Below, one piece after another: positions 1 through 64,000 of a stretch of 64,000 nucleotides of DNA. How positions within the stretch are numbered: the stretch's first letter is position 1; every line of letters begins with the position of its first letter. Under the pieces are notes generated by a model. The model made no database searches, was not told the origin of the DNA, and saw only the letters and a program-made list of their open reading frames with translations. The stretch lies in the NCBI GenBank assembly GCA_017616775.1, contig JAFZXM010000043.1, positions 32,571 through 96,570 on the forward strand. Reading direction: 5' to 3'. Made by a program: the position numbers and the translations under genes. The DNA comes from Bacteroidales bacterium. GTDB taxonomy: Bacteria; Bacteroidota; Bacteroidia; Bacteroidales; WCHB1-69.

Positions 1-8
1 AGTTCGGA

Positions 9-1151
9 ATGAAGCGGTGCTTTCTTGTATGTATGTCGGCAGTTATTCTGCTGTATTCGTGTGGTGGCAATACCAGAGTCACAAGTGGGGAATCGCGGGG
101 GGACAGCGAAAATTTGATGAAATATGCAAGTTATATCAGTGTAAGGCATTATAAATCGGGATATCATATGGTTATTCCCAATCCGTGGAGCGGGCAGGTG
201 CTTGGAGAATATTATCTCTATCCCGATTCGGCGGAGCTTCCCGGGGAGTTGGCGGGCAAGGCGGTTATCCGCACTCCCGTAAAAAATGTGATAGCGTATT
301 CGTCCACGCAATGGTCGGTATTTTTGGAGCTTGGAGAAATAGACAGGGTGAAAGGCATATTGGAAAGCGCCTATACCGACAATGTTGAAATCAAAAGGCT
401 GTTGGCGGAAAAAAAGATGGAAGATGTGGGCACCGAAACCTGTTTGAAAACCGAAACCGTCATCAGTCTTCATCCGGATGTGATTCTTTATACACCCTAT
501 TCCACGGTGCCGAAAACAGAGATAGGCGGTTTGACGGGGGCGGTCATGTTTCCTTTTGCCGATTATCTGGAAAATCATCCGCTCGGGCGTGCCGAATGGT
601 TGAAAGTAATAGGTTTTCTCACCTGCAGGGAAGCCTATGCGGAGCAATGGTTTGACGATATGGCACGTCGGTATGAATATTTGAAAAAACGTTGTGAAAA
701 TGTGAAAAGCAGGCCTACGGTTTTTTCCGACCTGCCGTTTGAGGGGCAGTGGTATCTGCCTGGCGGAGCCAGCTATATATCGCAGATTTTCCGCGATGCG
801 GGCGCCGATTATATATGGAGTGACAATGCTTCCACGGCAAGTTTGCCGGTAGATGCCGAAACGGTGCTTGCCAAAGCCCGCAATGCGGACTATTGGAGGG
901 TGATGAATTCAACGGACAGTAAATTCACGTATGAAAGATTGGCGGCAGAAAATGAATTGTATACCTATTTCAAAGCCTATCAAAAACGCAATATCATCGT
1001 GTGCGATATCCGGGAAAGCGGTTATTTTGAAAAATCGGAATATGAGCCGGATTTGCTTTTGAAGGACTTTGTTTTTGTGTTTCATCCCGAAGTGCTTGAA
1101 GATGAAAATTATGAACCTGAATATTTTTATAAGTTGAAGGATGAAAAGTAG
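9..1151 (+). CDS. ABC transporter substrate-binding lipoprotein, iron-siderophore/cobalamin (FecB/BtuF-like) type
   Basis: The N-terminus has a lipobox (VILLYSCGG). It lies directly upstream of, and overlaps, a FecCD permease and its ATPase. Size and composition fit a class 8 periplasmic binding protein. Confidence 0.8.
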   Translation: MKRCFLVCMSAVILLYSCGGNTRVTSGESRGDSENLMKYASYISVRHYKSGYHMVIPNPWSGQVLGEYYLYPDSAELPGELAGKAVIRTPVKNVIAYSSTQWSVFLELGEIDRVKGILESAYTDNVEIKRLLAEKKMEDVGTETCLKTETVISLHPDVILYTPYSTVPKTEIGGLTGAVMFPFADYLENHPLGRAEWLKVIGFLTCREAYAEQWFDDMARRYEYLKKRCENVKSRPTVFSDLPFEGQWYLPGGASYISQIFRDAGADYIWSDNASTASLPVDAETVLAKARNADYWRVMNSTDSKFTYERLAAENELYTYFKAYQKRNIIVCDIRESGYFEKSEYEPDLLLKDFVFVFHPEVLEDENYEPEYFYKLKDEK

Positions 1152-2163
1152 AAGGATAACCATAGGAATTACAGGAACAATCATTTTCGGAGCAATACTT
1201 TTCGCGTTGAATCTTTTCGTGGGTTCGGTGATGGTGCCCGCGGAAGACATATTGAAGGTGCTTTTGCATCCGGCTGAGGATACGACATTGAGTGTGATTA
1301 TCTTCAATTATAGAATTCCTCAAATTTTAACGGCTGTTTTAGCCGGTCCGGCCTTGGCAGTGGCAGGCCTTTTGATGCAGACGCTCTTTCGCAATCCGCT
1401 TGCCGATCCTTCTATGCTCGGCATCAGCAGCGGTGCAGGATTGGGCGTGGGGATAGTTATACTTTTGACGGGTGCGGTCTCCGATACGGCGGTGTCTGCT
1501 TTCGGATGGTGGTCAACCGTAGGAGTGAGCCTGGCCGCTTTTACAGGCGCAGTGCTGGTGCTGTTTGTAATGTTGGCATTCAGCTCCCGCATAAAAAATA
1601 TGACTACATTGATTATCATAGGTCTGATGATTGCCTATTTGGCCTCTTCCGTCACCGATATATTGAAATTTTTCAGTTTGAAAGAAGATATACACGCTTT
1701 TGTGATATGGGGTATGGGCAGTTTTTCCGGCGTGGGTGCTTCCAAAATGCCGTTTTTTGCCCTCAGTGTCGTTCTCGGTTTGGCAGCCACCGTTTTCTTG
1801 TCTAAAAATTTGAACATTTTGCTGTTAGGGGAGATGTATGCAGAGAATTTGGGCGTTAACATCAAGCGGAACAGCATTGCCGTCATACTTGTTTCAGGTT
1901 ATTTGACCGCTATTGTGACCGCTTATTGCGGCCCCATTGCATTTATCGGTCTTGCCATGCCGCATATAGCAAGATTTTTGTTCAAAACCAGCGACCATCG
2001 GCTGCTTATCCCGACCACCATGCTGATAGGCATGGATATGGCTCTGTTCTGTAATCTTATCGCCAGAATGCCGGGTTTTGACGGCAATTTGCCTGTCAAT
2101 GCGATAACAGCATTGATAGGGGCTCCGGTGGTGATAGCTGTCATTATGAAAAGCAAAAAATAA
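1141..2163 (+). CDS. ABC transporter permease, FecCD/BtuC family
   Basis: A 340-aa polytopic membrane protein with a typical FecCD C-terminus (NAITALIGAPVVI). It overlaps the binding-protein gene by 11 nt and abuts the ATPase gene. Confidence 0.9.
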   Translation: MKSRRITIGITGTIIFGAILFALNLFVGSVMVPAEDILKVLLHPAEDTTLSVIIFNYRIPQILTAVLAGPALAVAGLLMQTLFRNPLADPSMLGISSGAGLGVGIVILLTGAVSDTAVSAFGWWSTVGVSLAAFTGAVLVLFVMLAFSSRIKNMTTLIIIGLMIAYLASSVTDILKFFSLKEDIHAFVIWGMGSFSGVGASKMPFFALSVVLGLAATVFLSKNLNILLLGEMYAENLGVNIKRNSIAVILVSGYLTAIVTAYCGPIAFIGLAMPHIARFLFKTSDHRLLIPTTMLIGMDMALFCNLIARMPGFDGNLPVNAITALIGAPVVIAVIMKSKK

Positions 2164-2924
2164 TGGATATATTAAAAACAACATCATTATCAATAGGTTA
2201 TAATAATTCCGCCATCGTTTCCGATATCAATGTGAGCTTGGGTGAAGGGGATATTGTTGCCTTGATAGGTCCCAACGGGGCGGGAAAATCAACTTTATTC
2301 AAAACTTTTTCAGCGCATATCAAGCCTATAGCCGGCCGTATTGAATTGTCGGGAAAAGATTTGCTGACGTATTCTCCCAAAGAACTTGCCAAGCAGCTCG
2401 GTATTGTTCTTACCGAACGTCCGGACGATATGTTTTTGAAGGTGTTCGATGTGGTTGCTTCCGGACGGTATCCTTATACAGGCATGTTCGGCGCGCTTGA
2501 TGAAAAGGATGGGCAGGCCATTCAATCCTCATTGGAATTGGTGGGCATCAGCCGTTTGAAAGACAGATTTTTCAACACCTTGTCTGACGGCGAAAAACAG
2601 AAGGTGATGATAGCCAAGGCTATCGCCCAAAACACGCCAGTCGTCATGCTGGACGAACCCACTGCTTTTTTGGATTATCCGAGCAAAATAGAATTGTTTT
2701 CATTGCTTGAGCGGCTGGCAAAAGAACAAAAGAAGGCGGTTCTTTTCAGTTCTCACGATTTGGAGTTATTGCTCAGATTTACCGATTGTTTATGGATGAT
2801 AGCCAAAGACATGCCTTTTGTTTCGGGGAAAAGTTCGGATTTGTTGAAAAATGGTGCCGTTCAGCAATATTTCAGACTGAACGATAGGGATAACCAACGT
2901 TTGTCGGAAGCGTTGGCACAATAG
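2163..2924 (+). CDS. ABC transporter ATP-binding protein (FecE/BtuD-like)
   Basis: Walker A GPNGAGKST, signature LSDGEKQ and Walker B VVMLDEPT are all present. Confidence 0.9.
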   Translation: MDILKTTSLSIGYNNSAIVSDINVSLGEGDIVALIGPNGAGKSTLFKTFSAHIKPIAGRIELSGKDLLTYSPKELAKQLGIVLTERPDDMFLKVFDVVASGRYPYTGMFGALDEKDGQAIQSSLELVGISRLKDRFFNTLSDGEKQKVMIAKAIAQNTPVVMLDEPTAFLDYPSKIELFSLLERLAKEQKKAVLFSSHDLELLLRFTDCLWMIAKDMPFVSGKSSDLLKNGAVQQYFRLNDRDNQRLSEALAQ

Positions 2925-3009
2925 TTTTTCCACATTGTTCCGGGAGTGCTTTTTTTGAAAGAAAGCAATATTTTTTTTCAAATCGTGTGTAAGATAAGAT
3001 AAAAAATGT

Positions 3010-3017
3010 TACCTTTG
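3010..3017 (+). promoter_or_regulatory. Bacteroidota -7 promoter box (TACCTTTG) for tRNA-Leu
   Basis: Matches TAnnTTTG; its last base is 11 nt upstream of the first base of the tRNA. Confidence 0.5.
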
Positions 3018-3027
3018 CCGCATCAAA

Positions 3028-3109
3028 GCCCGAGTGGCGGAATTGGTAGACGCGCACGTTTCAGGTGCGTGTTCCGTAAGGAGTGCAGGTTCAAGTCCTG
3101 TCTCGGGCA
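3028..3109 (+). tRNA. tRNA-Leu (anticodon CAG), class II with long variable arm
   Basis: Folded by hand. Acceptor GCCCGAG/CTCGGGC. Anticodon stem CACGT/GCGTG with loop TTCAGGT. Long variable arm. T-arm GCAGG-TTCAAGT-CCTGT. Discriminator A. Confidence 0.9.
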
Positions 3110-3114
3110 CCGAA

Positions 3115-3155
3115 AGGATTTTGTGATTCCATAGTATGGAATTATGCAAAATCCT
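3115..3155 (+). terminator. nested hairpin immediately 3' of tRNA-Leu
   Basis: Outer arms AGGATTTTG (3115-3123) and CAAAATCCT (3147-3155). Inner arms ATTCCATA (3126-3133) and TATGGAAT (3135-3142). There is no strong T-run. Confidence 0.4.
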
Positions 3156-3245
3156 TTAATTGTATTGGTTCAGATAATTTCCCCACCGCAGCATGCAAAA
3201 TCGGAACTATAAACGGATGTGAAAATTTTTTTTCTGAATTCCTGC

Positions 3246-3303
3246 ATTCAACAAACAAATGCCCCGATTTTTATTCGTAAAATGACTATCTTTGCAAAAT
3301 GAA
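3246..3303 (+). repeat. cassette head copy A (58 nt identical to 5424-5481), containing TATCTTTG (3287-3294) and the ATG at 3299
   Basis: Direct comparison of the two stretches: attcaacaaacaaatgccccgatttttattcgtaaaatgactatctttgcaaaatgaaa. Confidence 0.9.
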
Positions 3304-3715
3304 AATTAGGAGAATGAACAGCGGCGAAATATTCTATTACCACCCCAACCACTTGGGAAATACTGCTTTTGTAACTGACCAAAACCAGAGCATAACACAA
3401 GGCTTCCTTTATGCTCCCTTTGGCGAAATTACAACGGAGTACAATATTAACTTTGGCAATAATACAATACCCAAGTATTCTTTTAATGCAAAGGAATTGG
3501 ACGAAGAAACCGGCATGTACTACTACGAAGCACGTTACTACAAACCGCCGGTGTTCACGAGTAGAGACCCACTTTTTGAGAAGTATTTCTGGATGACCCC
3601 GTATGCCTATTGCGCAAACAATCCGGTGAAGTACGTGGATCCGACGGGGGTGGAATTTGTTGATAATGAAGGTAATCGCGTCAGGGTTCGTGTGTTAAAA
3701 AATGGAAATATATAA
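3299..3715 (+). CDS. orphan Rhs/YD-repeat core C-terminal fragment ending at the DPxG junction
   Basis: YHPNHLGN, YYYEARYYKPPVFTSRDP and NNPVKYVDPTG are the conserved Rhs-associated core motifs. There is no upstream YD-repeat body. The ORF ends at a TAA that is in frame with the next ORF. Confidence 0.8.
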   Translation: MKIRRMNSGEIFYYHPNHLGNTAFVTDQNQSITQGFLYAPFGEITTEYNINFGNNTIPKYSFNAKELDEETGMYYYEARYYKPPVFTSRDPLFEKYFWMTPYAYCANNPVKYVDPTGVEFVDNEGNRVRVRVLKNGNI

Positions 3716-3745
3716 TATAAATTTTCACGTAAAACATCAGAAACC

Positions 3746-4273
3746 GTGAAATCTGATTTTATTTCAAATTACAGTGAATCCCTTTCTGATTTATCCAAAA
3801 CGAAGCATGGTAGAAAATGTATTAGCTTTTTAAATAGATGTTACACAAGTGTTTATATAAATCCAACTAATGAGAACGGAAATCAAAACTCATTAGTAAT
3901 CCCTTCCTGTGATGAAAACAACTATGTGAAAATGAATAATGGAGTTTGTGAAAGTGTTGAAATTAAGCCATTTATGGAGTCCATTCGTAACAAAGCAAAT
4001 CGAGATAATGTAGACGTTGATGAAATATTAGGTGCTACACTTATAGTTGAAGCAGGTCACTTGAAAAAAACTCAAATTTCCAAAGATTATAATGAGAAGT
4101 TATCAGAAGAAAGCAAATATTATAGCTTGTATAACCAGTATGTTGATTATAGATACAATTATAGAAAAGAATTAAAACAGCCAATAAATGAAACAGTGTT
4201 TAACAATTCTTCTCAAATCCATCCTAAACTTAATCGTATTAATTCAAAAAGAAAAATGCAATATGTCAAATAA
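3746..4273 (+). CDS. probable continuation of the cassette-1 toxin C-terminal domain (unknown family)
   Basis: It is in the same reading frame as 3299-3715, separated only by the TAA at 3713 and 10 sense codons. The tracked start is GTG and there is no nearby ATG. Its last codons overlap the start of the downstream lipoprotein gene. Confidence 0.5.
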   Translation: MKSDFISNYSESLSDLSKTKHGRKCISFLNRCYTSVYINPTNENGNQNSLVIPSCDENNYVKMNNGVCESVEIKPFMESIRNKANRDNVDVDEILGATLIVEAGHLKKTQISKDYNEKLSEESKYYSLYNQYVDYRYNYRKELKQPINETVFNNSSQIHPKLNRINSKRKMQYVK

Positions 4274-4700
4274 GAATTCAATGTTTGTTTTAATTTTATT
4301 TTTTATATGCATTCTTGGAGCATGTAAAACTAAGTCGCCACTAATAAAAAAAACTACTGATTATAACTATTCGTTTACGAACAATGACATTGCCTGTATA
4401 ATAACTTTTTTTTCTCAAGATACTTCTTATTTGTCTTTTGTAAATAAAGATAGTATTTATTTGACAAAAGACTCTTTAATTATACAATTTAATCAAGAAA
4501 AAAAATGTTTTTATAAAGATGGATTCACTATCTATAAGTTGTCATCTTATCACAAAACGTATACTAAATTTTATTATACTTATATGGGAAAAATCAGAGA
4601 AATTGAACGGATTATGAATGGAGAAGTGGTATCAAAAGGAATTATCAATAATGATACGATAAGAACTCAGGTATTTCAAGTGTCGGATCCTTTTTGGTGA
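4263..4700 (+). CDS. putative immunity lipoprotein for cassette 1
   Basis: The ATG at 4263 gives MSNKNSMFVLILFFICILGACKT (signal peptide plus lipobox). It overlaps the stop of the upstream toxin-like ORF (ATGTCAAATAA). The tracked upstream extension from 4188 has no signal peptide. Confidence 0.6.
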   Translation: MSNKNSMFVLILFFICILGACKTKSPLIKKTTDYNYSFTNNDIACIITFFSQDTSYLSFVNKDSIYLTKDSLIIQFNQEKKCFYKDGFTIYKLSSYHKTYTKFYYTYMGKIREIERIMNGEVVSKGIINNDTIRTQVFQVSDPFW

Positions 4701-4776
4701 TTTTAGAAAAGGTAAAATATAATGGTCACATAAATATGGGCAACAATTGTAAGTAAAAACAATGTATCTTTGCAAA

Positions 4777-5397
4777 ATGAAAAAATTTTTAATTTTTATT
4801 TTTTTTGTTTTAAGTGTTATTTCTGTAAAATCTCAAGAATTGTTTCCTGATGAAAGAGACAGTTTGCGATCTGTGGAAATAATGAAATATATATTTGAAA
4901 ATGAGAAAAGTATTAATATTGAAATGTGGAAACATTTCAAAGTGAAATTTAATTTAAAACAGGTAAATGTAAATCATTGTATTGATTTGACTGGACTCAA
5001 TTATATTCCTGATAAGTTCTGTAATGAATTGGCAAAAAAACATTTTCCGGAATATTTGGATAGTAATAGACAAATTAGGTTAGATTGTTACATTAGTCAA
5101 CTTGAAATTTCAAAAAATTTAGATGCTGAAGAATTGTATAAAAGTTATCTAAAAAGGTTGGATGAATTAATAGGTAATATAGATGCAGATTTGAGGGAGA
5201 ATAATCCCTTAGATTCCTCCCAAACATATTTTCCCATTGCATTTGTCTCATCATATTATGAAATTAAAGAAGCATATATTAAAATAAAAGGAGGAAGATA
5301 CCAAACGCCAGGAGGAAATGGCATTCATTTTTATTTTCTTTTTGATGATGAGGACAAAATAAAGGATGTTTTTAGCTTCATTACACTTGGATTATAA
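4777..5397 (+). CDS. secreted hypothetical protein (possible second immunity or orphan immunity protein)
   Basis: The ATG at 4777 gives MKKFLIFIFFVLSVISVKSQ (signal peptide). It is preceded by TATCTTTG (4765-4772) with the same 4-nt spacing as the Rhs cassette heads. Confidence 0.6.
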   Translation: MKKFLIFIFFVLSVISVKSQELFPDERDSLRSVEIMKYIFENEKSINIEMWKHFKVKFNLKQVNVNHCIDLTGLNYIPDKFCNELAKKHFPEYLDSNRQIRLDCYISQLEISKNLDAEELYKSYLKRLDELIGNIDADLRENNPLDSSQTYFPIAFVSSYYEIKEAYIKIKGGRYQTPGGNGIHFYFLFDDEDKIKDVFSFITLGL

Positions 5398-5423
5398 ATG
5401 TTTGACCAAAATTAAATCCCTAA

Positions 5424-5481
5424 ATTCAACAAACAAATGCCCCGATTTTTATTCGTAAAATGACTATCTTTGCAAAATGAA
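5424..5481 (+). repeat. cassette head copy B (58 nt identical to 3246-3303), containing TATCTTTG (5465-5472) and the ATG at 5477
   Basis: Direct comparison with copy A. Similarity continues, with mismatches, into the coding region. Confidence 0.9.
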
Positions 5482-6355
5482 ACATAGGAGAATAACCAGC
5501 GGCGAAATATTCTATTTTGGCAATAATGAAATACCCAAATATTCTTTTAATGCCAAAGAATTAGACGAAGAAACCGGCATGTATTACTATGAAGCACGGT
5601 ATTATGCTCCGCCGGTGTTTACAAGCCGCGACCCTTTGTTTGAGAAGTATCCGACGTTTTCACCCTACATTTATTGTTATAACAATCCTCTGCGATTTAT
5701 TGACCCTACAGGGTTATATGGTTACGAAAATATTGAAGAAGGGCAAAGTTATAAAGTTGTTGCTGTTTTTAACAGTAAATATCAGGATACAAAAGCATTA
5801 TGGAAAGAGATTAGTGAATGGAGAAAAGCAGGCTGCGACCAAATTGCCAATGAACTTCAAGCAGACTACGATGCAATTACGTCTGCCCGACAAGCGGGAA
5901 TGCCAATGATGTTTGTTGATAATATGGAAGATTATGCTAACGCTATGAACGATTTCAGTGCAATGGGTTCAAGTACTGATATCTATACGTTGAATAGTCA
6001 TGGAGGTAATGGCGAATTTAACATTGGTGAAACAAAGATTGATAAGTATACTAATTTTAGCACCTTAAAGAATGGGTTAAGTGATAAAACAGTGTTTATT
6101 AATGCTTGTAACGTTACGTGGGGTAAAGAGGGGCAAGACCTAATACGACATTTTTCTCAACAAACATCTTCAACAGTCATTGGTAAAAATAGTGAAATTA
6201 GTAGTTCGTATTGGTATAACGGGGGTATTGGACTTAATCTATCAGGTAATCGTTTTCAGATGTCCACAAATGGGTCAGATGCAACAGAAATTCGCAATGT
6301 AAGGATTAACCAAAATAAAGGCATTATATGGAAAGGTTCAGGTGGCTATCATTAA
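5477..6355 (+). CDS. orphan Rhs core remnant fused to a ~210-aa C-terminal toxin domain (candidate His/Cys hydrolase)
   Basis: YYYEARYYAPPVFTSRDP and NNPLRFIDPTGL are Rhs core motifs. The downstream domain has alternating strand and helix segments, with IYTLNSHGG and TVFINACN motifs. Confidence 0.8.
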   Translation: MKHRRITSGEIFYFGNNEIPKYSFNAKELDEETGMYYYEARYYAPPVFTSRDPLFEKYPTFSPYIYCYNNPLRFIDPTGLYGYENIEEGQSYKVVAVFNSKYQDTKALWKEISEWRKAGCDQIANELQADYDAITSARQAGMPMMFVDNMEDYANAMNDFSAMGSSTDIYTLNSHGGNGEFNIGETKIDKYTNFSTLKNGLSDKTVFINACNVTWGKEGQDLIRHFSQQTSSTVIGKNSEISSSYWYNGGIGLNLSGNRFQMSTNGSDATEIRNVRINQNKGIIWKGSGGYH

Positions 6356-7062
6356 AAAAATTAAATATAATAAAAATTGTCTATTTATTGATAATATTAT
6401 CTGTATTGTCAATTCAAGTGAAAGGACAGAACGATTATGTTAAATATCAGACTTTCGATGAGTATAAGCTGGAAGGTATTGGTGAAAAGAAAATAAAACG
6501 TCCTTATGTACTTGTCAAAAGAGAAAATGACACTATATTTGTAGTTAAGTCAAATGACAGAAAAAACGTAATAAAATATGTAAATCGAGGCGATTATTGG
6601 CATACAATACTACAAATAGAAGAAAGATGGTCTTTTTGGGAAACTTTTTGTGAAAAATTTATTTATAATGATACGGTTGTTGAATATAAATATAAATATT
6701 GGCATGACTATGGCTATTTAATAGACAGTTCTAAAAGAAGCAATATAAGAATCAACAAAGGTATTTATGTACATACTAAAAGTATTTGTATAAATTTATC
6801 TATTCAAGGTGATGATATTAAAAACCTCGACAATCCTTACAATGAAATAAAGCAGTTTGTAGTAAATTATAAAGAAATTTTTCCTTTATATTTATCTTCA
6901 CCCGGGTATCAACCACGATGGTATTCTATATATGAAAAGCATATAGCGGGGAACCGTCTTTCTATTTATGAAATGAAAGGTGTTAATAGAGAATTTACTG
7001 CATCAAAAAAAATGAATAGTTTAGGAGAATTTGATAACAAAGGGATGCTGTGGTGGTGGTAA
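6328..7062 (+). CDS. putative immunity protein for cassette 2 (secreted)
   Basis: It overlaps the toxin ORF end by 28 nt. It has an N-terminal hydrophobic signal-like segment (IVYLLIILSVLSIQVKGQ). I recognise no family. Confidence 0.6.
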   Translation: MERFRWLSLKKLNIIKIVYLLIILSVLSIQVKGQNDYVKYQTFDEYKLEGIGEKKIKRPYVLVKRENDTIFVVKSNDRKNVIKYVNRGDYWHTILQIEERWSFWETFCEKFIYNDTVVEYKYKYWHDYGYLIDSSKRSNIRINKGIYVHTKSICINLSIQGDDIKNLDNPYNEIKQFVVNYKEIFPLYLSSPGYQPRWYSIYEKHIAGNRLSIYEMKGVNREFTASKKMNSLGEFDNKGMLWWW

Positions 7063-7087
7063 TAAAATACAAGTTTAACCTATAATA

Positions 7088-7119
7088 AAAATTACTATCT
7101 TTGCAAAATGAAAAATAGG
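7088..7119 (+). repeat. cassette head copy C (32-nt core, 2 mismatches to copy A 3279-3310)
   Basis: aaaattactatctttgcaaaatgaaaaatagg versus aaaatgactatctttgcaaaatgaaaattagg. TATCTTTG is at 7096-7103 and the ATG at 7108. Confidence 0.8.
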
Positions 7120-7326
7120 CAGACAAGCAACGACGCTCTAATAAATTACACCTACGACCTTGTTGGCAATGTTACCCAAGTAGCAAGCACTTGCCCGTGG
7201 CTGCCAAACCAAAGTTTTATAGAAAACTTTAGCTATGACAGTACAGACCAACTTGTTTCCGCCAACGAGGCACAAAGCTACCAGTTGGCTGTAAATTATG
7301 GCAACTGGGGAAAGGTAATGCAATAA
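7108..7326 (+). pseudogene. isolated YD-repeat (Rhs body) fragment, 72 codons
   Basis: Contains YD-repeat signatures INYTYDLVGNVTQV and FSYDSTDQLVSA. There is no N-terminal domain, no core and no toxin. Confidence 0.6.
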
Positions 7327-7497
7327 GATATTTTGTAAACATCCCCCCCTTTTTAAGAAAGTCCCAATTAATTATAAATCAAGACTATTAACATATCAAC
7401 AGGTTAGCTCTTCCGGTAAAGTGTATTTAAAAATGTAATATATTTAGTTGATAAATAACATTATCATATTCATTTTTAAATACTTTTGGTCCTATTA

Positions 7498-8787
7498 TTA
7501 TTTAAACAAAGCTTCCGCTTGTTTGATAATAGTTTGTTCCGGTTCATTCGGGTTGAGAACGAGGTCGGGTTTGGCATAGACCACTTTGTGGTGGTTTTTG
7601 GTGAGGTTTTCACCGCCGCCTGTAATATTCAGCATGATAACATCTTTGTGTTTGACAGTTCCGTCTTCCACAGCATGTGCCAGACTTGCCACAGCTACAG
7701 CGGCGGCAGGATTGATGTCGATGCCTTCCAGATATTGGAAAGCTGCCGACCAATAGTCAATTTCTCTATTGTCAATTTTGTAGATGTCGCCACGGGTGTC
7801 GGTCAATGCATCAAAGAGTCCGCCTGCCGGAGAATAAGGCGGTTTGCGGTTGGATAAGACTTTTGCTTGTATGATAGCTGCCTGATAGCGGGCTTCTTCT
7901 GCAGAAAGCGATACCAAATTTCTTTGTTGAGCCTTCCATGAATCATACATGATGGTGAAAGGTGCGTTTTGGGAGGGCAGCAATTTCATTTTATGTTTTC
8001 CGAAGCGGCCGTCATCTATCAAACGGAGGTTGTTTTCCCAAGCGGCGATGGTGCCGGTGCCGGAACCGATGGCTTGGAAGTAGGCGTCGGGAATGCGGCC
8101 TATGGTTTCCACCGCATTCAATAGGGTGGTGCCCATGCCGTCACGTCTGGCGATATTTTTTGCACCGCCTTCGGCCATAAACATATCCGATTTGCAGGCG
8201 ATGTCTCCCAATGCGATTGCATCGTAATAGTCGGCACCATGAGGTGCGGCAATGATTTTTACGCAATCTTTCAGGCGTTTGTGAAACCACAAGGCATTCA
8301 TATTGTCTTCCGGTACCGAAAGCAGCAAGGGAATGTTGTTGTCGGAGCAAACTTTGGCGAATGCCCTGGCGGTGTTGCCGGCAGATGCCACTACCAGCAC
8401 TTTCTTGTTGTCGTGCGGTAAGCGGGCACAAACAGAATAGGCTTCTGTCTCTTTAAAAGAGCATGTTTCCAAGGCAGCCCCCCTTGCAGGGAAAAATCCT
8501 GAAAATGTAATATATAAATTGTTTAATTTCAATTGTTTGGCCAAACCTTTACTTTTGAAAGTAACCGGTGTTTGCGAATGCTTTAATATCCTTTTTATTG
8601 GCAGCCAATTGGCATATCTGTAAAAACCGCCAAGGTCCTCTCTGGGTTCAAATTTTTTGTTGGCATAAACAGCTCTCACTAAAGCAGGTTGATCGTATTG
8701 AGGGTCGGACAGCAACCAACCTTCGTCTTCAAAAACACGGCCATTGCCGCAATTCATCAATTTGTAGGAAGTAGGTTTGAATACCAT
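7498..8787 (-). CDS. cysteate synthase-like PLP enzyme (threonine-synthase fold)
   Basis: The N-terminal pattern YKLMNCGNG...FYRYANWLPI and the PLP-lysine context CSFKETEA resemble the cysteate synthase family as I remember it. It lies next to an alpha-oxoamine synthase gene. Confidence 0.65.
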   Translation of the reverse strand: MVFKPTSYKLMNCGNGRVFEDEGWLLSDPQYDQPALVRAVYANKKFEPREDLGGFYRYANWLPIKRILKHSQTPVTFKSKGLAKQLKLNNLYITFSGFFPARGAALETCSFKETEAYSVCARLPHDNKKVLVVASAGNTARAFAKVCSDNNIPLLLSVPEDNMNALWFHKRLKDCVKIIAAPHGADYYDAIALGDIACKSDMFMAEGGAKNIARRDGMGTTLLNAVETIGRIPDAYFQAIGSGTGTIAAWENNLRLIDDGRFGKHKMKLLPSQNAPFTIMYDSWKAQQRNLVSLSAEEARYQAAIIQAKVLSNRKPPYSPAGGLFDALTDTRGDIYKIDNREIDYWSAAFQYLEGIDINPAAAVAVASLAHAVEDGTVKHKDVIMLNITGGGENLTKNHHKVVYAKPDLVLNPNEPEQTIIKQAEALFK

Positions 8788-8837
8788 ATGACAATATTTT
8801 AATTATAAAATACAAATATAACGTTAAAGATAAAACA

Positions 8838-8860
8838 GGGGATGTCGTGCCGACATCCCC
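8838..8860 (-). terminator. rho-independent terminator-like hairpin after the small ORF / AOS gene
   Basis: Perfect 10-bp stem GGGGATGTCG / CGACATCCCC with a 3-nt loop. On the minus strand it is followed by TGTTTTATCTTT. Confidence 0.6.
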
Positions 8861-8864
8861 GCAG

Positions 8865-9014
8865 TCAGTCTGTTTTGACAATATCGGAACCTTTTTCACT
8901 CACACCTTTTTTGCATTGGGGGCAACATGTATGGTAGGCCAACCATGTGGTGCAGTCACCTGTTTTTTTACCGTAATCAACGCAGCGCAATCGGTATGGG
9001 GAAGATTCCGACAT
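8865..9014 (-). CDS. untracked 49-aa cysteine-rich small protein
   Basis: Hand translation gives MSESSPYRLRCVDYGKKTGDCTTWLAYHTCCPQCKKGVSEKGSDIVKTD. The ATG is 10 nt downstream of the AOS stop, and the stop is followed by the hairpin. It is below the 60-aa cutoff of the ORF track. Confidence 0.4.
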   Translation of the reverse strand: MSESSPYRLRCVDYGKKTGDCTTWLAYHTCCPQCKKGVSEKGSDIVKTD

Positions 9015-9023
9015 GAATGAATG

Positions 9024-10283
9024 CTATTTAAAACTAATACGTTTGTTATTGATTTGATCAAGAGGATAAATGCCCTTGTCTAATTTTTCTCTCACTTCTT
9101 TGAATACATTCACCGTGCGTTCTACATCTTCCAAGGTGTGTACGGCGGTGGGGATTAATCTTAACTCAATGGTTCCTTTTGGAACAACAGGATAGAGCAC
9201 CATAGAGCAGAAAATACCGTAATTTTCACGCAAATCCACTACCAAATGTGTAGCTTGAGCCACAGTGCCGCTTAAAAATACCGGGGTAACATTGGCTTCA
9301 GTTTTGCCTATGTTGAATCCGTTGTCACGCAATCCCTTTTGCAAAGCACGGGTGACAGTCCATAATTTTTCTCTTATTTCAGGACGGGTTTGTATTATCT
9401 CCAAACGTTTTAAAGCACCCATCACCATAGGCATCGGTAATGATTTTGCATATATTTGGGAACGCATGTTAAAGCGCAAATGGTCCACAATGCGGCGGTC
9501 TGAAGCTACAAAAGCACCTATGCCGGCCATACTTTTTGCAAAAGTGGCAAAGTGAATGTCAATGCCGTCTTCCACGTTAAAGTGTTCGGCAGTACCGCTG
9601 CCGCGTTTACCCATTGTGCCGAATCCGTGGGCATCGTCAATGATAAGACGGAATTTGAATTCTTTTTTCAAAGCGACAATTTCATCCAATTTTCCCAATT
9701 CACCGGACATTCCGAAAACACCTTCAGTAACCACCAATACACCGCCGTCTTGTTCTTCGGCGAATTTGGTGGCCCGTTGGAGCACTTGGCGTAAATCGTT
9801 CATGTCGTTATGCTTGAATGAAAAACGGCGACCGATGTGCAAACGCACGCCATCATATATACAAGCATGGGATTCTGCATCGTAAACCACAACATCCCTG
9901 CGGGTGAGAAGACAATCCAATATGGATACCATGGCCTGATAGCCGAAATTAACCAAATAACCGGCTTCTTTGCCGACAAAATCCGCTAATTTTTGCTCCA
10001 ATTCTTTGTGATATTTTGTATCTCCCGACATCATACGGGCTCCCATAGGAGCAGCCATGCCGTATTTGGCAGCAGCTTCAGCATCGGCTTTCCTGACTTC
10101 GGGGTCATTGGCCAGACCTAAATAATTGTTCAAACTCCAACATAAAACTTCTTTACCCATGAATTGCATGTGAGGACCTATTTCTCCCACCAATTGGGGA
10201 AACATATAATAACCGTCTGCAAATTCTTGATATTGACCGAGCGGACCCGGTGTGCCTTTAATTCTTTCAAATATGTCAACCAT
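9024..10283 (-). CDS. alpha-oxoamine synthase family PLP enzyme (cysteate-C-fatty-acyltransferase / serine palmitoyltransferase-like)
   Basis: Class-II aminotransferase fold: DDAHGFG, the PLP-lysine motif TFAKSMAG, and a 419-aa length typical of Bacteroidota sphingoid or sulfonolipid base synthases. Confidence 0.8.
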   Translation of the reverse strand: MVDIFERIKGTPGPLGQYQEFADGYYMFPQLVGEIGPHMQFMGKEVLCWSLNNYLGLANDPEVRKADAEAAAKYGMAAPMGARMMSGDTKYHKELEQKLADFVGKEAGYLVNFGYQAMVSILDCLLTRRDVVVYDAESHACIYDGVRLHIGRRFSFKHNDMNDLRQVLQRATKFAEEQDGGVLVVTEGVFGMSGELGKLDEIVALKKEFKFRLIIDDAHGFGTMGKRGSGTAEHFNVEDGIDIHFATFAKSMAGIGAFVASDRRIVDHLRFNMRSQIYAKSLPMPMVMGALKRLEIIQTRPEIREKLWTVTRALQKGLRDNGFNIGKTEANVTPVFLSGTVAQATHLVVDLRENYGIFCSMVLYPVVPKGTIELRLIPTAVHTLEDVERTVNVFKEVREKLDKGIYPLDQINNKRISFK

Positions 10284-10593
10284 TGTTTTGTTAGATTTTA
10301 TTATTTGCTATTAAAAAATATTAACCAATGAGCAAATGTACAATAAAAAATTGAAAAAAAGGATAAGAAAATACTCCAATAATTGTACGATAATTGTTGA
10401 TAATATATCATGTTGTTGTATATAAGTTTGTTAACAGAAAAAAATAATGCTGTTTTTCTTGTTTGAAAATAGTGTTTCGGGCAAGATGCCAAAAACAGGA
10501 GTGCCCCGATACCATACAAAACAGGGTTGATATGAAACATTAAAGCAAGAGCAGGGGATAAATTGATTTTTTTTGTGTACATTTGCAATTTGT

Positions 10594-12330
10594 ATGGAAC
10601 AGGCGCAAAAAGAAGGTATTATATTGGAAGTAAAAAACTTGACAGTTGTTTTTGTCAAAAAAACAAGTCGGTTTTGTGCTGTGGAGAATTTATCCTTTAC
10701 CTTGTATAAAGGCACTACCATGGGTTTGGTAGGGGAATCGGGCAGCGGCAAATCGGTGTCCATGTTAAGCATTATGCGTTTGTTGAATGCCAAAAATGTA
10801 GAGTTAAGCGGTTCGGTTATTTTTTATGATAAAGGCAAACCTGTGGATTTGCTTGCCGTTTCCCCTTCCGGCATGCGGGAATACAGGGGAAGTCGCATTG
10901 CGATGATATTTCAGGAGCCCATGACATCGCTCAATCCGTCCATGACTTGTGGCATGCAAGTGGTGGAAACGCTCAGGCTGCATTTGAAAATGAATAAAAA
11001 GCAAGCACAAAAAAGAACACTTGAACTTTTTGAAGAAGTGCTCTTGCCTTATCCTCAAAAAATATTTTGTTCTTATCCGCATCAAATTTCAGGAGGACAA
11101 AAACAAAGGGTGATGATAGCCATGGCCATGGCTTGTAATCCGGATATACTTATAGCCGATGAGCCTACCACGGCGCTGGATGTTACGGTGCAAAAAAATA
11201 TATTGGAGTTGATGCGCTCGTTGCAGCAAAAGCATGGCATGAGCATAGTGTTTATCACGCATGATTTGGGCGTGGTGGCACAAATATCGCATCATGTGCT
11301 GGTAATGTATAAAGGCCATAAAGTGGAAGAAGGCCCGTTGAAAAATATATTCTTATCACCGCAACATGCTTATACCAAAGGTTTGCTCGCTTGCAGGGTG
11401 CCTACGGACAAACGTATGAAAAATCTGCCCACTATTAGCGATTTTTTGCAGGAAAGCCAATCCGGCACCCCGTTTCAGGAGGAACCGGTGAATGCCGGTG
11501 ACTATATGAAACAAACCCAATTGTTGCTGCAGCAAGTACCTATGATGAAGGTGCGCTCGTTGTCCAAACGCTATGTGGTGAAAAAACACCTGTATGCCCC
11601 AACGCAATATTTTTATGCCGTCAACAATGTGAATTTTGATGTATATCCTGGAGAAACATTGGGTTTGGTAGGGGAATCGGGCTGCGGTAAAACCACTTTG
11701 GGTCGCTTGCTGTTAAGATTGACAGAGCCTACAAGTGGCAGCATAGAGTATAATAATATGGATTTATGCAAGTGCAGCGTATCAAAAATGCGTCAATTGC
11801 GCAAAGAAATACAAGTGGTGTTTCAAGATCCGTATTCTTCTCTGAATCCCCGTTATACCATAGGCAATGCTATCATGGAGCCGATGAAACTGCATCATAT
11901 AGGCGATAACGACCTTCAACGCAGAGAAATGGTGATGGAATTGTTGGAAAAAGTAAATATGGAGGCGAAACATTTCAATGCTTATCCTCACGAATTTTCA
12001 GGAGGTCAACGTCAGCGGATATGCATAGCAAGAGCTTTGGCCTTACAACCCAAACTGCTCATTTGCGATGAATCGGTGTCGGCATTGGATGTGTCGGTAC
12101 AAGCACAAGTGCTCAATTTGCTCAATAAATTAAAAGAGGAATATAATCTTACCTATATATTCATTTCCCACGATTTGTCTGTGGTGAAATTTATGTCACA
12201 CAGAGTGATGGTGATGAACAAAGGTGAAATTCAAGAGTTGAATACGGCTGATGAATTGTATGCACATCCGCAATGTGAATACACCAAAAAATTGATAGCC
12301 GCAATTCCTCGTATAGATTGCTTTAGTTAA
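10594..12330 (+). CDS. ABC transporter ATP-binding protein with two fused ATPase domains (Dpp/Opp D-F type)
   Basis: Two Walker A motifs ([17 protein letters not shown]) and two signatures ([16 protein letters not shown]). The start is moved to the ATG at 10594, which lies 9 nt after TACATTTG (10578-10585). Confidence 0.85.
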
Positions 12331-12365
12331 AATAGAACAAAGATTGCAGAAGTATTTTCAATTGG

Positions 12366-12875
12366 TTATTGTATCAATTGTAAGTAAGTTGTGTCGTTCT
12401 GCATACGTATAATTCCTTGGTTAAATGTGTAATATAGCGAATAATTATTTAGGTCATTTGATGAAATATATACATTGTAAAGTGTATCGTTATCAATCAC
12501 CAAAGTGCGGGGAGAATAAGCATTAAAATCAAAATAATGGGAGTATGCAGTCTTATTCTTTGCGATGTAATAACAAATATCTAATTGTTTGTTGACTTTT
12601 AAATCCAAGAAGATGATTTGATTGTTGTCTATTGAATTTATTTCAATATGGCGTTTATATGAATCTCTTTCTTTGGAAATAGTATCGGTATTGACTATCC
12701 ATAGTATGGTGTCGTTGTTTTGGTCAATCATATTGAATTGCTGTCCTTTTTGATAAGGTACAACCGCCAAATCTTCATTACTGAATTTTTGTATTACAGT
12801 GGGTTCTATGTCAAAATAGTGACAAGATTGACACACCAATAACAGAATGACAGATAATGATATTATTTTTTTCAT
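12366..12875 (-). CDS. lipoprotein, unknown function (module A)
   Basis: Lipobox in MKKIISLSVILLLVCQSC. Paralog of 13834-14340. Confidence 0.7.
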   Translation of the reverse strand: MKKIISLSVILLLVCQSCHYFDIEPTVIQKFSNEDLAVVPYQKGQQFNMIDQNNDTILWIVNTDTISKERDSYKRHIEINSIDNNQIIFLDLKVNKQLDICYYIAKNKTAYSHYFDFNAYSPRTLVIDNDTLYNVYISSNDLNNYSLYYTFNQGIIRMQNDTTYLQLIQ

Positions 12876-12893
12876 GGTATATGTTTTTTTATG

Positions 12894-13598
12894 TTATAAT
12901 CTTATTCTAAAACCTGCACAAAACCAACCTTCCATTCCGGCTCCCAATTGTAAAAAGCCTGCGTATTGGTTGTTGCCTATTTCTATGCCTATAAGGGTGA
13001 GTTGATAGGCGAAAAATACACGCTGATTGTCGGGTGTGATTTCAATTCTTTCAGGTTGATAGTTCTTTATTCCCAATTGGCTGAATGAAACACCTATTCC
13101 TGCTTTGGAGTACATGGTTACCACTCTTTTGTTGAGCCAATTGATTTTGAGAGTGGGAAGCAGGGTGTGAGTGGTGAGATTGAGTTTACATGCCAATTCG
13201 TTATTATATACTTTTGTAATACGGGGCTCACATACATAATATATACCTACACCTATCACTTTGGTAATTCTATAGGAATATCCTATCTGGATAGCTCCAT
13301 AAGTATATCTTTCGTGATGTAATGAATAGAGATTAGGATCTATGCATCCAAAAAGAGGCAGGAATGTGTTAAGTTGAACGGAAGACAATATGCCGTAACC
13401 TATGGAAATTTGGTGGCGTTTGTCAAGTGTGTGACTTTTCCGGTCAGCGGCGGCGTCATATTCCATAGCCGGTTCCGTGGTTATGGTTGCCTCGGTTCTC
13501 ATCACGGTGTCGGTTTGTGCCCATGCGGAATCCATACAAGCTAAACCTGTCAACAAACTTGCTGCGATTGCCAGAAAATATTTATGTGTTGTATTCAT
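12894..13598 (-). CDS. small outer-membrane beta-barrel-like protein (module A)
   Basis: The start is moved to MNTTHKYFLAIAASLLTGLA...AQ (signal peptide), 16 nt after CAAAAATA (13614-13621), which is TAnnTTTG on the minus strand. It has alternating aromatic and Gly segments and the C-terminus GWFCAGFRIRL. Paralog of 14359-15081. Confidence 0.7.
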   Translation of the reverse strand: MNTTHKYFLAIAASLLTGLACMDSAWAQTDTVMRTEATITTEPAMEYDAAADRKSHTLDKRHQISIGYGILSSVQLNTFLPLFGCIDPNLYSLHHERYTYGAIQIGYSYRITKVIGVGIYYVCEPRITKVYNNELACKLNLTTHTLLPTLKINWLNKRVVTMYSKAGIGVSFSQLGIKNYQPERIEITPDNQRVFFAYQLTLIGIEIGNNQYAGFLQLGAGMEGWFCAGFRIRL

Positions 13599-13789
13599 GT
13601 GATAATTTTTTTGCAAAAATACAAAAAAATATATAGGAAATACCTTATATGGAAAAAAATAATTTGTGAACAGAAAATTCACCAAACAAGGACTGTAAAT
13701 GGATGTGAACCACGATATTCTGGTTTTGTCTCCGAAAATGGATAAACAGACCATCGGATAGAATATACACGTATTGCTCCGTGATTATG

Positions 13790-13826
13790 GAAAAAACAGC
13801 TTCCTGTATTGCAACAGGAATTGCTG
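13790..13826 (-). terminator. rho-independent terminator between duplicated modules
   Basis: The minus strand reads CAGCAATTCCTGT-tgcaat-ACAGGAAGCTG followed by TTTTTT. It lies directly after the stop of 13834-14340. Confidence 0.6.
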
Positions 13827-13833
13827 CTTGTGC

Positions 13834-14340
13834 TTAGGGAATGAGTTTTAGGTAGTTAATGTCTGTTTGAATGCGTATAATTCCTTGATTGATGGAATAT
13901 ATTATCTGCTTGTTCGGATCGTCTGAAGAAACATATACATTGTAAAGTGTGTCGTTGTCAATAACCAGTGTGCGGGGAGAGCTATTGTTTAATTCATAAT
14001 ATGCATACAATTGCATGTCCCCCAAATGGTAATATCTGATATGTAATTTTTTATTGGGACTTAAAATTATGTTGACCGAATGATTGTTATCCATAGAATT
14101 GATGTCAATAAGGCGGTCGTAGTTAGTTAAATGATTTTCGATGGTGTCGGTGTTGACTGTCCATAACAGGGTGTCGTTGTTTTGGTCGGTCATATAGAAT
14201 TGTTGTCCTTGAGTATAAGGTACGGTGGCCAAATCTTCTTCGCTGAGTTTTTGAATGACTTCGGGATATTCTTCCCACCAGTCATAGCAAGATGAACATA
14301 CAGCCATTAAAATGACGGATAATGCTAATATTTTTTTCAT
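13834..14340 (-). CDS. lipoprotein, unknown function (module B)
   Basis: Lipobox in MKKILALSVILMAVCSSC. Shares blocks with module A (SPRTLVIDNDTLYNVY, DQNNDT.LW.VNTDTI). Confidence 0.7.
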   Translation of the reverse strand: MKKILALSVILMAVCSSCYDWWEEYPEVIQKLSEEDLATVPYTQGQQFYMTDQNNDTLLWTVNTDTIENHLTNYDRLIDINSMDNNHSVNIILSPNKKLHIRYYHLGDMQLYAYYELNNSSPRTLVIDNDTLYNVYVSSDDPNKQIIYSINQGIIRIQTDINYLKLIP

Positions 14341-14358
14341 GGTAAATATCTTTTTATT

Positions 14359-15081
14359 TTATAATCTTATTCTAAAGCCTGCACAAAACCAGCCTTCCAT
14401 TCCGGCTCCCAATTGTAAATAGCCTGCGTATTGATTGTTGCCTATTTCTATGCCTGCAAGGGTGAATTGATAGGCGAAATATACGCGGTGTTGGGGGGGG
14501 GTTATTTCAAAATGGTCGGGTTGATAATTTTTGATACCGCATTGGTTGATACTTATGCCAAACCCTACTTTGGAATACATGGTCACCACTCTTTTGTTGA
14601 GCCAGTTGATTTTGAGAGTGGGAAGCAGGGTATGTGTGGTCCAATTGATTTTCCCTATCAATTGGTCATTGTACAATTTGACAATACGGGGGTCGCAAAC
14701 GTAATACAATCCCACACCTATCACTTTGGTGCATCTGAAAGTATAACCTATCTGTATGGCTCCGTAGCATTCCCCGTGATAGCGGTAAGCAGGTTCCGTT
14801 CCTATATATTCCATTAAATAAGGCATAATGACAGAACACTGACTCGGCGTTAATATGCCGTAACCTATGGAAATTTGGTGGCGTTTGTCAAGCGTGAAAC
14901 TCTTGGAGGAGGAGTCTGTAGCGGGCTCCGTGTTATAATCGGCCATGGAAACTTGAGCGTTGGACATTATTTTTTGAGCCTTCAAAATGGTGTCATTCTG
15001 TGCCCGTAAAGAATAGTTCCAACAGGATAGCATCAATATAACAGCTATCAATGGCAAACAATAATGATATTTTGTGTTCAT
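14359..15081 (-). CDS. small outer-membrane beta-barrel-like protein (module B)
   Basis: The start is chosen by analogy with paralog A (MNTKYHY). CAAAGGTA (15098-15105) supplies the -7 box. The C-terminal half is nearly identical to module A. Confidence 0.7.
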   Translation of the reverse strand: MNTKYHYCLPLIAVILMLSCWNYSLRAQNDTILKAQKIMSNAQVSMADYNTEPATDSSSKSFTLDKRHQISIGYGILTPSQCSVIMPYLMEYIGTEPAYRYHGECYGAIQIGYTFRCTKVIGVGLYYVCDPRIVKLYNDQLIGKINWTTHTLLPTLKINWLNKRVVTMYSKVGFGISINQCGIKNYQPDHFEITPPQHRVYFAYQFTLAGIEIGNNQYAGYLQLGAGMEGWFCAGFRIRL

Positions 15082-15369
15082 GTGCATATTTTTTTTGCAA
15101 AGGTATATAAAAAAAAGTGACGAATATCATTTTTGTTATAATAAAAAAAATAAAGAAATATAACAATCTTAAAATCAGGTATGTATTTTGGAACAGGGGA
15201 TTCCGGCTATATTTGTATCTGCCTGCGGCAGGCATTGGCATGTTTTGAATTTTGCACAAAACGAGCCGTGCCTTACAGACTTTTTTTTTCAGCTAAAAAG
15301 TTTTGTGTTGGGAAGGTGTGTCAATAGGAAAAACGGAATCCGGACAAGCGGGTGCAAACAGGGAAAGTG

Positions 15370-17100
15370 TTAGTGTGCCTGATTGTGGACAAAGTCCACA
15401 AACGCCTGGTTGACCATACGTATGCCTCCCGGTGTGGGATAGTATCCTGTAAAATACCAGTCCCCAAGATGTTTGGGGCAAGCGTGATGTAAGCCTTCTA
15501 TGCTTTGGAATACCAGCTCTACAGGTGTCTGCATTTCTTCAGGGCGGAGCATTTCCACAATTTTTTTGTTGATTTCTTCCACCGTGAAAGGGGCATAAAT
15601 GTTACGGACATGATTTTCGCTATACGGGTCGTTAACGCATTTACGGTAAGTATCGTCAATCAGTTGTTGCATACCCCGTTCCTTTATCAGGGCGATGGTG
15701 GCCCTGAAGGCGCATAATTCCTCCAGATGCGACATGTCGATGCCGTAATAGTCAGGATAGCGTATTTGCGGCGAACTGGACACCATGACAATTTTCTTGG
15801 GGTGCAGTCGGTTGAGCATCTTAAAGATGCTTTCTTTCAGGGTGGTGCCTCTGACAATACTGTCATCCACAATCACCAGATAGTCCTTATCGGGGCGAAG
15901 AGAGCCGTAACTGATGTCATAAACGTGAGCGGCAAGGTCGTTGCGTTCGTTGCCTTCTGTGATAAACGTGCGCAATTTGATGTCTTTCCACACCACTTTT
16001 TCTGTTCTCACCTCATAGTTAAGCCGGCGGAATCCGTCGGTAATACCGTAAAAAGCCACCTCGGCCGTATTGGGGATATAAGAGAAGACGGTATTGTCCA
16101 CATCGCTGTTGATGGCCTGAAGTATCGGTCGGGTGAGCTGTTCTCCGAGCTGTTTGCGTTCCTGATAGATATCGCGGTCGGAACCGCGGCTGAAATAGAT
16201 GCGTTCAAACGAACAGGCTCTTATTGTTTGGGGCGGAAGAATTTGTTCCACGCACATTTCCCCGTTTTTGTGAACCACCACAGCCTCTCCCGGCTGCAGT
16301 TCTTTGATGTCATCCGTTAACAGATTGAAGGTGGTTTGAATTACCGGTCGTTCGCTGGCGAGCACCATCACCTCGTCATCGCTATAATAGAATGCAGGAC
16401 GTATACCCCAGGGGTCCCGTATGGCAAACATTTCTCCCGAACCTGTCATTCCGCACATCACATAGCCGCCGTCAAAATGAGGCATGGTGGTTTTCAGCAC
16501 GTTAACCATCGAAAGGTGGTCTTCGATATAACGGGTGATGTCAAGGTCGTGTAAACCTTTTTCCACGGCTTGGGCGAACAGACGTTCCGTTTCACGGTCC
16601 AAACGGTGTCCCATCAGTTCGAGGGTGATATAAGAGTCGCCGTAAATACGTGGCGATTGCCCCTGTTTTACCAACATTCGGAACACCTCGTCAATATTGG
16701 TCATGTTAAAGTTGCCGCACAAACAGAGGTTTTTGGCACGCCAATTGTTGCGGCGCAAAAAAGGATGAACGTAGGACAATCCGCTTTTTCCCGTAGTGGA
16801 ATAGCGCAGATGTCCCATATATAATTGTCCTGTGAAAGAATCGTTCACCCGTTTGAATATCTCGGTGATGGCATTGGCTCCTTCCGCCCGTTCACGATAC
16901 ATATATTCCGTACCTGCAGGGGCATCCATATTCACACATGCCATGCCGGCGCCTTCCTGCCCGCGGTTGTGCTGTTTCTCCATCATCAAATAGAGTTTGT
17001 CCAGGCCATAACGCCGGGTACCGTATTTGTTCTTATAATATTCATTCGGTTTTCTGAGGCGAATCATCGCCACGCCGCATTGATGTTTTAATGTTTCCAT
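15370..17100 (-). CDS. purF: amidophosphoribosyltransferase (class II glutamine amidotransferase)
   Basis: The start is moved to METLKHQCGVAM, giving the conserved N-terminal nucleophile Cys. The PRPP loop is VIVDDSIVRGTT. The tracked 57-codon upstream extension runs into pyrG. Confidence 0.9.
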   Translation of the reverse strand: METLKHQCGVAMIRLRKPNEYYKNKYGTRRYGLDKLYLMMEKQHNRGQEGAGMACVNMDAPAGTEYMYRERAEGANAITEIFKRVNDSFTGQLYMGHLRYSTTGKSGLSYVHPFLRRNNWRAKNLCLCGNFNMTNIDEVFRMLVKQGQSPRIYGDSYITLELMGHRLDRETERLFAQAVEKGLHDLDITRYIEDHLSMVNVLKTTMPHFDGGYVMCGMTGSGEMFAIRDPWGIRPAFYYSDDEVMVLASERPVIQTTFNLLTDDIKELQPGEAVVVHKNGEMCVEQILPPQTIRACSFERIYFSRGSDRDIYQERKQLGEQLTRPILQAINSDVDNTVFSYIPNTAEVAFYGITDGFRRLNYEVRTEKVVWKDIKLRTFITEGNERNDLAAHVYDISYGSLRPDKDYLVIVDDSIVRGTTLKESIFKMLNRLHPKKIVMVSSSPQIRYPDYYGIDMSHLEELCAFRATIALIKERGMQQLIDDTYRKCVNDPYSENHVRNIYAPFTVEEINKKIVEMLRPEEMQTPVELVFQSIEGLHHACPKHLGDWYFTGYYPTPGGIRMVNQAFVDFVHNQAH

Positions 17101-18707
17101 ATACAAGCTTTTACAAAGTCCATGAATAACGGGTGCGGATGCAGCACTGTGGAAGAGTATTCGGGATGAAATTGCGTGCCGATATACCACCGGTGAGAGG
17201 GGATTTCCACTATCTCCACCAGGTTGGCGGCAGGATTGATACCCACACATTTCATGCCCTTGCTTTCGCATTCGTCCATATAGCGGTTGTTGAATTCATA
17301 ACGGTGGCGGTGACGCTCACGGATGTGGTCGGTTCTTCCGTAAGCCTCCCATGTGCGGCTGTTTTTTACCAACGCACAATCATAAGCCCCCAAACGCATG
17401 GTGCCGCCCATTTGGGTGATATTTTTTTGCTCTTCCATCATATCAATAACATTGTGCATGGTGCGGGGATCCATTTCACTGCTGTTGGCATCGGCATAAC
17501 CAAGCACATTGCGGGCAAATTCAATAACCATCATTTGCATGCCCAAACAGATGCCGAAGGTGGGAATGTTGCGGGTGCGGGTATAGGCAGCAGCTATAAT
17601 TTTACCTTCAATGCCGCGCTGTCCGAATCCGGGACAGATCACTATGCCCGCCATGGATGATAATTTTTCTTCCACATTGTCGTGTGTGATGAATTCGCTA
17701 TTGATGAAAGTGGTCTTCACCTTGCGGTTGTTATAGGTGCCGGCATGGGCAAGGCTTTCTAAAATGCTCTTATACGCATCCTGTAAGTCATATTTGCCTA
17801 CCAATCCTATATGTACTATCTCCGTGGCATTGTTTCGTTTTTGCAAAAAACAATGCCACGGAGCCATTTCTTCTTGCTGTTTGGAACGGGTGTCTTCCGG
17901 ATTCAGCCCCATTTTTTTCAGGCAGATAGCGTCCAGACCCTGCGCTTGCATGTTGATGGGCACTTCGTAGATACTCGGTAAATCCTGACTTTGAATTACA
18001 GCCTCCACGTCCACATTGCAGAAATGGGCTACCTTGTTTCGCAGTTCATCGTTCAATGTGTGCTCGGTGCGGAGCACCAGCACTTCGGGCTGGATGCCCA
18101 AACCTTGCAGCTGTTTGACACTCGTTTGTGTGGGCTTGGTTTTCAATTCACCTGCTGCCGCCAAATAAGGTACATAGGTGAGGTGTATGCTTAACGCCCT
18201 TGTAGAACCGAGTTCCCATCTCAACTGGCGTATGGCCTCCATAAATGGCTGACTTTCAATGTCGCCGATGGTTCCGCCGATTTCTGTGATAACAAAATCA
18301 AAAGATTCTTTGCCCGCATTCAGTTGTATTCTGCGCTTGATTTCATCGGTGATATGCGGCACCACCTGTATGGTTTTGCCAAGATAGTCCCCGCGGCGTT
18401 CGCGTTCTATTACACTCTGGTAGATGCGCCCCGTGGTAACACTGTTGTTACTGGTGGTTTCAATGCCGGTGAAACGTTCGTAATGACCCAAATCAAGGTC
18501 CGTTTCCTGACCGTCGGTGGTGACATAGCATTCGCCGTGTTCGTAAGGGTTGAGCGTACCGGGGTCAATGTTGATATAAGGGTCAAATTTTTGGATGGTG
18601 ATTTTATAGCCCCTGGCATGGAGCAGTTTCCCTAATGATGCGGAGATGATACCCTTGCCCAGTGAAGAGGTAACGCCTCCAGTGATAAAGATGTAATGAG
18701 TCTCCAT
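17088..18707 (-). CDS. pyrG: CTP synthase
   Basis: The N-terminus is IFITGGVTSSLGKGI and the glutaminase motif is GICLGMQ. It is 539 aa long and overlaps purF by 13 nt. CAAAGGTA at 18721-18728 is a plausible -7 box. Confidence 0.95.
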   Translation of the reverse strand: METHYIFITGGVTSSLGKGIISASLGKLLHARGYKITIQKFDPYINIDPGTLNPYEHGECYVTTDGQETDLDLGHYERFTGIETTSNNSVTTGRIYQSVIERERRGDYLGKTIQVVPHITDEIKRRIQLNAGKESFDFVITEIGGTIGDIESQPFMEAIRQLRWELGSTRALSIHLTYVPYLAAAGELKTKPTQTSVKQLQGLGIQPEVLVLRTEHTLNDELRNKVAHFCNVDVEAVIQSQDLPSIYEVPINMQAQGLDAICLKKMGLNPEDTRSKQQEEMAPWHCFLQKRNNATEIVHIGLVGKYDLQDAYKSILESLAHAGTYNNRKVKTTFINSEFITHDNVEEKLSSMAGIVICPGFGQRGIEGKIIAAAYTRTRNIPTFGICLGMQMMVIEFARNVLGYADANSSEMDPRTMHNVIDMMEEQKNITQMGGTMRLGAYDCALVKNSRTWEAYGRTDHIRERHRHRYEFNNRYMDECESKGMKCVGINPAANLVEIVEIPSHRWYIGTQFHPEYSSTVLHPHPLFMDFVKACIWKH

Positions 18708-18893
18708 AATTAAAAAAAAAGCAAAGGTAGCATTTTGAATTTTATAATGAGTAAAAAAAATGCATGGATAGTCCTCAATATCTTATTTTTAACAATTTTT
18801 TAATATACACGGACTTTTGTTCCGTTCAACAATCGGGAATAAAGACGCAATGTCAGGGGGCGAATGCCGGTTCGGCAAGGGGGGTATTGTTGT

Positions 18894-19430
18894 TTAATAA
18901 ATCAGCAGCCCGGCTATGCCGGCGGCAAAAATAATCCAAATGGGATGAATTTTTTTATATAGCGATAAAGGCAGAGCCAATGCAAAAATGACAAAACTTT
19001 TATAGTCAATGAATATTTCTTTGTTGCACAGCATTAGGGCGGCAGAGGCAATCAGCCCGATGGTGGCGGGACGAAGTCCTGCAAGAGCTTGTTGCACCCA
19101 TTGATTGCCCGATAGTTTTTTTAAGAATATGCAAATGGCTGTCATAATAATAAACGAAGGCATTACCATTGCCGTAGTGGCAATAGCGGCACCTATCCAA
19201 GTCTGGGTAACGCTAAAACCTACGTAGGTAGCGGCATTGATGCCTATCGGTCCGGGAGTGCTTTGTGATATGGCCACAATATTGGCAAATTCCTGCAAGC
19301 TTACCCCCCATTCGGGATGCATGTCCACAATATCATGTTGAATGAGTGAAATAACAGCGTATCCGCCTCCGAAAGCGAAAATGCCTATTTTAAAAAAAGT
19401 GATAAACAAAGACCAATAAACGCTCAGCAT
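18894..19430 (-). CDS. chromate transporter (CHR) family protein, short-chain, second half-gene
   Basis: FAFGGGYAVISL motif. The start is moved to the ATG at 19430 (MLSVYW), which overlaps the upstream stop by 7 nt. Confidence 0.8.
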   Translation of the reverse strand: MLSVYWSLFITFFKIGIFAFGGGYAVISLIQHDIVDMHPEWGVSLQEFANIVAISQSTPGPIGINAATYVGFSVTQTWIGAAIATTAMVMPSFIIMTAICIFLKKLSGNQWVQQALAGLRPATIGLIASAALMLCNKEIFIDYKSFVIFALALPLSLYKKIHPIWIIFAAGIAGLLIY

Positions 19431-19984
19431 GATGAATGATTTTCCGGATGAATGAAACGTGAATAAATGATTCCCCATGCTGCTGCGGCTATAAGGATGT
19501 ATACGGGCGATATTTTACATAGCCATATTAACAAGGTGCTTGCTGTGGTGATAATAAGAGCCGCATAAGAAAAAGGCATTTTTCGGGCAATAGTCCATAC
19601 CGAGGAGGCTATAAGAGCCACCACTGCGGGGCGTATGCCGGCAAATATTTTGACTACATACGGATTGTCTTTAAATTGGTGAAAAAAACAGGCAATTAAT
19701 AATATAATGACAAACGACGGGATAATGCAGGCAAAGGATGCTGCCAGGGCTCCTTTCCATCCTTTTGTTTTATATCCGATATAAATGGCTGAATTAACGG
19801 CTATCACACCGGGAACGGACTGTGTGACGGCCAGCATGTCCACAAAGTCCTTTTCGCTCATCCAATGCCTGTTGTCCACTATTTCTTTCTGCATAAGCGG
19901 AATCATGGCGTAGCCGCCTCCTATGGTAAAGCAGCCTATGCGAAAAAAAGCGGAAAACAATTGCCATAAAACTTTCATAAACAT
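19424..19984 (-). CDS. chromate transporter (CHR) family protein, short-chain, first half-gene
   Basis: FTIGGGYAMIPL motif in a ~186-aa membrane protein. It is paired with the downstream half-gene. Confidence 0.8.
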   Translation of the reverse strand: MFMKVLWQLFSAFFRIGCFTIGGGYAMIPLMQKEIVDNRHWMSEKDFVDMLAVTQSVPGVIAVNSAIYIGYKTKGWKGALAASFACIIPSFVIILLIACFFHQFKDNPYVVKIFAGIRPAVVALIASSVWTIARKMPFSYAALIITTASTLLIWLCKISPVYILIAAAAWGIIYSRFIHPENHSSC

Positions 19985-20056
19985 ATTAACGGAAAAAAAT
20001 CTGTTTTATTATATTTCCTTGTCAGGTATAATTGAAAAAATGCTATCTTTGCGCTC

Positions 20057-20677
20057 ATGCAGGAATACTCGTCAAAAATATTGGAAAATGCAATCAATCA
20101 AATAAGCAAATTGCCCGGTGTGGGTAAAAAAACAGCCGTGCGTTTGGCCTTGTATTTGTTGCGGCTTTCGTCCGAAGAGGTGCATGTGTTTACCGAGTCG
20201 ATAGAAACCTTGAAAAACAAAGTGTTCTTTTGCAAGGAATGTTTTAACATAGCAGATACGGAAATATGTGATATATGTGCCAATATTCAACGGGATAAAA
20301 GTCAGATTTGCGTGGTTCAGGATGTAAGGGATGTTATTGCCATAGAGAACACCGCCGCCTATAAAGGGGTGTATCATGTGCTCGGAGGGGTGATATCGCC
20401 CATGGACGGTATAGGGGTGAATGATTTGAATATTCAAGCTTTGTTCAACAGGTTGGAAGCCAATGATATAAAAGAGCTGATATTTGCCCTGCCCGCCACT
20501 ACAGAAGGGGATACCACAGCCTATTATATAAGCAAACATTTGAAAATCCGTTATCCCGAACTTGCCCTTACCTCCATAGCCAGGGGAGTTTCCGTAGGAA
20601 ACGATTTGGAAAATATAGACGAAATCACTTTGGCGCGTTCCATAGTGCACAGAGTGGAATTTGAAACGGCTTTTTAG
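20057..20677 (+). CDS. recR: recombination protein RecR
   Basis: Helix-hairpin-helix KLPGVGKKTAVRLA, Cys4 finger CKECFNIADTEICDIC and a Toprim region. TATCTTTG (20044-20051) ends 5 nt before the ATG. Confidence 0.95.
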   Translation: MQEYSSKILENAINQISKLPGVGKKTAVRLALYLLRLSSEEVHVFTESIETLKNKVFFCKECFNIADTEICDICANIQRDKSQICVVQDVRDVIAIENTAAYKGVYHVLGGVISPMDGIGVNDLNIQALFNRLEANDIKELIFALPATTEGDTTAYYISKHLKIRYPELALTSIARGVSVGNDLENIDEITLARSIVHRVEFETAF

Positions 20678-21760
20678 GTGGGGGATATGAGTTTTTTGCA
20701 AGAAATCGGAGACTTGTGCTTACAGTCGGTATTAATTGCCATAGTGGTGGTGATGCTGATGATAATTATTGAATATGTGAATGTAAAAACAAGCGGCAAA
20801 TGGATATTTATAGTTAAGCAAAAACATTGGCTGCAAATTTTGCTGGCATCGTTTTTGGGATGGATACCGGGCTGCGTGGGTATGTTTGCTGTGGTATCGT
20901 TATATACACACCGTTTGCTGACATTCGGTGCCTTGTTGGCAGCGAGTATCGCCACATTCGGCGATGAAGCGTTTTTGTTGTTTTCTCTCTTGCCCGAACA
21001 AACCTTGCTTTTATCATTGCTGTTTCTGGCTCTGTCGTGGGGTATAGGCGGTTTGGCGGATGTTTGTATGGGCAAACGGAGTGCTATGAATAAAGAAGAA
21101 GATTATCATTTCCAATTGCATGAAGAAGATACAAAAGCGGAAGAAGCAAAGCCGGAAAAAGAAAACAGAGCATACAGGTGGCTGTTGGTGGCATTGTCGG
21201 TGTTATTCGCTTGTGGTGTTGTCTTCGGCATAAGGGGGCACGACCATATGATAAGTGACACTTTGTTGATGGGGATGAATATGGAACACACACATGTGGA
21301 ATCATACGAAAATATAGCTTTTATATTGCTTGCTCTTATCACTGTTCTGCTGTTATGCGTGGCTAATGGGCATTTTATACGGGAGCATGTGATTAATCAT
21401 GTCATCAAAAAGCATTTTGTCAAAATATTCGTATGGATATGGATAGTGTTGATATTATTGTCAGTAATGCAGCATTCCATGAGTTGGAATACGTTGCTGT
21501 CGCATTCATACGGGCCGTATATAATGTTGTTGTTGGCAATATTGATCGGCTGTATTCCCGAATCGGGTCCGCATGTGATAGTGATATTCATGTATATCAA
21601 CGGAATAGTGCCTCTGACAACCCTGATAGCCAATTCCATAGTTCAGGAAGGTCATGGAGGATTGCCTTTGTTGGCAGAAGAGCCTAAAGGTTTTTTGCGG
21701 ATGAAAGGAATAAAAATATTAATAGCGTTGCTCACAGGTATATTCGGATTATTAATTTAA
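20678..21760 (+). CDS. polytopic membrane protein with His-rich loops, putative metal exporter (10-TM ArsP_2-like)
   Basis: About 10 hydrophobic segments. Motifs GWIPGC and IPESGPH. His/Glu-rich loops (HFQLHEEDTKAEE, GHDHMISD, MEHTHVE). The family assignment is from memory only. The start may be the ATG at 20687. Confidence 0.6.
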   Translation: MGDMSFLQEIGDLCLQSVLIAIVVVMLMIIIEYVNVKTSGKWIFIVKQKHWLQILLASFLGWIPGCVGMFAVVSLYTHRLLTFGALLAASIATFGDEAFLLFSLLPEQTLLLSLLFLALSWGIGGLADVCMGKRSAMNKEEDYHFQLHEEDTKAEEAKPEKENRAYRWLLVALSVLFACGVVFGIRGHDHMISDTLLMGMNMEHTHVESYENIAFILLALITVLLLCVANGHFIREHVINHVIKKHFVKIFVWIWIVLILLSVMQHSMSWNTLLSHSYGPYIMLLLAILIGCIPESGPHVIVIFMYINGIVPLTTLIANSIVQEGHGGLPLLAEEPKGFLRMKGIKILIALLTGIFGLLI

Positions 21761-21767
21761 TAATGAT

Positions 21768-22112
21768 ATGGTAAGGAAAAAATCGCAGATGCAAGTGAGA
21801 TGCCGGGAACAGGTATCCGGCGGAAAGGGACAATTGTTCTCACAGGATTTGTTTGTGGAAAGTGAAATGGCAGGAAAAGCCCGTATGTGTTCAAAAATAA
21901 CGTTGCCGGCAGGTGCCGGCATAGGAGAGCATGCACACGTTCAGGATGCGGAGTTGTATTATGTGCTTAAAGGAGAGCTTACAGTTCACGATAATGGCGA
22001 AGAATATGTTTTGCATGCAGGCGATGCCGTATTTACCGCACTGGGAGGTACGCATAGCGTAAGCAACACAACGGATAACGAAGCGGAATTTTTGGCAGTA
22101 ATCATCAATTAA
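21768..22112 (+). CDS. cupin domain protein
   Basis: A 114-aa protein with GAGIGEHAH...GDAVF...GGTHSV, typical cupin motifs. Confidence 0.7.
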
Positions 22113-22624
22113 AATAATTTGCAAACAGGGCATATCTCCGGAGCTTTTTTGCCGAAGACAATATGTCCGCAATTGGAGCATTCCCAAATCATATCTTCGT
22201 CTTTGGAAAATACGACTCCGCCTTCCACATTGGCCAGCAATTTGCGGAAACGTTCTTCATGTGTTTTTTCTATCTTGCCAACCGATTCAAACAAATTGGC
22301 GATGTCGTCAAAACCTTCTTCGCGGGCTTCTTTGGCAAAGGTGGCATACATGTCGGTCCATTCATAGTGTTCTCCGTCTGCAGCGTCTTTCAAATTGTCA
22401 ACGGTGCCGGGGATTCCTCCGTCATGGAGCAGCTTGAACCATATTTTTGCATGCTCTTTTTCATTGTTGGCTGTTTCTTCAAACAAATTGCCGATTTGTA
22501 CAAAACCATCTTTTTTTGCCTTGGATGCATAGTAGGAATATTTGTTTCTTGCTTGCGATTCGCCGGCAAATGCCGTTGCTAAATTCTTTTCGGTTTTAGT
22601 TCCTTTTAACTTCATATTTTTCAA
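22109..22624 (-). CDS. rbr: rubrerythrin
   Basis: [27 protein letters not shown] and a C-terminal rubredoxin-like CSNC...CPVC. Confidence 0.9.
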
Positions 22625-22699
22625 TTTTAAATGTTATGTAACGATGTTGCTTGATATGATTATTTTGTAAAAATACAAAAAAAATGGGTTCCTTTTAAC

Positions 22700-22731
22700 G
22701 GATAAGTGAAAATTATGATTATTTTTGCAAA
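22700..22731 (+). repeat. promoter-bearing repeat R1 (GGATAAGTGAAAATTATGATTATTTTTGCAAA)
   Basis: Aligns with R2 (25050-25082) with 2 mismatches and 1 indel. Contains TATTTTTG at 22720-22727. Confidence 0.7.
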
Positions 22732-22793
22732 AAAATAGATTAACAAAAGTTGCATTTGTGACTTGAATGTGGCTTTAAATTTACCAGAAAGGA

Positions 22794-23390
22794 ATGGAGA
22801 AGATCATCAATAAAATATTCAGTTGCACTATTCTATTGTTATGTTGTCAGACAATAAGTATGGGACAAAATAAAGACAACATTCTTTTGAAATACTTTTT
22901 AGCAAAGGAGGAATTTAAAATAGATAATGACATTATGTTTCCAGAAGAAAGTATTCAAAATATAAATTATAGAAAAATTATACATTATGATACAGCATTC
23001 TCTAAATTAGATACTTTATTTGTTGTTTTGCCTGATAATAGAAAATATGAAAAACAAAGGGCGGATGTGGTGCATACGGTGGGTATTCCTAATTTAAAAA
23101 AAATATATTTACATTCTAACCTATTATTGAGATTTATGCAATCTCATGGAAAAAATATTAGTAAACAAACATTTGTTCAGTCTATACCCATTAAAACAGA
23201 TAAAAAAATAGTTGTATTAAAATGTAATTGGTATACTCTAGTATTTGAAAAGAAAAAAGGAAACAAGTATGAACTAAAAAATGTAGATCAAGAGGATTTT
23301 TTCGATTACGTAAAAAAAATGAAAGTATCCCAAAATATGGATAACAATTGTAACCAATTACCTTTGCAAAATGAAAAGGATAAACAATAG
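22794..23390 (+). CDS. secreted hypothetical protein (island gene 1)
   Basis: A 198-aa, strongly AT-rich ORF with signal-like CTILLLCCQTISMGQ. I recognise no family. Confidence 0.6.
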   Translation: MEKIINKIFSCTILLLCCQTISMGQNKDNILLKYFLAKEEFKIDNDIMFPEESIQNINYRKIIHYDTAFSKLDTLFVVLPDNRKYEKQRADVVHTVGIPNLKKIYLHSNLLLRFMQSHGKNISKQTFVQSIPIKTDKKIVVLKCNWYTLVFEKKKGNKYELKNVDQEDFFDYVKKMKVSQNMDNNCNQLPLQNEKDKQ

Positions 23391-23565
23391 CAACATGGTA
23401 CTAACGCTTAACGGACAGCAACAACCCATACAGCCTATGTTGCAAAGTGCTATGTTTTATCCTAACAGCTGTTTAACCGCCACATTTAAGTCACAAATAC
23501 AAATTTAATAAAAAAATATTGTTTGCAACAATTACAAAAAAATAGATTACTTTTTATAGGCGAAA

Positions 23566-23591
23566 GAAAAATTTGATTACTTTTGTAAATC
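23566..23591 (+). repeat. promoter-bearing repeat R3 (GAAAAATTTGATTACTTTTGTAAATC)
   Basis: Aligns with the 3' part of R2 (GAAAAATTATGATTACTTTTGCAAATC). TACTTTTG at 23578-23585 ends 52 nt before the ATG at 23637, the same spacing as R2 to sulP. Confidence 0.65.
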
Positions 23592-23636
23592 AATTTTAGA
23601 AAATTCTACAATAGGGAGTTTTGAAAAAAAATATTA

Positions 23637-23882
23637 ATGATAGTAAAATTAAAGAATGAATTGTATAATATGTTGAATAACAGCATAGCGAAGAAATATA
23701 TAAAGTCTATGACTATTCTTAATCCCAAATATGTGAAGGTTTGCATAGAAGAGGACGATATGTTAAATATAAGAGAATGGGCGTGTGATGAATTGCAAAA
23801 GAAAGGGTTTGATGAAACTTATGCTTTAACAAATGAAGGGGAGAACCTTGAAGAGCTAATAGATATATTTATCGGTAAATAA
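23637..23882 (+). CDS. hypothetical 81-aa acidic protein (island gene 2)
   Basis: An ORF with an ATG start; the next ORF begins 4-10 nt later. I recognise no family. Confidence 0.55.
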   Translation: MIVKLKNELYNMLNNSIAKKYIKSMTILNPKYVKVCIEEDDMLNIREWACDELQKKGFDETYALTNEGENLEELIDIFIGK

Positions 23883-23892
23883 TAATGTGAAA

Positions 23893-24495
23893 ATGAATAT
23901 TAATGAACACATAATGAACCCCAATATTCTTGCCCGACTGAAAAGACTGCTTTCCGAAATGTCATATTGGAGAAAGCCAAAACTGTTTCTTACAAACGCC
24001 CACATGTTTGAAGCAGACAATGACATCAATAAAAAGGCAGAATATTTTGAAAAGAATCGAATCTATATCAGTATCTATAGGACTATTAAGCATTATGCAA
24101 TTGTAACTGGTTATCGGACAGAATCCGGGATATGGCTTTCCGGAGAGCCTGTTTGGCTGCTTCCTTTGGATACTACATCAGAAGAACTTTCAAAGGTGAT
24201 ATCGGAAGGATTAAGTCATAGTCGTTCTGTTTCAGAGCCAGAGGAAGATATAATCCGAATGAGCAATAAGAACAATTTGTTGAAGCGGATGAAAGAAAGG
24301 TCGTGGAGCAGTTTGTATAGAAACTCCAAATGTTGTTCAGTTGATGTCGGAAACAATGAAATAATAATCACACCATGGATTTCTTCTGTTTCACAAAGAG
24401 GATTGGTGTCGGATTCGGATAGAGTTGTCAGATTGGCGTTTGTGGCATCGAATCACATGGATATTGCCCAAGCGGTTATGGATATGTTGCGTTGA
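23893..24495 (+). CDS. hypothetical 200-aa protein (island gene 3), possibly an immunity-type protein
   Basis: The tracked start at 23887 is GTG; the first ATG is at 23893 (MNINEH). It has no signal peptide and I recognise no family. Confidence 0.55.
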   Translation: MNINEHIMNPNILARLKRLLSEMSYWRKPKLFLTNAHMFEADNDINKKAEYFEKNRIYISIYRTIKHYAIVTGYRTESGIWLSGEPVWLLPLDTTSEELSKVISEGLSHSRSVSEPEEDIIRMSNKNNLLKRMKERSWSSLYRNSKCCSVDVGNNEIIITPWISSVSQRGLVSDSDRVVRLAFVASNHMDIAQAVMDMLR

Positions 24496-24591
24496 GCATG
24501 TATATAAACATATAATCTATAATTCACTTTTCCAAAAGCGTTTTTTTGTATCTTTGCATTTTGTAAATAAACAACATTAACAGAGTGTGAT

Positions 24592-25029
24592 ATGAAAAAG
24601 TCAGTCATCCTTTTGCTGTTGGCCTTTTTGGGGCTGGAGTGTTATTCCCAGCTTGTGCACTATGGTTATCCTACGGAGCGGGAAGCGCTTCCTAAGAAGT
24701 CCGTTGTGGTACTGAACATTCCGCATCATCAAATGACAGGTGGATATTATTTTATAAATGAAGAGCAGATAGACAGTCTGGTTGCTTTCCTTGTCATCAA
24801 TGACACCAACAGGTTGCGGATAGAAATCAATTGCTTTTATGGTCCCGCTGCTAATGAATATGCTTCAAAAAAATTGTGCATACGTTTAAAAGAAATTTTG
24901 GAGAAAAAAACGTCTTTGAAGAATTATTACATCGTCAGTAAAGGAGACAGCAATCCCGTTTATTGCAGTGAGGTGAAGGACAGCTATTACTTTGCACGGA
25001 ACACGCGGATGGAGATTTTTGTGGAATGA
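24592..25029 (+). CDS. secreted protein with degenerate OmpA-like C-terminal domain (island gene 4)
   Basis: Signal peptide MKKSVILLLLAFLGLECYSQ. The C-terminus GDSNPVY...ARNTRMEIFV resembles the OmpA-family G.S.P...NRRVEI pattern. Confidence 0.55.
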   Translation: MKKSVILLLLAFLGLECYSQLVHYGYPTEREALPKKSVVVLNIPHHQMTGGYYFINEEQIDSLVAFLVINDTNRLRIEINCFYGPAANEYASKKLCIRLKEILEKKTSLKNYYIVSKGDSNPVYCSEVKDSYYFARNTRMEIFVE

Positions 25030-25049
25030 AAAAATATCCATGGTGTAAT

Positions 25050-25082
25050 GGATAAATGAAAAATTATGATTACTTTTGCAAA
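25050..25082 (+). repeat. promoter-bearing repeat R2 (GGATAAATGAAAAATTATGATTACTTTTGCAAA)
   Basis: See R1 and R3. TACTTTTG at 25071-25078 ends 52 nt before the sulP ATG. Confidence 0.7.
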
Positions 25083-25129
25083 TCTATTCAATAGCATATT
25101 TAGAAGTAAATTAAATAATCAATATCAAC

Positions 25130-26845
25130 ATGAAAATTTTTAATCGGACAACCTTAAAAGGCGATATATTCGGAGGAATTACAGCCGGAATAGTGGCATT
25201 ACCATTGGCATTGGCATTTGGTATACAGGCGTTTGGCGGGATAGATGCCCCGAATGCCGCTTCTGTTGGAGCATTGGCGGGATTGGTGGGGGCTGCCATG
25301 TTGGGCTTTTTTGCCTCTATTTTTGGCGGCACGCATTCCCAAATAAGCGGTCCCACCGGACCGATGACCGTCATTATGGCCTCTTTGATAAGCGGAGCAT
25401 GGGCTTCCTCGCAAGGAGATATGTCCATGGTGTTGATAGTGATGTCGCTGGCAGGCTTGTTCTGCGGTATGTTCCAAATATTGTTCGGAATCATTAAAAT
25501 AGGCAAATATGTGCGTTATATTCCCTATCCCGTGTTGTCGGGATTTATGAGCGGTATTGGGGTGATTATTATTTTACAACAAATATATCCGCTTTTGGGT
25601 ATGAAATCGCCTGTGTTGGTGGTGGATATGATTACAAAATTACCCCAACATTTGGCCAATGGCTTTAATTTGTGGGCTTTGGTGATAGGCTTGGGAACAA
25701 TTTTGATTATATATCTCTTCCCCTTGATAACCAAAAAAATACCCGCCACTTTGGTGGCTTTGGTGGTGATGACGCTTATCTCCGTATTGTGGATTCCGCT
25801 TCCGAACGAGCTGACCATCGGCAGCATTCCCTCGGGTTTCCCTTTGCCCATATTCACCAAGGATTTCTTTTCCCTGCAAAATGTGGAATGGCTGCCTATG
25901 TTGAAAATGTCGGTGTTGCCGGGATTGACACTGGCGGGATTGGGTTCCATAGACACTTTGCTCACTTCGGTGGTGGCAGACAATATTACCAAAACCAAGC
26001 ATAACAGCAATAAAGAGTTGGTGGGCCAGGGAATAGGCAATATGATTTCAGGGCTCTTTTGCGGTATTGCCGGCGCCGGAGCAACCATGCGTACCGTTGT
26101 CAATGTAAAAAGCGGCGGCCGCACGCAATTGTCGGGAATGGTGCATGCTTTGTTCTTATTGTCGGTGTTGCTCGGTTTGGGCAAATTGGTGCAATATGTT
26201 CCCCTGTCTGTGTTGGCAGGCATATTAATCACCGTGGGTTGGGGCATTATCGATTTTAAAGGTTTTAAAGATTTGCTTCGTATCCCCAAAGCCGATGCTT
26301 TTGTGTTGGTAGTGGTGTTTTTGATGACAGTTTTTGTGGATTTGCTCACCGCCGTGGGAATAGGCATGATCATCGCCTGCGTATTGTTTATGAAACGTGC
26401 CAGCGATTTGGTGGAAGGCGCCTATTCCGCCAGCGAAATTTCACAGTTTGATAAAGAATCGCCGTGGGCAGACGAAGGAGGTCTTACCCCTACCATCAAA
26501 TCGGAAATATATGTGCAACGGTTGAACGGCCCCATATTTTTCGGCTCCATCACCCGTTTTCAGGAAATGATGCATGATGTGCCCGATAACGTAAAAGTGG
26601 TGATTATCCGCATGCGTTTGGTGTCGTTTATGGATCAATCGGGATTGTATGCCATGGAAACAGCCATTAAAGATTTGCAAGCAAAAGGAATAAGGGTAAT
26701 GATGACCATCATCCAGCCACAACCTTTGTATATGCTTCAAACCATGAATGTAATACCATTGGTGGTAAAAGAAGAAGATACCTTTAAGACCTTTGAAGAC
26801 TGTACTGTGGCCTTAAAACAAATGCAGGAACGTGGAGAATTGTAA
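25130..26845 (+). CDS. SulP family inorganic anion transporter with C-terminal STAS domain
   Basis: A 571-aa protein with the N-terminal GDIFGGITAGIVALPLALAFG, multiple TM segments and a C-terminal STAS-like region (VIIRMRLVSFMDQSGL). Confidence 0.9.
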   Translation: MKIFNRTTLKGDIFGGITAGIVALPLALAFGIQAFGGIDAPNAASVGALAGLVGAAMLGFFASIFGGTHSQISGPTGPMTVIMASLISGAWASSQGDMSMVLIVMSLAGLFCGMFQILFGIIKIGKYVRYIPYPVLSGFMSGIGVIIILQQIYPLLGMKSPVLVVDMITKLPQHLANGFNLWALVIGLGTILIIYLFPLITKKIPATLVALVVMTLISVLWIPLPNELTIGSIPSGFPLPIFTKDFFSLQNVEWLPMLKMSVLPGLTLAGLGSIDTLLTSVVADNITKTKHNSNKELVGQGIGNMISGLFCGIAGAGATMRTVVNVKSGGRTQLSGMVHALFLLSVLLGLGKLVQYVPLSVLAGILITVGWGIIDFKGFKDLLRIPKADAFVLVVVFLMTVFVDLLTAVGIGMIIACVLFMKRASDLVEGAYSASEISQFDKESPWADEGGLTPTIKSEIYVQRLNGPIFFGSITRFQEMMHDVPDNVKVVIIRMRLVSFMDQSGLYAMETAIKDLQAKGIRVMMTIIQPQPLYMLQTMNVIPLVVKEEDTFKTFEDCTVALKQMQERGEL

Positions 26846-27521
26846 CTTGGCGCGAACACATTTGTTCTTTGATTTGGACGGAACCATTATTAATTCATTC
26901 CAAGGAATAAGCAATTGCGTGTGTTATGCTTTGCAATATTTGGGTATCACCGTTGAAAACAAGAACGATTTGCTGCCTTTTATAGGTCCTCCGCTTACTT
27001 TTTCGTTCAAAGAATATTATCATCTCAATCAGGAACAAATAAATATCGCCGTTGCCAAATACAGGGAACGGTATGCGGTTGACGGAATATTGGAAAATGA
27101 ATTATATCCTGATATAGAGTCTGCATTGCAACAAATGGTCAACAAAGGTTATAAATTGTATATAGCCACCTCCAAACCACAAGTTTTTGCCGGGCAAATA
27201 TTGAAGTATTTGCATGTGTATCATTATTTTACTTATGTAGGGGGAAGCGATATGGCCGGCAGATTGCAGTCCAAAGCGGATGTGATTAATGAGGTGCTTT
27301 CCCAAAACGGCATTTCCGCAAATCAAGTATGGATGATAGGCGATAGAAAGTATGATGTTGAAGGCGCTCATGCGGTGCAAGTGCCGTGTGTGGGCGTGTT
27401 GTACGGATTCGGAAACAGGAAAGAATTGCAGGAATGTGCTTGTGATGTAATAGTAGAAACTGTGAACGACCTGAAAAATTTTTTCTGCAAAGAGCTTGTA
27501 TCGCTTAAAAACGGGATTTGA
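26832..27521 (+). CDS. HAD-IA family hydrolase (phosphoglycolate phosphatase-like)
   Basis: FFDLDGTIINS (DxDGT), ATSKP and IGDRKYDVEGA motifs. There is no in-frame ATG before the DxD motif, so the start is GTG 26832 or TTG 26847. It overlaps the end of sulP. Confidence 0.8.
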   Translation: MENCNLARTHLFFDLDGTIINSFQGISNCVCYALQYLGITVENKNDLLPFIGPPLTFSFKEYYHLNQEQINIAVAKYRERYAVDGILENELYPDIESALQQMVNKGYKLYIATSKPQVFAGQILKYLHVYHYFTYVGGSDMAGRLQSKADVINEVLSQNGISANQVWMIGDRKYDVEGAHAVQVPCVGVLYGFGNRKELQECACDVIVETVNDLKNFFCKELVSLKNGI

Positions 27522-27612
27522 GTGTAATAATTTGATAATGCGTGCAATAGTCGGATGTTAGTTTTGTCCGTAGTTTGCATCGTATGGGTAAGGATATATC
27601 ATTTGCAGCATT

Positions 27613-29895
27613 TTATTCTACAACGAGCGTAAGGTTCAATCGGTTTTCTTCTTCGTCCACAACGGTGACGTTGTGAGTTCCACGGTTCAGCTGTAAGTTG
27701 AGTTTGTGAATATATCGGGTAGATCCCTTATATTGTCCGTCCACATGCCAAAACACCACGGCATCGGTTTTTTCATGAGCCAGTTCAACGGTGAGGCTGC
27801 CATGACTCCCGTCCCATTGTTTGGGCAGACTTACTTTGGCAAAATTTCCCGTAGGGTATATGAATTGCATAGGCATGTGAAAGGTGTTTGCCGGGGTGGA
27901 CTGCGATTGTGCGGCATATTCGGGATGCCCTTGCTGATAGTACCATGCCCATGCAGGGGGAAGTAAGAATACGCTTCCTGTTACCCCTCCGTTTTCTGTT
28001 ACCGGCTGATGATAAGGGCATACATCAGACAGCAGGCCTTTGGAGCAGATGTACATAGTGTCCGCGTCAGGGCAGAAGCGTCCTTTGAGGTGTCCTGATA
28101 TTTTGCAGACCTCCGCTTGCACAAAGCCTCTTTGAGGTGTACTGAACCACCGGCTGCGCGGCAGAAAGTTGAATATGTCAAACATCACCGGTCCTGCTGT
28201 TTGTGCGCCTATGAGGTAACTGTTTCCTTCTCCCGTGGCATTGCCGACCCATACGGCTACCACATAATCGGTGGTGGCGCCTACAGCCCATGCATCCCGA
28301 AACCCGAAGCTGGTTCCTGTCTTCCAGGCGATGGTTTGCATGGAGGGAATGTCTTTCCAGTCGATTTCTTCAGGCCGGTTCAATTGCTTTAAAGCATCAA
28401 ATGTGAACCATGCCGATGAAGGGGTAAAGGGCGGTACCGCCCATTCATCCTGAACTTCCTGCGACGTCAGCCGTAGCTTTTGCTGGGGTCTTTCGCAAAT
28501 GGCGTTAGCCATGGCGGTATAAGCTTGCGCCAAATCCCACAGGGTAACCTCTCCTCCTCCCAAAATAAGAGAAAGACCATAATCATCGGCACTTCGGCTT
28601 AGGGTGGTAAAACCGGCAGACTGAAGAACGTGATGGAATTTGGCAATGCCGAATTTTCTCAGCAGCAGTACCATGGGTACGTTCAAGGAGCGGGAAAGAG
28701 CTTGGTCGGCAGGCACGGCACCGTCGTATTTGTAATTGAAATTGTGAGGAGAAAAACCGTTGATGTTGATAGGCACATCCGCCAATAGCGTGTGAGGAAG
28801 AATGTCTCCGTCTTGTAAAGCAGCCGCGTACAAAAAAGGCTTGAGTATGCTGCCGCTACTTCTTGGAGAACGGATAATATCAACATGACCGCTGGTATTA
28901 TCATGGGGCGAATTGCCGCAATAGGCTATCACCTGACTGTTTTTTACATCGGTGATGATAACGGCCATATTTCGTATTTGTAATGATGCCAATTTACGGC
29001 TCCAACGTTCCACAGCCTGTTCCACCTGTAGTTGTACGTCAGCATCAATGGTGCTGTGTATGGTTTGTTCAGGGCAGTGGAGATGAAAATAGGTGACCAA
29101 ATGCGGAGCCGTTTGCGGTAAGGGGTAGGTGGCTGTCGGCAGTTCCTCTTCTGTGGATAACAGCCATTCTTCTTCACTGATATAACGGTTGTCTTTGAGT
29201 TTGGCAAGAAGTTTATCCCTTTTGCTTTTGAGCAGTTGGTTGTTTTTGCCGGGGTGAATAAGTGCAGGGGCGTTGGGTAGCACTGCCAAAAGGGCGGCTT
29301 CGGCCCATGATAGTTCTTTGGAACTGTGGTTGAAATATCGCCAGGATGCAGCCTCCAATCCTACCACATTGCCGCCGAAAGGGGCGTGGGATGCATACAT
29401 GCGCAGGATTTCTTCTTTGTTGTAAGAGCATTCCATGCGGAATGCCCAAATCATCTCTATGCCTTTTTCAAAAAAAGTGCGGGGCCGGTTTCTTGCCAAT
29501 CGGACAGTTTGCATGGTGATGGTGCTGGCTCCGCTGACAACATGCTTTCGTTGCAGGTTTTGCCGTATGGCCCTTCCCAATGCGAGCATGTCCACTCCGC
29601 AATGCTTATAAAAGCGTTTGTCTTCGTATAGAACCAACGCGGTAACATATTTGCTGTTGATGGTATCGCTGTCCGGTGGAAACCTCCACTGGTCATCGGC
29701 AGCAATGCGGGTGCCTAACAATTGCCCGTGCTTGTCGTAAACTATGGTGGAATAGTGCACGTGGAAAAGAGGGCGGGGCAGCAGGAAGAAAAAATATGCA
29801 CCTGCCGCTATGGTCAGCATCCAAAGTATAGCCTTCCTGCGGCTATACGAACGTGTTTGCCATAGAAAGCCGTTGTTGTTCCTGAATGGCATCAT
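27613..29895 (-). CDS. pbpC: penicillin-binding protein 1C (bifunctional transglycosylase/transpeptidase-like)
   Basis: Glycosyltransferase-51 motifs EDKRFYKHCGVD and RLARN. The transpeptidase region has SGSILKP. It has a C-terminal extra domain and sits downstream of an alpha-2-macroglobulin gene. Confidence 0.9.
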   Translation of the reverse strand: MMPFRNNNGFLWQTRSYSRRKAILWMLTIAAGAYFFFLLPRPLFHVHYSTIVYDKHGQLLGTRIAADDQWRFPPDSDTINSKYVTALVLYEDKRFYKHCGVDMLALGRAIRQNLQRKHVVSGASTITMQTVRLARNRPRTFFEKGIEMIWAFRMECSYNKEEILRMYASHAPFGGNVVGLEAASWRYFNHSSKELSWAEAALLAVLPNAPALIHPGKNNQLLKSKRDKLLAKLKDNRYISEEEWLLSTEEELPTATYPLPQTAPHLVTYFHLHCPEQTIHSTIDADVQLQVEQAVERWSRKLASLQIRNMAVIITDVKNSQVIAYCGNSPHDNTSGHVDIIRSPRSSGSILKPFLYAAALQDGDILPHTLLADVPININGFSPHNFNYKYDGAVPADQALSRSLNVPMVLLLRKFGIAKFHHVLQSAGFTTLSRSADDYGLSLILGGGEVTLWDLAQAYTAMANAICERPQQKLRLTSQEVQDEWAVPPFTPSSAWFTFDALKQLNRPEEIDWKDIPSMQTIAWKTGTSFGFRDAWAVGATTDYVVAVWVGNATGEGNSYLIGAQTAGPVMFDIFNFLPRSRWFSTPQRGFVQAEVCKISGHLKGRFCPDADTMYICSKGLLSDVCPYHQPVTENGGVTGSVFLLPPAWAWYYQQGHPEYAAQSQSTPANTFHMPMQFIYPTGNFAKVSLPKQWDGSHGSLTVELAHEKTDAVVFWHVDGQYKGSTRYIHKLNLQLNRGTHNVTVVDEEENRLNLTLVVE

Positions 29896-32800
29896 CAGCG
29901 GGTAACCTTAGCTCTTCCTGCGGCTGTGCGGGCATAGGCTTGCGGGTCGTACATGGCCTCGCATTTGATGGCAGGAAGAATGTAGTCTCCACAGTAAGCC
30001 GCCCGTAATCTCAACTTGATTTCCTGACAACGCTGTAGGGGTAAGTCAAAATAAGTCAGCACACGGTCGTCGCGGATGTCTTGGTAAGCAATGCCGGAAG
30101 AAACACCCGTTGCATCACCGTTTAAATAGCGTTCGTTAACTATCTCCCAGCCTGAGGGAACAATATAGGTGAGTGCCACATGCCGGTATTGTTGCGAAGG
30201 ATGGGTGTTGGAAACGCGGATGGTCACCACAAAATCAGTCCCTTGCGACAGTTGTTTGGGATCAATGGTTTGTCCTGCCAAATTGGTGTAGCTGACATTG
30301 AGAGCCATATTGCTCATGCGCGGGGCGGCGGTGTCGTTCAAAGGACGGCAACGTTGATACAACAATGCGTATAGAGTGCCCTCACTTTTGTTTTGTATGA
30401 ATAGCTGTCCTGTTGTTTTTTTCAGCGGCAGTCGTTTTTGATAAGTGCTCTTATCCGTTTGCACTGCAATGTAATTGCTGTTGTCCTGATGCCATTCGAA
30501 CAGAAGCTTGTCGCTGAATTGGTTATACAGTTGCGCAACGGCGAGGATAGCATAGGCGGCGGCATGGGTGGTGTATGCGGCTTCGTCTTGCAGTTGTTGT
30601 GCCAATTGTTTAGCCTGTCGGAACGCCTCTTTACGCATACCTGTCAGCACCATGGTCTCCAATATCATGGCTTCGTCACGCAGCGGGGAGCCGAAAGTGC
30701 TGTTGTCTGAATTGTAGGGTGCAATATTGCTGTTGGCATTTTGAATCAACGCTATGGCTGTTTTCTTGTTGCCGGCAACGGCGTATGCCGCAGCCAGCCG
30801 CCAACGGGCTTGTGTTGAAAGTGTTGCCGACCCCTTCAGCCTGTTCATGGCACCGGTTTCCGGTGTTCCCGCCAATGCCAGCGTGTAGAGCCGGTAGGCT
30901 TGTTCCAAGTCGGATTGTGTTTGTGTATAGCCTGCCGCGTTTTTGGTTTTTGCTTGCCAATGTTGTGCTGCTTTACGCTGGTATGCCAACCATTGGTTGA
31001 ATACATTCAGGTTGACTTCATAGCCGTTTTCCCTGGCCAGAATGAAGAAATGCCCTACATAAGAGGTGAGCCAATCTGAAGCCTGTCTGTCGTTGGGCCA
31101 ATAGGAAAATCCGCCGGATGGCTGCTGGCGCGCATATAAATTTTTGATGCCCTCCTTGATATGGTTGTCCGCGTCTTTCTTTTCAGCTTCGGTCATTTGT
31201 TGGAAACTGCCTTTCATCAGCAGTGGCAAGGCTTTGGAAACCAGTTGTTCGCTGCAGGCATGACGATAGTTTTCCAAAAAGTCAAATTGTCCGGCTATGT
31301 TGAGGTGGGGAAGCGTTGATACTTCCATTTGCAATAAACTCTCTTTTCCTATGTCGGACAGTTGATATGGCAGTGTAGCGGTTTTCTGCTTTTCAATCAA
31401 TACGGGGGTGATGTGTGTTAATAGCGGATTCGGATTTCTCACCTCCAGTTCCACCACCTCTTTGGCGTGATGTCCGTTCGCTGTGGCGGTGATAGTGATT
31501 TTGGCTTTTCCTGTCGTGTTGCCTGTTTCCAAGGTGAAATAAGCCATTTTGTCACCGGTGCGGCTGAAGTTTACCTTTTGTGTTGCCACTCCTTTGATGT
31601 GTATGTTTCCTGTGGTTTCCACTTTCAGGTTCACATCCTTGACATCGTTTTCCATGGCAAATACGTTAACGGGCAATTCAATACGTTCATTGATGCTGAC
31701 AGCACGCGGTAAAGAGGATAACAGCATCAGCGGGGCGCGCACGTTAATTTCTTTTTCGGCAGAGCCGTAGGCACCGTCTTTGCCTGCAACCACCATCACC
31801 CGTACCGCTCCTATATATTGTGGCAGATTGACGGTGTGGTTTTTTGTTTCCCCTTTTTTGAGTGTGAAAGGACCTATAAAACGTACTACAGGATGAAAAC
31901 GGTTGGCTTTGGCAGGGGAAATTTCCATATTCTCATCGCCTCCGACGCTGAACATGCGGGCATATTTTCCTGAAAAAGCCCCGACAATGTCATTGTAGAT
32001 ATCCCATGTGCGGATACCCAAAGCTTCTCTTGCATGGAATTTCTTCCACGGGTCGGGAGTTTTGTAATTGGTCAGGCTCAGCAAGCCTTCGTCAACAATG
32101 GCGAGAGTATAAGTCATGGGCCGTCCGTTTTTCTCCTTTACTTTGATATTGAAAGCGGTTTGCGGTTGGATAACGGAGGGACAAGTGATTATTGGCGTGA
32201 GCATGGTTTTCGGGTCGGTGACGGTAAAAGGTTCCACGCCGTATAACCTGATAGGCAAGTTGTCGGCCGTCAGCTTGTGAGGTTGTATCACGGTTATTTG
32301 TACGTAAGCGTTTGGAGTCATGTCTTCGGTAACGGTGAAACGGTAGTTGGTGGAACCGTCAGTTTTGATTTTAATGCGGTGCGTAGCCAATACTTCCGAT
32401 CCGTTTTCAATGGAAATCAGAGCGATGCCGGATTTTAGTTTGGGAATGCTTATTAACACCTCTTCTCCTACTTCGTATTCCTCTTTATCCAGCGAAAAAG
32501 AGAGCATTTGTACCGAAGAGGGGTTGCGCCCGTCAGGGTTGCCCCGCCATGAGGGCCAGTCTACATTGAAGAAGCATCCCGTAGCATGACCGCCTGCAGG
32601 GTCTTTGACAAATAGAAGGTATTTTCCGTATTGATGGTCGTTCGCACGGAAAAGTATGCTCGTTTTGCCGTTGACGGTGGATAAGGTGCCGGATTTTACC
32701 GGATGAATGTTGGTGTTGTCAATGTAGGAGCTTAAATCGCTTTCGTCTAATTCCCACCAATAAGACCAGCCTATTTTGTATATAATATATTTCAGGCCGT

Positions 32801-35450
32801 TGCAATTGACAGGTTTGCCTTTGTCCGACAGGGTGACAATGTCAAATTTGTGGTCTTTGTCCGTTTCAATATACGGATAGTGTTCGTTGAGGTTGTTCCG
32901 GATGCCCACATAAACGGGGTAAGGGGAAAGAATGGCGTTTTTGCTTACAACGCTTACATCCCCGCCGGTTTCTGTCACCCGGCATACAAACTGTGCCTGA
33001 ATTTTTCCGGGGAACTGATCGGAAGCAAGAGGTTGTATATCCATGTCGGCGAAGCCAGTTTTGGACAGTTTGCCGTCAAAAATGCGGATGGTTTTCGGGG
33101 CAAAATCAATCAATGGATTGTTGAATACATATTTTTCATAACCCTTAACGGGCATGCTTCGTTTGGAGATGTTCATCTCCACTTGGGCTTGAAGGTCGGA
33201 AGCATTTGCGCCGGTCAGCCATGCGGCATGGAGTGTGGCGGAGATAGTGTTCCGCATATTTAAGGTGTTGTCGGGAAGTTTGAAATCAATTTTCAGTCTG
33301 TTGGCTTTTACCGTCTCAATGTGCAATGCTTTGTGGAAGGTTGCCTGCCCGATTTTAGCATAGGCGTTCCAAATGCCGGTAGGAGCGTCGGGAGATGTGG
33401 GGATGACGAAAGTGTAGAATCCGTCAGTGGAAGATGCATTGACTTTGCGGAGAACAAATTGGCCTCGTGGGTTAAACAATTCCAGGCTTGCAGGATGGTT
33501 TTCCGGCAGCTGTAGGTTTTTATCCTCCACTATCAGGGTCAGGAAAAGAGTATCTCCAGGGCGCCATACCCCTCTTTCTCCGTATATAAACCCTTTCAGT
33601 CCGTTGGTGATTCGTTCGCCTCCCACGTCAAAACGGGAATAGGAGTTGTTTTCACCCTCTACCAGTCGCAGGTAGCTGCTTTGCTTGTCTTTGGATACCA
33701 CTGCGATAAAAGGTTTCCCGTTAGTTTTCAATGTAACTTGCCCGTCGCCGTCTGTTTTGGCAGAAACAAGTTTCTGTAATTGCAAATTATAAAGGGTGAC
33801 AGTGGCTCCGCGTACAGGTTCGGTGGTAAGGATATTGTTGACAACAATCCAATAGGTATTGTTGTCGTTGCCTTTAACGATTACACCGAGGTTGGAAGCA
33901 AGCAGGTTGGCAGATACGCTGCGGTGTTCCAAATAGTAACTGGCAGTATATGGATTATTAGTTTCTCTCCAATTATATTCCGAATAGTCGATAAATTCGT
34001 ACGGGTAGTCGAGATAATAACCCGGTTGGTCCCATGCTGCTTCGTCATCCTTGCTGACAGCCGGCGTCAGCAGGGTCATCCCTTCGTTGTTTTTTCCGGA
34101 AAGGGGTTGTTGTATAAAGGGTGCGGATGCGTATTCCCGTTTAAAGGATATGCGTATTCTGTACATGGCACCTTCTTCCTGCCGGAATAGTTTGCTGAGG
34201 TCAACGGCATAGTTGTGCCATGTGTTGACGGATGCTTCCGGAGGACTCAGCAGCAGACGCTGTTTGCATATAAGCCGTCCGGTACGCCGTATTTCGTTGG
34301 ATCCGTCCAGCTTGTTGGTTTGCAAAAATGAAAGTATATTGTTTTCATAGATGCGGATAACCTCCACGTCCACGGCCTGCAGGCTGACGGCTCTGAAATT
34401 CAGCTTCAAATTTTCCGCGTTAGGCAGAATCACACCGTCGTTGAGTAATTCCACTTGCGGTTTTATCGGTTGGATTTTCACATACAACGACCTGTCGTTT
34501 TTCAACTGACGGTGAGAGGCGCTTTGCAGGCTTTTGTTTATTCTTACAAGGATACTGTCCATTTCTCTTTGCAGCTGGTAATGAATTTCTGCCACATTTT
34601 CCTTGATGACTATTGTTTGTGCTGTAGCATCAGGTATTTCAATCAGTCCGCGCAAGTCTTGTTCGGTGGATATTGCTTCATCAAACACCAGCTGAACGGC
34701 TGATTCCGTTGAGGACATCGGCTGGCAGTCGAGTAGGGTGAATTGATTCTTGGCAGGAATCTCTATCATGGCGGTTGACTGTTCTTTTATACCTATCGGT
34801 TTGCCGTCGGCTATAAGCCGGAGCGGGTAAGAAGTCTCTTTTTTTTCAATGCCGCTGATGATGAAGGTGAACCGGTCGGATTCTTTGTTGTCCAAAAATT
34901 GAATTTTCGCATTGCAGCCTTCTATATGCAGCATTCGCTGTACATCTTTTTTCCGCACAGGTTCGTTAAAAAGAAGTTGACCGCGGAGAGTGACCTTATT
35001 CGGATGAGCGGCAGTGATTTCCATGGGCAGCATTTGGAGTATGTATTCTTTTTCGCGCACATGGAAACTGAAATGAAATAGCCGGAGTTTTCTATTGACA
35101 GGGACTAGTTCGGAAAGACGGAAGGTGCCTTTGTATAGTTTTCCCTGTTTCAATGCTCCGCTGTCCGGAGCAAATACCAGGGTGCGGTGGTCTTCCCAAT
35201 AGCATTTTCCTTTCAGTGAAGGAGAAAAAGTAAACAATTTTTGTTCAATGTTTTTTCCGGGTGCCGCCGCATCCATATCTTGAGTGAAAATGATGCGGAT
35301 AAGTCCGTCGGATGAAATAACACCGCCCGTATAGGCGGAAATATAGGGGGCAAAATCCATGGAAGGAATTGTCTCTTTGTTCCTGTTGCAAGATAATAGC
35401 ATGCTTGTCACTCCTGCAAGGAGTAATAAAAATCTCCAACTGTTTTTCAT
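29895..35450 (-). CDS. bacterial alpha-2-macroglobulin family lipoprotein (YfhM/ECAM-like)
   Basis: An 1851-aa protein with lipobox MLLSCN and a thioester-type motif CSEQ in RHACSEQLVSK. Its stop shares one nucleotide with the pbpC ATG. Confidence 0.9.
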   Translation of the reverse strand: MKNSWRFLLLLAGVTSMLLSCNRNKETIPSMDFAPYISAYTGGVISSDGLIRIIFTQDMDAAAPGKNIEQKLFTFSPSLKGKCYWEDHRTLVFAPDSGALKQGKLYKGTFRLSELVPVNRKLRLFHFSFHVREKEYILQMLPMEITAAHPNKVTLRGQLLFNEPVRKKDVQRMLHIEGCNAKIQFLDNKESDRFTFIISGIEKKETSYPLRLIADGKPIGIKEQSTAMIEIPAKNQFTLLDCQPMSSTESAVQLVFDEAISTEQDLRGLIEIPDATAQTIVIKENVAEIHYQLQREMDSILVRINKSLQSASHRQLKNDRSLYVKIQPIKPQVELLNDGVILPNAENLKLNFRAVSLQAVDVEVIRIYENNILSFLQTNKLDGSNEIRRTGRLICKQRLLLSPPEASVNTWHNYAVDLSKLFRQEEGAMYRIRISFKREYASAPFIQQPLSGKNNEGMTLLTPAVSKDDEAAWDQPGYYLDYPYEFIDYSEYNWRETNNPYTASYYLEHRSVSANLLASNLGVIVKGNDNNTYWIVVNNILTTEPVRGATVTLYNLQLQKLVSAKTDGDGQVTLKTNGKPFIAVVSKDKQSSYLRLVEGENNSYSRFDVGGERITNGLKGFIYGERGVWRPGDTLFLTLIVEDKNLQLPENHPASLELFNPRGQFVLRKVNASSTDGFYTFVIPTSPDAPTGIWNAYAKIGQATFHKALHIETVKANRLKIDFKLPDNTLNMRNTISATLHAAWLTGANASDLQAQVEMNISKRSMPVKGYEKYVFNNPLIDFAPKTIRIFDGKLSKTGFADMDIQPLASDQFPGKIQAQFVCRVTETGGDVSVVSKNAILSPYPVYVGIRNNLNEHYPYIETDKDHKFDIVTLSDKGKPVNCNGLKYIIYKIGWSYWWELDESDLSSYIDNTNIHPVKSGTLSTVNGKTSILFRANDHQYGKYLLFVKDPAGGHATGCFFNVDWPSWRGNPDGRNPSSVQMLSFSLDKEEYEVGEEVLISIPKLKSGIALISIENGSEVLATHRIKIKTDGSTNYRFTVTEDMTPNAYVQITVIQPHKLTADNLPIRLYGVEPFTVTDPKTMLTPIITCPSVIQPQTAFNIKVKEKNGRPMTYTLAIVDEGLLSLTNYKTPDPWKKFHAREALGIRTWDIYNDIVGAFSGKYARMFSVGGDENMEISPAKANRFHPVVRFIGPFTLKKGETKNHTVNLPQYIGAVRVMVVAGKDGAYGSAEKEINVRAPLMLLSSLPRAVSINERIELPVNVFAMENDVKDVNLKVETTGNIHIKGVATQKVNFSRTGDKMAYFTLETGNTTGKAKITITATANGHHAKEVVELEVRNPNPLLTHITPVLIEKQKTATLPYQLSDIGKESLLQMEVSTLPHLNIAGQFDFLENYRHACSEQLVSKALPLLMKGSFQQMTEAEKKDADNHIKEGIKNLYARQQPSGGFSYWPNDRQASDWLTSYVGHFFILARENGYEVNLNVFNQWLAYQRKAAQHWQAKTKNAAGYTQTQSDLEQAYRLYTLALAGTPETGAMNRLKGSATLSTQARWRLAAAYAVAGNKKTAIALIQNANSNIAPYNSDNSTFGSPLRDEAMILETMVLTGMRKEAFRQAKQLAQQLQDEAAYTTHAAAYAILAVAQLYNQFSDKLLFEWHQDNSNYIAVQTDKSTYQKRLPLKKTTGQLFIQNKSEGTLYALLYQRCRPLNDTAAPRMSNMALNVSYTNLAGQTIDPKQLSQGTDFVVTIRVSNTHPSQQYRHVALTYIVPSGWEIVNERYLNGDATGVSSGIAYQDIRDDRVLTYFDLPLQRCQEIKLRLRAAYCGDYILPAIKCEAMYDPQAYARTAAGRAKVTR

Positions 35451-35619
35451 GGCAAAATGTTTATGGTTTTAGTGTATAATTATAGTCGGCTATAAGATAA
35501 ATTCAAGAAGTGTTTTTCCGGCGTGTTTATGGAAATACAAACAGGTTGTATTCCGTCAACCATGCGGGGGATTTGTGTTTTTACAATGTTTTATATGTTT
35601 TGACCTTTATTTCGGGATA

Positions 35620-36441
35620 TTATAGATATTGAGCCATTGTTTGTTGAATTTTATGCGCTTCCGCGGCTGCTTTTTCCGCGAAGGCTTCCGTATGGTCGGC
35701 ATAGATAATGCCACGGGAGGAGTTGACTATGAGCCCGCAATATTGATTCATGCCGTATCGGATTACCTTGTCCAAATCGCCTCCTTGAGCGCCCACTCCG
35801 GGAATCAACAAAAAATGTTGAGGCACTATTTTCCGTATATCTTGCAGCATTTCAGCTTGAGTGGCACCCACCACATACATCATTTTGGAGGCATCAGCCC
35901 ATTCTTGTGATTTGTATAATACATGCTCGAATATACGTTTGTTGCCGCAAGTGAGTAATTGAAAGTCGTTAGCACCTTTATTGGATGTGAGAGCCAATAG
36001 TATCACCCATTTGTCTTCAAAATTCAGAAAAGGTTTCACACTGTCTTCACCCATATAGGGGGCAATGGTAACGGCATCGAAATTATGCCGGGGATCGGGT
36101 TGGTTAAAAAACGAAACGGCATATTGTGTGGATGTATTGCCTATATCTCCGCGTTTTGCATCGGCTATCAAAAACACCTGCTCTTCCTTTTGGTGTATAT
36201 ATTCTATTGTTTTTTCCAGGCTGAGCAGACCTTTCCATCCCATGGCTTCGTAAAAGGCCAAATTCGGTTTGTAAGCTACAGCATAGGGCAAGGTGGCATT
36301 GATGATGGCTTTGTTGAATTCGAATACGGGGTCTTGGGTGTGGAGCAGGTGAGGGGGAATTTTCTGTATATCGGTGTCCAAACCTATGCACAAAAATGAT
36401 TTCTTTTTTTGAATAATCGTTACAAGTTGTTCTCTATTCAT
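35620..36441 (-). CDS. pyrF: orotidine 5'-phosphate decarboxylase (type 2)
   Basis: [20 protein letters not shown] and PGVGAQGG motifs. Confidence 0.9.
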
Positions 36442-36453
36442 CTTTAATATATT

Positions 36454-37332
36454 TTATTGTTGATTAACAATTGTCTGAATATGGTTGGCCATGGCTTCCA
36501 TCAGCCATAGGGGAGTGGAGGTGGCTCCGCATATGCCTGCGCTTCGGGCTTGGGAAAACCATGCTTTGTCTATTTTGTCAACAGATGAAACCAAATGGCT
36601 GTTGGCGTTGACCGACAGGCATATATTGAATAAAACCATGCCGTTTGAACTTTTGGCCCCCGAAACAAAAATGATAACATCATGGGCTTCGGCAAATTTT
36701 TTCAAACTTTCTTCTCTATTGGACACTTGCCGGCAAATGGTGTCATACCATATAAAATCATAATTGTCGTTATGTTGCCGGTATTTGTTTTCTATGGCCT
36801 CGGCAATGATTTTATAGGTGTGAAGATTTTGGGTGGTTTGAGCATACAATCTCATGGGGGCATTGTAATTGAGATGCTCTATTTCTTCCAAAGAGGATAT
36901 GACAATGGCGGTGTTGTCGGTTTGTCCCACTAGGCCTATTACTTCGGCATGCCCTTTTTTTCCGTATATGACCACTTGGCCGTTTTTTGCCCGCATTTGT
37001 TGACAACCTTCCTTCACTTGTTTTTGCAAATGCAGCACCACAGTGCAGGTGGCATCGATAATGGTATTGTGATTTTGTGCCGCCAAGGCATAGGTGGAAG
37101 GGGGTTCTCCGTGGGCACGTATGAGTATTGGTTGGTGTTGTATGCTTTGTAACTGATGTAAATCTATTACATCCATGCCCAACTTTTTCAAACGGCATAC
37201 TTCCTCATTGTTATGTACAATATCTCCCAAACAATACACATGATGATGTGTTTGCAAAGCCTGCTCGGCGGCAGCGATGGCTTTTACCACCCCGAAACAA
37301 AAACCTGAATGAGGGTCTATGCTTATTTTCAT
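36454..37332 (-). CDS. ispH: 4-hydroxy-3-methylbut-2-enyl diphosphate reductase
   Basis: GFCFGVVKAI at the N-terminus, conserved Cys residues and HGEP. It is 292 aa long. Confidence 0.95.
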   Translation of the reverse strand: MKISIDPHSGFCFGVVKAIAAAEQALQTHHHVYCLGDIVHNNEEVCRLKKLGMDVIDLHQLQSIQHQPILIRAHGEPPSTYALAAQNHNTIIDATCTVVLHLQKQVKEGCQQMRAKNGQVVIYGKKGHAEVIGLVGQTDNTAIVISSLEEIEHLNYNAPMRLYAQTTQNLHTYKIIAEAIENKYRQHNDNYDFIWYDTICRQVSNREESLKKFAEAHDVIIFVSGAKSSNGMVLFNICLSVNANSHLVSSVDKIDKAWFSQARSAGICGATSTPLWLMEAMANHIQTIVNQQ

Positions 37333-38300
37333 ATGGATTGTAAAGGTGTGTCATCAAAGATGGAATGTACGAAATCCATGCGGTTGAATGCTTGCAAATC
37401 TTCTGTTTTTTCGCCTATTCCTATATATTTTATGGGTATTTGCAACGAATCGCTGATGCCTATTACCACGCCGCCTTTGGCGGTGCCGTCTAATTTTGTG
37501 ACGGCCAATGCGTTGATATCCGTTGCGGCAGAAAATTGTTTGGCTTGTTCTATGGCATTTTGTCCGGTGGTGGCATCCAATACCAATAATATTTCATGCG
37601 GAGCGTCTGGAATGAGCTTGGACATCACATTTTTTATCTTGGTGAGCTCGTTCATGAGGTTGATTCTGTTGTGTAAACGACCTGCGGTATCGATAATCAC
37701 CACGTCTGTCTGCTTGGCAATAGCCGAGTTAAGCGTGTCGTAGGCAACGGCGGCAGGGTCTGCCCCCATGTTTTGCGTAACAATAGGCACATCCACCCTT
37801 TGCGACCATATTTTCAGCTGATCCACGGCGGCGGCTCTGAAAGTGTCGGCAGCACCTAACATCACCTTGTAATTCCTGGTTTTGAATTTGTAGGCCAATT
37901 TGCCTATAGTGGTGGTTTTCCCTACACCGTTGACACCCACCACCATGATTACGTAAGGCTTGTGTCCGGAAGGAAGAGTGAAAGGATCGGCATCCTGATC
38001 GGGAGCCAATGCCAGCATGTCGGATATTTCTTCTCTCAGGATGTTGTTTAATTCTTTGGTGCCCAAATATTTGTCTTTAGCCACACGGGCGTTGATGCGG
38101 TCTATTATTTTTAAAGTGGTGTCCACCCCGACATCGGAAGAGATAAGAATTTCTTCCAAATTGTCCAAAACATCATCATCTATAGTGCTTTTGCCGACAA
38201 TGGCACGTGAAATTTTTTGAAAAAAACTTTCTTTGGTTTTTTGTAAACCTTTATCCAACTCGTTTTGAGTCTCCTTTTTAAAAAAAGATAATATTCCCAT
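37329..38300 (-). CDS. ftsY: signal recognition particle receptor FtsY
   Basis: GVNGVGKTTTIGK, DTAGR and TKLDGTAKGG. The start is moved to the ATG at 38300 (MGILSFFKK), because the tracked upstream extension reads through tRNA-Gly. Confidence 0.9.
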   Translation of the reverse strand: MGILSFFKKETQNELDKGLQKTKESFFQKISRAIVGKSTIDDDVLDNLEEILISSDVGVDTTLKIIDRINARVAKDKYLGTKELNNILREEISDMLALAPDQDADPFTLPSGHKPYVIMVVGVNGVGKTTTIGKLAYKFKTRNYKVMLGAADTFRAAAVDQLKIWSQRVDVPIVTQNMGADPAAVAYDTLNSAIAKQTDVVIIDTAGRLHNRINLMNELTKIKNVMSKLIPDAPHEILLVLDATTGQNAIEQAKQFSAATDINALAVTKLDGTAKGGVVIGISDSLQIPIKYIGIGEKTEDLQAFNRMDFVHSIFDDTPLQSI

Positions 38301-38314
38301 AATGTGAATGTTAG

Positions 38315-38386
38315 AGCGGAAAACGGGACTCGAACCCGCAACCCTCAGCTTGGGAAGCTGATGCTCTGCCATTGAGCTACTTCCGC
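38315..38386 (-). tRNA. tRNA-Gly (anticodon CCC)
   Basis: The reverse complement folds by hand. Acceptor GCGGAAG/TTTCCGC. Anticodon stem TCAGC/GCTGA with loop TTCCCAA. T-arm GCGGG-TTCGAGT-CCCGT. CAAAGATA at 38404-38411 gives a -7 box. Confidence 0.9.
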
Positions 38387-38534
38387 TTGAATAAGCATTT
38401 GGCAAAGATACCATATTTTTTTGAATAATTGTTATCATTACGGTTAAAAAAATGGTTGAAAAAATATGGAAAATTTTGTCGGCTTATTCTTTTTTTTAGT
38501 ATCTTTGTAATTTAGTGTAATATGCATTTTGTAT

Positions 38535-39989
38535 ATGAAAAGCCGGAGAAAAAGTAGAATAATTGTTTTATTGTTGGCGGGTTTGGTGTGGAGTAATGTG
38601 TTTGTAAATAAATGCTTTGCATTTAACGTGCCGGCATATGCGAATGCCGCCGCCTCAGGTAAACAAACATTGCGCATAAGTTTTAATTATTTGCAATTTG
38701 AGCTCAATAGTGATTCGGTATATGCGGAATTGCAATTTTTGGTGTGGGGTAATAGCATAAAATACGAATTGCAAAACGGAAAATATTACGGTCAGGTAAA
38801 TGTGAATGCCTGTTTTATTCCGGAATCCGGGGCAGACACCATAAAATTATCGGCTAAAATTTTTTCCGAAGCATTTGACGATAGTGTTACGGCGGCACAA
38901 AATAATATATATGATTTACTCCGCATAGCCATGCCGAAAGGAAAATATCTCATGGTTTTGGAGGTGGCGGATAATTATCAGGACGGTGAAAGCCTGCGGT
39001 TTTCCGATAATATGGATATGACTTTTGATAATCGCACAGTCCGGTTTTCATCCTTGCAGCCCATATCTTATATGAGTGCATCGGATGTCGGAGGAAAATA
39101 TGTTAAAAACGGCTGGGAATATGTGCCCTATTTTTCAACCTATTATCCTTCGGAAATTAATTCCATGGTGTATTGGATAGAAATATATCACACCAATGCC
39201 ATATTGGGAGAAAATGCAGAGTTCAAAGTGATTTCTTCCATAGTGGATGAAACTTCCGATTCGGTGTATATGCGTAAAGAAAAAAAATACACATCACAGG
39301 CAAGTATATTCATGCAGCAAGCTTACGATATAGAAATGTTGCCCACAGGCAATTATTTATTGAAATTGGAGGTAAAAGACATGCAAGACACCCTGCACGC
39401 CTGCACTTCCCATTTTTTTCAGCGGAACAATGTTACGGTTAACAACGATTCTGACAGGGTGGCCTCCATGTTTGATTATGATACTTTAAAGCGGTATTTT
39501 GATTATATATCAGTAATAGCCACCACTAAAGAACGGCAGTTTATAGATAATTTTTCCGAAGAACAATTGGCGGAAGGAGGGTGGTTCTTTTATGAATTTT
39601 GGAAATCGAGAAATGCCGGATCCCCGCATGAGGCATGGTTTGAATTTTATAAAAAAGTGCAGCAGGTGAATAATAATTATTCCACCTTGCGGTATAAAGG
39701 ATATAAAACAGACAGGGGGCAATGTTATTTGAAATACGGTCCGCCCACGGAAATAGAATATCACAATTTTGACGGGAATGCATATCCTTATGAAATATGG
39801 AGATATAATCAAGTGCCCAACGGACAGGTAAATGTATATTTCGTGTTTTATAATTTGGACCGCACCACTAAAGATTATCGTCTTTTGCATTCTACGGTGG
39901 ACGGGGAAGCCAAATTCCCCAATTGGGAAGAAGAGGTGCAGTCAGGAAAAGCACTCATGATAGAAAATACAGAACAATTTTCGCAATAA
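38535..39989 (+). CDS. GWxTD-domain-like secreted protein
   Basis: Signal peptide after MKSRRKSRIIVLLLAGLV. The C-terminal region YKGYKTDRGQCYLKYGPP resembles the GWxTD domain signature. The tracked start at 38529 is TTG and the first ATG is at 38535. Confidence 0.55.
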   Translation: MKSRRKSRIIVLLLAGLVWSNVFVNKCFAFNVPAYANAAASGKQTLRISFNYLQFELNSDSVYAELQFLVWGNSIKYELQNGKYYGQVNVNACFIPESGADTIKLSAKIFSEAFDDSVTAAQNNIYDLLRIAMPKGKYLMVLEVADNYQDGESLRFSDNMDMTFDNRTVRFSSLQPISYMSASDVGGKYVKNGWEYVPYFSTYYPSEINSMVYWIEIYHTNAILGENAEFKVISSIVDETSDSVYMRKEKKYTSQASIFMQQAYDIEMLPTGNYLLKLEVKDMQDTLHACTSHFFQRNNVTVNNDSDRVASMFDYDTLKRYFDYISVIATTKERQFIDNFSEEQLAEGGWFFYEFWKSRNAGSPHEAWFEFYKKVQQVNNNYSTLRYKGYKTDRGQCYLKYGPPTEIEYHNFDGNAYPYEIWRYNQVPNGQVNVYFVFYNLDRTTKDYRLLHSTVDGEAKFPNWEEEVQSGKALMIENTEQFSQ

Positions 39990-40000
39990 GGAGCAATGAT

Positions 40001-40612
40001 ATGTATGCGCATGTTGTAAAACGTTTTTTTGATATAATCAGCTCATTGACGGCTATCATGGTGTTGAGCCCTGTTATGTTGCTTATAGCATTGCTTGTCA
40101 AATGCACGTCAAAAGGTCCTGTATTGTATGTTCAACAAAGAGTGGGCTTGCATAATAAGGATTTTGCCATGTATAAGTTCAGAACCATGGCCGTGAATGC
40201 CGATAAAAAAGGTTTGCTTACCGTAGGGGAAAACGACAGCCGTATAACAGCAACAGGCCGCGTGTTGCGCAAAACCAAAATGGATGAATTACCGCAACTT
40301 TTTAACATACTCAAAGGGGATATGAGCGTGGTGGGGCCGCGTCCTGAAGTGCGTTATTATGTAAATTATTATACTGCAGAACAAATGAAGGTGCTGGAGG
40401 TGCGCCCCGGGCTTACCGATTTGGCCTCGTTGGCTTATATCAATGAAAATAAATTGTTAGCAACATGCGCGAATCCTCAACAAACATATATTGAAAAAAT
40501 AATGCAGGAAAAGTTGTCCTTGAATTTCGATTATATTCATAATATGTCCTTGGGAACGGATATGAAAATTATAGGAAAAACATTGCTGAAAATAATACAC
40601 AGTGAATCATGA
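40001..40612 (+). CDS. undecaprenyl-phosphate sugar phosphotransferase (bacterial sugar transferase family)
   Basis: KRFFDI, one TM segment, DELPQLFNILKGDMSVVGPRPE. The start is moved to the ATG at 40001. Confidence 0.85.
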   Translation: MYAHVVKRFFDIISSLTAIMVLSPVMLLIALLVKCTSKGPVLYVQQRVGLHNKDFAMYKFRTMAVNADKKGLLTVGENDSRITATGRVLRKTKMDELPQLFNILKGDMSVVGPRPEVRYYVNYYTAEQMKVLEVRPGLTDLASLAYINENKLLATCANPQQTYIEKIMQEKLSLNFDYIHNMSLGTDMKIIGKTLLKIIHSES

Positions 40613-41589
40613 CAATATTAAGCAATAAAAAAGTAGTAGTTACAGGGGGAGCCGGTTTTATAGGTTCCAATTTGTGTGAATATTTGTTGAAATATAATAA
40701 TAAAGTGGTGTGCCTGGATAATTTGTCCACAGGCAAGGTGTCGAATATTGAACATTTGCAGTCCTCCGGAAATTTTGAATTCATCTTGGGAGACATCCGC
40801 TCTTTGGATATTTGTCAAAAAGCGTGCAAAGGTGCGGATATTGTATTTCATGAAGCTGCATTGGGTTCGGTGCCGCGGTCGGTAAACGATCCTATATCCA
40901 CCAATGCGGTGAATATATCGGGAAGTTTAAACATGTTGGTGGCAGCCCGGGATGAAGGCGTAAAACGTTTTGTTTTCGCCACCAGCTCATCGGTTTATGG
41001 CGATTCCGAAACCTTACCCAAGGTGGAAGAGCAAATAGGGCAACCTCTGTCGCCTTATGCCCTCACCAAATATGTCAATGAATCGTACGCCCGGCTGTTT
41101 CACGATTTGTACGGAATGGATTATGTTGGCTTGCGGTATTTTAACGTGTTCGGCTATCGTCAGGATACGGAAAGCGTATATGCAGCCGTAATTCCGATAT
41201 TTGTAAAATCACTCATGCAGTTGCATTCTCCCGTTATCAACGGCGACGGCAGTTATTCACGAGATTTTACGTTTATAGACAATGTGCTGCAAATGAATAT
41301 GCTGGCTGCAACCACGGAGAATAAGTCCGCTTTGAATACCATTTATAATGTGGCCTGTGGCGATACCACCACATTAAACGATTTGGCCATGTATTTAAAA
41401 GATATTCTCAGCCGCTACAATCCCGAAATAGCCCATGTGGAAATATTGCACGGTGCAAACAGAAAAGGAGACATTCCTCATTCCAAGGCTTCTATAGCAA
41501 AAGCCGAAAAAATGTTGGGATATCATCCTGAATACAATGTGCGGCAGGGCTTGGAAAAAGCGTGTGAATGGTATGTCAAAAATTTATAA
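40609..41589 (+). CDS. NAD-dependent nucleotide-sugar epimerase (extended SDR, WbpP/TviC-like)
   Basis: VTGGAGFIGSNL Rossmann motif and SPYALTK (YxxxK). Confidence 0.85.
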   Translation: MTILSNKKVVVTGGAGFIGSNLCEYLLKYNNKVVCLDNLSTGKVSNIEHLQSSGNFEFILGDIRSLDICQKACKGADIVFHEAALGSVPRSVNDPISTNAVNISGSLNMLVAARDEGVKRFVFATSSSVYGDSETLPKVEEQIGQPLSPYALTKYVNESYARLFHDLYGMDYVGLRYFNVFGYRQDTESVYAAVIPIFVKSLMQLHSPVINGDGSYSRDFTFIDNVLQMNMLAATTENKSALNTIYNVACGDTTTLNDLAMYLKDILSRYNPEIAHVEILHGANRKGDIPHSKASIAKAEKMLGYHPEYNVRQGLEKACEWYVKNL

Positions 41590-41614
41590 AACAAGCATTT
41601 AAGTTAACAGAAAT

Positions 41615-42682
41615 ATGAATAAAAAAGTAGCTCTTATCACAGGTATCACCGGTCAGGACGGTTCGTTTTTGGCTGAGTTTTTGTTGGAAAAAGGGTATGA
41701 AGTGCATGGTACTTTGCGCCGCAGTTCCTCTTTCAATACAGGAAGAATAGAACATTTATATTTGGAAGAATGGGTGAGTGATATGAAGAAAAATCGCAAC
41801 ATCAATCTTCATTATTCCGACATGACCGATTCTTCGTCCTTGATACGCATCATTCAAACCATACAGCCGGACGAGATTTATAATCTGGCGGCACAATCGC
41901 ATGTGAAAGTGTCGTTTGAAGTGCCGGAATACACGGCAGATACCGATGCCATAGGCACATTGCGAATATTGGAAGCCATCCGCATGCTGGGTTTGGAAAA
42001 TAAAACCAAAGTATATCAGGCATCCACTTCCGAATTGTTCGGTAAGGTACAAGAGGTGCCGCAAAGCGAAACCACTCCCTTTTATCCGCGTTCGCCATAC
42101 GGGGTGGCTAAATTATACGGTTTTTGGATTACCAAAAATTATCGTGAAGCCTATAATATGTTTGCCGCCAACGGCATACTTTTTAACCATGAAAGCGAAC
42201 GCAGGGGCGAAACTTTCGTTACGCGTAAAATCACTTTGGCGGCAGCCCGCATTGCTCACGGTTTGCAAAAAAAATTGTATTTAGGCAATTTGTCTGCACA
42301 ACGCGATTGGGGCTATGCCAAAGATTATGTGGAGTGTATGTGGTTGATTTTGCAACAAGACCAGCCGGAAGATTTTGTTATAGCCACAGGGGAAATGCAT
42401 TCCGTGAGAGAATTTTGCACCAAGGCTTTTGCCTGCTGCGGCATAGAATTACAATGGCAAGGTGAAGGTGTGGAAGAAAAAGGTGTCAATAAAGTTACAG
42501 GAGAAGTGTTGGTGGAGGTAGACCCTCGCTATTTTCGTCCTGCCGAGGTGGAACAATTGTTGGGAAACCCCGCAAAAGCTAAACAAAAATTGGGATGGAA
42601 TCCCCGAAAAACCTCATTTGACGAGCTGATACGGATAATGACGGAATATGATATGCAAAACGTGGGTAAAAACATAAAATAA
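41615..42682 (+). CDS. gmd: GDP-mannose 4,6-dehydratase
   Basis: [28 protein letters not shown] and NHESERRG motifs. Confidence 0.95.
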
Positions 42683-42694
42683 TCAACAGGAATC

Positions 42695-43624
42695 ATGCAC
42701 AAACAGGCAAAAATATATGTGGCCGGTCATAAAGGCTTGGTGGGCTCTGCCATAGTAAGGTGTCTGCAAAAGAACGGATATGGTAATTTGGTGTTGCGCA
42801 CTTCAAAAGAGTTGGATTTGCGTCGTCAGGCGGAGGTGGAGCAATTTTTTGACATGGAACATCCGGAGTATGTGTTTTTGGCAGCAGCCAAGGTGGGCGG
42901 CATTCTGGCCAACTCAACCAGTCCTGCCGAATTTATCTATGATAATTTGATGATAGAGACGAATATTATTCATGCAGCCTATCAATATATGGTGAAAAAA
43001 CTTTTGTTTTTGGGCAGCTCCTGTATATATCCGCGCATGGCTGTGCAACCTATCAAAGAAGAATATCTGCTCAGCGATTATTTGGAAACCACCAACGAGG
43101 CCTATGCCATAGCAAAAATTACGGGTATAGAATTATGTAAGTTCTATCGCAGACAATATGCTTGCGATTTTATTTCGGCCATGCCGACAAATTTATACGG
43201 TATCAATGATAATTTCGATTTGCAAACATCGCATGTGCTGCCTGCATTGATACGGAAATTTCATGAAGCAAAGGTGAATCACGCCCCGCATGTAACCTTA
43301 TGGGGCACGGGGACTCCTTTGCGGGAATTTATGTATGTGGATGATTTGGCAGATGCACTTTTGCATTTAATGTTGCATTATAGCGATGAATTGCATGTGA
43401 ATGTGGGAACGGGAGAGGACTTGAGTATATCGCAAGTGGCGCAAATTGTCAAAGATGTGGTTGGTTACAAAGGTGAAATACAATATGATACCTCCAAGCC
43501 GGATGGAACACCGCGCAAATTGTTGGATGTGAGTTTGCTCAATCGAACAGGATATCATTATACCACCTCTCTGCGTAAAGGAATAGAGCTGGTGTATGAA
43601 TGGTATTTACAGCAAAACAAGTAA
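42695..43624 (+). CDS. fcl: GDP-L-fucose synthase
   Basis: VAGHKGLVGSAI, LGSSCIYP and YAIAK motifs. It immediately follows gmd. Confidence 0.9.
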   Translation: MHKQAKIYVAGHKGLVGSAIVRCLQKNGYGNLVLRTSKELDLRRQAEVEQFFDMEHPEYVFLAAAKVGGILANSTSPAEFIYDNLMIETNIIHAAYQYMVKKLLFLGSSCIYPRMAVQPIKEEYLLSDYLETTNEAYAIAKITGIELCKFYRRQYACDFISAMPTNLYGINDNFDLQTSHVLPALIRKFHEAKVNHAPHVTLWGTGTPLREFMYVDDLADALLHLMLHYSDELHVNVGTGEDLSISQVAQIVKDVVGYKGEIQYDTSKPDGTPRKLLDVSLLNRTGYHYTTSLRKGIELVYEWYLQQNK

Positions 43625-43630
43625 ATAATT

Positions 43631-46240
43631 ATGCAACGGAATAGTCGTTTTTGGGTAGTATTATTCATGTTGAGCAGCATAGCGGCTAATGCTCAGCATC
43701 GCTATAAGGTAAAGATAGTGGATTTACAGTCCGAGCCGGTAGAGTATACCCGAATGAAGTTAGTTAATAATGATTGTGATACTACTTATCTTGACTGGAG
43801 AGGAATTTTCTCCATAAAACTATCCGATACGGCTAAAGTAAAATTAATAATAAGCAGAAAGGGCAACAAAGACGAAATTATTACCATTCAGCCTGAGCAG
43901 ATAGCTCAAAGTAACGATACTACCATTTTTCAGCATGTGTTGCTGTTCGGAAATGAAAATATACGTTATGACGATGAACCCGTGGTGCTTCATACCGCAT
44001 ATTATCAAGCAGGATATAAAAATGCCGTCGCTTACGGCATACTGAAAAAAGATGATCCTTATGATGCAGTGGCGGCAGCTCATTGGCTGCAGTCGGGCTT
44101 TCGCAAGCGTAACTATTCTTCCGAATATCAAACCGTGTGTATCAACGGCATGGAGGTTAATGATTTGTCAACAGGAGCCGTGAATACCTCCTCTTGGAGC
44201 GGACTTTACAGCATACTGCAACCTGCCGACTATACAAATAGGTTTTTCCCGTTCGGAAGTGAAATTAATAATATAGGCGGTGCGGTGGATTATAATGTCA
44301 AAGCGGAGAATTATGATAAAGGAGGTCTTTTGCATTATGGCATCAGCAATATCTCCGCTGTTAATCACCTTACCGCTTTCGGAGCTACGGGTACAAATAC
44401 CGGTTTTTCCGCCGCAGCGGAATTCTCCGCCCAATTTGGAAAAGAAGGTTATGTGCAAGGAACATCAAATTATACTTATTCCTATTTTTTATCTTTGCAA
44501 CAAACCAAACGGCGTCATATGTTCTCGCTTGTGGGATTGGGAAGTTGGGCTCAACGGGGATTGGTAACGGGATCAGCCGATATTTTTAACAAGGCATTGC
44601 GTACCTATTATTACAACCAAGCATGGGGTTACCAAAGTAACAAAAAACGGAATGCAAACATGTACACTTGTCATGAGCCGATAATTGTATTTAAGCATGA
44701 ATGGGTGATAGATGATAATTCAATGTGGAGAACTTCTTTCGGAACCCGATTCGGCGTGAATAGATTGTCGGTTTTGGATTGGCAAAATGCCGCCAATCCG
44801 TATCCTACCGCCCATAATATAGATGGCGGTGATTATGAAGAAATCTTGTCAAGATGGTATGTCAATTATAATATCAGCCGTTTGAATTGGGATAATATGT
44901 ATCAAACCAATTACCTCATGGCTGACAACGGAATGCCTTCTGTGTATGCGTTGGGAAATGAAACATCCAAGCATTATCAGTTGTCTTTGTCCTCAGAGTT
45001 TCAAACAGTTGTGCATAATTGTTGTAGGTCAGGAAGATTAATAGCTATTACAGCCGGTATGCAAATGCAATATCAAAATGTCCGAAATTATAAGTCCATG
45101 CTTGATTTGTTGGGAGGCAGTTATTGGTTGTCGGAACCGGTTGCCAATAAATTTGACAGTATATCGGAAGGTAATGTTTACGACTATGATTATAATATCC
45201 GCACATGGAATGAAAAAGCATGGTTCTCGGCAGAATTCTATTGTCATAGATTCAAATTTTTCGTGAGAACCAATTTGGGCGCTCAACATATCCGGAGAAA
45301 AGAAAATATGCCCGGCATCAGTCCAGCAATAGGAAAAGATAAGCATCGCACTAATGGTAAAGATTATATTTATGGAGGTATATACTTTGGCGGAAATGTA
45401 GAAATGTCAAAGCGTAATGATCTTTGTTTTAGGTTATTATGGCAAGTGATGCCGGTGTCGGCCGAAAATACCTATTTAACACCGCGTTATTCGTCTTTAA
45501 CGCTTGCCGGTGTTAAACCGATGAACAATTTGGCAGGAGAAGTTTCGTATAACTTGAAACATAGAAGAATACATGCTCGCGTTACGGGTTATATGCACTA
45601 TGAATGGAATCATAGTATGGTGTCGTCTTTTCATAGTGATACCGGCAGCGACCTTGTACAGCAAGGTAGAATTGTAAATGTTGTCAACGCCGGAGTGGAA
45701 GCGGGTGTGGATGTAAAGTTGATGAATTATCTTACTTGTTTTGGTGCCGCCAACTGGCATATCAGCAAGTATACTAAAATTCAAATACATGAACCCTGTA
45801 TTGTGGATGATATTATGTATGATATGTTTATCGGAACATTTACTCACTATTATCCGAAGCCTCATTCGCTGTGGTATGCCACATTAGGACTGAAATTTGC
45901 CCACCCTACCATGTGGTATGCCGAATTGGCATGTAATTATTTTTCAGGGCAAACCTATGTATATATTCCCATGGAGAACCCTATTGTGATTTTGTCTGAA
46001 GACCCGTATTATGTACATGGTCGCTCCGGTGGCTTTACCGTGGATGTACAACTGGGCAAAATATTTGCCATCCGCAAAGCAAAATTGGATATTAATCTGA
46101 AAGTAAATAATTTATTGAATAATAAACATATTGTTAATGCTATGTACGGAGTGAAAACCCAAAATTATATGTTGAGTCAGTATAGATATAGTTATATGTA
46201 TGGATTAATGTTTACTTTTGGAGCTACTTTACATTTATAA
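43631..46240 (+). CDS. large outer-membrane beta-barrel protein, TonB-dependent-receptor-like with N-terminal carboxypeptidase-regulatory-like domain
   Basis: An 869-aa protein with a signal peptide ending ANAQ, an N-terminal YKVKIVD beta-sandwich-like start and long alternating aromatic/Gly segments. The plug motifs are not clear. Confidence 0.55.
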   Translation: MQRNSRFWVVLFMLSSIAANAQHRYKVKIVDLQSEPVEYTRMKLVNNDCDTTYLDWRGIFSIKLSDTAKVKLIISRKGNKDEIITIQPEQIAQSNDTTIFQHVLLFGNENIRYDDEPVVLHTAYYQAGYKNAVAYGILKKDDPYDAVAAAHWLQSGFRKRNYSSEYQTVCINGMEVNDLSTGAVNTSSWSGLYSILQPADYTNRFFPFGSEINNIGGAVDYNVKAENYDKGGLLHYGISNISAVNHLTAFGATGTNTGFSAAAEFSAQFGKEGYVQGTSNYTYSYFLSLQQTKRRHMFSLVGLGSWAQRGLVTGSADIFNKALRTYYYNQAWGYQSNKKRNANMYTCHEPIIVFKHEWVIDDNSMWRTSFGTRFGVNRLSVLDWQNAANPYPTAHNIDGGDYEEILSRWYVNYNISRLNWDNMYQTNYLMADNGMPSVYALGNETSKHYQLSLSSEFQTVVHNCCRSGRLIAITAGMQMQYQNVRNYKSMLDLLGGSYWLSEPVANKFDSISEGNVYDYDYNIRTWNEKAWFSAEFYCHRFKFFVRTNLGAQHIRRKENMPGISPAIGKDKHRTNGKDYIYGGIYFGGNVEMSKRNDLCFRLLWQVMPVSAENTYLTPRYSSLTLAGVKPMNNLAGEVSYNLKHRRIHARVTGYMHYEWNHSMVSSFHSDTGSDLVQQGRIVNVVNAGVEAGVDVKLMNYLTCFGAANWHISKYTKIQIHEPCIVDDIMYDMFIGTFTHYYPKPHSLWYATLGLKFAHPTMWYAELACNYFSGQTYVYIPMENPIVILSEDPYYVHGRSGGFTVDVQLGKIFAIRKAKLDINLKVNNLLNNKHIVNAMYGVKTQNYMLSQYRYSYMYGLMFTFGATLHL

Positions 46241-46241
46241 T

Positions 46242-47006
46242 ATGAAATCAATGAAAAAAATAGGAAGTTTGTTGTTGTTGTCGGTGTTGATTTGCTCTTG
46301 TGAGAAATATGATATACCGAAAGAAGAAGTACCGCAATACAAAGGGGAGCCTGCTAATGCCACCATAGCGGAAATACAACAAATGGCAACGGATAGTAAT
46401 ATCTATAGCTTGGATACCGGTGTGATAATAAAATGTGTGGTGATAGGGAATGATATAGAAAGAAATATTGAAGGTAAAATATATGTACAAGATGCCACAG
46501 GAGGTTATGCCATATTGCTTTCACGGCCATATACCTATTGCCGATATCCTATCGGACAAACACTTTTTGTGCAATGCGGGTCGTTGTTGGTGAATCCGCA
46601 TCCGGAACAATTGTTTTTGGCAATGCCTTTTTATGGGGCAAATGGTTACCGAGGTATATGGGAAAATGAGGAATCGGCTATATTATACAAGCACGGAAAG
46701 CCCGCAATAGTGGAACCGACGGAAATAAGCTCTCCCTTGGATTCCAATTACGATAAAATACATACGCTGGTGCATTTCTCCGATGTGAAATTTGTACTAA
46801 ACGACAGCAATGCAGCTCATCTTGTTTGTTATATACATCCGCAAAGCGGTGAAAGGCTTCAATTAATCGTTTCGTCACAAGCTTATTTTGGACAAAAAAA
46901 CCTGCCGACAGGAAAATGCGACATTACCGGTGTGCTGATTCGTAAAGAAGGGGAATGGGCATTGGTGATGAGAAAGTGGAGCGATATTGAAGAAAGAAAC
47001 GAATAA
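46242..47006 (+). CDS. lipoprotein with OB-fold-like segment (resembles the DUF5689 family from memory)
   Basis: The ATG at 46242 gives MKSMKKIGSLLLLSVLICSCEK (lipobox). It also has TIAEIQQM...GKIYVQDATGGYAILL. The start lies 2 nt after the barrel gene stop. Confidence 0.55.
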   Translation: MKSMKKIGSLLLLSVLICSCEKYDIPKEEVPQYKGEPANATIAEIQQMATDSNIYSLDTGVIIKCVVIGNDIERNIEGKIYVQDATGGYAILLSRPYTYCRYPIGQTLFVQCGSLLVNPHPEQLFLAMPFYGANGYRGIWENEESAILYKHGKPAIVEPTEISSPLDSNYDKIHTLVHFSDVKFVLNDSNAAHLVCYIHPQSGERLQLIVSSQAYFGQKNLPTGKCDITGVLIRKEGEWALVMRKWSDIEERNE

Positions 47007-47079
47007 AGAAAACGAAAAATTAAGCAGTGAATAATAAATAGTAAAAAACAACGTTAAATCAGTAATAAATATAATAGCC

Positions 47080-48702
47080 ATGTTGAAAAAAATAAGTATT
47101 ACAATCTTAGGTTTGATGCTATTGAGCCCTATATTTTCTCAAGTGGACAAAGCCAAGTATTATATAGAAGGGGAGTATAGGGTGGATGTAAAAGACGGCA
47201 AGTTTGTGTACAAACTTTATGATATCACTTCCAATAGAATCTATTTCACCCCGTCGGATACGATTATCGGAACCGATACACCGGAAGGCTTTCAAAGTTT
47301 TGTGTTTAAAAAAGCCCGCACAGATTATCCCGGTGGATTTGAAGAAGGTTTAAAGTTTTGGCGTTGGCAAAAAGACACCAAAACATGGCAGATAGACAGT
47401 GAGGTGAAAAATGCTACGGCAGCCTATGCCATGAATAAGATGATGACGGTGATGCTGATATTGGATTGCAGCAAATCGATAGGTGACGATGATTTCACCA
47501 AACTCAAACGCAGCGCCGTTCAATTTATAGAAACCATATACAGCCGGTCGTCCAACGGGAATGTAAGCATAGGCATAGTGGGCTTCAATTCCATGAACAA
47601 CACCGATGCCATGGTATATCCTATCCGTCCTTTGGATACTGCGGGACGCAAAGAAATGGAGCAATTTATCTATCAATTGGAACTCGGCTCCAATACCGCC
47701 TTGTATTATGCCATGCATAAAGGCGTGCAAATGATGCAGAATTATGTTAACAACATCCGTTGGAATGAAAACATGGAATATGACGGGTCTTATTTGGTAT
47801 CGTTTACCGACGGTTACGACAACGCCTCGGTAGATCCTCAAATAGGTGTGCCCGATGAAGGTTTGGATAATCCTTATTATAAATATGTAAAAGATAATTT
47901 GCTTGCCAAAACCATAGGGGACAAGCCTATAGACAGCTATATCATAGCAGTGAAAGGTAACGATGTGAACAATAACCAAACTTTTGAAGCTGTGCTTAAA
48001 GGCATCAGTTCTGCTCCGTTAAAAGACCATTTTTATTTGGTGGATAATTTTAGCGCCTTAAACAATCAATTTGAAAATATAGCAAAAAGTTTGATCAACC
48101 GTTGGCAGGATTTGAATTGTTTTGTTCCGCCAAGTTTCAGGGGCAAGGTAAGATGGACACTCGGCAATGAGCAAGAAAGTGCGGTAAGCAAGCAGCCTGT
48201 ATCGAACGAGCCTGCAGAAAAACAACGGGAAAAAAATACTTCCGGTTTGTTGATGGGTGTCAATATAGGCTTTGGAGGTATGTTCGGTGCCACCGTTATG
48301 GATACCGCTTCTTCGTATTATCCCGGCAAACGCTCCGGTTTCAATATATCCATAGGTTTTGATATAGCCGCCAAGGTGAAAGAAAATTTTGCCATAGGAG
48401 GTTTTGTTGCTTATGAAGGTGCTATAGCCAAGCCCAAGCACATGCATAGCTTTTCTATAGGGCCGTTATGTCAAATAGGACGGGAAGACAGGGTGGTTTC
48501 CGGTATAGCAGCCATAGGAGTGAATTTAAAAGGTAAAAGTTCCGGCATGTATAAATTTTCCACCGCTTTCATTATGCGTGGCGGCGTTAAGTTTAACAAA
48601 CCGTCGGTGTATTTGTTTGCAGAAATCGGTTTTGGCGGTCATTCCATTATAACGGCTAATGTCGGTTATGAATTCGGGCACTTGATTAAGAAAAAACAAT
48701 AA
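47080..48702 (+). CDS. von Willebrand factor A domain protein with C-terminal Gly-rich beta-barrel-like region
   Basis: Signal peptide. MIDAS elements DCSKS, GSNTA and FTDGYDN. The C-terminal ~170 aa have alternating Gly and hydrophobic residues (GVNIGFGGMFG, ISIGFDIAAKV, FAEIGFGGHS). Confidence 0.75.
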   Translation: MLKKISITILGLMLLSPIFSQVDKAKYYIEGEYRVDVKDGKFVYKLYDITSNRIYFTPSDTIIGTDTPEGFQSFVFKKARTDYPGGFEEGLKFWRWQKDTKTWQIDSEVKNATAAYAMNKMMTVMLILDCSKSIGDDDFTKLKRSAVQFIETIYSRSSNGNVSIGIVGFNSMNNTDAMVYPIRPLDTAGRKEMEQFIYQLELGSNTALYYAMHKGVQMMQNYVNNIRWNENMEYDGSYLVSFTDGYDNASVDPQIGVPDEGLDNPYYKYVKDNLLAKTIGDKPIDSYIIAVKGNDVNNNQTFEAVLKGISSAPLKDHFYLVDNFSALNNQFENIAKSLINRWQDLNCFVPPSFRGKVRWTLGNEQESAVSKQPVSNEPAEKQREKNTSGLLMGVNIGFGGMFGATVMDTASSYYPGKRSGFNISIGFDIAAKVKENFAIGGFVAYEGAIAKPKHMHSFSIGPLCQIGREDRVVSGIAAIGVNLKGKSSGMYKFSTAFIMRGGVKFNKPSVYLFAEIGFGGHSIITANVGYEFGHLIKKKQ

Positions 48703-48758
48703 ATTTTTCCAAACGCTAATGGCATGTCTTCAGCTGTTTTGTCCGGTGGAAAACATGC

Positions 48759-49244
48759 TTGTACCATATGTGGAGTATGCACGGAAAAAAATATCTTTCA
48801 TCCCGCAGGAAACAAAGGCAGCGGCAGTCTTACCGTTGCGTCATGCTGTCACTTACTCCCGTCATGATTTTTATTGTGATCAATTTTTGGATGGATATTT
48901 GGAATATTGATTATACAGATGCATATAGGCAAATGGTGTTCCGCGATGATTGCATGCAACTGGCTCTGCAAATGGAAAATTACCGCACTGCCAAAGGTTT
49001 TCTGCCCGAAAATTTGGAGCAGTTTGGTCCTGTTTATATCGGAGACGATTTTGAAAAGGTGTATTGCTTTGACACATCAGGAGTTTGGCATACTTGGTTT
49101 GAGTATTTCCGGTATGCTGACGGAACTTTTGTATTAATGAATCGTAAATACGGTATCCGATATGTATCCTCTGCAGATTCGTCGGCATTTATATATTACG
49201 ACAAGCAACAGGGAAAAAATATTGTGGAGTTCGTTCGCCGATAA
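48759..49244 (+). CDS. hypothetical protein with one N-terminal TM segment
   Basis: ORF only. A likely later start gives MLSLTPVMIFIVINFW. I recognise no family. Confidence 0.4.
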   Translation: MYHMWSMHGKKYLSSRRKQRQRQSYRCVMLSLTPVMIFIVINFWMDIWNIDYTDAYRQMVFRDDCMQLALQMENYRTAKGFLPENLEQFGPVYIGDDFEKVYCFDTSGVWHTWFEYFRYADGTFVLMNRKYGIRYVSSADSSAFIYYDKQQGKNIVEFVRR

Positions 49245-49255
49245 CAAAAGAAAAT

Positions 49256-49278
49256 GATAGTTGAAAACTGTCTTTTTT
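49256..49278 (+). terminator. rho-independent terminator-like hairpin
   Basis: GATAGTT-gaa-AACTGTC (one G-U pair) followed by TTTTTT, 12 nt after the stop at 49244. Confidence 0.5.
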
Positions 49279-49377
49279 ATGTGCGGAATGCCCTGTTTCC
49301 GGTTTTATTGTGCATTTGGCTTTTTATGGACAATGGTCACCTGTTGTTGCCGATGTGTCACAAAAATGGATGTTTGA

Positions 49378-49728
49378 TTAGCGGTTTGTATCACTTGCTT
49401 GAAAGTTGTTGAAATCTATTTCTGAAATCAAACGTCCCGATGAATCTGTTTGGTAATAACTTATAAAAGGACCTCGGTCTCCACCGGCATTTTCTATTTT
49501 AATTTTAGCATTTTGGGGAAGCACCGGAAGTTTAAGCGCGGCAGGATATGGCGGTGTAAATAATGTATCGGACAAAATTTCGTTTTGAACGGATATTACT
49601 ACATGTTTTAAACTTGCCTTTGCTATCATCTGTTGTCCGTTTGTATCTACATAAAATTCGTTTGATGATGAGCACGCGGCAAGGACGGTTGTCGCGGTGC
49701 AGAATAACAAAAACTTTTTCATTTCCAT
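49378..49728 (-). CDS. small lipoprotein, unknown function
   Basis: Lipobox in MEMKKFLLFCTATTVLAACSSS. Confidence 0.6.
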   Translation of the reverse strand: MEMKKFLLFCTATTVLAACSSSNEFYVDTNGQQMIAKASLKHVVISVQNEILSDTLFTPPYPAALKLPVLPQNAKIKIENAGGDRGPFISYYQTDSSGRLISEIDFNNFQASDTNR

Positions 49729-49738
49729 TGTGGATTAT

Positions 49739-51376
49739 TTAACGGTTATCTGTCACATTCACGTTCTTTATGTTGAAGAATGGCGTTTTGTCATGATCAA
49801 ATACAACAACATAGTAACTATATCCGTTACAATTTGTTGCGGGTTGTTGGAGTGGTATTTTTAACAAAATATCTTCATGGGGACAGTGCAGCCGTTCTTT
49901 GAAAAGATAAAACCATTTTTTCTCTTTTGCTTGGATTTCGCATATCAGATTTTCGTTTTTTTCTTCCGGACAACGAATTATGACAGGTGTTTGATAACGT
50001 CGGTATTCATCAATGAAAACACTTGTCTCGCTTTCAGAAACAGGTAGAGATTGCCAATATTTTTCCTGACAATAATGAGGGTAAATCTTTACGGAGTCAA
50101 GTCCCAATTTATGGGCAAGGCCTTCCCAAGTCCAATTAGGAAAGCTGACGGTGGGCGTCATTCTGTGTTCCGGTTGTGGCAAATCTACGGCAACAATTCC
50201 ATTGGCTGCAGCTATTTCTTGCAATATACGGTCATTTGTTTGACTTGCTTTTTTGGTTTCAGCAATAGCAAAACTTGCATCAACTGCAAAGAGTATGAAA
50301 AAAATTAAACTTGCCCATTTATACGGTGTATAACAGGACGCTTGCAAAAACCAATGTTTTGCAAGTTTTATAAAGAGAATAATGGACATTGTTTCTATAA
50401 AGAACGAAGCACGAATATCGTTCAGATGAAAAATAAAACTGAAAAGAAAAATACTCCATAGAAGAATCAGCAGAAGAAAAACATTGTTCCTAACCCATTC
50501 CACAGCCATGTTTTTATTTTTCCACAAAAATATCAGCCAAGTTCCCACAAGTAGCCATAGTGCTTTATATTTTCTGATTTCTTGGATAGGGTGGTGAAAA
50601 ATATCAATTAAATGATCAAAGAAAGCAAGATAATACGGATGTGTTTCCGCCCTGTTGAAATTTCCGGGTGCCAGCAATAAAAGCAAAGTGCCTATGGCAA
50701 ATCCTAAAATAAGTGGAATTGTATTGTTTTTTATTTTTTTTAAATTAAACAAATAATAAACAAACAATGCCCCGCCAATTGACATGCATGGGATTTCGCT
50801 TTGTGCCGAAAATAAGGAGATAAAAAATAGCCCCGTCTTTTTCCATGGTGAAAAATTTTTGTCTTTATATTGCAAGAAAATGTACAGAAATAAAAAAACA
50901 AGGGTTGATGTCCAAAAATGATTGGTAGCACCACTTACCCAAAATAATGATTCAGAAGGTAAGGGACATAAAAACCAAAATAATAGGGCAAATGGCAATA
51001 GTGTTTTGGAAATTTCACTTTTTTTGTCAGCAATTAAACAACCGGAGATGACAATTAAAGTGCAAAAGAACAATGTGTTGAAAATATCAAACCATAACTT
51101 GTTTTTCAATAGGCATATAAACAGAAAAGAGACAAAATATCCAAAATAACGGCCTCCCCATGTCATATAAAGATTGCCGGCAATCGGAAAAATATCTTTT
51201 AATGAAGATACTTGATAACTCATAGGATACCAGTCATCACTCCAAAAAAATCCACAATAACTAACTATAAAAAATGCAATAACTACAATTCCGCTTGCTA
51301 TTAGGGAAAAAAGTTGAAAAAAAGAGAGTCGTTTCATATCAAACGGGACTTTTATTTTTAACATTTTGTTAGTCAT
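49739..51376 (-). CDS. polytopic membrane protein, GT-C / glycan-polymerase-like (DUF6056-like from memory)
   Basis: More than 10 TM segments, an FWSDDWYPMSY...GGRYFGYF N-terminal region and a soluble C-terminal ~170 aa. The start is uncertain: the tracked ATG at 51430 lies inside the CAAAAGTA -7 box (51428-51435), so I chose the next ATG (MTNKMLK). Confidence 0.6.
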   Translation of the reverse strand: MTNKMLKIKVPFDMKRLSFFQLFSLIASGIVVIAFFIVSYCGFFWSDDWYPMSYQVSSLKDIFPIAGNLYMTWGGRYFGYFVSFLFICLLKNKLWFDIFNTLFFCTLIVISGCLIADKKSEISKTLLPFALLFWFLCPLPSESLFWVSGATNHFWTSTLVFLFLYIFLQYKDKNFSPWKKTGLFFISLFSAQSEIPCMSIGGALFVYYLFNLKKIKNNTIPLILGFAIGTLLLLLAPGNFNRAETHPYYLAFFDHLIDIFHHPIQEIRKYKALWLLVGTWLIFLWKNKNMAVEWVRNNVFLLLILLWSIFLFSFIFHLNDIRASFFIETMSIILFIKLAKHWFLQASCYTPYKWASLIFFILFAVDASFAIAETKKASQTNDRILQEIAAANGIVAVDLPQPEHRMTPTVSFPNWTWEGLAHKLGLDSVKIYPHYCQEKYWQSLPVSESETSVFIDEYRRYQTPVIIRCPEEKNENLICEIQAKEKKWFYLFKERLHCPHEDILLKIPLQQPATNCNGYSYYVVVFDHDKTPFFNIKNVNVTDNR

Positions 51377-51487
51377 GCATTCAAATCTTGCGAAACTTGT
51401 AAAACAAAAACTACAATTTACAATCCGCAAAAGTAATAAAAAAACAGATAACTAGTGGGCGCGCATGAGAAAAATAGTAACGCATTT

Positions 51488-52177
51488 CTACCACAGGGAA
51501 ACAGCAGGATGCGTTGCTTTAATATATTGCCTGTATTTTGACGGCATAAAATTCTTGTCGTTCTTATCTTTGGGCAGATTGATACCACCATTATTCCAAA
51601 TAAGCAACGGCTTGAAAGAAACCCGTTTTTTCTTCTTTTTAAGCACAGGGATGAAAAAAACGTTTTCCGCCCGACAGCGCACCTGCAAGCTGTCACTGAC
51701 CGGCACCCGCCTGTTGCCCTTCTTTAACAAAGGCATCTCCTCCAAAACAGTTCCTTTATGCCCAAAATTAATAACAATACCGTACATTCCGGATTCTTCA
51801 CAGAAGAACGAATGTCCGGATCTCCAAATTATATAGTCATTTGTCATTACATATAATCGTCCCTGACGCAAAAAATCTCTTTAACAATTGGCTTTTGTCG
51901 GACAGTGCCGTTCCATGCGCGCCATACGTTCTATGGTCCGACTGTCAAACTTGGTATTATAGCTATAAAAAGTTATTGAACTCAAATGAGATGCCGAAAT
52001 TATCTTGATCTCATCACCGGAAGGATACAGGTGAAATAATTGAGGCTGTGTTTTTGTTGAGACAAACAAAGTGTCACCACTTTTCCTGATCCGGCAAGTG
52101 TCATGATGCCACGTCCATATATCAACGCCAAGCCCGCTCAAAATAACAGACAGCCCAAGTGTCATTGATGATATCAT
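51488..52177 (-). pseudogene. membrane-anchored hypothetical gene split by one in-frame TAA
   Basis: Tracked ORFs 51881-52177 and 51488-51871 are in the same frame, separated by the TAA at 51881-51883 and 3 sense codons. The second ORF's tracked start is TTG. Confidence 0.35.
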
Positions 52178-52251
52178 GCATTCCCTCTCCTTTATTGCCT
52201 TTCAACAGGCATTAATTCCATTTTCTGCAAGCGTGTTCCGAATAAAAGTGA

Positions 52252-52259
52252 TACTTTTG
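52252..52259 (+). promoter_or_regulatory. -7 promoter box TACTTTTG upstream of the CAT-like gene
   Basis: Matches TAnnTTTG and ends 22 nt upstream of the ATG at 52281. Confidence 0.45.
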
Positions 52260-52280
52260 CATGGTGAAAACAGCAAAGAG

Positions 52281-52904
52281 ATGAAAACCGAAATCAATCC
52301 TCAGGAAACCAAACGGGCGTTCGCCTTTGGAATGTGGATGACCGCCCCCATGCCGATGGTGACGTTGGTGAAGACGATGGATGTGCGTCGCCTGCTGAAA
52401 CATAGCAAAAAGAGCGGCATCAAGTTCAACACGCTGATGTGCTGGTGCATCGGCAAGGCAGCCGTTCAAACGGAGGAGATGTACCTGCTGCCCGAAAACG
52501 GGAAGCTGTACCGTTACGACCAAATGGCTGTCAACGTGGTGGTAAGAAACTGCAAAGGCGGCATCTGCTCCTGCGACATCCCCTTTTCCGACAACCTGCA
52601 GCAGTTCAACCGCGACTATCTGGCACTGACCGCCCAAGCGGCGGAAACATGCCAAAGCAGCTTCCTCGAGGGCTGTATGATTGTCGGCACCTCCGCCATG
52701 ATACAGACGGAGCTGGACTGCATTGTTAACCAATACACCGAAAAGTTCCTCAACCCGATGGTGATGTGGGGCAAGTACCGCAAAGGACTGTTCAAAACCA
52801 CGCTGTCTGTCTCGTTCCAGTTTCACCACGTGCAGATGGACGGCGGCGATGCCGCCCGCTTTCTGGAACGGCTGCAAAGGACAATTCTTACCGCAGGACA
52901 ATAA
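52281..52904 (+). CDS. chloramphenicol acetyltransferase family (type A CAT-like) protein
   Basis: 207 aa from MKTEINPQE. The catalytic-region motif is FQFHHVQMDGGDAARF (the HH..DG pattern of the CAT family). GC content is clearly higher than in the flanks. Confidence 0.85.
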   Translation: MKTEINPQETKRAFAFGMWMTAPMPMVTLVKTMDVRRLLKHSKKSGIKFNTLMCWCIGKAAVQTEEMYLLPENGKLYRYDQMAVNVVVRNCKGGICSCDIPFSDNLQQFNRDYLALTAQAAETCQSSFLEGCMIVGTSAMIQTELDCIVNQYTEKFLNPMVMWGKYRKGLFKTTLSVSFQFHHVQMDGGDAARFLERLQRTILTAGQ

Positions 52905-52949
52905 AATTGAAAAAAAATACGTTTTTCGAATATCTTGATAATCAGAAAC

Positions 52950-53657
52950 ATGAAAAATATAATAATGCTTTTTGCAGTTGTGGCATTACTTGCCTCCAAT
53001 GTAAAACAGGAAACCAAAGAGTCTGATTTTGCTCAAAAGAAAGGTAGCGAATATACCACCATTAAATTGAACGACAGATTCAACAACACTTTGAAAAAGG
53101 GCAATTGGGATAGTATTTATAGATACGATGAAGCAACATTTTCCCCTGTGTATTTGGGAGATGTGAAATCCGAAATAAAACTGATATACAAACCTGAACT
53201 TACAGGGAACAGAATGTATGACTGGGAGTGTGCATGGCGTTGGAAAAGCCCGTCTGACAGCACATTGCTTATAACTATTGATACCAGTAGGGTTATAGGT
53301 TATCCCATGGGTATTTGGGAATATTACAAGAAACCTGAATATCGTCGTAATATAATGTCCTATCCAGTGTTTTTAGAGAATATCTCCGAGGACACGATGT
53401 CGGTTGGCTTTGGTGATGTGCTTGATTTGATGGTTGAAAACAAGGATGAGAACGGACAATGGCAGAAAATGCTAGAACCTTTTATTTATGATTGTGGCAC
53501 GGGTTTGGGATACATCTATCTTGCTCCGCATCAGATTGCCGTTACCGCAATGCCGATTTGTGAGGGCTCATACCGTACTGAAATGCGGATAGTATTCCGT
53601 GTTTCCTCCGATCAGTGCATCTATTCCAATGTTTTTGAGGATTTTTGGAATGAATGA
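52950..53657 (+). CDS. secreted hypothetical protein
   Basis: The ATG at 52950 gives MKNIIMLFAVVALLASN (signal peptide). I recognise no family. Confidence 0.55.
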   Translation: MKNIIMLFAVVALLASNVKQETKESDFAQKKGSEYTTIKLNDRFNNTLKKGNWDSIYRYDEATFSPVYLGDVKSEIKLIYKPELTGNRMYDWECAWRWKSPSDSTLLITIDTSRVIGYPMGIWEYYKKPEYRRNIMSYPVFLENISEDTMSVGFGDVLDLMVENKDENGQWQKMLEPFIYDCGTGLGYIYLAPHQIAVTAMPICEGSYRTEMRIVFRVSSDQCIYSNVFEDFWNE

Positions 53658-53772
53658 AAAGATAACAACGAGGGCAACAAACATGATGCAAACCGCAAGA
53701 CCTTTGTGCATGCAGCATTTGTCTATGGCTGGATTTCGGAAGACGAGATGCTGTAATGTTCTGTATTTTCTT

Positions 53773-54060
53773 TTATTTCGTTCCTCCGCCGAGGGCGATA
53801 TAGAGGGCGATGAGGGCGCGGGAGCCGTTATAGAGGTTGGTGGCCTCGCTGATTTGTGCGGACAGCAGTCCTTCCTGTGCTGACAGCACTTCCAAATAGC
53901 TGGCTTTTCCGTTGTCCATCAGTTCGTGAGTGCCTGTATAGGCATCTTGCAGCACCTCTATCTGACGCTTGTAATATCCGTCTTTTTCACGGGCGGCTTG
54001 GCAGTCGGCCAATGCCTCGTTCACCTGATTGCCGGCGTTGATGACGGTTTGAACACACGC
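53773..54060 (-). pseudogene. C-terminal remnant of a TolC/NodT-family efflux outer-membrane factor
   Basis: ASYLEVLSAQEGLLSAQISEATNLYNGSRALIALYIALGGG is the typical C-terminal end of these ~450-aa proteins, and only about 95 codons of it are present. The stretch is GC-rich, and the homology stops near 54060. Confidence 0.7.
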
Positions 54061-54128
54061 AGAACGATAACAAAGAAGAGCAGGCGAGTGAAGTGGTGTC
54101 TCCAATGATAAGGAAGAGAGCGAAAGAA

Positions 54129-54161
54129 TAAAAAAAAGCACTCCCGAAGGAGTGCTTTTTT
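54129..54161 (-). terminator. bidirectional rho-independent terminator
   Basis: An A-run, then GCACTCC-cgaa-GGAGTGC, then a T-run. It lies 17 nt downstream of the stop of the OmpA-family gene (54178). Confidence 0.7.
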
Positions 54162-54177
54162 ATTTGTAATTCCATTG

Positions 54178-56211
54178 TTACATTTTGGTTACTTTGAATT
54201 CGGTTCTACGATTGAGTTGTCGGCCTTCAGGTGTTTTGTTGGAGGCTATAGGCTTGTCGAATCCGTAACCGGCGGAAGTAAGTCTGGAAGGATCTATACC
54301 TTTTTTAACCAAAGCATCCACTACGGCTTTAGCTCTTCCGAGAGATAGTTTTTTGTTATAAGCAGCACTGCCGACATTGTCGGTGTGACCGGAAATTTCT
54401 ATGCAGAGATTCGGATTTTCAGTCAATAATTTATAAATATTCTCTATCTCTATTAAAGAAGCAGCTCTCAAAGTGGTTTTATTATGGTCAAAGAAGATGT
54501 TCTTTAATACAATGGCTTTATTGACGGCAATACGTTCCATATAGATTACCTGAACTATTTCCTGGTCATCGGCTGTATCGGGTATGTTGAAGTTTTCGGA
54601 GTGGAAAAGGTAACCTGTAGCTTTTACGGCTACTGCGTAATTTTTACCCGAAGGCAGAGAAAGAAGATATTCTCCGCTGATGCTGTCGGAGGTGAAGGTT
54701 GCCAGCAGTTCGTTTTCTTCAACATCGGATAATTCTATGTTGGCATATACGGGTAATTTGGTATCGGCATCCAAAATCACACCTTTAACTATAGTGATTT
54801 TTTCTTTTTCTATGGCCATGGCTTGTGCGCTTTCTTCTTCAAGCAAATCAGAAGGCACTAACCAGTCATTGTCCATATACAAAGCAAAAAGTTTTTGAGG
54901 TCCCAGCAAGGTGATTTTATAAAGGTCTTGTCCGCCGTAGCCTTCAGCTTTATCGGATGCATAATAGGCAAATTTTCCGTCTTGTGTAACCACAAAATAT
55001 ACGTCGTCATCGGGAGTGTTGATGGGGTAACCTATATTTTGGGGAGCTGTCCATTGACCGTTTTCCATTTTTGAGAAGAAAATATCTATGCCGCCCATGG
55101 TTTCATGACCGTTGGAACAGAAATACAATGTGCCGTCAGGATGAGCATATACCGATATTTCATCATCTGCCGTATTGATAACAATGCCTAAGTTTTGTGC
55201 AGTACCCCATTTTCCTTTTGCATCGCGGACACTCATATATATGTCATGATTACCGTATCCGCCTTCTTTTTCGGAGCAAAAATAGAGAGTATCCCCTGTA
55301 ATGGAGTAGGAGGCTGATGTTTCATGGTAACGGGTGTTGATTTTATTGCTCATCTTTTTGGGCTTTTGGAATTTTCCGTTTTTCCATGCGGATTCATACA
55401 AGTCGCCTCCGTTGGTGGGTTGGTACACTATAACATTGTTTCCGTCTTTGGAAATAGCTTGAACGGCCACATGCTTTTTATTGCACAATGCCAATACACG
55501 GACAGGCGCTTCAAAGTCACCTTTGTCATTAATCTGGCTTTTGTACACATTTTCATAATATTTTCCGTCGTCAGCCATTTTGATTTTTTTACCTTCTCTG
55601 CGGGAAGTGAAATATATGGAAGAGTTGTCCATGGTGATAACAGGTCCGTATTCGTCAAAATCACCGTTGACAACATTGCCCAAGTTGTCTATAAAGCAGT
55701 TGTATTCATATCGAATCATATTTTTTCCTCTTTCGCATTCGGCTATGCGTTTGGTCGCCATGTCTTTTTCTTTGGCCGATGTGGCGCTGTTGGCAGCATA
55801 GGCACGGTACAAGGCAATGGCGGAATCGAATTCCATACGGGATTGATAGGCGCCTGCAGTATATAATAATACTTCATAATTGATTTGAGGATTAAGTTTA
55901 TAGGCGGTTTCACCATATCTGTAGGCTTTTTGCGTATTACCGGATTCATAGTAGCATTTGGCTATTTTGTAATTCAATTCGGCGTTGTTGGGGTTGAATT
56001 GTTGTGCTTGCAAATAGTAATTGAGGGCATATGTATATTCTATTCCGCTTAATGCATCGTTGAATATTTTATTGCCGGACTTGATGTTGGAAAGAGCGGT
56101 TTTCAAGCCGTTTTTGTCAGTAGGGAAATTTGCTTGTGTGAATTCCACATTTTGAGCAATAGTACTGATAGTGATTATATTAGCGATTATAATGTATAAT
56201 ATCTTTTTCAT
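54178..56211 (-). CDS. OmpA family protein with N-terminal TPR and TolB-like (PD40) beta-propeller repeats
   Basis: Signal peptide, TPR-like N-terminus and repeated DG..YF.S motifs. The C-terminal OmpA domain has ISGHTDNVGSAAYNKKLSLGRA...NRRTEF. Confidence 0.85.
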   Translation of the reverse strand: MKKILYIIIANIITISTIAQNVEFTQANFPTDKNGLKTALSNIKSGNKIFNDALSGIEYTYALNYYLQAQQFNPNNAELNYKIAKCYYESGNTQKAYRYGETAYKLNPQINYEVLLYTAGAYQSRMEFDSAIALYRAYAANSATSAKEKDMATKRIAECERGKNMIRYEYNCFIDNLGNVVNGDFDEYGPVITMDNSSIYFTSRREGKKIKMADDGKYYENVYKSQINDKGDFEAPVRVLALCNKKHVAVQAISKDGNNVIVYQPTNGGDLYESAWKNGKFQKPKKMSNKINTRYHETSASYSITGDTLYFCSEKEGGYGNHDIYMSVRDAKGKWGTAQNLGIVINTADDEISVYAHPDGTLYFCSNGHETMGGIDIFFSKMENGQWTAPQNIGYPINTPDDDVYFVVTQDGKFAYYASDKAEGYGGQDLYKITLLGPQKLFALYMDNDWLVPSDLLEEESAQAMAIEKEKITIVKGVILDADTKLPVYANIELSDVEENELLATFTSDSISGEYLLSLPSGKNYAVAVKATGYLFHSENFNIPDTADDQEIVQVIYMERIAVNKAIVLKNIFFDHNKTTLRAASLIEIENIYKLLTENPNLCIEISGHTDNVGSAAYNKKLSLGRAKAVVDALVKKGIDPSRLTSAGYGFDKPIASNKTPEGRQLNRRTEFKVTKM

Positions 56212-56230
56212 TGTAGTGTGCTTTTAAGGA

Positions 56231-57286
56231 TTATTTACATTGTTTGTCTACATATTCTTGAGCTTCTTGTATTCCCATTGACGCTGCTTTGGTCCAGTCT
56301 TCGCAGGCACCTTCAGGATTACGCATCATTTCTTTGGTGTTGCCTCTATGCATGTATGCTTCCCCGTATTGAGGGTTGATTTTTAAGGCAGCATTGAAGT
56401 CATTGATGGCATTTTGATATTGTTTGAGTTTATAGTAAGCAAATCCTCTGTTGCTGTAGCTTTGATAAAAATCGTCTTTGAGTGCGATGGTTTTTGTAAA
56501 ATCTTCAATAGCCCCCTGATAGTCTATATTTTGAATTTTTGCAACACCGCGATTGTTGTATGCCATATAATATTCGGGGTCGATATCAATAGCGTTGGTA
56601 TAGGCTTCAATGGCATTGTCGTAAGATTCTGATTCATAATATGCACTGCCCAGATTGTTGTAGTAAACGGGCATTTTGCCATTGATATTGATGGCTGTTT
56701 TATAGTCTTCAATAGCAGTTTTGAGGTCTCCTTTCATTTTGTATGCACTGCCTCTGTCGTTATATATTTGAGCAACTTTATCGCTGATTTTCAGTGCGTT
56801 TGTATAATCAGATACGGCATTGTCATAATTTTTCATTTGAAAATTGGCCAGACCTCTTAAGTAATATACTTTAAAGTTGGTGTCGTTATAGGCAATGCTT
56901 TTGTCTGCATTGGTAACGGCTTCCGGATATTGTCCGTTGTTAAAATAGGCTTTGGCTAACAAAAAGTAGGCGCTGTCTTTACTGTTGCTTTTTTCAACGA
57001 ATGTTGACAATACTTTAATAGCTTCTTCTTTTTGTTGGTTGGCCTGATATGCCGAAGCCAGTAATTTGTAGGCATCGGTAAGTTCGGCGTTAATGTTTAA
57101 CGAGGCTTTCAAATCGGTGATGGCAGCGGCATAGGCTTTTTTATTATATTTTTCCAATCCGCTGTTGTACAATTTTTCAGCCTGTTGAGTTTGTTTGGGT
57201 GATATTACTATCATTTTAGGCTTTTGCGCCCATACGGCTATGCTCGTACTGATGAGCAAAAATGAGATAATTAATTTGGATTTCAT
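56231..57286 (-). CDS. tetratricopeptide repeat protein (secreted)
   Basis: Signal peptide and about 9 tandem TPR-like 34-aa units (A..Y..AL...P....AY..RG). Confidence 0.85.
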   Translation of the reverse strand: MKSKLIISFLLISTSIAVWAQKPKMIVISPKQTQQAEKLYNSGLEKYNKKAYAAAITDLKASLNINAELTDAYKLLASAYQANQQKEEAIKVLSTFVEKSNSKDSAYFLLAKAYFNNGQYPEAVTNADKSIAYNDTNFKVYYLRGLANFQMKNYDNAVSDYTNALKISDKVAQIYNDRGSAYKMKGDLKTAIEDYKTAININGKMPVYYNNLGSAYYESESYDNAIEAYTNAIDIDPEYYMAYNNRGVAKIQNIDYQGAIEDFTKTIALKDDFYQSYSNRGFAYYKLKQYQNAINDFNAALKINPQYGEAYMHRGNTKEMMRNPEGACEDWTKAASMGIQEAQEYVDKQCK

Positions 57287-57300
57287 AATGTATTAAATTA

Positions 57301-58818
57301 TTATTGTTTTACTTGTTTTAGTTTTATTATAAATGTGCTTCCTTTTCCCGGTGTAGATGATTTAAGTTCTATTTTTCCCTTGTGATATTGATTGATAATT
57401 CGTTTGGTAAGAGTAAGCCCCAGGCCCCATCCTCTTTCTTTGGTGGTGTATCCGGGGTCAAAAATACGTTTTTGTTCTTTAGGATCTATTCCTTTTCCTA
57501 TGTCGTTCACTTCAATATAGGCATAATTATGGTCCTCGTAGAGGGTGATGGTGATAATGCCGGTGCCTTGCATGGCATCTACAGCATTTTTGCATAAATT
57601 TTCCAATACCCATTCAAATAGGTAGGTGGATATATTGGCGTATATGCTTCTTGGGGGAATATTGAGCGTGAATTGAATTTTAGAAGAAGTGCGGGGTTTG
57701 AAATAGTTGACAAAATTGTTGATGGTAGAGTTGAGATCTTGTTTGGAGAGTTCCGGAGAGGACCCTATTTTTGAAAACCGTTGTGCAATACGTTCCAAAT
57801 GAGAGATGTCTTTATTCATTTCATCGGTGATATAGGGGGCTATGTTCATATCTTTGAGCAGTTCTTCCCAAGCCATGAGTGATGAGATGGGAGTGCCCAG
57901 CTGGTGTGCTGTTTCCTTGCTCATGCCCAACCATATGCTATTGCTTTGTGCCAAACGGGCTTTGTTAAACATATAAAATGAAATGATAATAAAAAGTACC
58001 ACAATAATGGCTTGCAATATGGGGAAAAGTCTCAATATGCTCAACAAAAGCGATTCTTCATACAATACGTAGCCGTATTGCTGGCTTCCCAATGATATTC
58101 TGATAGGTTCATGTACCGCCTGCATTTTTTTGATTTGAAGAGACACATATTCCCGGTTTTTCATCTTAGTGCTGTCCATATTGCCGAAATGCAACACTTT
58201 TGTGAGCGAGGAATCGGTAATGATAATGGGTAGGGAAGGGGAATTGTCTATGATTTCGGAAAAATATCCTTTTACCAAGTCATCTAACATAATTCTCATT
58301 TGCGTGCATATGTTGGATTCTTTATGGTATAAATACAGAAAGTCGTTGCCATAATAGTTAATGGGAATGCGGGTGTATCCGTCCTGCTGTAAAACACGGT
58401 TGAGACCGTCTTTTGTGCGGACGGTGTTTGCGGTAGCGCTATCCAGATTTTTTGTTTCTATAACAAGATCATTATTATCGGTTAAAATACAGGGGATGGT
58501 TTGGTTGCTGACAATAATATCGGTATAAAATGTAATATCTTCACCCATGTCGGCAGTGATAATATGCATGAATGCCTGTCCGATGATGCCGGCTCTGTTC
58601 TCCTGGTCTTCACGAAAGGTGTTGAAAAATTGATTGGTGGAATTCACCAAGTCCGCCTTACGGTGGATAGCATCAGCCCATATGGCTATTTTTTGCTGCT
58701 CCGAAACAACAATTTTATCTATCAAGTAATTCATAAAAAACATGGTGGCACCTAATATCAGTGCTGTGCTGATGGCAAGTGCCCATGTGCTTATTCTTTT
58801 TCGTCTACTTGATATCAT
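57301..58818 (-). CDS. sensor histidine kinase
   Basis: Two TM segments flank a ~230-aa extracytoplasmic region. H-box ETAHQLGTPISSL, N-box LENLCKNAVDA, and G-boxes DIGKGI and GWGLGL. Confidence 0.85.
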   Translation of the reverse strand: MISSRRKRISTWALAISTALILGATMFFMNYLIDKIVVSEQQKIAIWADAIHRKADLVNSTNQFFNTFREDQENRAGIIGQAFMHIITADMGEDITFYTDIIVSNQTIPCILTDNNDLVIETKNLDSATANTVRTKDGLNRVLQQDGYTRIPINYYGNDFLYLYHKESNICTQMRIMLDDLVKGYFSEIIDNSPSLPIIITDSSLTKVLHFGNMDSTKMKNREYVSLQIKKMQAVHEPIRISLGSQQYGYVLYEESLLLSILRLFPILQAIIVVLFIIISFYMFNKARLAQSNSIWLGMSKETAHQLGTPISSLMAWEELLKDMNIAPYITDEMNKDISHLERIAQRFSKIGSSPELSKQDLNSTINNFVNYFKPRTSSKIQFTLNIPPRSIYANISTYLFEWVLENLCKNAVDAMQGTGIITITLYEDHNYAYIEVNDIGKGIDPKEQKRIFDPGYTTKERGWGLGLTLTKRIINQYHKGKIELKSSTPGKGSTFIIKLKQVKQ

Positions 58819-58831
58819 TTTTTGTCGGTTG

Positions 58832-61102
58832 TTAAAAATATAAAACGTTAATATGTATAGTTTTATTATTTGAATGTATGGAGATTTTTCCGTTTATTGT
58901 TTGATTAAGCAAGCGGGAAGGACAAATGATGTGCATAAATGCGTGTCCGAGAGCGGGTATATCGTATCGGGACATTTCCACGTCAATACCGTCTGTATTA
59001 CATTCCACATGGTCAATGTTTAAAGGTTTTTGACCGATATTTTTAATTTCAATATAGTAATGGTAGATATCCGCATTTTTTATTTTTTTAATAATGATGT
59101 TATTGGAGGCAGGAAGCATTATGGCCGTATCTTGTGTAAAATCCGAAGGTCGGCTTTCGTATTTTTCTATTTGTATTCTGCGTTCCAATGCAGCGGCAAT
59201 GCTATAGATGGAGTTGCGCTTATCGTTAGGATTGTTGCTTACATATTTATTAGCCATGCTTTTTCCTTTGGGCTCATCTATAAAATACAAATGATTGTTG
59301 GCGGAAGCGGTGTCCAGATAGGGGGCAAATTCGGGTTGGAGGGCTATATAATTTTTAAAACTTGCTATTCTTCTCAATGACAAATTGGTGTTATAGTTGT
59401 CGGAATACAGGGGGCTGGCAAAACCTTTGACGGTAAGATACACATTGTTGCCGCATTGCAAATCCACCAGCAGCCATTGTTTTATCTGGTCCAACAACAT
59501 CATTCCGTAATCCACTTTGTTGATAAAAAAGTTGTTGATATCGTCAATGGCTTGTGATTTTTCTTTGTCTTTCAAACCTTTGGAATATTCGTATTGGTAC
59601 AGCCCCAACATGTTTTTGTAACGGGTAAGGGTGGTGAGATAGTCTGCGGATGTGGTGGTGGCCGATGTTTTGGGGTCGGGTTCGTCATTGTGAAAATATA
59701 ATGAAACGGGCAACAGGCTTTGTATGGTGTCTTTTAATTGATGAAGGGTCACAGCCCATATGGTATCTTGATATTGTATTAATGTATCAGGCTTGATATC
59801 AAAACAATAGATGTCTTTACAGCAGTTTTCTTCACTTTGTAAAAGGTCGCCCTTTCTGTTGGTGGCGAAATATCCGCTGCTGTCATCGCTGTTGAATTTT
59901 ATATGGCTCTCATTGGCAGGGGAATTGATAGGATATCCCATATTAACAGGGTTTTGCCATGAAGCAAATTCTCCTTCTGCATAAAACAGGTCACTGCCTC
60001 CGTATCCTACGTGATAGTCCGAATGAAAATACAAGCGGTGCTGATGCTGATTGTAATAAGGAGAACCTTCATTTCCACAGGTGTTAACAACAGGCCCCAA
60101 ATTGACTGCAGGAGAATATGTTTTGTCGGTGATGGTGGTGTACCATATATCATTGCCGCCGTAGCCGTTGTTGCGGTCGGAAACAAAATACAATATATCA
60201 AAATCGGGGGTTTCAACCAAATGCGGACTGCTGTTGGAACTGTTACCCGCATTGACTGTGGCACAGAGCTTCTCCGGTTTGTTCCATTCCCCGTTGTCGT
60301 TGAGGGTGCTCACCCAAATGCTCCATGGATAATTGTGCTTCTCACTTATTTTTTTACGGCTGAAAAACAAGCGTTTTTTGTCATTGTCAAAACAAAAATC
60401 CCCGGTATGGTATTTTTCATTATTGATATGTTTTGTTAAAGGGTAGGCTTCTCCCAAACCATGGGAGGAATAAGGGGCCAGGTATATTTTGGAGATAAAA
60501 TAGTCATCCAGAAGATTGTTATAATTGCTGGTGGATTGAGGACGTATGGAGGAAAAATAAATGCCGTAATCATCATCCTGTATCGCATTGTATTCGGAAT
60601 ATTCACCGTTAATCTTAGGGGATGCTTTTTCAATATTTATCCATGCACTGTCGCTGATATAGAGGTGAATGTGTTCTAAAAAATTCACTTCCTTTTCGCA
60701 ACGTTCGTTCAAAGCTTTATCACCGGTGTGATATTGCAGATATTGTTTAAATGAATGCAGTGCATTGTTGTAGTCTGCAATATTTTTTTGAGCCAAAGCC
60801 AGTTCTATCCACGTTTGGGGCATGTATCGGATACTGTCGGATAAGCACACCTTTTCAAAATATTGGATAGCGGTGTTGTATTGATTGATATTTTGGCACA
60901 AACGGGCATAGTGATAGTAAAAATGTATGCTTTGTTCGGGCTGATGTTTCAATATTTCGTTGTAAAAATATACAGCGGCGGGAATGTTGCCCGTGTTCTC
61001 GTGAAATTGTGCCGATTTCCAATATCCGGTAACATTGGATTGCTGTGCGTATCCAAGCGATATGATGAAGAATAGTAAAGCCGATATTGTCGTTTTGTTC
61101 AT
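58832..61102 (-). CDS. large secreted TPR / PD40-repeat protein with degenerate OmpA-like and C-terminal Ig-like segments
   Basis: Signal peptide, TPR-like N-terminus, PD40-like repeats (SPYYNQHQHRLYFHSD, GYGGSDLFY) and KGFASPLYSDNYNTNLSLRR. It lies directly downstream of a PorP/SprF gene. Confidence 0.65.
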   Translation of the reverse strand: MNKTTISALLFFIISLGYAQQSNVTGYWKSAQFHENTGNIPAAVYFYNEILKHQPEQSIHFYYHYARLCQNINQYNTAIQYFEKVCLSDSIRYMPQTWIELALAQKNIADYNNALHSFKQYLQYHTGDKALNERCEKEVNFLEHIHLYISDSAWINIEKASPKINGEYSEYNAIQDDDYGIYFSSIRPQSTSNYNNLLDDYFISKIYLAPYSSHGLGEAYPLTKHINNEKYHTGDFCFDNDKKRLFFSRKKISEKHNYPWSIWVSTLNDNGEWNKPEKLCATVNAGNSSNSSPHLVETPDFDILYFVSDRNNGYGGNDIWYTTITDKTYSPAVNLGPVVNTCGNEGSPYYNQHQHRLYFHSDYHVGYGGSDLFYAEGEFASWQNPVNMGYPINSPANESHIKFNSDDSSGYFATNRKGDLLQSEENCCKDIYCFDIKPDTLIQYQDTIWAVTLHQLKDTIQSLLPVSLYFHNDEPDPKTSATTTSADYLTTLTRYKNMLGLYQYEYSKGLKDKEKSQAIDDINNFFINKVDYGMMLLDQIKQWLLVDLQCGNNVYLTVKGFASPLYSDNYNTNLSLRRIASFKNYIALQPEFAPYLDTASANNHLYFIDEPKGKSMANKYVSNNPNDKRNSIYSIAAALERRIQIEKYESRPSDFTQDTAIMLPASNNIIIKKIKNADIYHYYIEIKNIGQKPLNIDHVECNTDGIDVEMSRYDIPALGHAFMHIICPSRLLNQTINGKISIHSNNKTIHINVLYF

Positions 61103-61106
61103 ATCA

Positions 61107-62159
61107 TTAAAAAATATAACATGGAATACGTTGTTGTCGCGGAGTGTGCTCCGTTTTAAAAATATAAGACAGGTTAATCTCTACGCCACCCCGTACGTGA
61201 CTGGCTTTGGTGAGTTTGGATACATTAAAATCGTAGCATATCCCTAATTTTATACGTCGCCATTCTCCGCCCGTGGACAGATATACGGCATCGTTCCAGC
61301 GGTAATACAGACCTACAAAAAATTTGTTGATATACCATTTAATATCAAAACGGAACAGATATACAAAGTTAAGCCCGATTTGAAATTCTTGGTATTTCTG
61401 TTGTATAGCATAATATACATTGGGCTCCAATGCAATGTGTTCATGTATGGCAAAACTGCCCATAAAGTGGGTTAATACTTTTACAGGTAAACGTATATCA
61501 TCATCTTTATACAGTGATATATAGGCCCTGTTAAGGTGAAAAGCGCTGATGCCCGCTTGCATGGTGTAATCCACGCTGGGCTGATAAAACCACGAAACTC
61601 CTGCCCCGCAATCAAAAAATATGAATTTATTTCTGGCAAAAACTTCACTTAAAGGAATGTCTGGGTCGTAAATGCCGTTTTTGTATTGTTCGTCAAATTT
61701 CAATTGTGAATAATCCCATGAACGTTGTACCGCGCCCAAGGCCACCCCTCCCATGATAAAATGATTGTTGAGCCGGTTGAGGGCGTGGGCATAGGCAAAA
61801 GAAAAAGTGCCTTGCAGAGATGTATATTTGGAATCACCGGCTTGGTCAAAATCTATATTGATACCCATAGAAAAAATGTCTTGTTGCCTTACCCGTTTTT
61901 TCAGGGGCATATCGGCAAAAGCCCCCATGGTTTGATATGGTTTGGAAATGGCACGCCATTGATTGCGGTAATAGATGCCCACGCGGGCATTGCCGTCAAA
62001 AAAACCGGCAACAGAGGGGTTGATAGCCACAGGGGAGAGCCAAAATTGGGATAAATGAATGTCCTGCCCCGATAAATTTAAACTTATAAGGAGGAAAATA
62101 CTGCATAAAAAACAAGTTTTATGCCTCAATGTCAATCGTTTAAGTAAATTCCCAATCAC
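61107..62159 (-). CDS. type IX secretion system membrane protein, PorP/SprF family
   Basis: N-terminal QDIHLSQFWLSPVAINPSVAGFFDG and the beta-barrel-like remainder match the PorP/SprF signature. CAAAGATA at 62184-62191 is a plausible -7 box. Confidence 0.8.
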   Translation of the reverse strand: MIGNLLKRLTLRHKTCFLCSIFLLISLNLSGQDIHLSQFWLSPVAINPSVAGFFDGNARVGIYYRNQWRAISKPYQTMGAFADMPLKKRVRQQDIFSMGINIDFDQAGDSKYTSLQGTFSFAYAHALNRLNNHFIMGGVALGAVQRSWDYSQLKFDEQYKNGIYDPDIPLSEVFARNKFIFFDCGAGVSWFYQPSVDYTMQAGISAFHLNRAYISLYKDDDIRLPVKVLTHFMGSFAIHEHIALEPNVYYAIQQKYQEFQIGLNFVYLFRFDIKWYINKFFVGLYYRWNDAVYLSTGGEWRRIKLGICYDFNVSKLTKASHVRGGVEINLSYIFKTEHTPRQQRIPCYIF

Positions 62160-62403
62160 GATTCCTATCGTATAATATTAAATACAAAGATAATTAAAAT
62201 TACCGATAAAATTGTTAATGTTTGCTAAAAAAATGAATAGGGGGAGAGAAATAACACCTCAAATGGAGCAAAATATTGCGGAATAAAACCTGAAATCGGG
62301 AAACAATAGCCTGCGAAACGACTGTATGTGTTTGATTGATAGTTGTTTTTAATTTTTATTGAAAATAAGTTTTCGTAATGTTTTTTTTTATACTTTTGCA
62401 AAC

Positions 62404-62488
62404 GGAGAGATGGCAGAGTGGTCGATTGCGGCGGTCTTGAAAACCGTTGAGTGTAACAGCTCCAGGGGTTCGAATCCCTTTCTCTCCG
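62404..62488 (+). tRNA. tRNA-Ser (anticodon UGA), class II
   Basis: Folded by hand. Acceptor GGAGAGA/TCTCTCC. Anticodon stem GCGGT/ACCGT with loop CTTGAAA. Long variable arm. T-arm GGGG-TTCGAAT-CCC. TACTTTTG ends 8 nt upstream. Confidence 0.9.
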
Positions 62489-62512
62489 CATCATTCTCGT
62501 TTTTCATCAAAA

Positions 62513-62539
62513 AAAAGTGCCTTTTCAGGTGCTTTTTTT
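62513..62539 (+). terminator. terminator-like hairpin after tRNA-Ser
   Basis: AAAAGTGCC-ttttca-GGTGCTTTT (two G-U pairs) followed by a T-run. Confidence 0.45.
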
Positions 62540-62646
62540 ATGGATTGCATGATAAGCCTTGCGATACAATATGCCTGAGCATTCCAAGGAATGCCGCATA
62601 ACAATCGCACATGTTTTATGTGCTTTGGACAGATATCGGGGGCAAA

Positions 62647-63774
62647 TTAACGGTTATTATAAAGTTTGCATATTTGGTTCCAGATAATATCCGCACTTTT
62701 GTCCCAGGAAAAAGTGCTGAGTCTGTTTTTGCCTAATTCTATGAGAGACTGTCTGAGGGCGTCGTCTTGTAGAATTTTTTCCATGGCTATGCAAATTTCT
62801 TTGATATTAAGAGGGTTCACCTTTATTGCCGCTTTTCCGGCCACTTCCGGCATGGCGCTGCAATTGGAGGTGATTACCGGCGTGGAACAGGCGAAAGCTT
62901 CTAATATGGGTACTCCGAAACCTTCAAAAATGGAAGGATAGAGTAGTGCCACGGCAGAAGAAATGAGCCGATTCATTTCCGTGGTGCTCACATATCCGGT
63001 AAATATCACATCTTGTTTGTATTGCATGGATAACAAGGTCTGATTCATTTCTTTATCCCAATATTTTTGCATGCCGGCAAAGATAAGTTTTGCCACAAAT
63101 CCTTTTTTTCGAAAGCGTTCAAAGGATAGCAGTATATTGACTATGTTTTTACGTTTGTTGGCGGTTCCTACAAAGATAAAATAGGGAACACCTCCGCTAT
63201 ATTGTCGGCGTACTTTTTCTTTTTCCTCCAAGTCGATTTCGTGAAAATCATCAGCGGCGGCATTGGGTGCGACCACCACTTTTTTATTGTCCAAATTATA
63301 ATGGCAAATAATATCTTGACGGGAAAAATTGGATACGGTGGCCAATATATCGGCTTTGCGGGCGAATTTAGGAAAGAAATATTTATAATAGGCTCTGTAC
63401 AGGGGCGGACTCATCAACGGAAAGTGCTCAAAATTGATATCGTGAATCACATTGACGGTTTTGATGTCGGTATGGAGGCATATCCATCCGTCTGTGGATA
63501 GGAATACGTCTGTTTTTTCTTTTTTCAAAGCATTTTTAATTCCTATTTCAAAAAACAGCATCCATAATAAAGGATGTCGTGCCTGTGGTTTTACAACCAC
63601 CGGTTTTACATTGGGACCGAATATAAAATAAGGGTCGGGTTGTCTGTCAAAAAAGAACACGAATTCATCATCTGGGTGATGTTGTACCAGCCGGCGTATT
63701 ATTTCATAAGAATACCACGCAATACCGTCCATTCTTCCTTTGACAAACAAGCGGGTGTTAATACCTATTCTCAT
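62647..63774 (-). CDS. glycosyltransferase family 4 (GT-B, group 1)
   Basis: SIFEGFGVPILEAFAC (EX7E region) in a 375-aa protein. Its ATG overlaps the upstream Clp stop (ATGA). Confidence 0.85.
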   Translation of the reverse strand: MRIGINTRLFVKGRMDGIAWYSYEIIRRLVQHHPDDEFVFFFDRQPDPYFIFGPNVKPVVVKPQARHPLLWMLFFEIGIKNALKKEKTDVFLSTDGWICLHTDIKTVNVIHDINFEHFPLMSPPLYRAYYKYFFPKFARKADILATVSNFSRQDIICHYNLDNKKVVVAPNAAADDFHEIDLEEKEKVRRQYSGGVPYFIFVGTANKRKNIVNILLSFERFRKKGFVAKLIFAGMQKYWDKEMNQTLLSMQYKQDVIFTGYVSTTEMNRLISSAVALLYPSIFEGFGVPILEAFACSTPVITSNCSAMPEVAGKAAIKVNPLNIKEICIAMEKILQDDALRQSLIELGKNRLSTFSWDKSADIIWNQICKLYNNR

Positions 63775-64000
63775 ATTTTGGGTTCTTGATGAGTCACTAT
63801 TACCTTTTCTTCTTGACTGTTGTAGTCTATCAGCAGTGAATCGCCATTGTGAATGGATTCATTGACAATTTCTTCTGCCAGCACATCTTCTATGTATTGT
63901 TGAATGGCCCGCTTGAGCGGACGGGCACCGTATTGGGAACTCCATCCTTTGTCGGCAATAAAATCTTTGATGGGTTCCGACAGGGATATTTGTATATTGA
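63771..64000 (-). CDS. Clp/Hsp100 AAA+ ATPase (ClpB/ClpC family), C-terminal end only; the gene continues beyond the window
   Basis: Hand translation of the minus strand gives ...DKGWSSQYGARPLKRAIQQYIEDVLAEEIV...THQEPKI-stop. YGARPLKRAIQ is the conserved Clp D2-small-domain motif. Confidence 0.8.
   Translation of the reverse strand, partial: NIQISLSEPIKDFIADKGWSSQYGARPLKRAIQQYIEDVLAEEIVNESIHNGDSLLIDYNSQEEKVIVTHQEPKI

Follow-up and report, generated by a model that had tools for sequence, protein, structure and literature searches.

[quoted passage not shown] For Salmonella, main and orphan Rhs toxin genes have been described with a promoter, P2, and start codons inside the gene (Starsta et al. 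2020, PMC7043789), and such independent expression has been proposed to give type II toxin–antitoxin behaviour and selfish retention (PMC7043789). Among acquired interbacterial defence clusters, rAID-1 has as its defining features a tyrosine recombinase, short genes of low GC content in one orientation, and integron-like repetitive intergenic motifs (bioRxiv 10.1101/471110; PMC12247911). As for promoters, the −7 element of Flavobacterium johnsoniae spans −12 to −5, leaving 4–5 nt to the transcription start site (TSS) (PMC6847099). A minority of Bacteroidetes genes are leaderless, transposases included (PMC6847099; PMC7366714), and in Bacteroides leaderless mRNAs are real but rare, 5′ UTRs shorter than 10 nt accounting for 3.7% (PMC7366714).

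The window analysed here, a 64-kb stretch of DNA, comes from an uncultured gut or rumen Bacteroidales bacterium that is the same species as the metagenome-assembled genome (MAG) UBA1205 or very close to it. It contains an islet that we regard as likely to be a depot of orphan Rhs toxin/immunity cassettes whose contents vary between strains. The orphan Rhs array is of a known kind; the undescribed part is the predicted leaderless start module, termed the head below, that opens its cassettes.

The islet and its cassettes

The islet occupies 3.2–7.4 kb, between tRNA-Leu and a housekeeping PLP-enzyme gene, and has a GC content of 25–38% versus 42–50% in the flanks. Its left landmark, tRNA-Leu(CAG) (3028–3111, + strand; ARAGORN and Rfam RF00005 at 51 bits), has no second copy of its 3′ end anywhere in the window. 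The islet holds two Rhs-core/toxin ORFs (A and C), each succeeded by exported or lipoprotein ORFs of immunity-like character, and a YD stub (D). Neither a recombinase, a T6SS gene nor an rhs gene was found among scanned window ORFs of ≥150 aa, and no full-length rhs lies within the 64-kb window. Together with profile matches to TIGR03696 in the ORFs at 3299–3715 and 5477–6355, this upholds the orphan Rhs array beside tRNA-Leu proposed in the first-pass annotation, whose coordinates all hold. Its statement that the window has no secretion gene needs amending, as a T9SS PorP/SprF gene is present at 61.1–62.2 kb, although unlinked to the islet.

Cassette A (3299–3715, +) joins a head to the Rhs core (YYHPNHLGN ... 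DPTG) from about residue 2267 of a full-length reference, with 79% identity to reference residues 2267–2377 and a Rhs_assc_core E-value of 6e-17. The end of this ORF is not a natural one: an in-frame TAA at 3713, the only stop in 325 codons, breaks a frame that continues to 4273, and the homologue in a UBA1205 locus, L006, has CAA at this position. The remainder (3716–4273, +), a pseudogenised C-terminal toxin domain, is 92.6% identical to the unbroken C-terminus of a 774-aa ORF in L006. Overlapping the toxin A stop is immA (4263–4700, +), a lipoprotein-type ORF (signal ...ILGAC) without a Pfam family that shares 91.7% identity with the ORF located behind this toxin in L006; it is a presumed immunity gene on the strength of its position. 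Next comes B (4777–5397, +), a non-Rhs secreted ORF placed behind a head, with the signal peptide MKKFLIFIFFVLSVISVKSQ and no Pfam family; its homologues elsewhere (72–87% identity) are lone genes without this head, and B is a possible orphan immunity gene.

In cassette C (5477–6355, +) the head is fused to Rhs core sequence starting near reference residue 2311, and an intact 210-aa C-terminal domain (DUF4347) is retained; C matches TIGR03696 (E 5e-16) and PF14252 (E 8e-8) and encodes the only whole toxin in the window, and an identical protein occurs in two other assemblies. Its counterpart in strain L205 has 330 aa and a full core. The first-pass annotation was right that the core of C is short, by about 40 codons, but this is no private deletion: the shorter core is a recurrent junction class (MEIRRINNGKIFYFGN...) present in several other genomes. 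The signal-peptide ORF immC (6328–7062, +), the presumed immunity gene of toxin C, overlaps the toxin C stop, and its position after toxC homologues is kept in L060 (69% identity) and L079 (54%). In most related cassettes, as in the window, toxin stop and immunity start overlap or lie ≤~25 nt apart. D (7108–7326, +) is a 72-aa YD-repeat stub without a toxin domain, 81% identical to residues 1990–2052 of the full-length reference Rhs, which comes from a related genome; the UBA1205 form of this fragment, with 194 aa, reaches further 5′. Because the nonsense codon of A lies 550 nt ahead of immA, coupling between toxin A and immA is broken, and D has no downstream gene; therefore at least some heads sit on dead stubs.

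A second strain-specific islet (22116–25108) contains a rubrerythrin gene, four immunity-like ORFs and one head. This head (box 23359, ATG 23371) opens a 45-aa Rhs stub at reference residue ~2155. The ORF at 23887–24495 matches PF07262 CdiI (E 1e-8), and three of the islet's ORFs have homologues located after Rhs toxins in related loci. L206 and L207 lack this islet, and its flanking genes are directly adjacent there.

The head as a predicted leaderless start module

An 18-nt core, TATCTTTGCAAAATGAAA, occurs exactly at 3287, 4765, 5465 and 7096. The four copies first recorded are thus all confirmed, but a fifth, one-mismatch copy at 23359 (TACCTTTG...) had been overlooked; the five matches compare with 0.04 expected from shuffles. 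Head copy 1 (type-1; 3246–3338, +) consists of a 41-nt upstream module, the box TATCTTTG (3287–3294), the spacer CAAA and the ATG at 3299, after which come 13 codons (MKIRRMNSGEIFY); its 41-mer has other copies only in L204, L205 and L005. Copy 2 (4739–4784, +) has its box at 4765–4772 and ATG at 4777. Copy 3 (type-1; 5424–5516, +), with box 5465–5472, ATG 5477 and 13 codons (MKHRRITSGEIFY), is a direct repeat of 3246–3338, and copy 4 (7084–7122, +) has box 7096–7103, ATG 7108 and five codons. Segments 3237–3338 and 5415–5516 share 93% identity across 102 nt.

In all five window heads the −7-type box ends exactly 4 nt before an ATG that opens an ORF, the signature TA(T/C)CTTTG + 4 nt + ATGAAA being shared by the four islet cassettes and the Rhs stub at 23.4 kb. 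Since this spacing matches the published Bacteroidetes −7-to-TSS spacing (PMC6847099), transcription is predicted to start on the A of the ATG and to give a leaderless mRNA; the first ≥10 nt of the predicted transcripts are unpaired. Within ~50 bp the head combines an A-tract with a −7 box of sigma-ABfr type (TAHHTTTG), followed after 4 nt of spacer by the ATG and about nine conserved codons; one short DNA patch would then supply transcription and translation together. Each displaced cassette would be an autonomous expression unit, in which the head most likely sustains expression of the overlapping downstream immunity gene and may also confer toxin–antitoxin-like retention, as proposed for Salmonella.

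How specific the head is to Rhs depends on how much of it is considered. The first-pass annotation had allowed that the repeat might be a common promoter unrelated to Rhs, and for the 20-nt core this holds: alone, it is a generic Bacteroidota leaderless promoter/start, the exact 18-mer preceding Rhs at only 2 of 121 sampled metagenome sites and unrelated genes, including mnmA, nadD, ksgA, fmt and transposases, at the other 119. Neither the 58-mer nor the wider head is generic in this way. The generic core, and the presence in the window of recR with its box 5 nt from the ATG, could suggest that ordinary Bacteroidota promoters arose independently near the start of each cassette and that the shared part is simply consensus. 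Such convergence is very improbable, because identity runs far past the consensus (58 nt exact in the window, 3246–3303 = 5424–5481, and 90% to L005), the A-tract and head-peptide codons are conserved, and all five box–4 nt–ATG sites in the window (ORF ≥30 aa) fall inside the two islets, recR being the only ordinary annotated gene with a similar start.

Comparison with 78 loci carrying this Rhs core, from uncultured Bacteroidales MAGs, indicates that the wider head (about −25 to +27) is a module spread through the lineage, where it is frequent without being present in every fragment: a perfect box lies at exactly 4 nt in 35 of 117 internal Rhs fragments, against a background box density of 0.62 per kb; another 13 have the box with a 13–38-nt leader, and 69 have no perfect box. 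Heads are in frame with Rhs at a ratio of 35:2, both exceptions being frameshifted copies. The Rhs cassettes are 5′-truncated pieces of a very large gene, whose full-length relatives encode more than 2400 aa, and each piece is joined in frame to a head; at least nine junction points are present, at reference residues ~1823, 1990, 2105, 2155, 2170, 2228, 2256, 2267 and 2311. The roughly nine conserved head codons themselves look Rhs-derived when the head peptides MKHRQATKTTH|YHY and MEIRRINNE|IITLYNYD are set against native Rhs SQHRTKTTL|YHY and SEIATSNGA|LINYTYD.

The stubs raise the alternative that heads are non-functional relics, an ancestral gene start copied along with cassettes that are now silent, decaying pseudogenes. 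The nonsense codon in A, the short D and 23371 ORFs, degenerate heads in related loci (TATCTTCG, TTTCTTTG, TATCTTTTG) and the untranslated state of classical orphan modules, which lack initiation signals (PMC3150448), are all in keeping with it. We nevertheless judge it unlikely: 35 cassettes in many genomes keep the perfect −7 box and the exact 4 nt while their upstream DNA has wholly diverged, heads are in frame at 35:2, the 58-nt upstream segment is 100% identical between copies although the adjoining coding core is only 83–84% identical, and the non-Rhs secreted gene B is positioned precisely at a head ATG. The portable promoter/start module proposed at first reading is supported, as a prediction from sequence, by the published spacing and by the 35 related Rhs fragments that the head opens.

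Probable cassette exchange at the heads

The head also seems to be a site of cassette recombination, as had been suggested from its fusion to different points of the Rhs frame. Five cassette pairs are ≥85% identical upstream of the ATG, all with unrelated downstream sequences; conversely, of twelve pairs ≥85% identical downstream, only one is similar upstream, although most comparison loci are metagenome-assembled and some mosaics could be assembly chimeras. Identity between cassettes begins at about −25 or stops between +1 and +50. Window 3335–4783 aligns with L006 at 90% identity through intergenic DNA and head, ending at ATGAAAA (4783), past which the window has the non-Rhs ORF B and L006 an Rhs fragment. 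Similarly, homology to L206 and L208 starts at 7123, directly after head copy 4, and the D junction carries the microhomology ACAA(G/A)CAACG.

At the same chromosomal site, L204 equals the window, L205 has one cassette with a full core, and in L206 (UBA1205) an Ntox21 toxin is present and the D fragment is longer. A 2178-nt segment bracketed by the direct head copies 1 and 3 is present in the window and absent from L205. This difference may be an insertion or a deletion; more than one event is needed, because L205 carries a C-type head peptide on an A-type core. Related islets occupy many unrelated chromosomal sites, scattered among housekeeping genes.

Being the only sequence common to all cassettes upstream of the Rhs core, the head probably acts as a homology or microhomology patch for swapping, inserting and deleting cassettes, a role that the mosaic structure and strain polymorphism indicate. 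Shorter forms, in which the head is kept and Rhs body lost, would likely have arisen by in-frame deletion or unequal recombination at N-G/YD-repeat microhomologies.

That the repeats and mosaics are assembly artefacts, from a collapsed or mis-joined multicopy family, is hardly credible. Many of the short MAG and metagenome contigs compared do end within arrays; however, L204, an independent 82-kb scaffold, reproduces the window arrangement base for base over the 21.3 kb fetched, a Logan contig covers head C, toxin C and the beginning of immC, and mis-assembly would not yield in-frame fusions with fixed 4-nt spacing.

Concentration of breakpoints at heads and islets at many unrelated sites would also be expected if a XerD-type tyrosine recombinase encoded elsewhere used the head as its site, in the manner of rAID clusters or integrons, promoter activity being secondary. 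A Phage_integrase/XerD-like gene (E 1.5e-45) lies immediately upstream of the four-cassette Rhs orphan array of L060. The heads of L060 are themselves different and leadered, though, no recombinase is among the scanned window ORFs (≥150 aa), and none is evident near the arrays in the other longer related loci, as judged from ORF maps and N-termini (profiles on L060 and L081 only). Moreover, the conserved head positions are those that a promoter and start need (A-tract, TAHHTTTG, ATG), the 4 nt between box and ATG differ among heads (caaa, cagn, caac, taaa), conserved inverted arms are lacking, and breakpoints spread from −25 to +50 with microhomology rather than falling at a single point. A dedicated recombinase system is accordingly improbable, and an orphan Rhs depot with in-frame heads serving as start modules and recombination patches is probably the best explanation as a whole.

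Relation to described systems

The islet resembles the orphan rhs-CT/rhsI and cdiA-CT/cdiI modules of Enterobacteriaceae (Poole et al. 2011, PMC3150448; Koskiniemi et al. 2014, PMC3967940) in its 5′-truncated Rhs with partial conserved core and variable C-terminal toxin, the small cognate-immunity-type gene after each fragment, and single orientation, strain variability and recombinational shuffling within the shared core. It differs in that the 64 kb contain no full-length rhs, every fragment comes with a predicted promoter and an in-frame ATG of its own, and islets are scattered among housekeeping genes. As with Salmonella P2 (PMC7043789), Rhs C-terminal toxin and immunity are predicted to be expressed apart from the delivery part. 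P2, however, lies inside conserved core coding sequence, is of sigma-70 type and has a leader, an RBS and a weak CTG/ATG start (PMC7043789), whereas the head is external non-coding DNA fused to truncated fragments at many positions and is predicted to be of sigma-ABfr type and leaderless.

The likeness to acquired interbacterial defence clusters noted at first reading is partial. Shared with rAID clusters (bioRxiv 10.1101/471110; PMC12247911) are the Bacteroidales host, low-GC co-oriented arrays of short genes, repeated intergenic motifs and orphan immunity genes, here a CdiI-family gene in the second islet; the defining XerD-family recombinase is not in the window, and rAID clusters consist chiefly of immunity genes, whereas the islet still holds toxin fragments. 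Integron arrays likewise depend on a promoter to express captured co-oriented cassettes and have repeated junction sequences at cassette borders, but IntI, attI and attC-like imperfect inverted repeats are absent here, a predicted promoter per cassette replaces the single shared Pc, and the junction coincides with the translation start. Finally, the head agrees with sigma-ABfr promoters (Baez et al. 2019, PMC6847099; Ryan et al. 2020, PMC7366714) in its TAHHTTTG box, upstream A/T-rich tract and 4–5 nt to the TSS; published leaderless starts are scattered single genes, whereas here one predicted start has been propagated as a module throughout a toxin-fragment family.

Rhs cassettes of the window and their common head

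The islet begins 135 nt past tRNA-Leu(CAG), has a GC content of 25–38% compared with 42–50% in its flanks and carries all of its ORFs on the plus strand; its upstream neighbours are ABC-transporter genes. Two of these ORFs, A (3299-3715, plus strand) and C (5477-6355, plus strand), match the Rhs core model TIGR03696 above its curated cut-off (E about 1e-16; 5.6e-17 and 4.7e-16, respectively), which bears out by profile search the core homology proposed in the first-pass annotation. Both also carry a DPxG cleavage motif, within the common ...NNP(V/L)(K/R)(Y/F)(V/I)DPTG, directly before a variable C-terminal domain, as Rhs/YD polymorphic toxins do. The frame of A is broken by a single in-frame TAA at 3713 and runs on to 4273; its homologue in MAG UBA1205 (contig L006) is uninterrupted, with CAA where the window has TAA. 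D (7108-7326, plus strand) is a 72-aa YD stub with 81% identity to residues 1990-2052 of a full-length Rhs protein (2415 aa) from a related MAG, used here as reference; its match to the YD-repeat family PF05593 is weak (E 0.0087, below cut-off), and a complete shell is not encoded in the window. A 45-aa stub at 23371, equivalent to reference residue ~2155, is opened by a fifth head (23359) inside a second, 3-kb islet, and these four ORFs, all short, are the only Rhs homologues in the 64 kb. The secreted non-Rhs protein B (4777-5397, plus strand) is likewise opened by a head, and its homologues in other genomes are lone genes without it.

Among scanned window ORFs of at least 150 aa, no full-length rhs, T6SS or recombinase gene was found, as had been noted for rhs and recombinases. 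The accompanying claim that secretion genes are absent does not hold in the strict sense: a T9SS PorP/SprF membrane protein is encoded at 61107-62159 (minus strand). It is the sole secretion-related gene of the window, with no visible link to the Rhs islets, and belongs to a cluster (54178-62159, minus strand) that also encodes TPR proteins, a GHKL ATPase and an OmpA/PD40 protein.

An exported ORF overlaps the stop codon of each toxin, immA behind A with a lipoprotein signal and immC behind C with a signal peptide, and the pairings A+immA and C+immC, in which the immunity role is presumed, are kept in other genomes (L006, L060 and L079). Toxin A, immA, B and immC match no Pfam or NCBIfam family. 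The C-terminal domain of C is an intact 210 aa with DUF4347 as its sole Pfam match; a search of PDB sequences returned nothing below E 0.1, and Foldseek found no PDB match at E <= 0.001 for the AlphaFold model (pLDDT 71.5). Seven homologues of this domain (5714-6352) share an invariant His (NSHG) and an invariant Cys (ACN) on an alpha/beta fold, and Foldseek matches to caspases are insignificant (E about 0.2); a clan-CD-like protease with a caspase-like His/Cys dyad (NSHG...ACN) would be a guess.

The repeated head described upstream of four cassettes was recovered in full. Its 18-mer TATCTTTGCAAAATGAAA is exact at 3287, 4765, 5465 and 7096, with a one-mismatch copy at 23359, compared with 0.04 matches expected from shuffled sequences, and the 58-nt identity between 3246-3303 and 5424-5481 lies within longer segments (3237-3338 and 5415-5516) that are 93% identical. 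At all five sites the box TA(T/C)CTTTG ends exactly 4 nt upstream of the ORF-opening ATG, the spacing first reported, and every box+4-nt+ATG site of the window that opens an ORF of at least 30 aa (five of five) falls inside the two islets. The Bacteroidetes -7 element TAHHTTTG spans -12 to -5, 4–5 nt before the transcription start (PMC6847099), a geometry that box and spacing fit at all five heads, as expected of a leaderless sigma-ABfr unit. The 4-nt spacer would place +1 on the A of the ATG, and head transcripts are accordingly predicted to be leaderless, a condition shared by a small minority of Bacteroides mRNAs (3.7% of 5' UTRs are <10 nt; PMC7366714). At least the first 10 nt are unpaired in all five predicted transcripts, whose 5' ends fold no better than shuffled sequences, and translation would yield head-encoded N-terminal peptides such as MKHRRITSGEIFYFGNNEIPK. 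An SD-like AGGAG within the head peptide was dismissed: it is 3' of the ATG, and SD sequences play no part in Bacteroidetes initiation (PMC6847099). Scanning for sigma-70 promoters and terminators is uninformative for Bacteroidetes, and the islet contains no structured RNA besides the tRNA. A long inverted repeat (3112-3160; AAAGGATTTTGTGATTCCATA ... TATGGAATTATGCAAAATCCTTT) that directly follows tRNA-Leu and precedes the first head probably serves as the tRNA terminator. Among ordinary annotated genes of the window, only recR (20044-20059) has a leaderless-type start, with TATCTTTG 5 nt before its ATG.

Spread of the head in the lineage

In metagenome contigs, two of the 121 exact 18-mer sites listed (at least 120 loci) open Rhs fragments; other listed sites that open real ORFs precede mnmA, nadD, ksgA, fmt, transposases and further genes. 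The 18–20-nt core is therefore a leaderless promoter/start that is generic in Bacteroidota. Of the 58-mer, the upstream 41 nt are confined to the window and the identical strain L204, to strain L205 and, with 3 mismatches, to L005, a water-buffalo rumen MAG. The objection raised at the outset, that the sequence might be common and unrelated to Rhs, is thus valid for the short core and fails for the wider head. The exact 59-mer is absent from GTDB representative genomes, which do not include the source strain and so give no gauge of its frequency.

Searching the GTDB representatives with an alignment of the Rhs core yielded 78 loci, often many per genome. Nearly all belong to MAGs of uncultured Bacteroidales, many of which bear a rumen or reticulum label. 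Full-length Rhs relatives in these genomes range from >2400 to >3600 aa. This genome scan overturned the notion that no full-length gene exists, which came from a homologue search that returned only 69–203-aa proteins because of its word index and short contigs.

Leaving out those that run off a contig start, we counted 117 Rhs-homologous ORFs. A perfect box lies exactly 4 nt before an in-frame ATG in 35 of them, a box with a 13–38-nt leader precedes another 13, and several more retain decayed boxes. Box-N4-ATG sites in the related loci comprise 35 in-frame Rhs starts versus 2 out of frame, both in frameshifted copies. This bias of 35:2, together with the retention of perfect box and spacing, is at odds with heads being dead relics, a reading that does fit A, D and the 23371 stub.

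Head-opened Rhs ORFs span 30–785 aa, and the head joins the Rhs body at nine or more positions (reference residues ~1823, 1990, 2105, 2155, 2170, 2228, 2256, 2267 and 2311), with the junctions of A, C, D and 23371 each falling in recurrent classes. The core of C is indeed shorter, as first described (about 40 codons); the identical junction in several other genomes rules out a private 38-codon deletion behind the head. Past the ATG, ~9 semi-conserved codons (MKHRQTSNG, MEIRRINNG) look like native Rhs sequence: head MKHRQATKTTH|YHY compares with native SQHRTKTTL|YHY, and head MEIRRINNE|IITLYNYD with native SEIATSNGA|LINYTYD. A few primary fusions of promoter and ATG to the Rhs body probably arose and then spread by recombination, and cassettes probably shortened via in-frame deletions at N-G/YD-repeat microhomologies. 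Convergence, that is, independent origin of the heads, is an unlikely explanation. A distinct leadered family (TTGACTACCTTTGCACTTTCAAATCAACCAC-ATG, box 18–22 nt upstream of the ATG) occurs at several Rhs positions in L026, L031, L045 and L058 (e.g. L026 6489, L045 4707).

Recombination at heads and strain differences

We compared 43 heads in pairs, anchored at the ATG, with a similarity threshold of at least 85% identity, and ran a gapped version as well. Five pairs reached this threshold upstream, none of them similar downstream, and twelve reached it downstream, one of them similar upstream. In downstream-matching pairs, identity sets in sharply around -25, where the A-tract and box lie; in upstream-matching pairs, it stops between +1 and about +50. 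The head at L008:4161 is a mosaic, 100% identical to L009 upstream and to L019 downstream. Segment 3335-4783 of the window matches UBA1205 contig L006 at 90% identity through toxin A, immA, intergenic DNA and head up to ATGAAAA, past which the window has B and L006 a 587-aa Rhs fragment. All Rhs-type heads are co-oriented, and the lack of inverted copies in the window and related loci rules out an invertible, shufflon-type switch. Scrambled cassettes (L008 4161-4406, L019 2298-2597, L025 3116-3412) carry a head and a 30-aa core piece (..GKIFSFGNDVIPKYSFNAKELDEET, residue ~2311) upstream of an Rhs body from ~1831, reversing the normal order.

A recombinase-driven, rAID- or integron-like system finds some support in locus L060 (5340-13621), where a XerD-like tyrosine recombinase (Phage_integrase E 1.5e-45) lies directly upstream of four Rhs-fragment/immunity cassettes, a rAID-like layout, except that L060 keeps its toxin fragments. 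Against such a system, the conserved positions are exactly those that a promoter needs, breakpoints scatter across about 75 nt, and scanned window ORFs of at least 150 aa include no recombinase near the islet. Heads in L060 are of other families, e.g. ...AAGGCTAAAGCAAAGCG-ATG MKNYxVxN, common to L049 and L067. A stronger version, which we consider improbable, makes the head, as a leaderless promoter/ATG module of roughly 50 bp, the attachment site of a dedicated mechanism of start-codon-anchored cassette capture that joins toxin fragments, whether incoming or displaced, and immunity genes in frame to its expression signals, possibly by a rAID-type XerD recombinase in trans; if true, it would be an integron-like system recombining at the translation start and would explain rAID-type array building.

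The PLP-enzyme protein adjoining the islet was found unchanged on 12 contigs, which allowed the site to be compared between strains. L204 does not differ from the window there; an assembly artefact, in which the islet would be misjoined sequence, is unlikely. L205 (flanks 96–97% identical) has a single cassette of type-1 head, MKHRRITSGEIFYYHPNHLGN with full core (330 aa), toxin C, immC and D, and the extra 2178 nt of the window (toxin A to B) are bracketed by two direct head copies. L206, from UBA1205 itself (DBXT01000062.1; flank 98.6% identical), has sequence in common only from 7123 on and carries a 194-aa D' together with a different immunity gene; the distal end of its islet holds an Ntox21-domain toxin, an ORF of 190 aa and an IS3-family (rve) transposase fragment. 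The D junction in the window shows the microhomology ACAA(G/A)CAACG. These cassette differences between strains mark the site as a hot spot of cassette gain and loss with junctions at heads. Judged by sequence, the window belongs to the UBA1205 species or to an organism very closely related to it.

The second low-GC islet (22116-25108) does not occur in L206 and L207; in these strains, ~10 nt separate the cupin gene from the SulP gene. It is flanked by similar AT-rich 11-mers, AATTAAA(A)TAAT, and holds rubrerythrin (minus strand), four immunity-like ORFs that include a CdiI-family gene, and the head with the 45-aa Rhs stub; the CdiI-family gene and two of the three other immunity-like ORFs have homologues behind Rhs toxins elsewhere. 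A gene pair at 12366-15087 (minus strand) is duplicated in tandem at about 73% nucleotide identity, each pair comprising a 168-aa lipoprotein-like ORF and a 242- or 286-aa ORF ending ...GWFCAGFRIRL; all four lack a Pfam family, and the 242/286-aa ORFs may be outer-membrane barrels. L206 and L207 lack the 5.5-kb segment 13425-18892, with its pyrG (CTP synthase) and GATase-domain genes, at this position; L204 has it, as does L205 as far as its contig extends (window 14213). This difference is a strain-level rearrangement without toxin cassettes.

Proposed function and comparison with known systems

Orphan toxin modules are usually viewed as silent spare parts that matter only once recombined into the main rhs gene. 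In this Bacteroidales lineage of gut or rumen, orphans are predicted to have been given the minimal signal for transcription and translation. Each cassette is probably an autonomous leaderless expression unit whose head doubles as a shared recombination patch; the structural and evolutionary part of this explanation is more secure than the whole, and the biological purpose less so. The likely benefit would be continued expression of the overlapping immunity genes, and toxin-antitoxin-like retention, as in Salmonella (PMC7043789), is also possible. If so, the fragments, or at least the immunity genes, would be independently expressed, bearing on the upkeep of broad immunity repertoires and on whether Rhs toxins might also serve as addiction modules outside Enterobacteriaceae. 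A leaderless start requiring only ~25 bp upstream of the ATG would be a very compact portable expression module, a natural case of promoter/start portability among bacteria that initiate translation without Shine-Dalgarno sequences, and the concentration of breakpoints at the head would offer a testable handle on array assembly. Full-text literature searches found no paper on leaderless or promoter-bearing heads of Rhs orphans; such a head would be new and moderately surprising to a specialist.

Among known systems, integrons combine IntI and attI with attC sites that bear imperfect inverted repeats; no integrase was found among scanned window ORFs of at least 150 aa, and an inverted-repeat search of 3000-7600 gave no repeated hairpin at cassette borders. 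A tRNA-linked integrative island, which has an integrase and at its far border directly repeats the tRNA 3' end, was ruled out: those ORFs yielded no integrase, and the last 23 nt of tRNA-Leu occur only once in the window even with 3 mismatches allowed. The suggested likeness to rAID clusters holds in part. As in rAID-1, there are at least two co-oriented genes, GC below 41% and intergenic repeats, likened by presence and not by motif sequence; in contrast, the XerD-family tyrosine recombinase that heads rAID-1 arrays is absent from the scanned window ORFs of at least 150 aa (Phage_integrase search). The resemblance to orphan arrays is closer: as in classical orphan rhs-CT/rhsI, a 5'-truncated core fragment is followed by a small immunity-type gene (A/immA and C/immC). 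However, classical orphans adjoin the 3' side of a full-length rhs gene, which the islet does not, and their fragments are without initiation signals of their own, whereas here every fragment is opened by an in-frame ATG with a consensus -7 box 4 nt ahead of it. The locus thus belongs to the Rhs polymorphic toxins and behaves like an orphan array, while departing from classical orphans in these two defining features.
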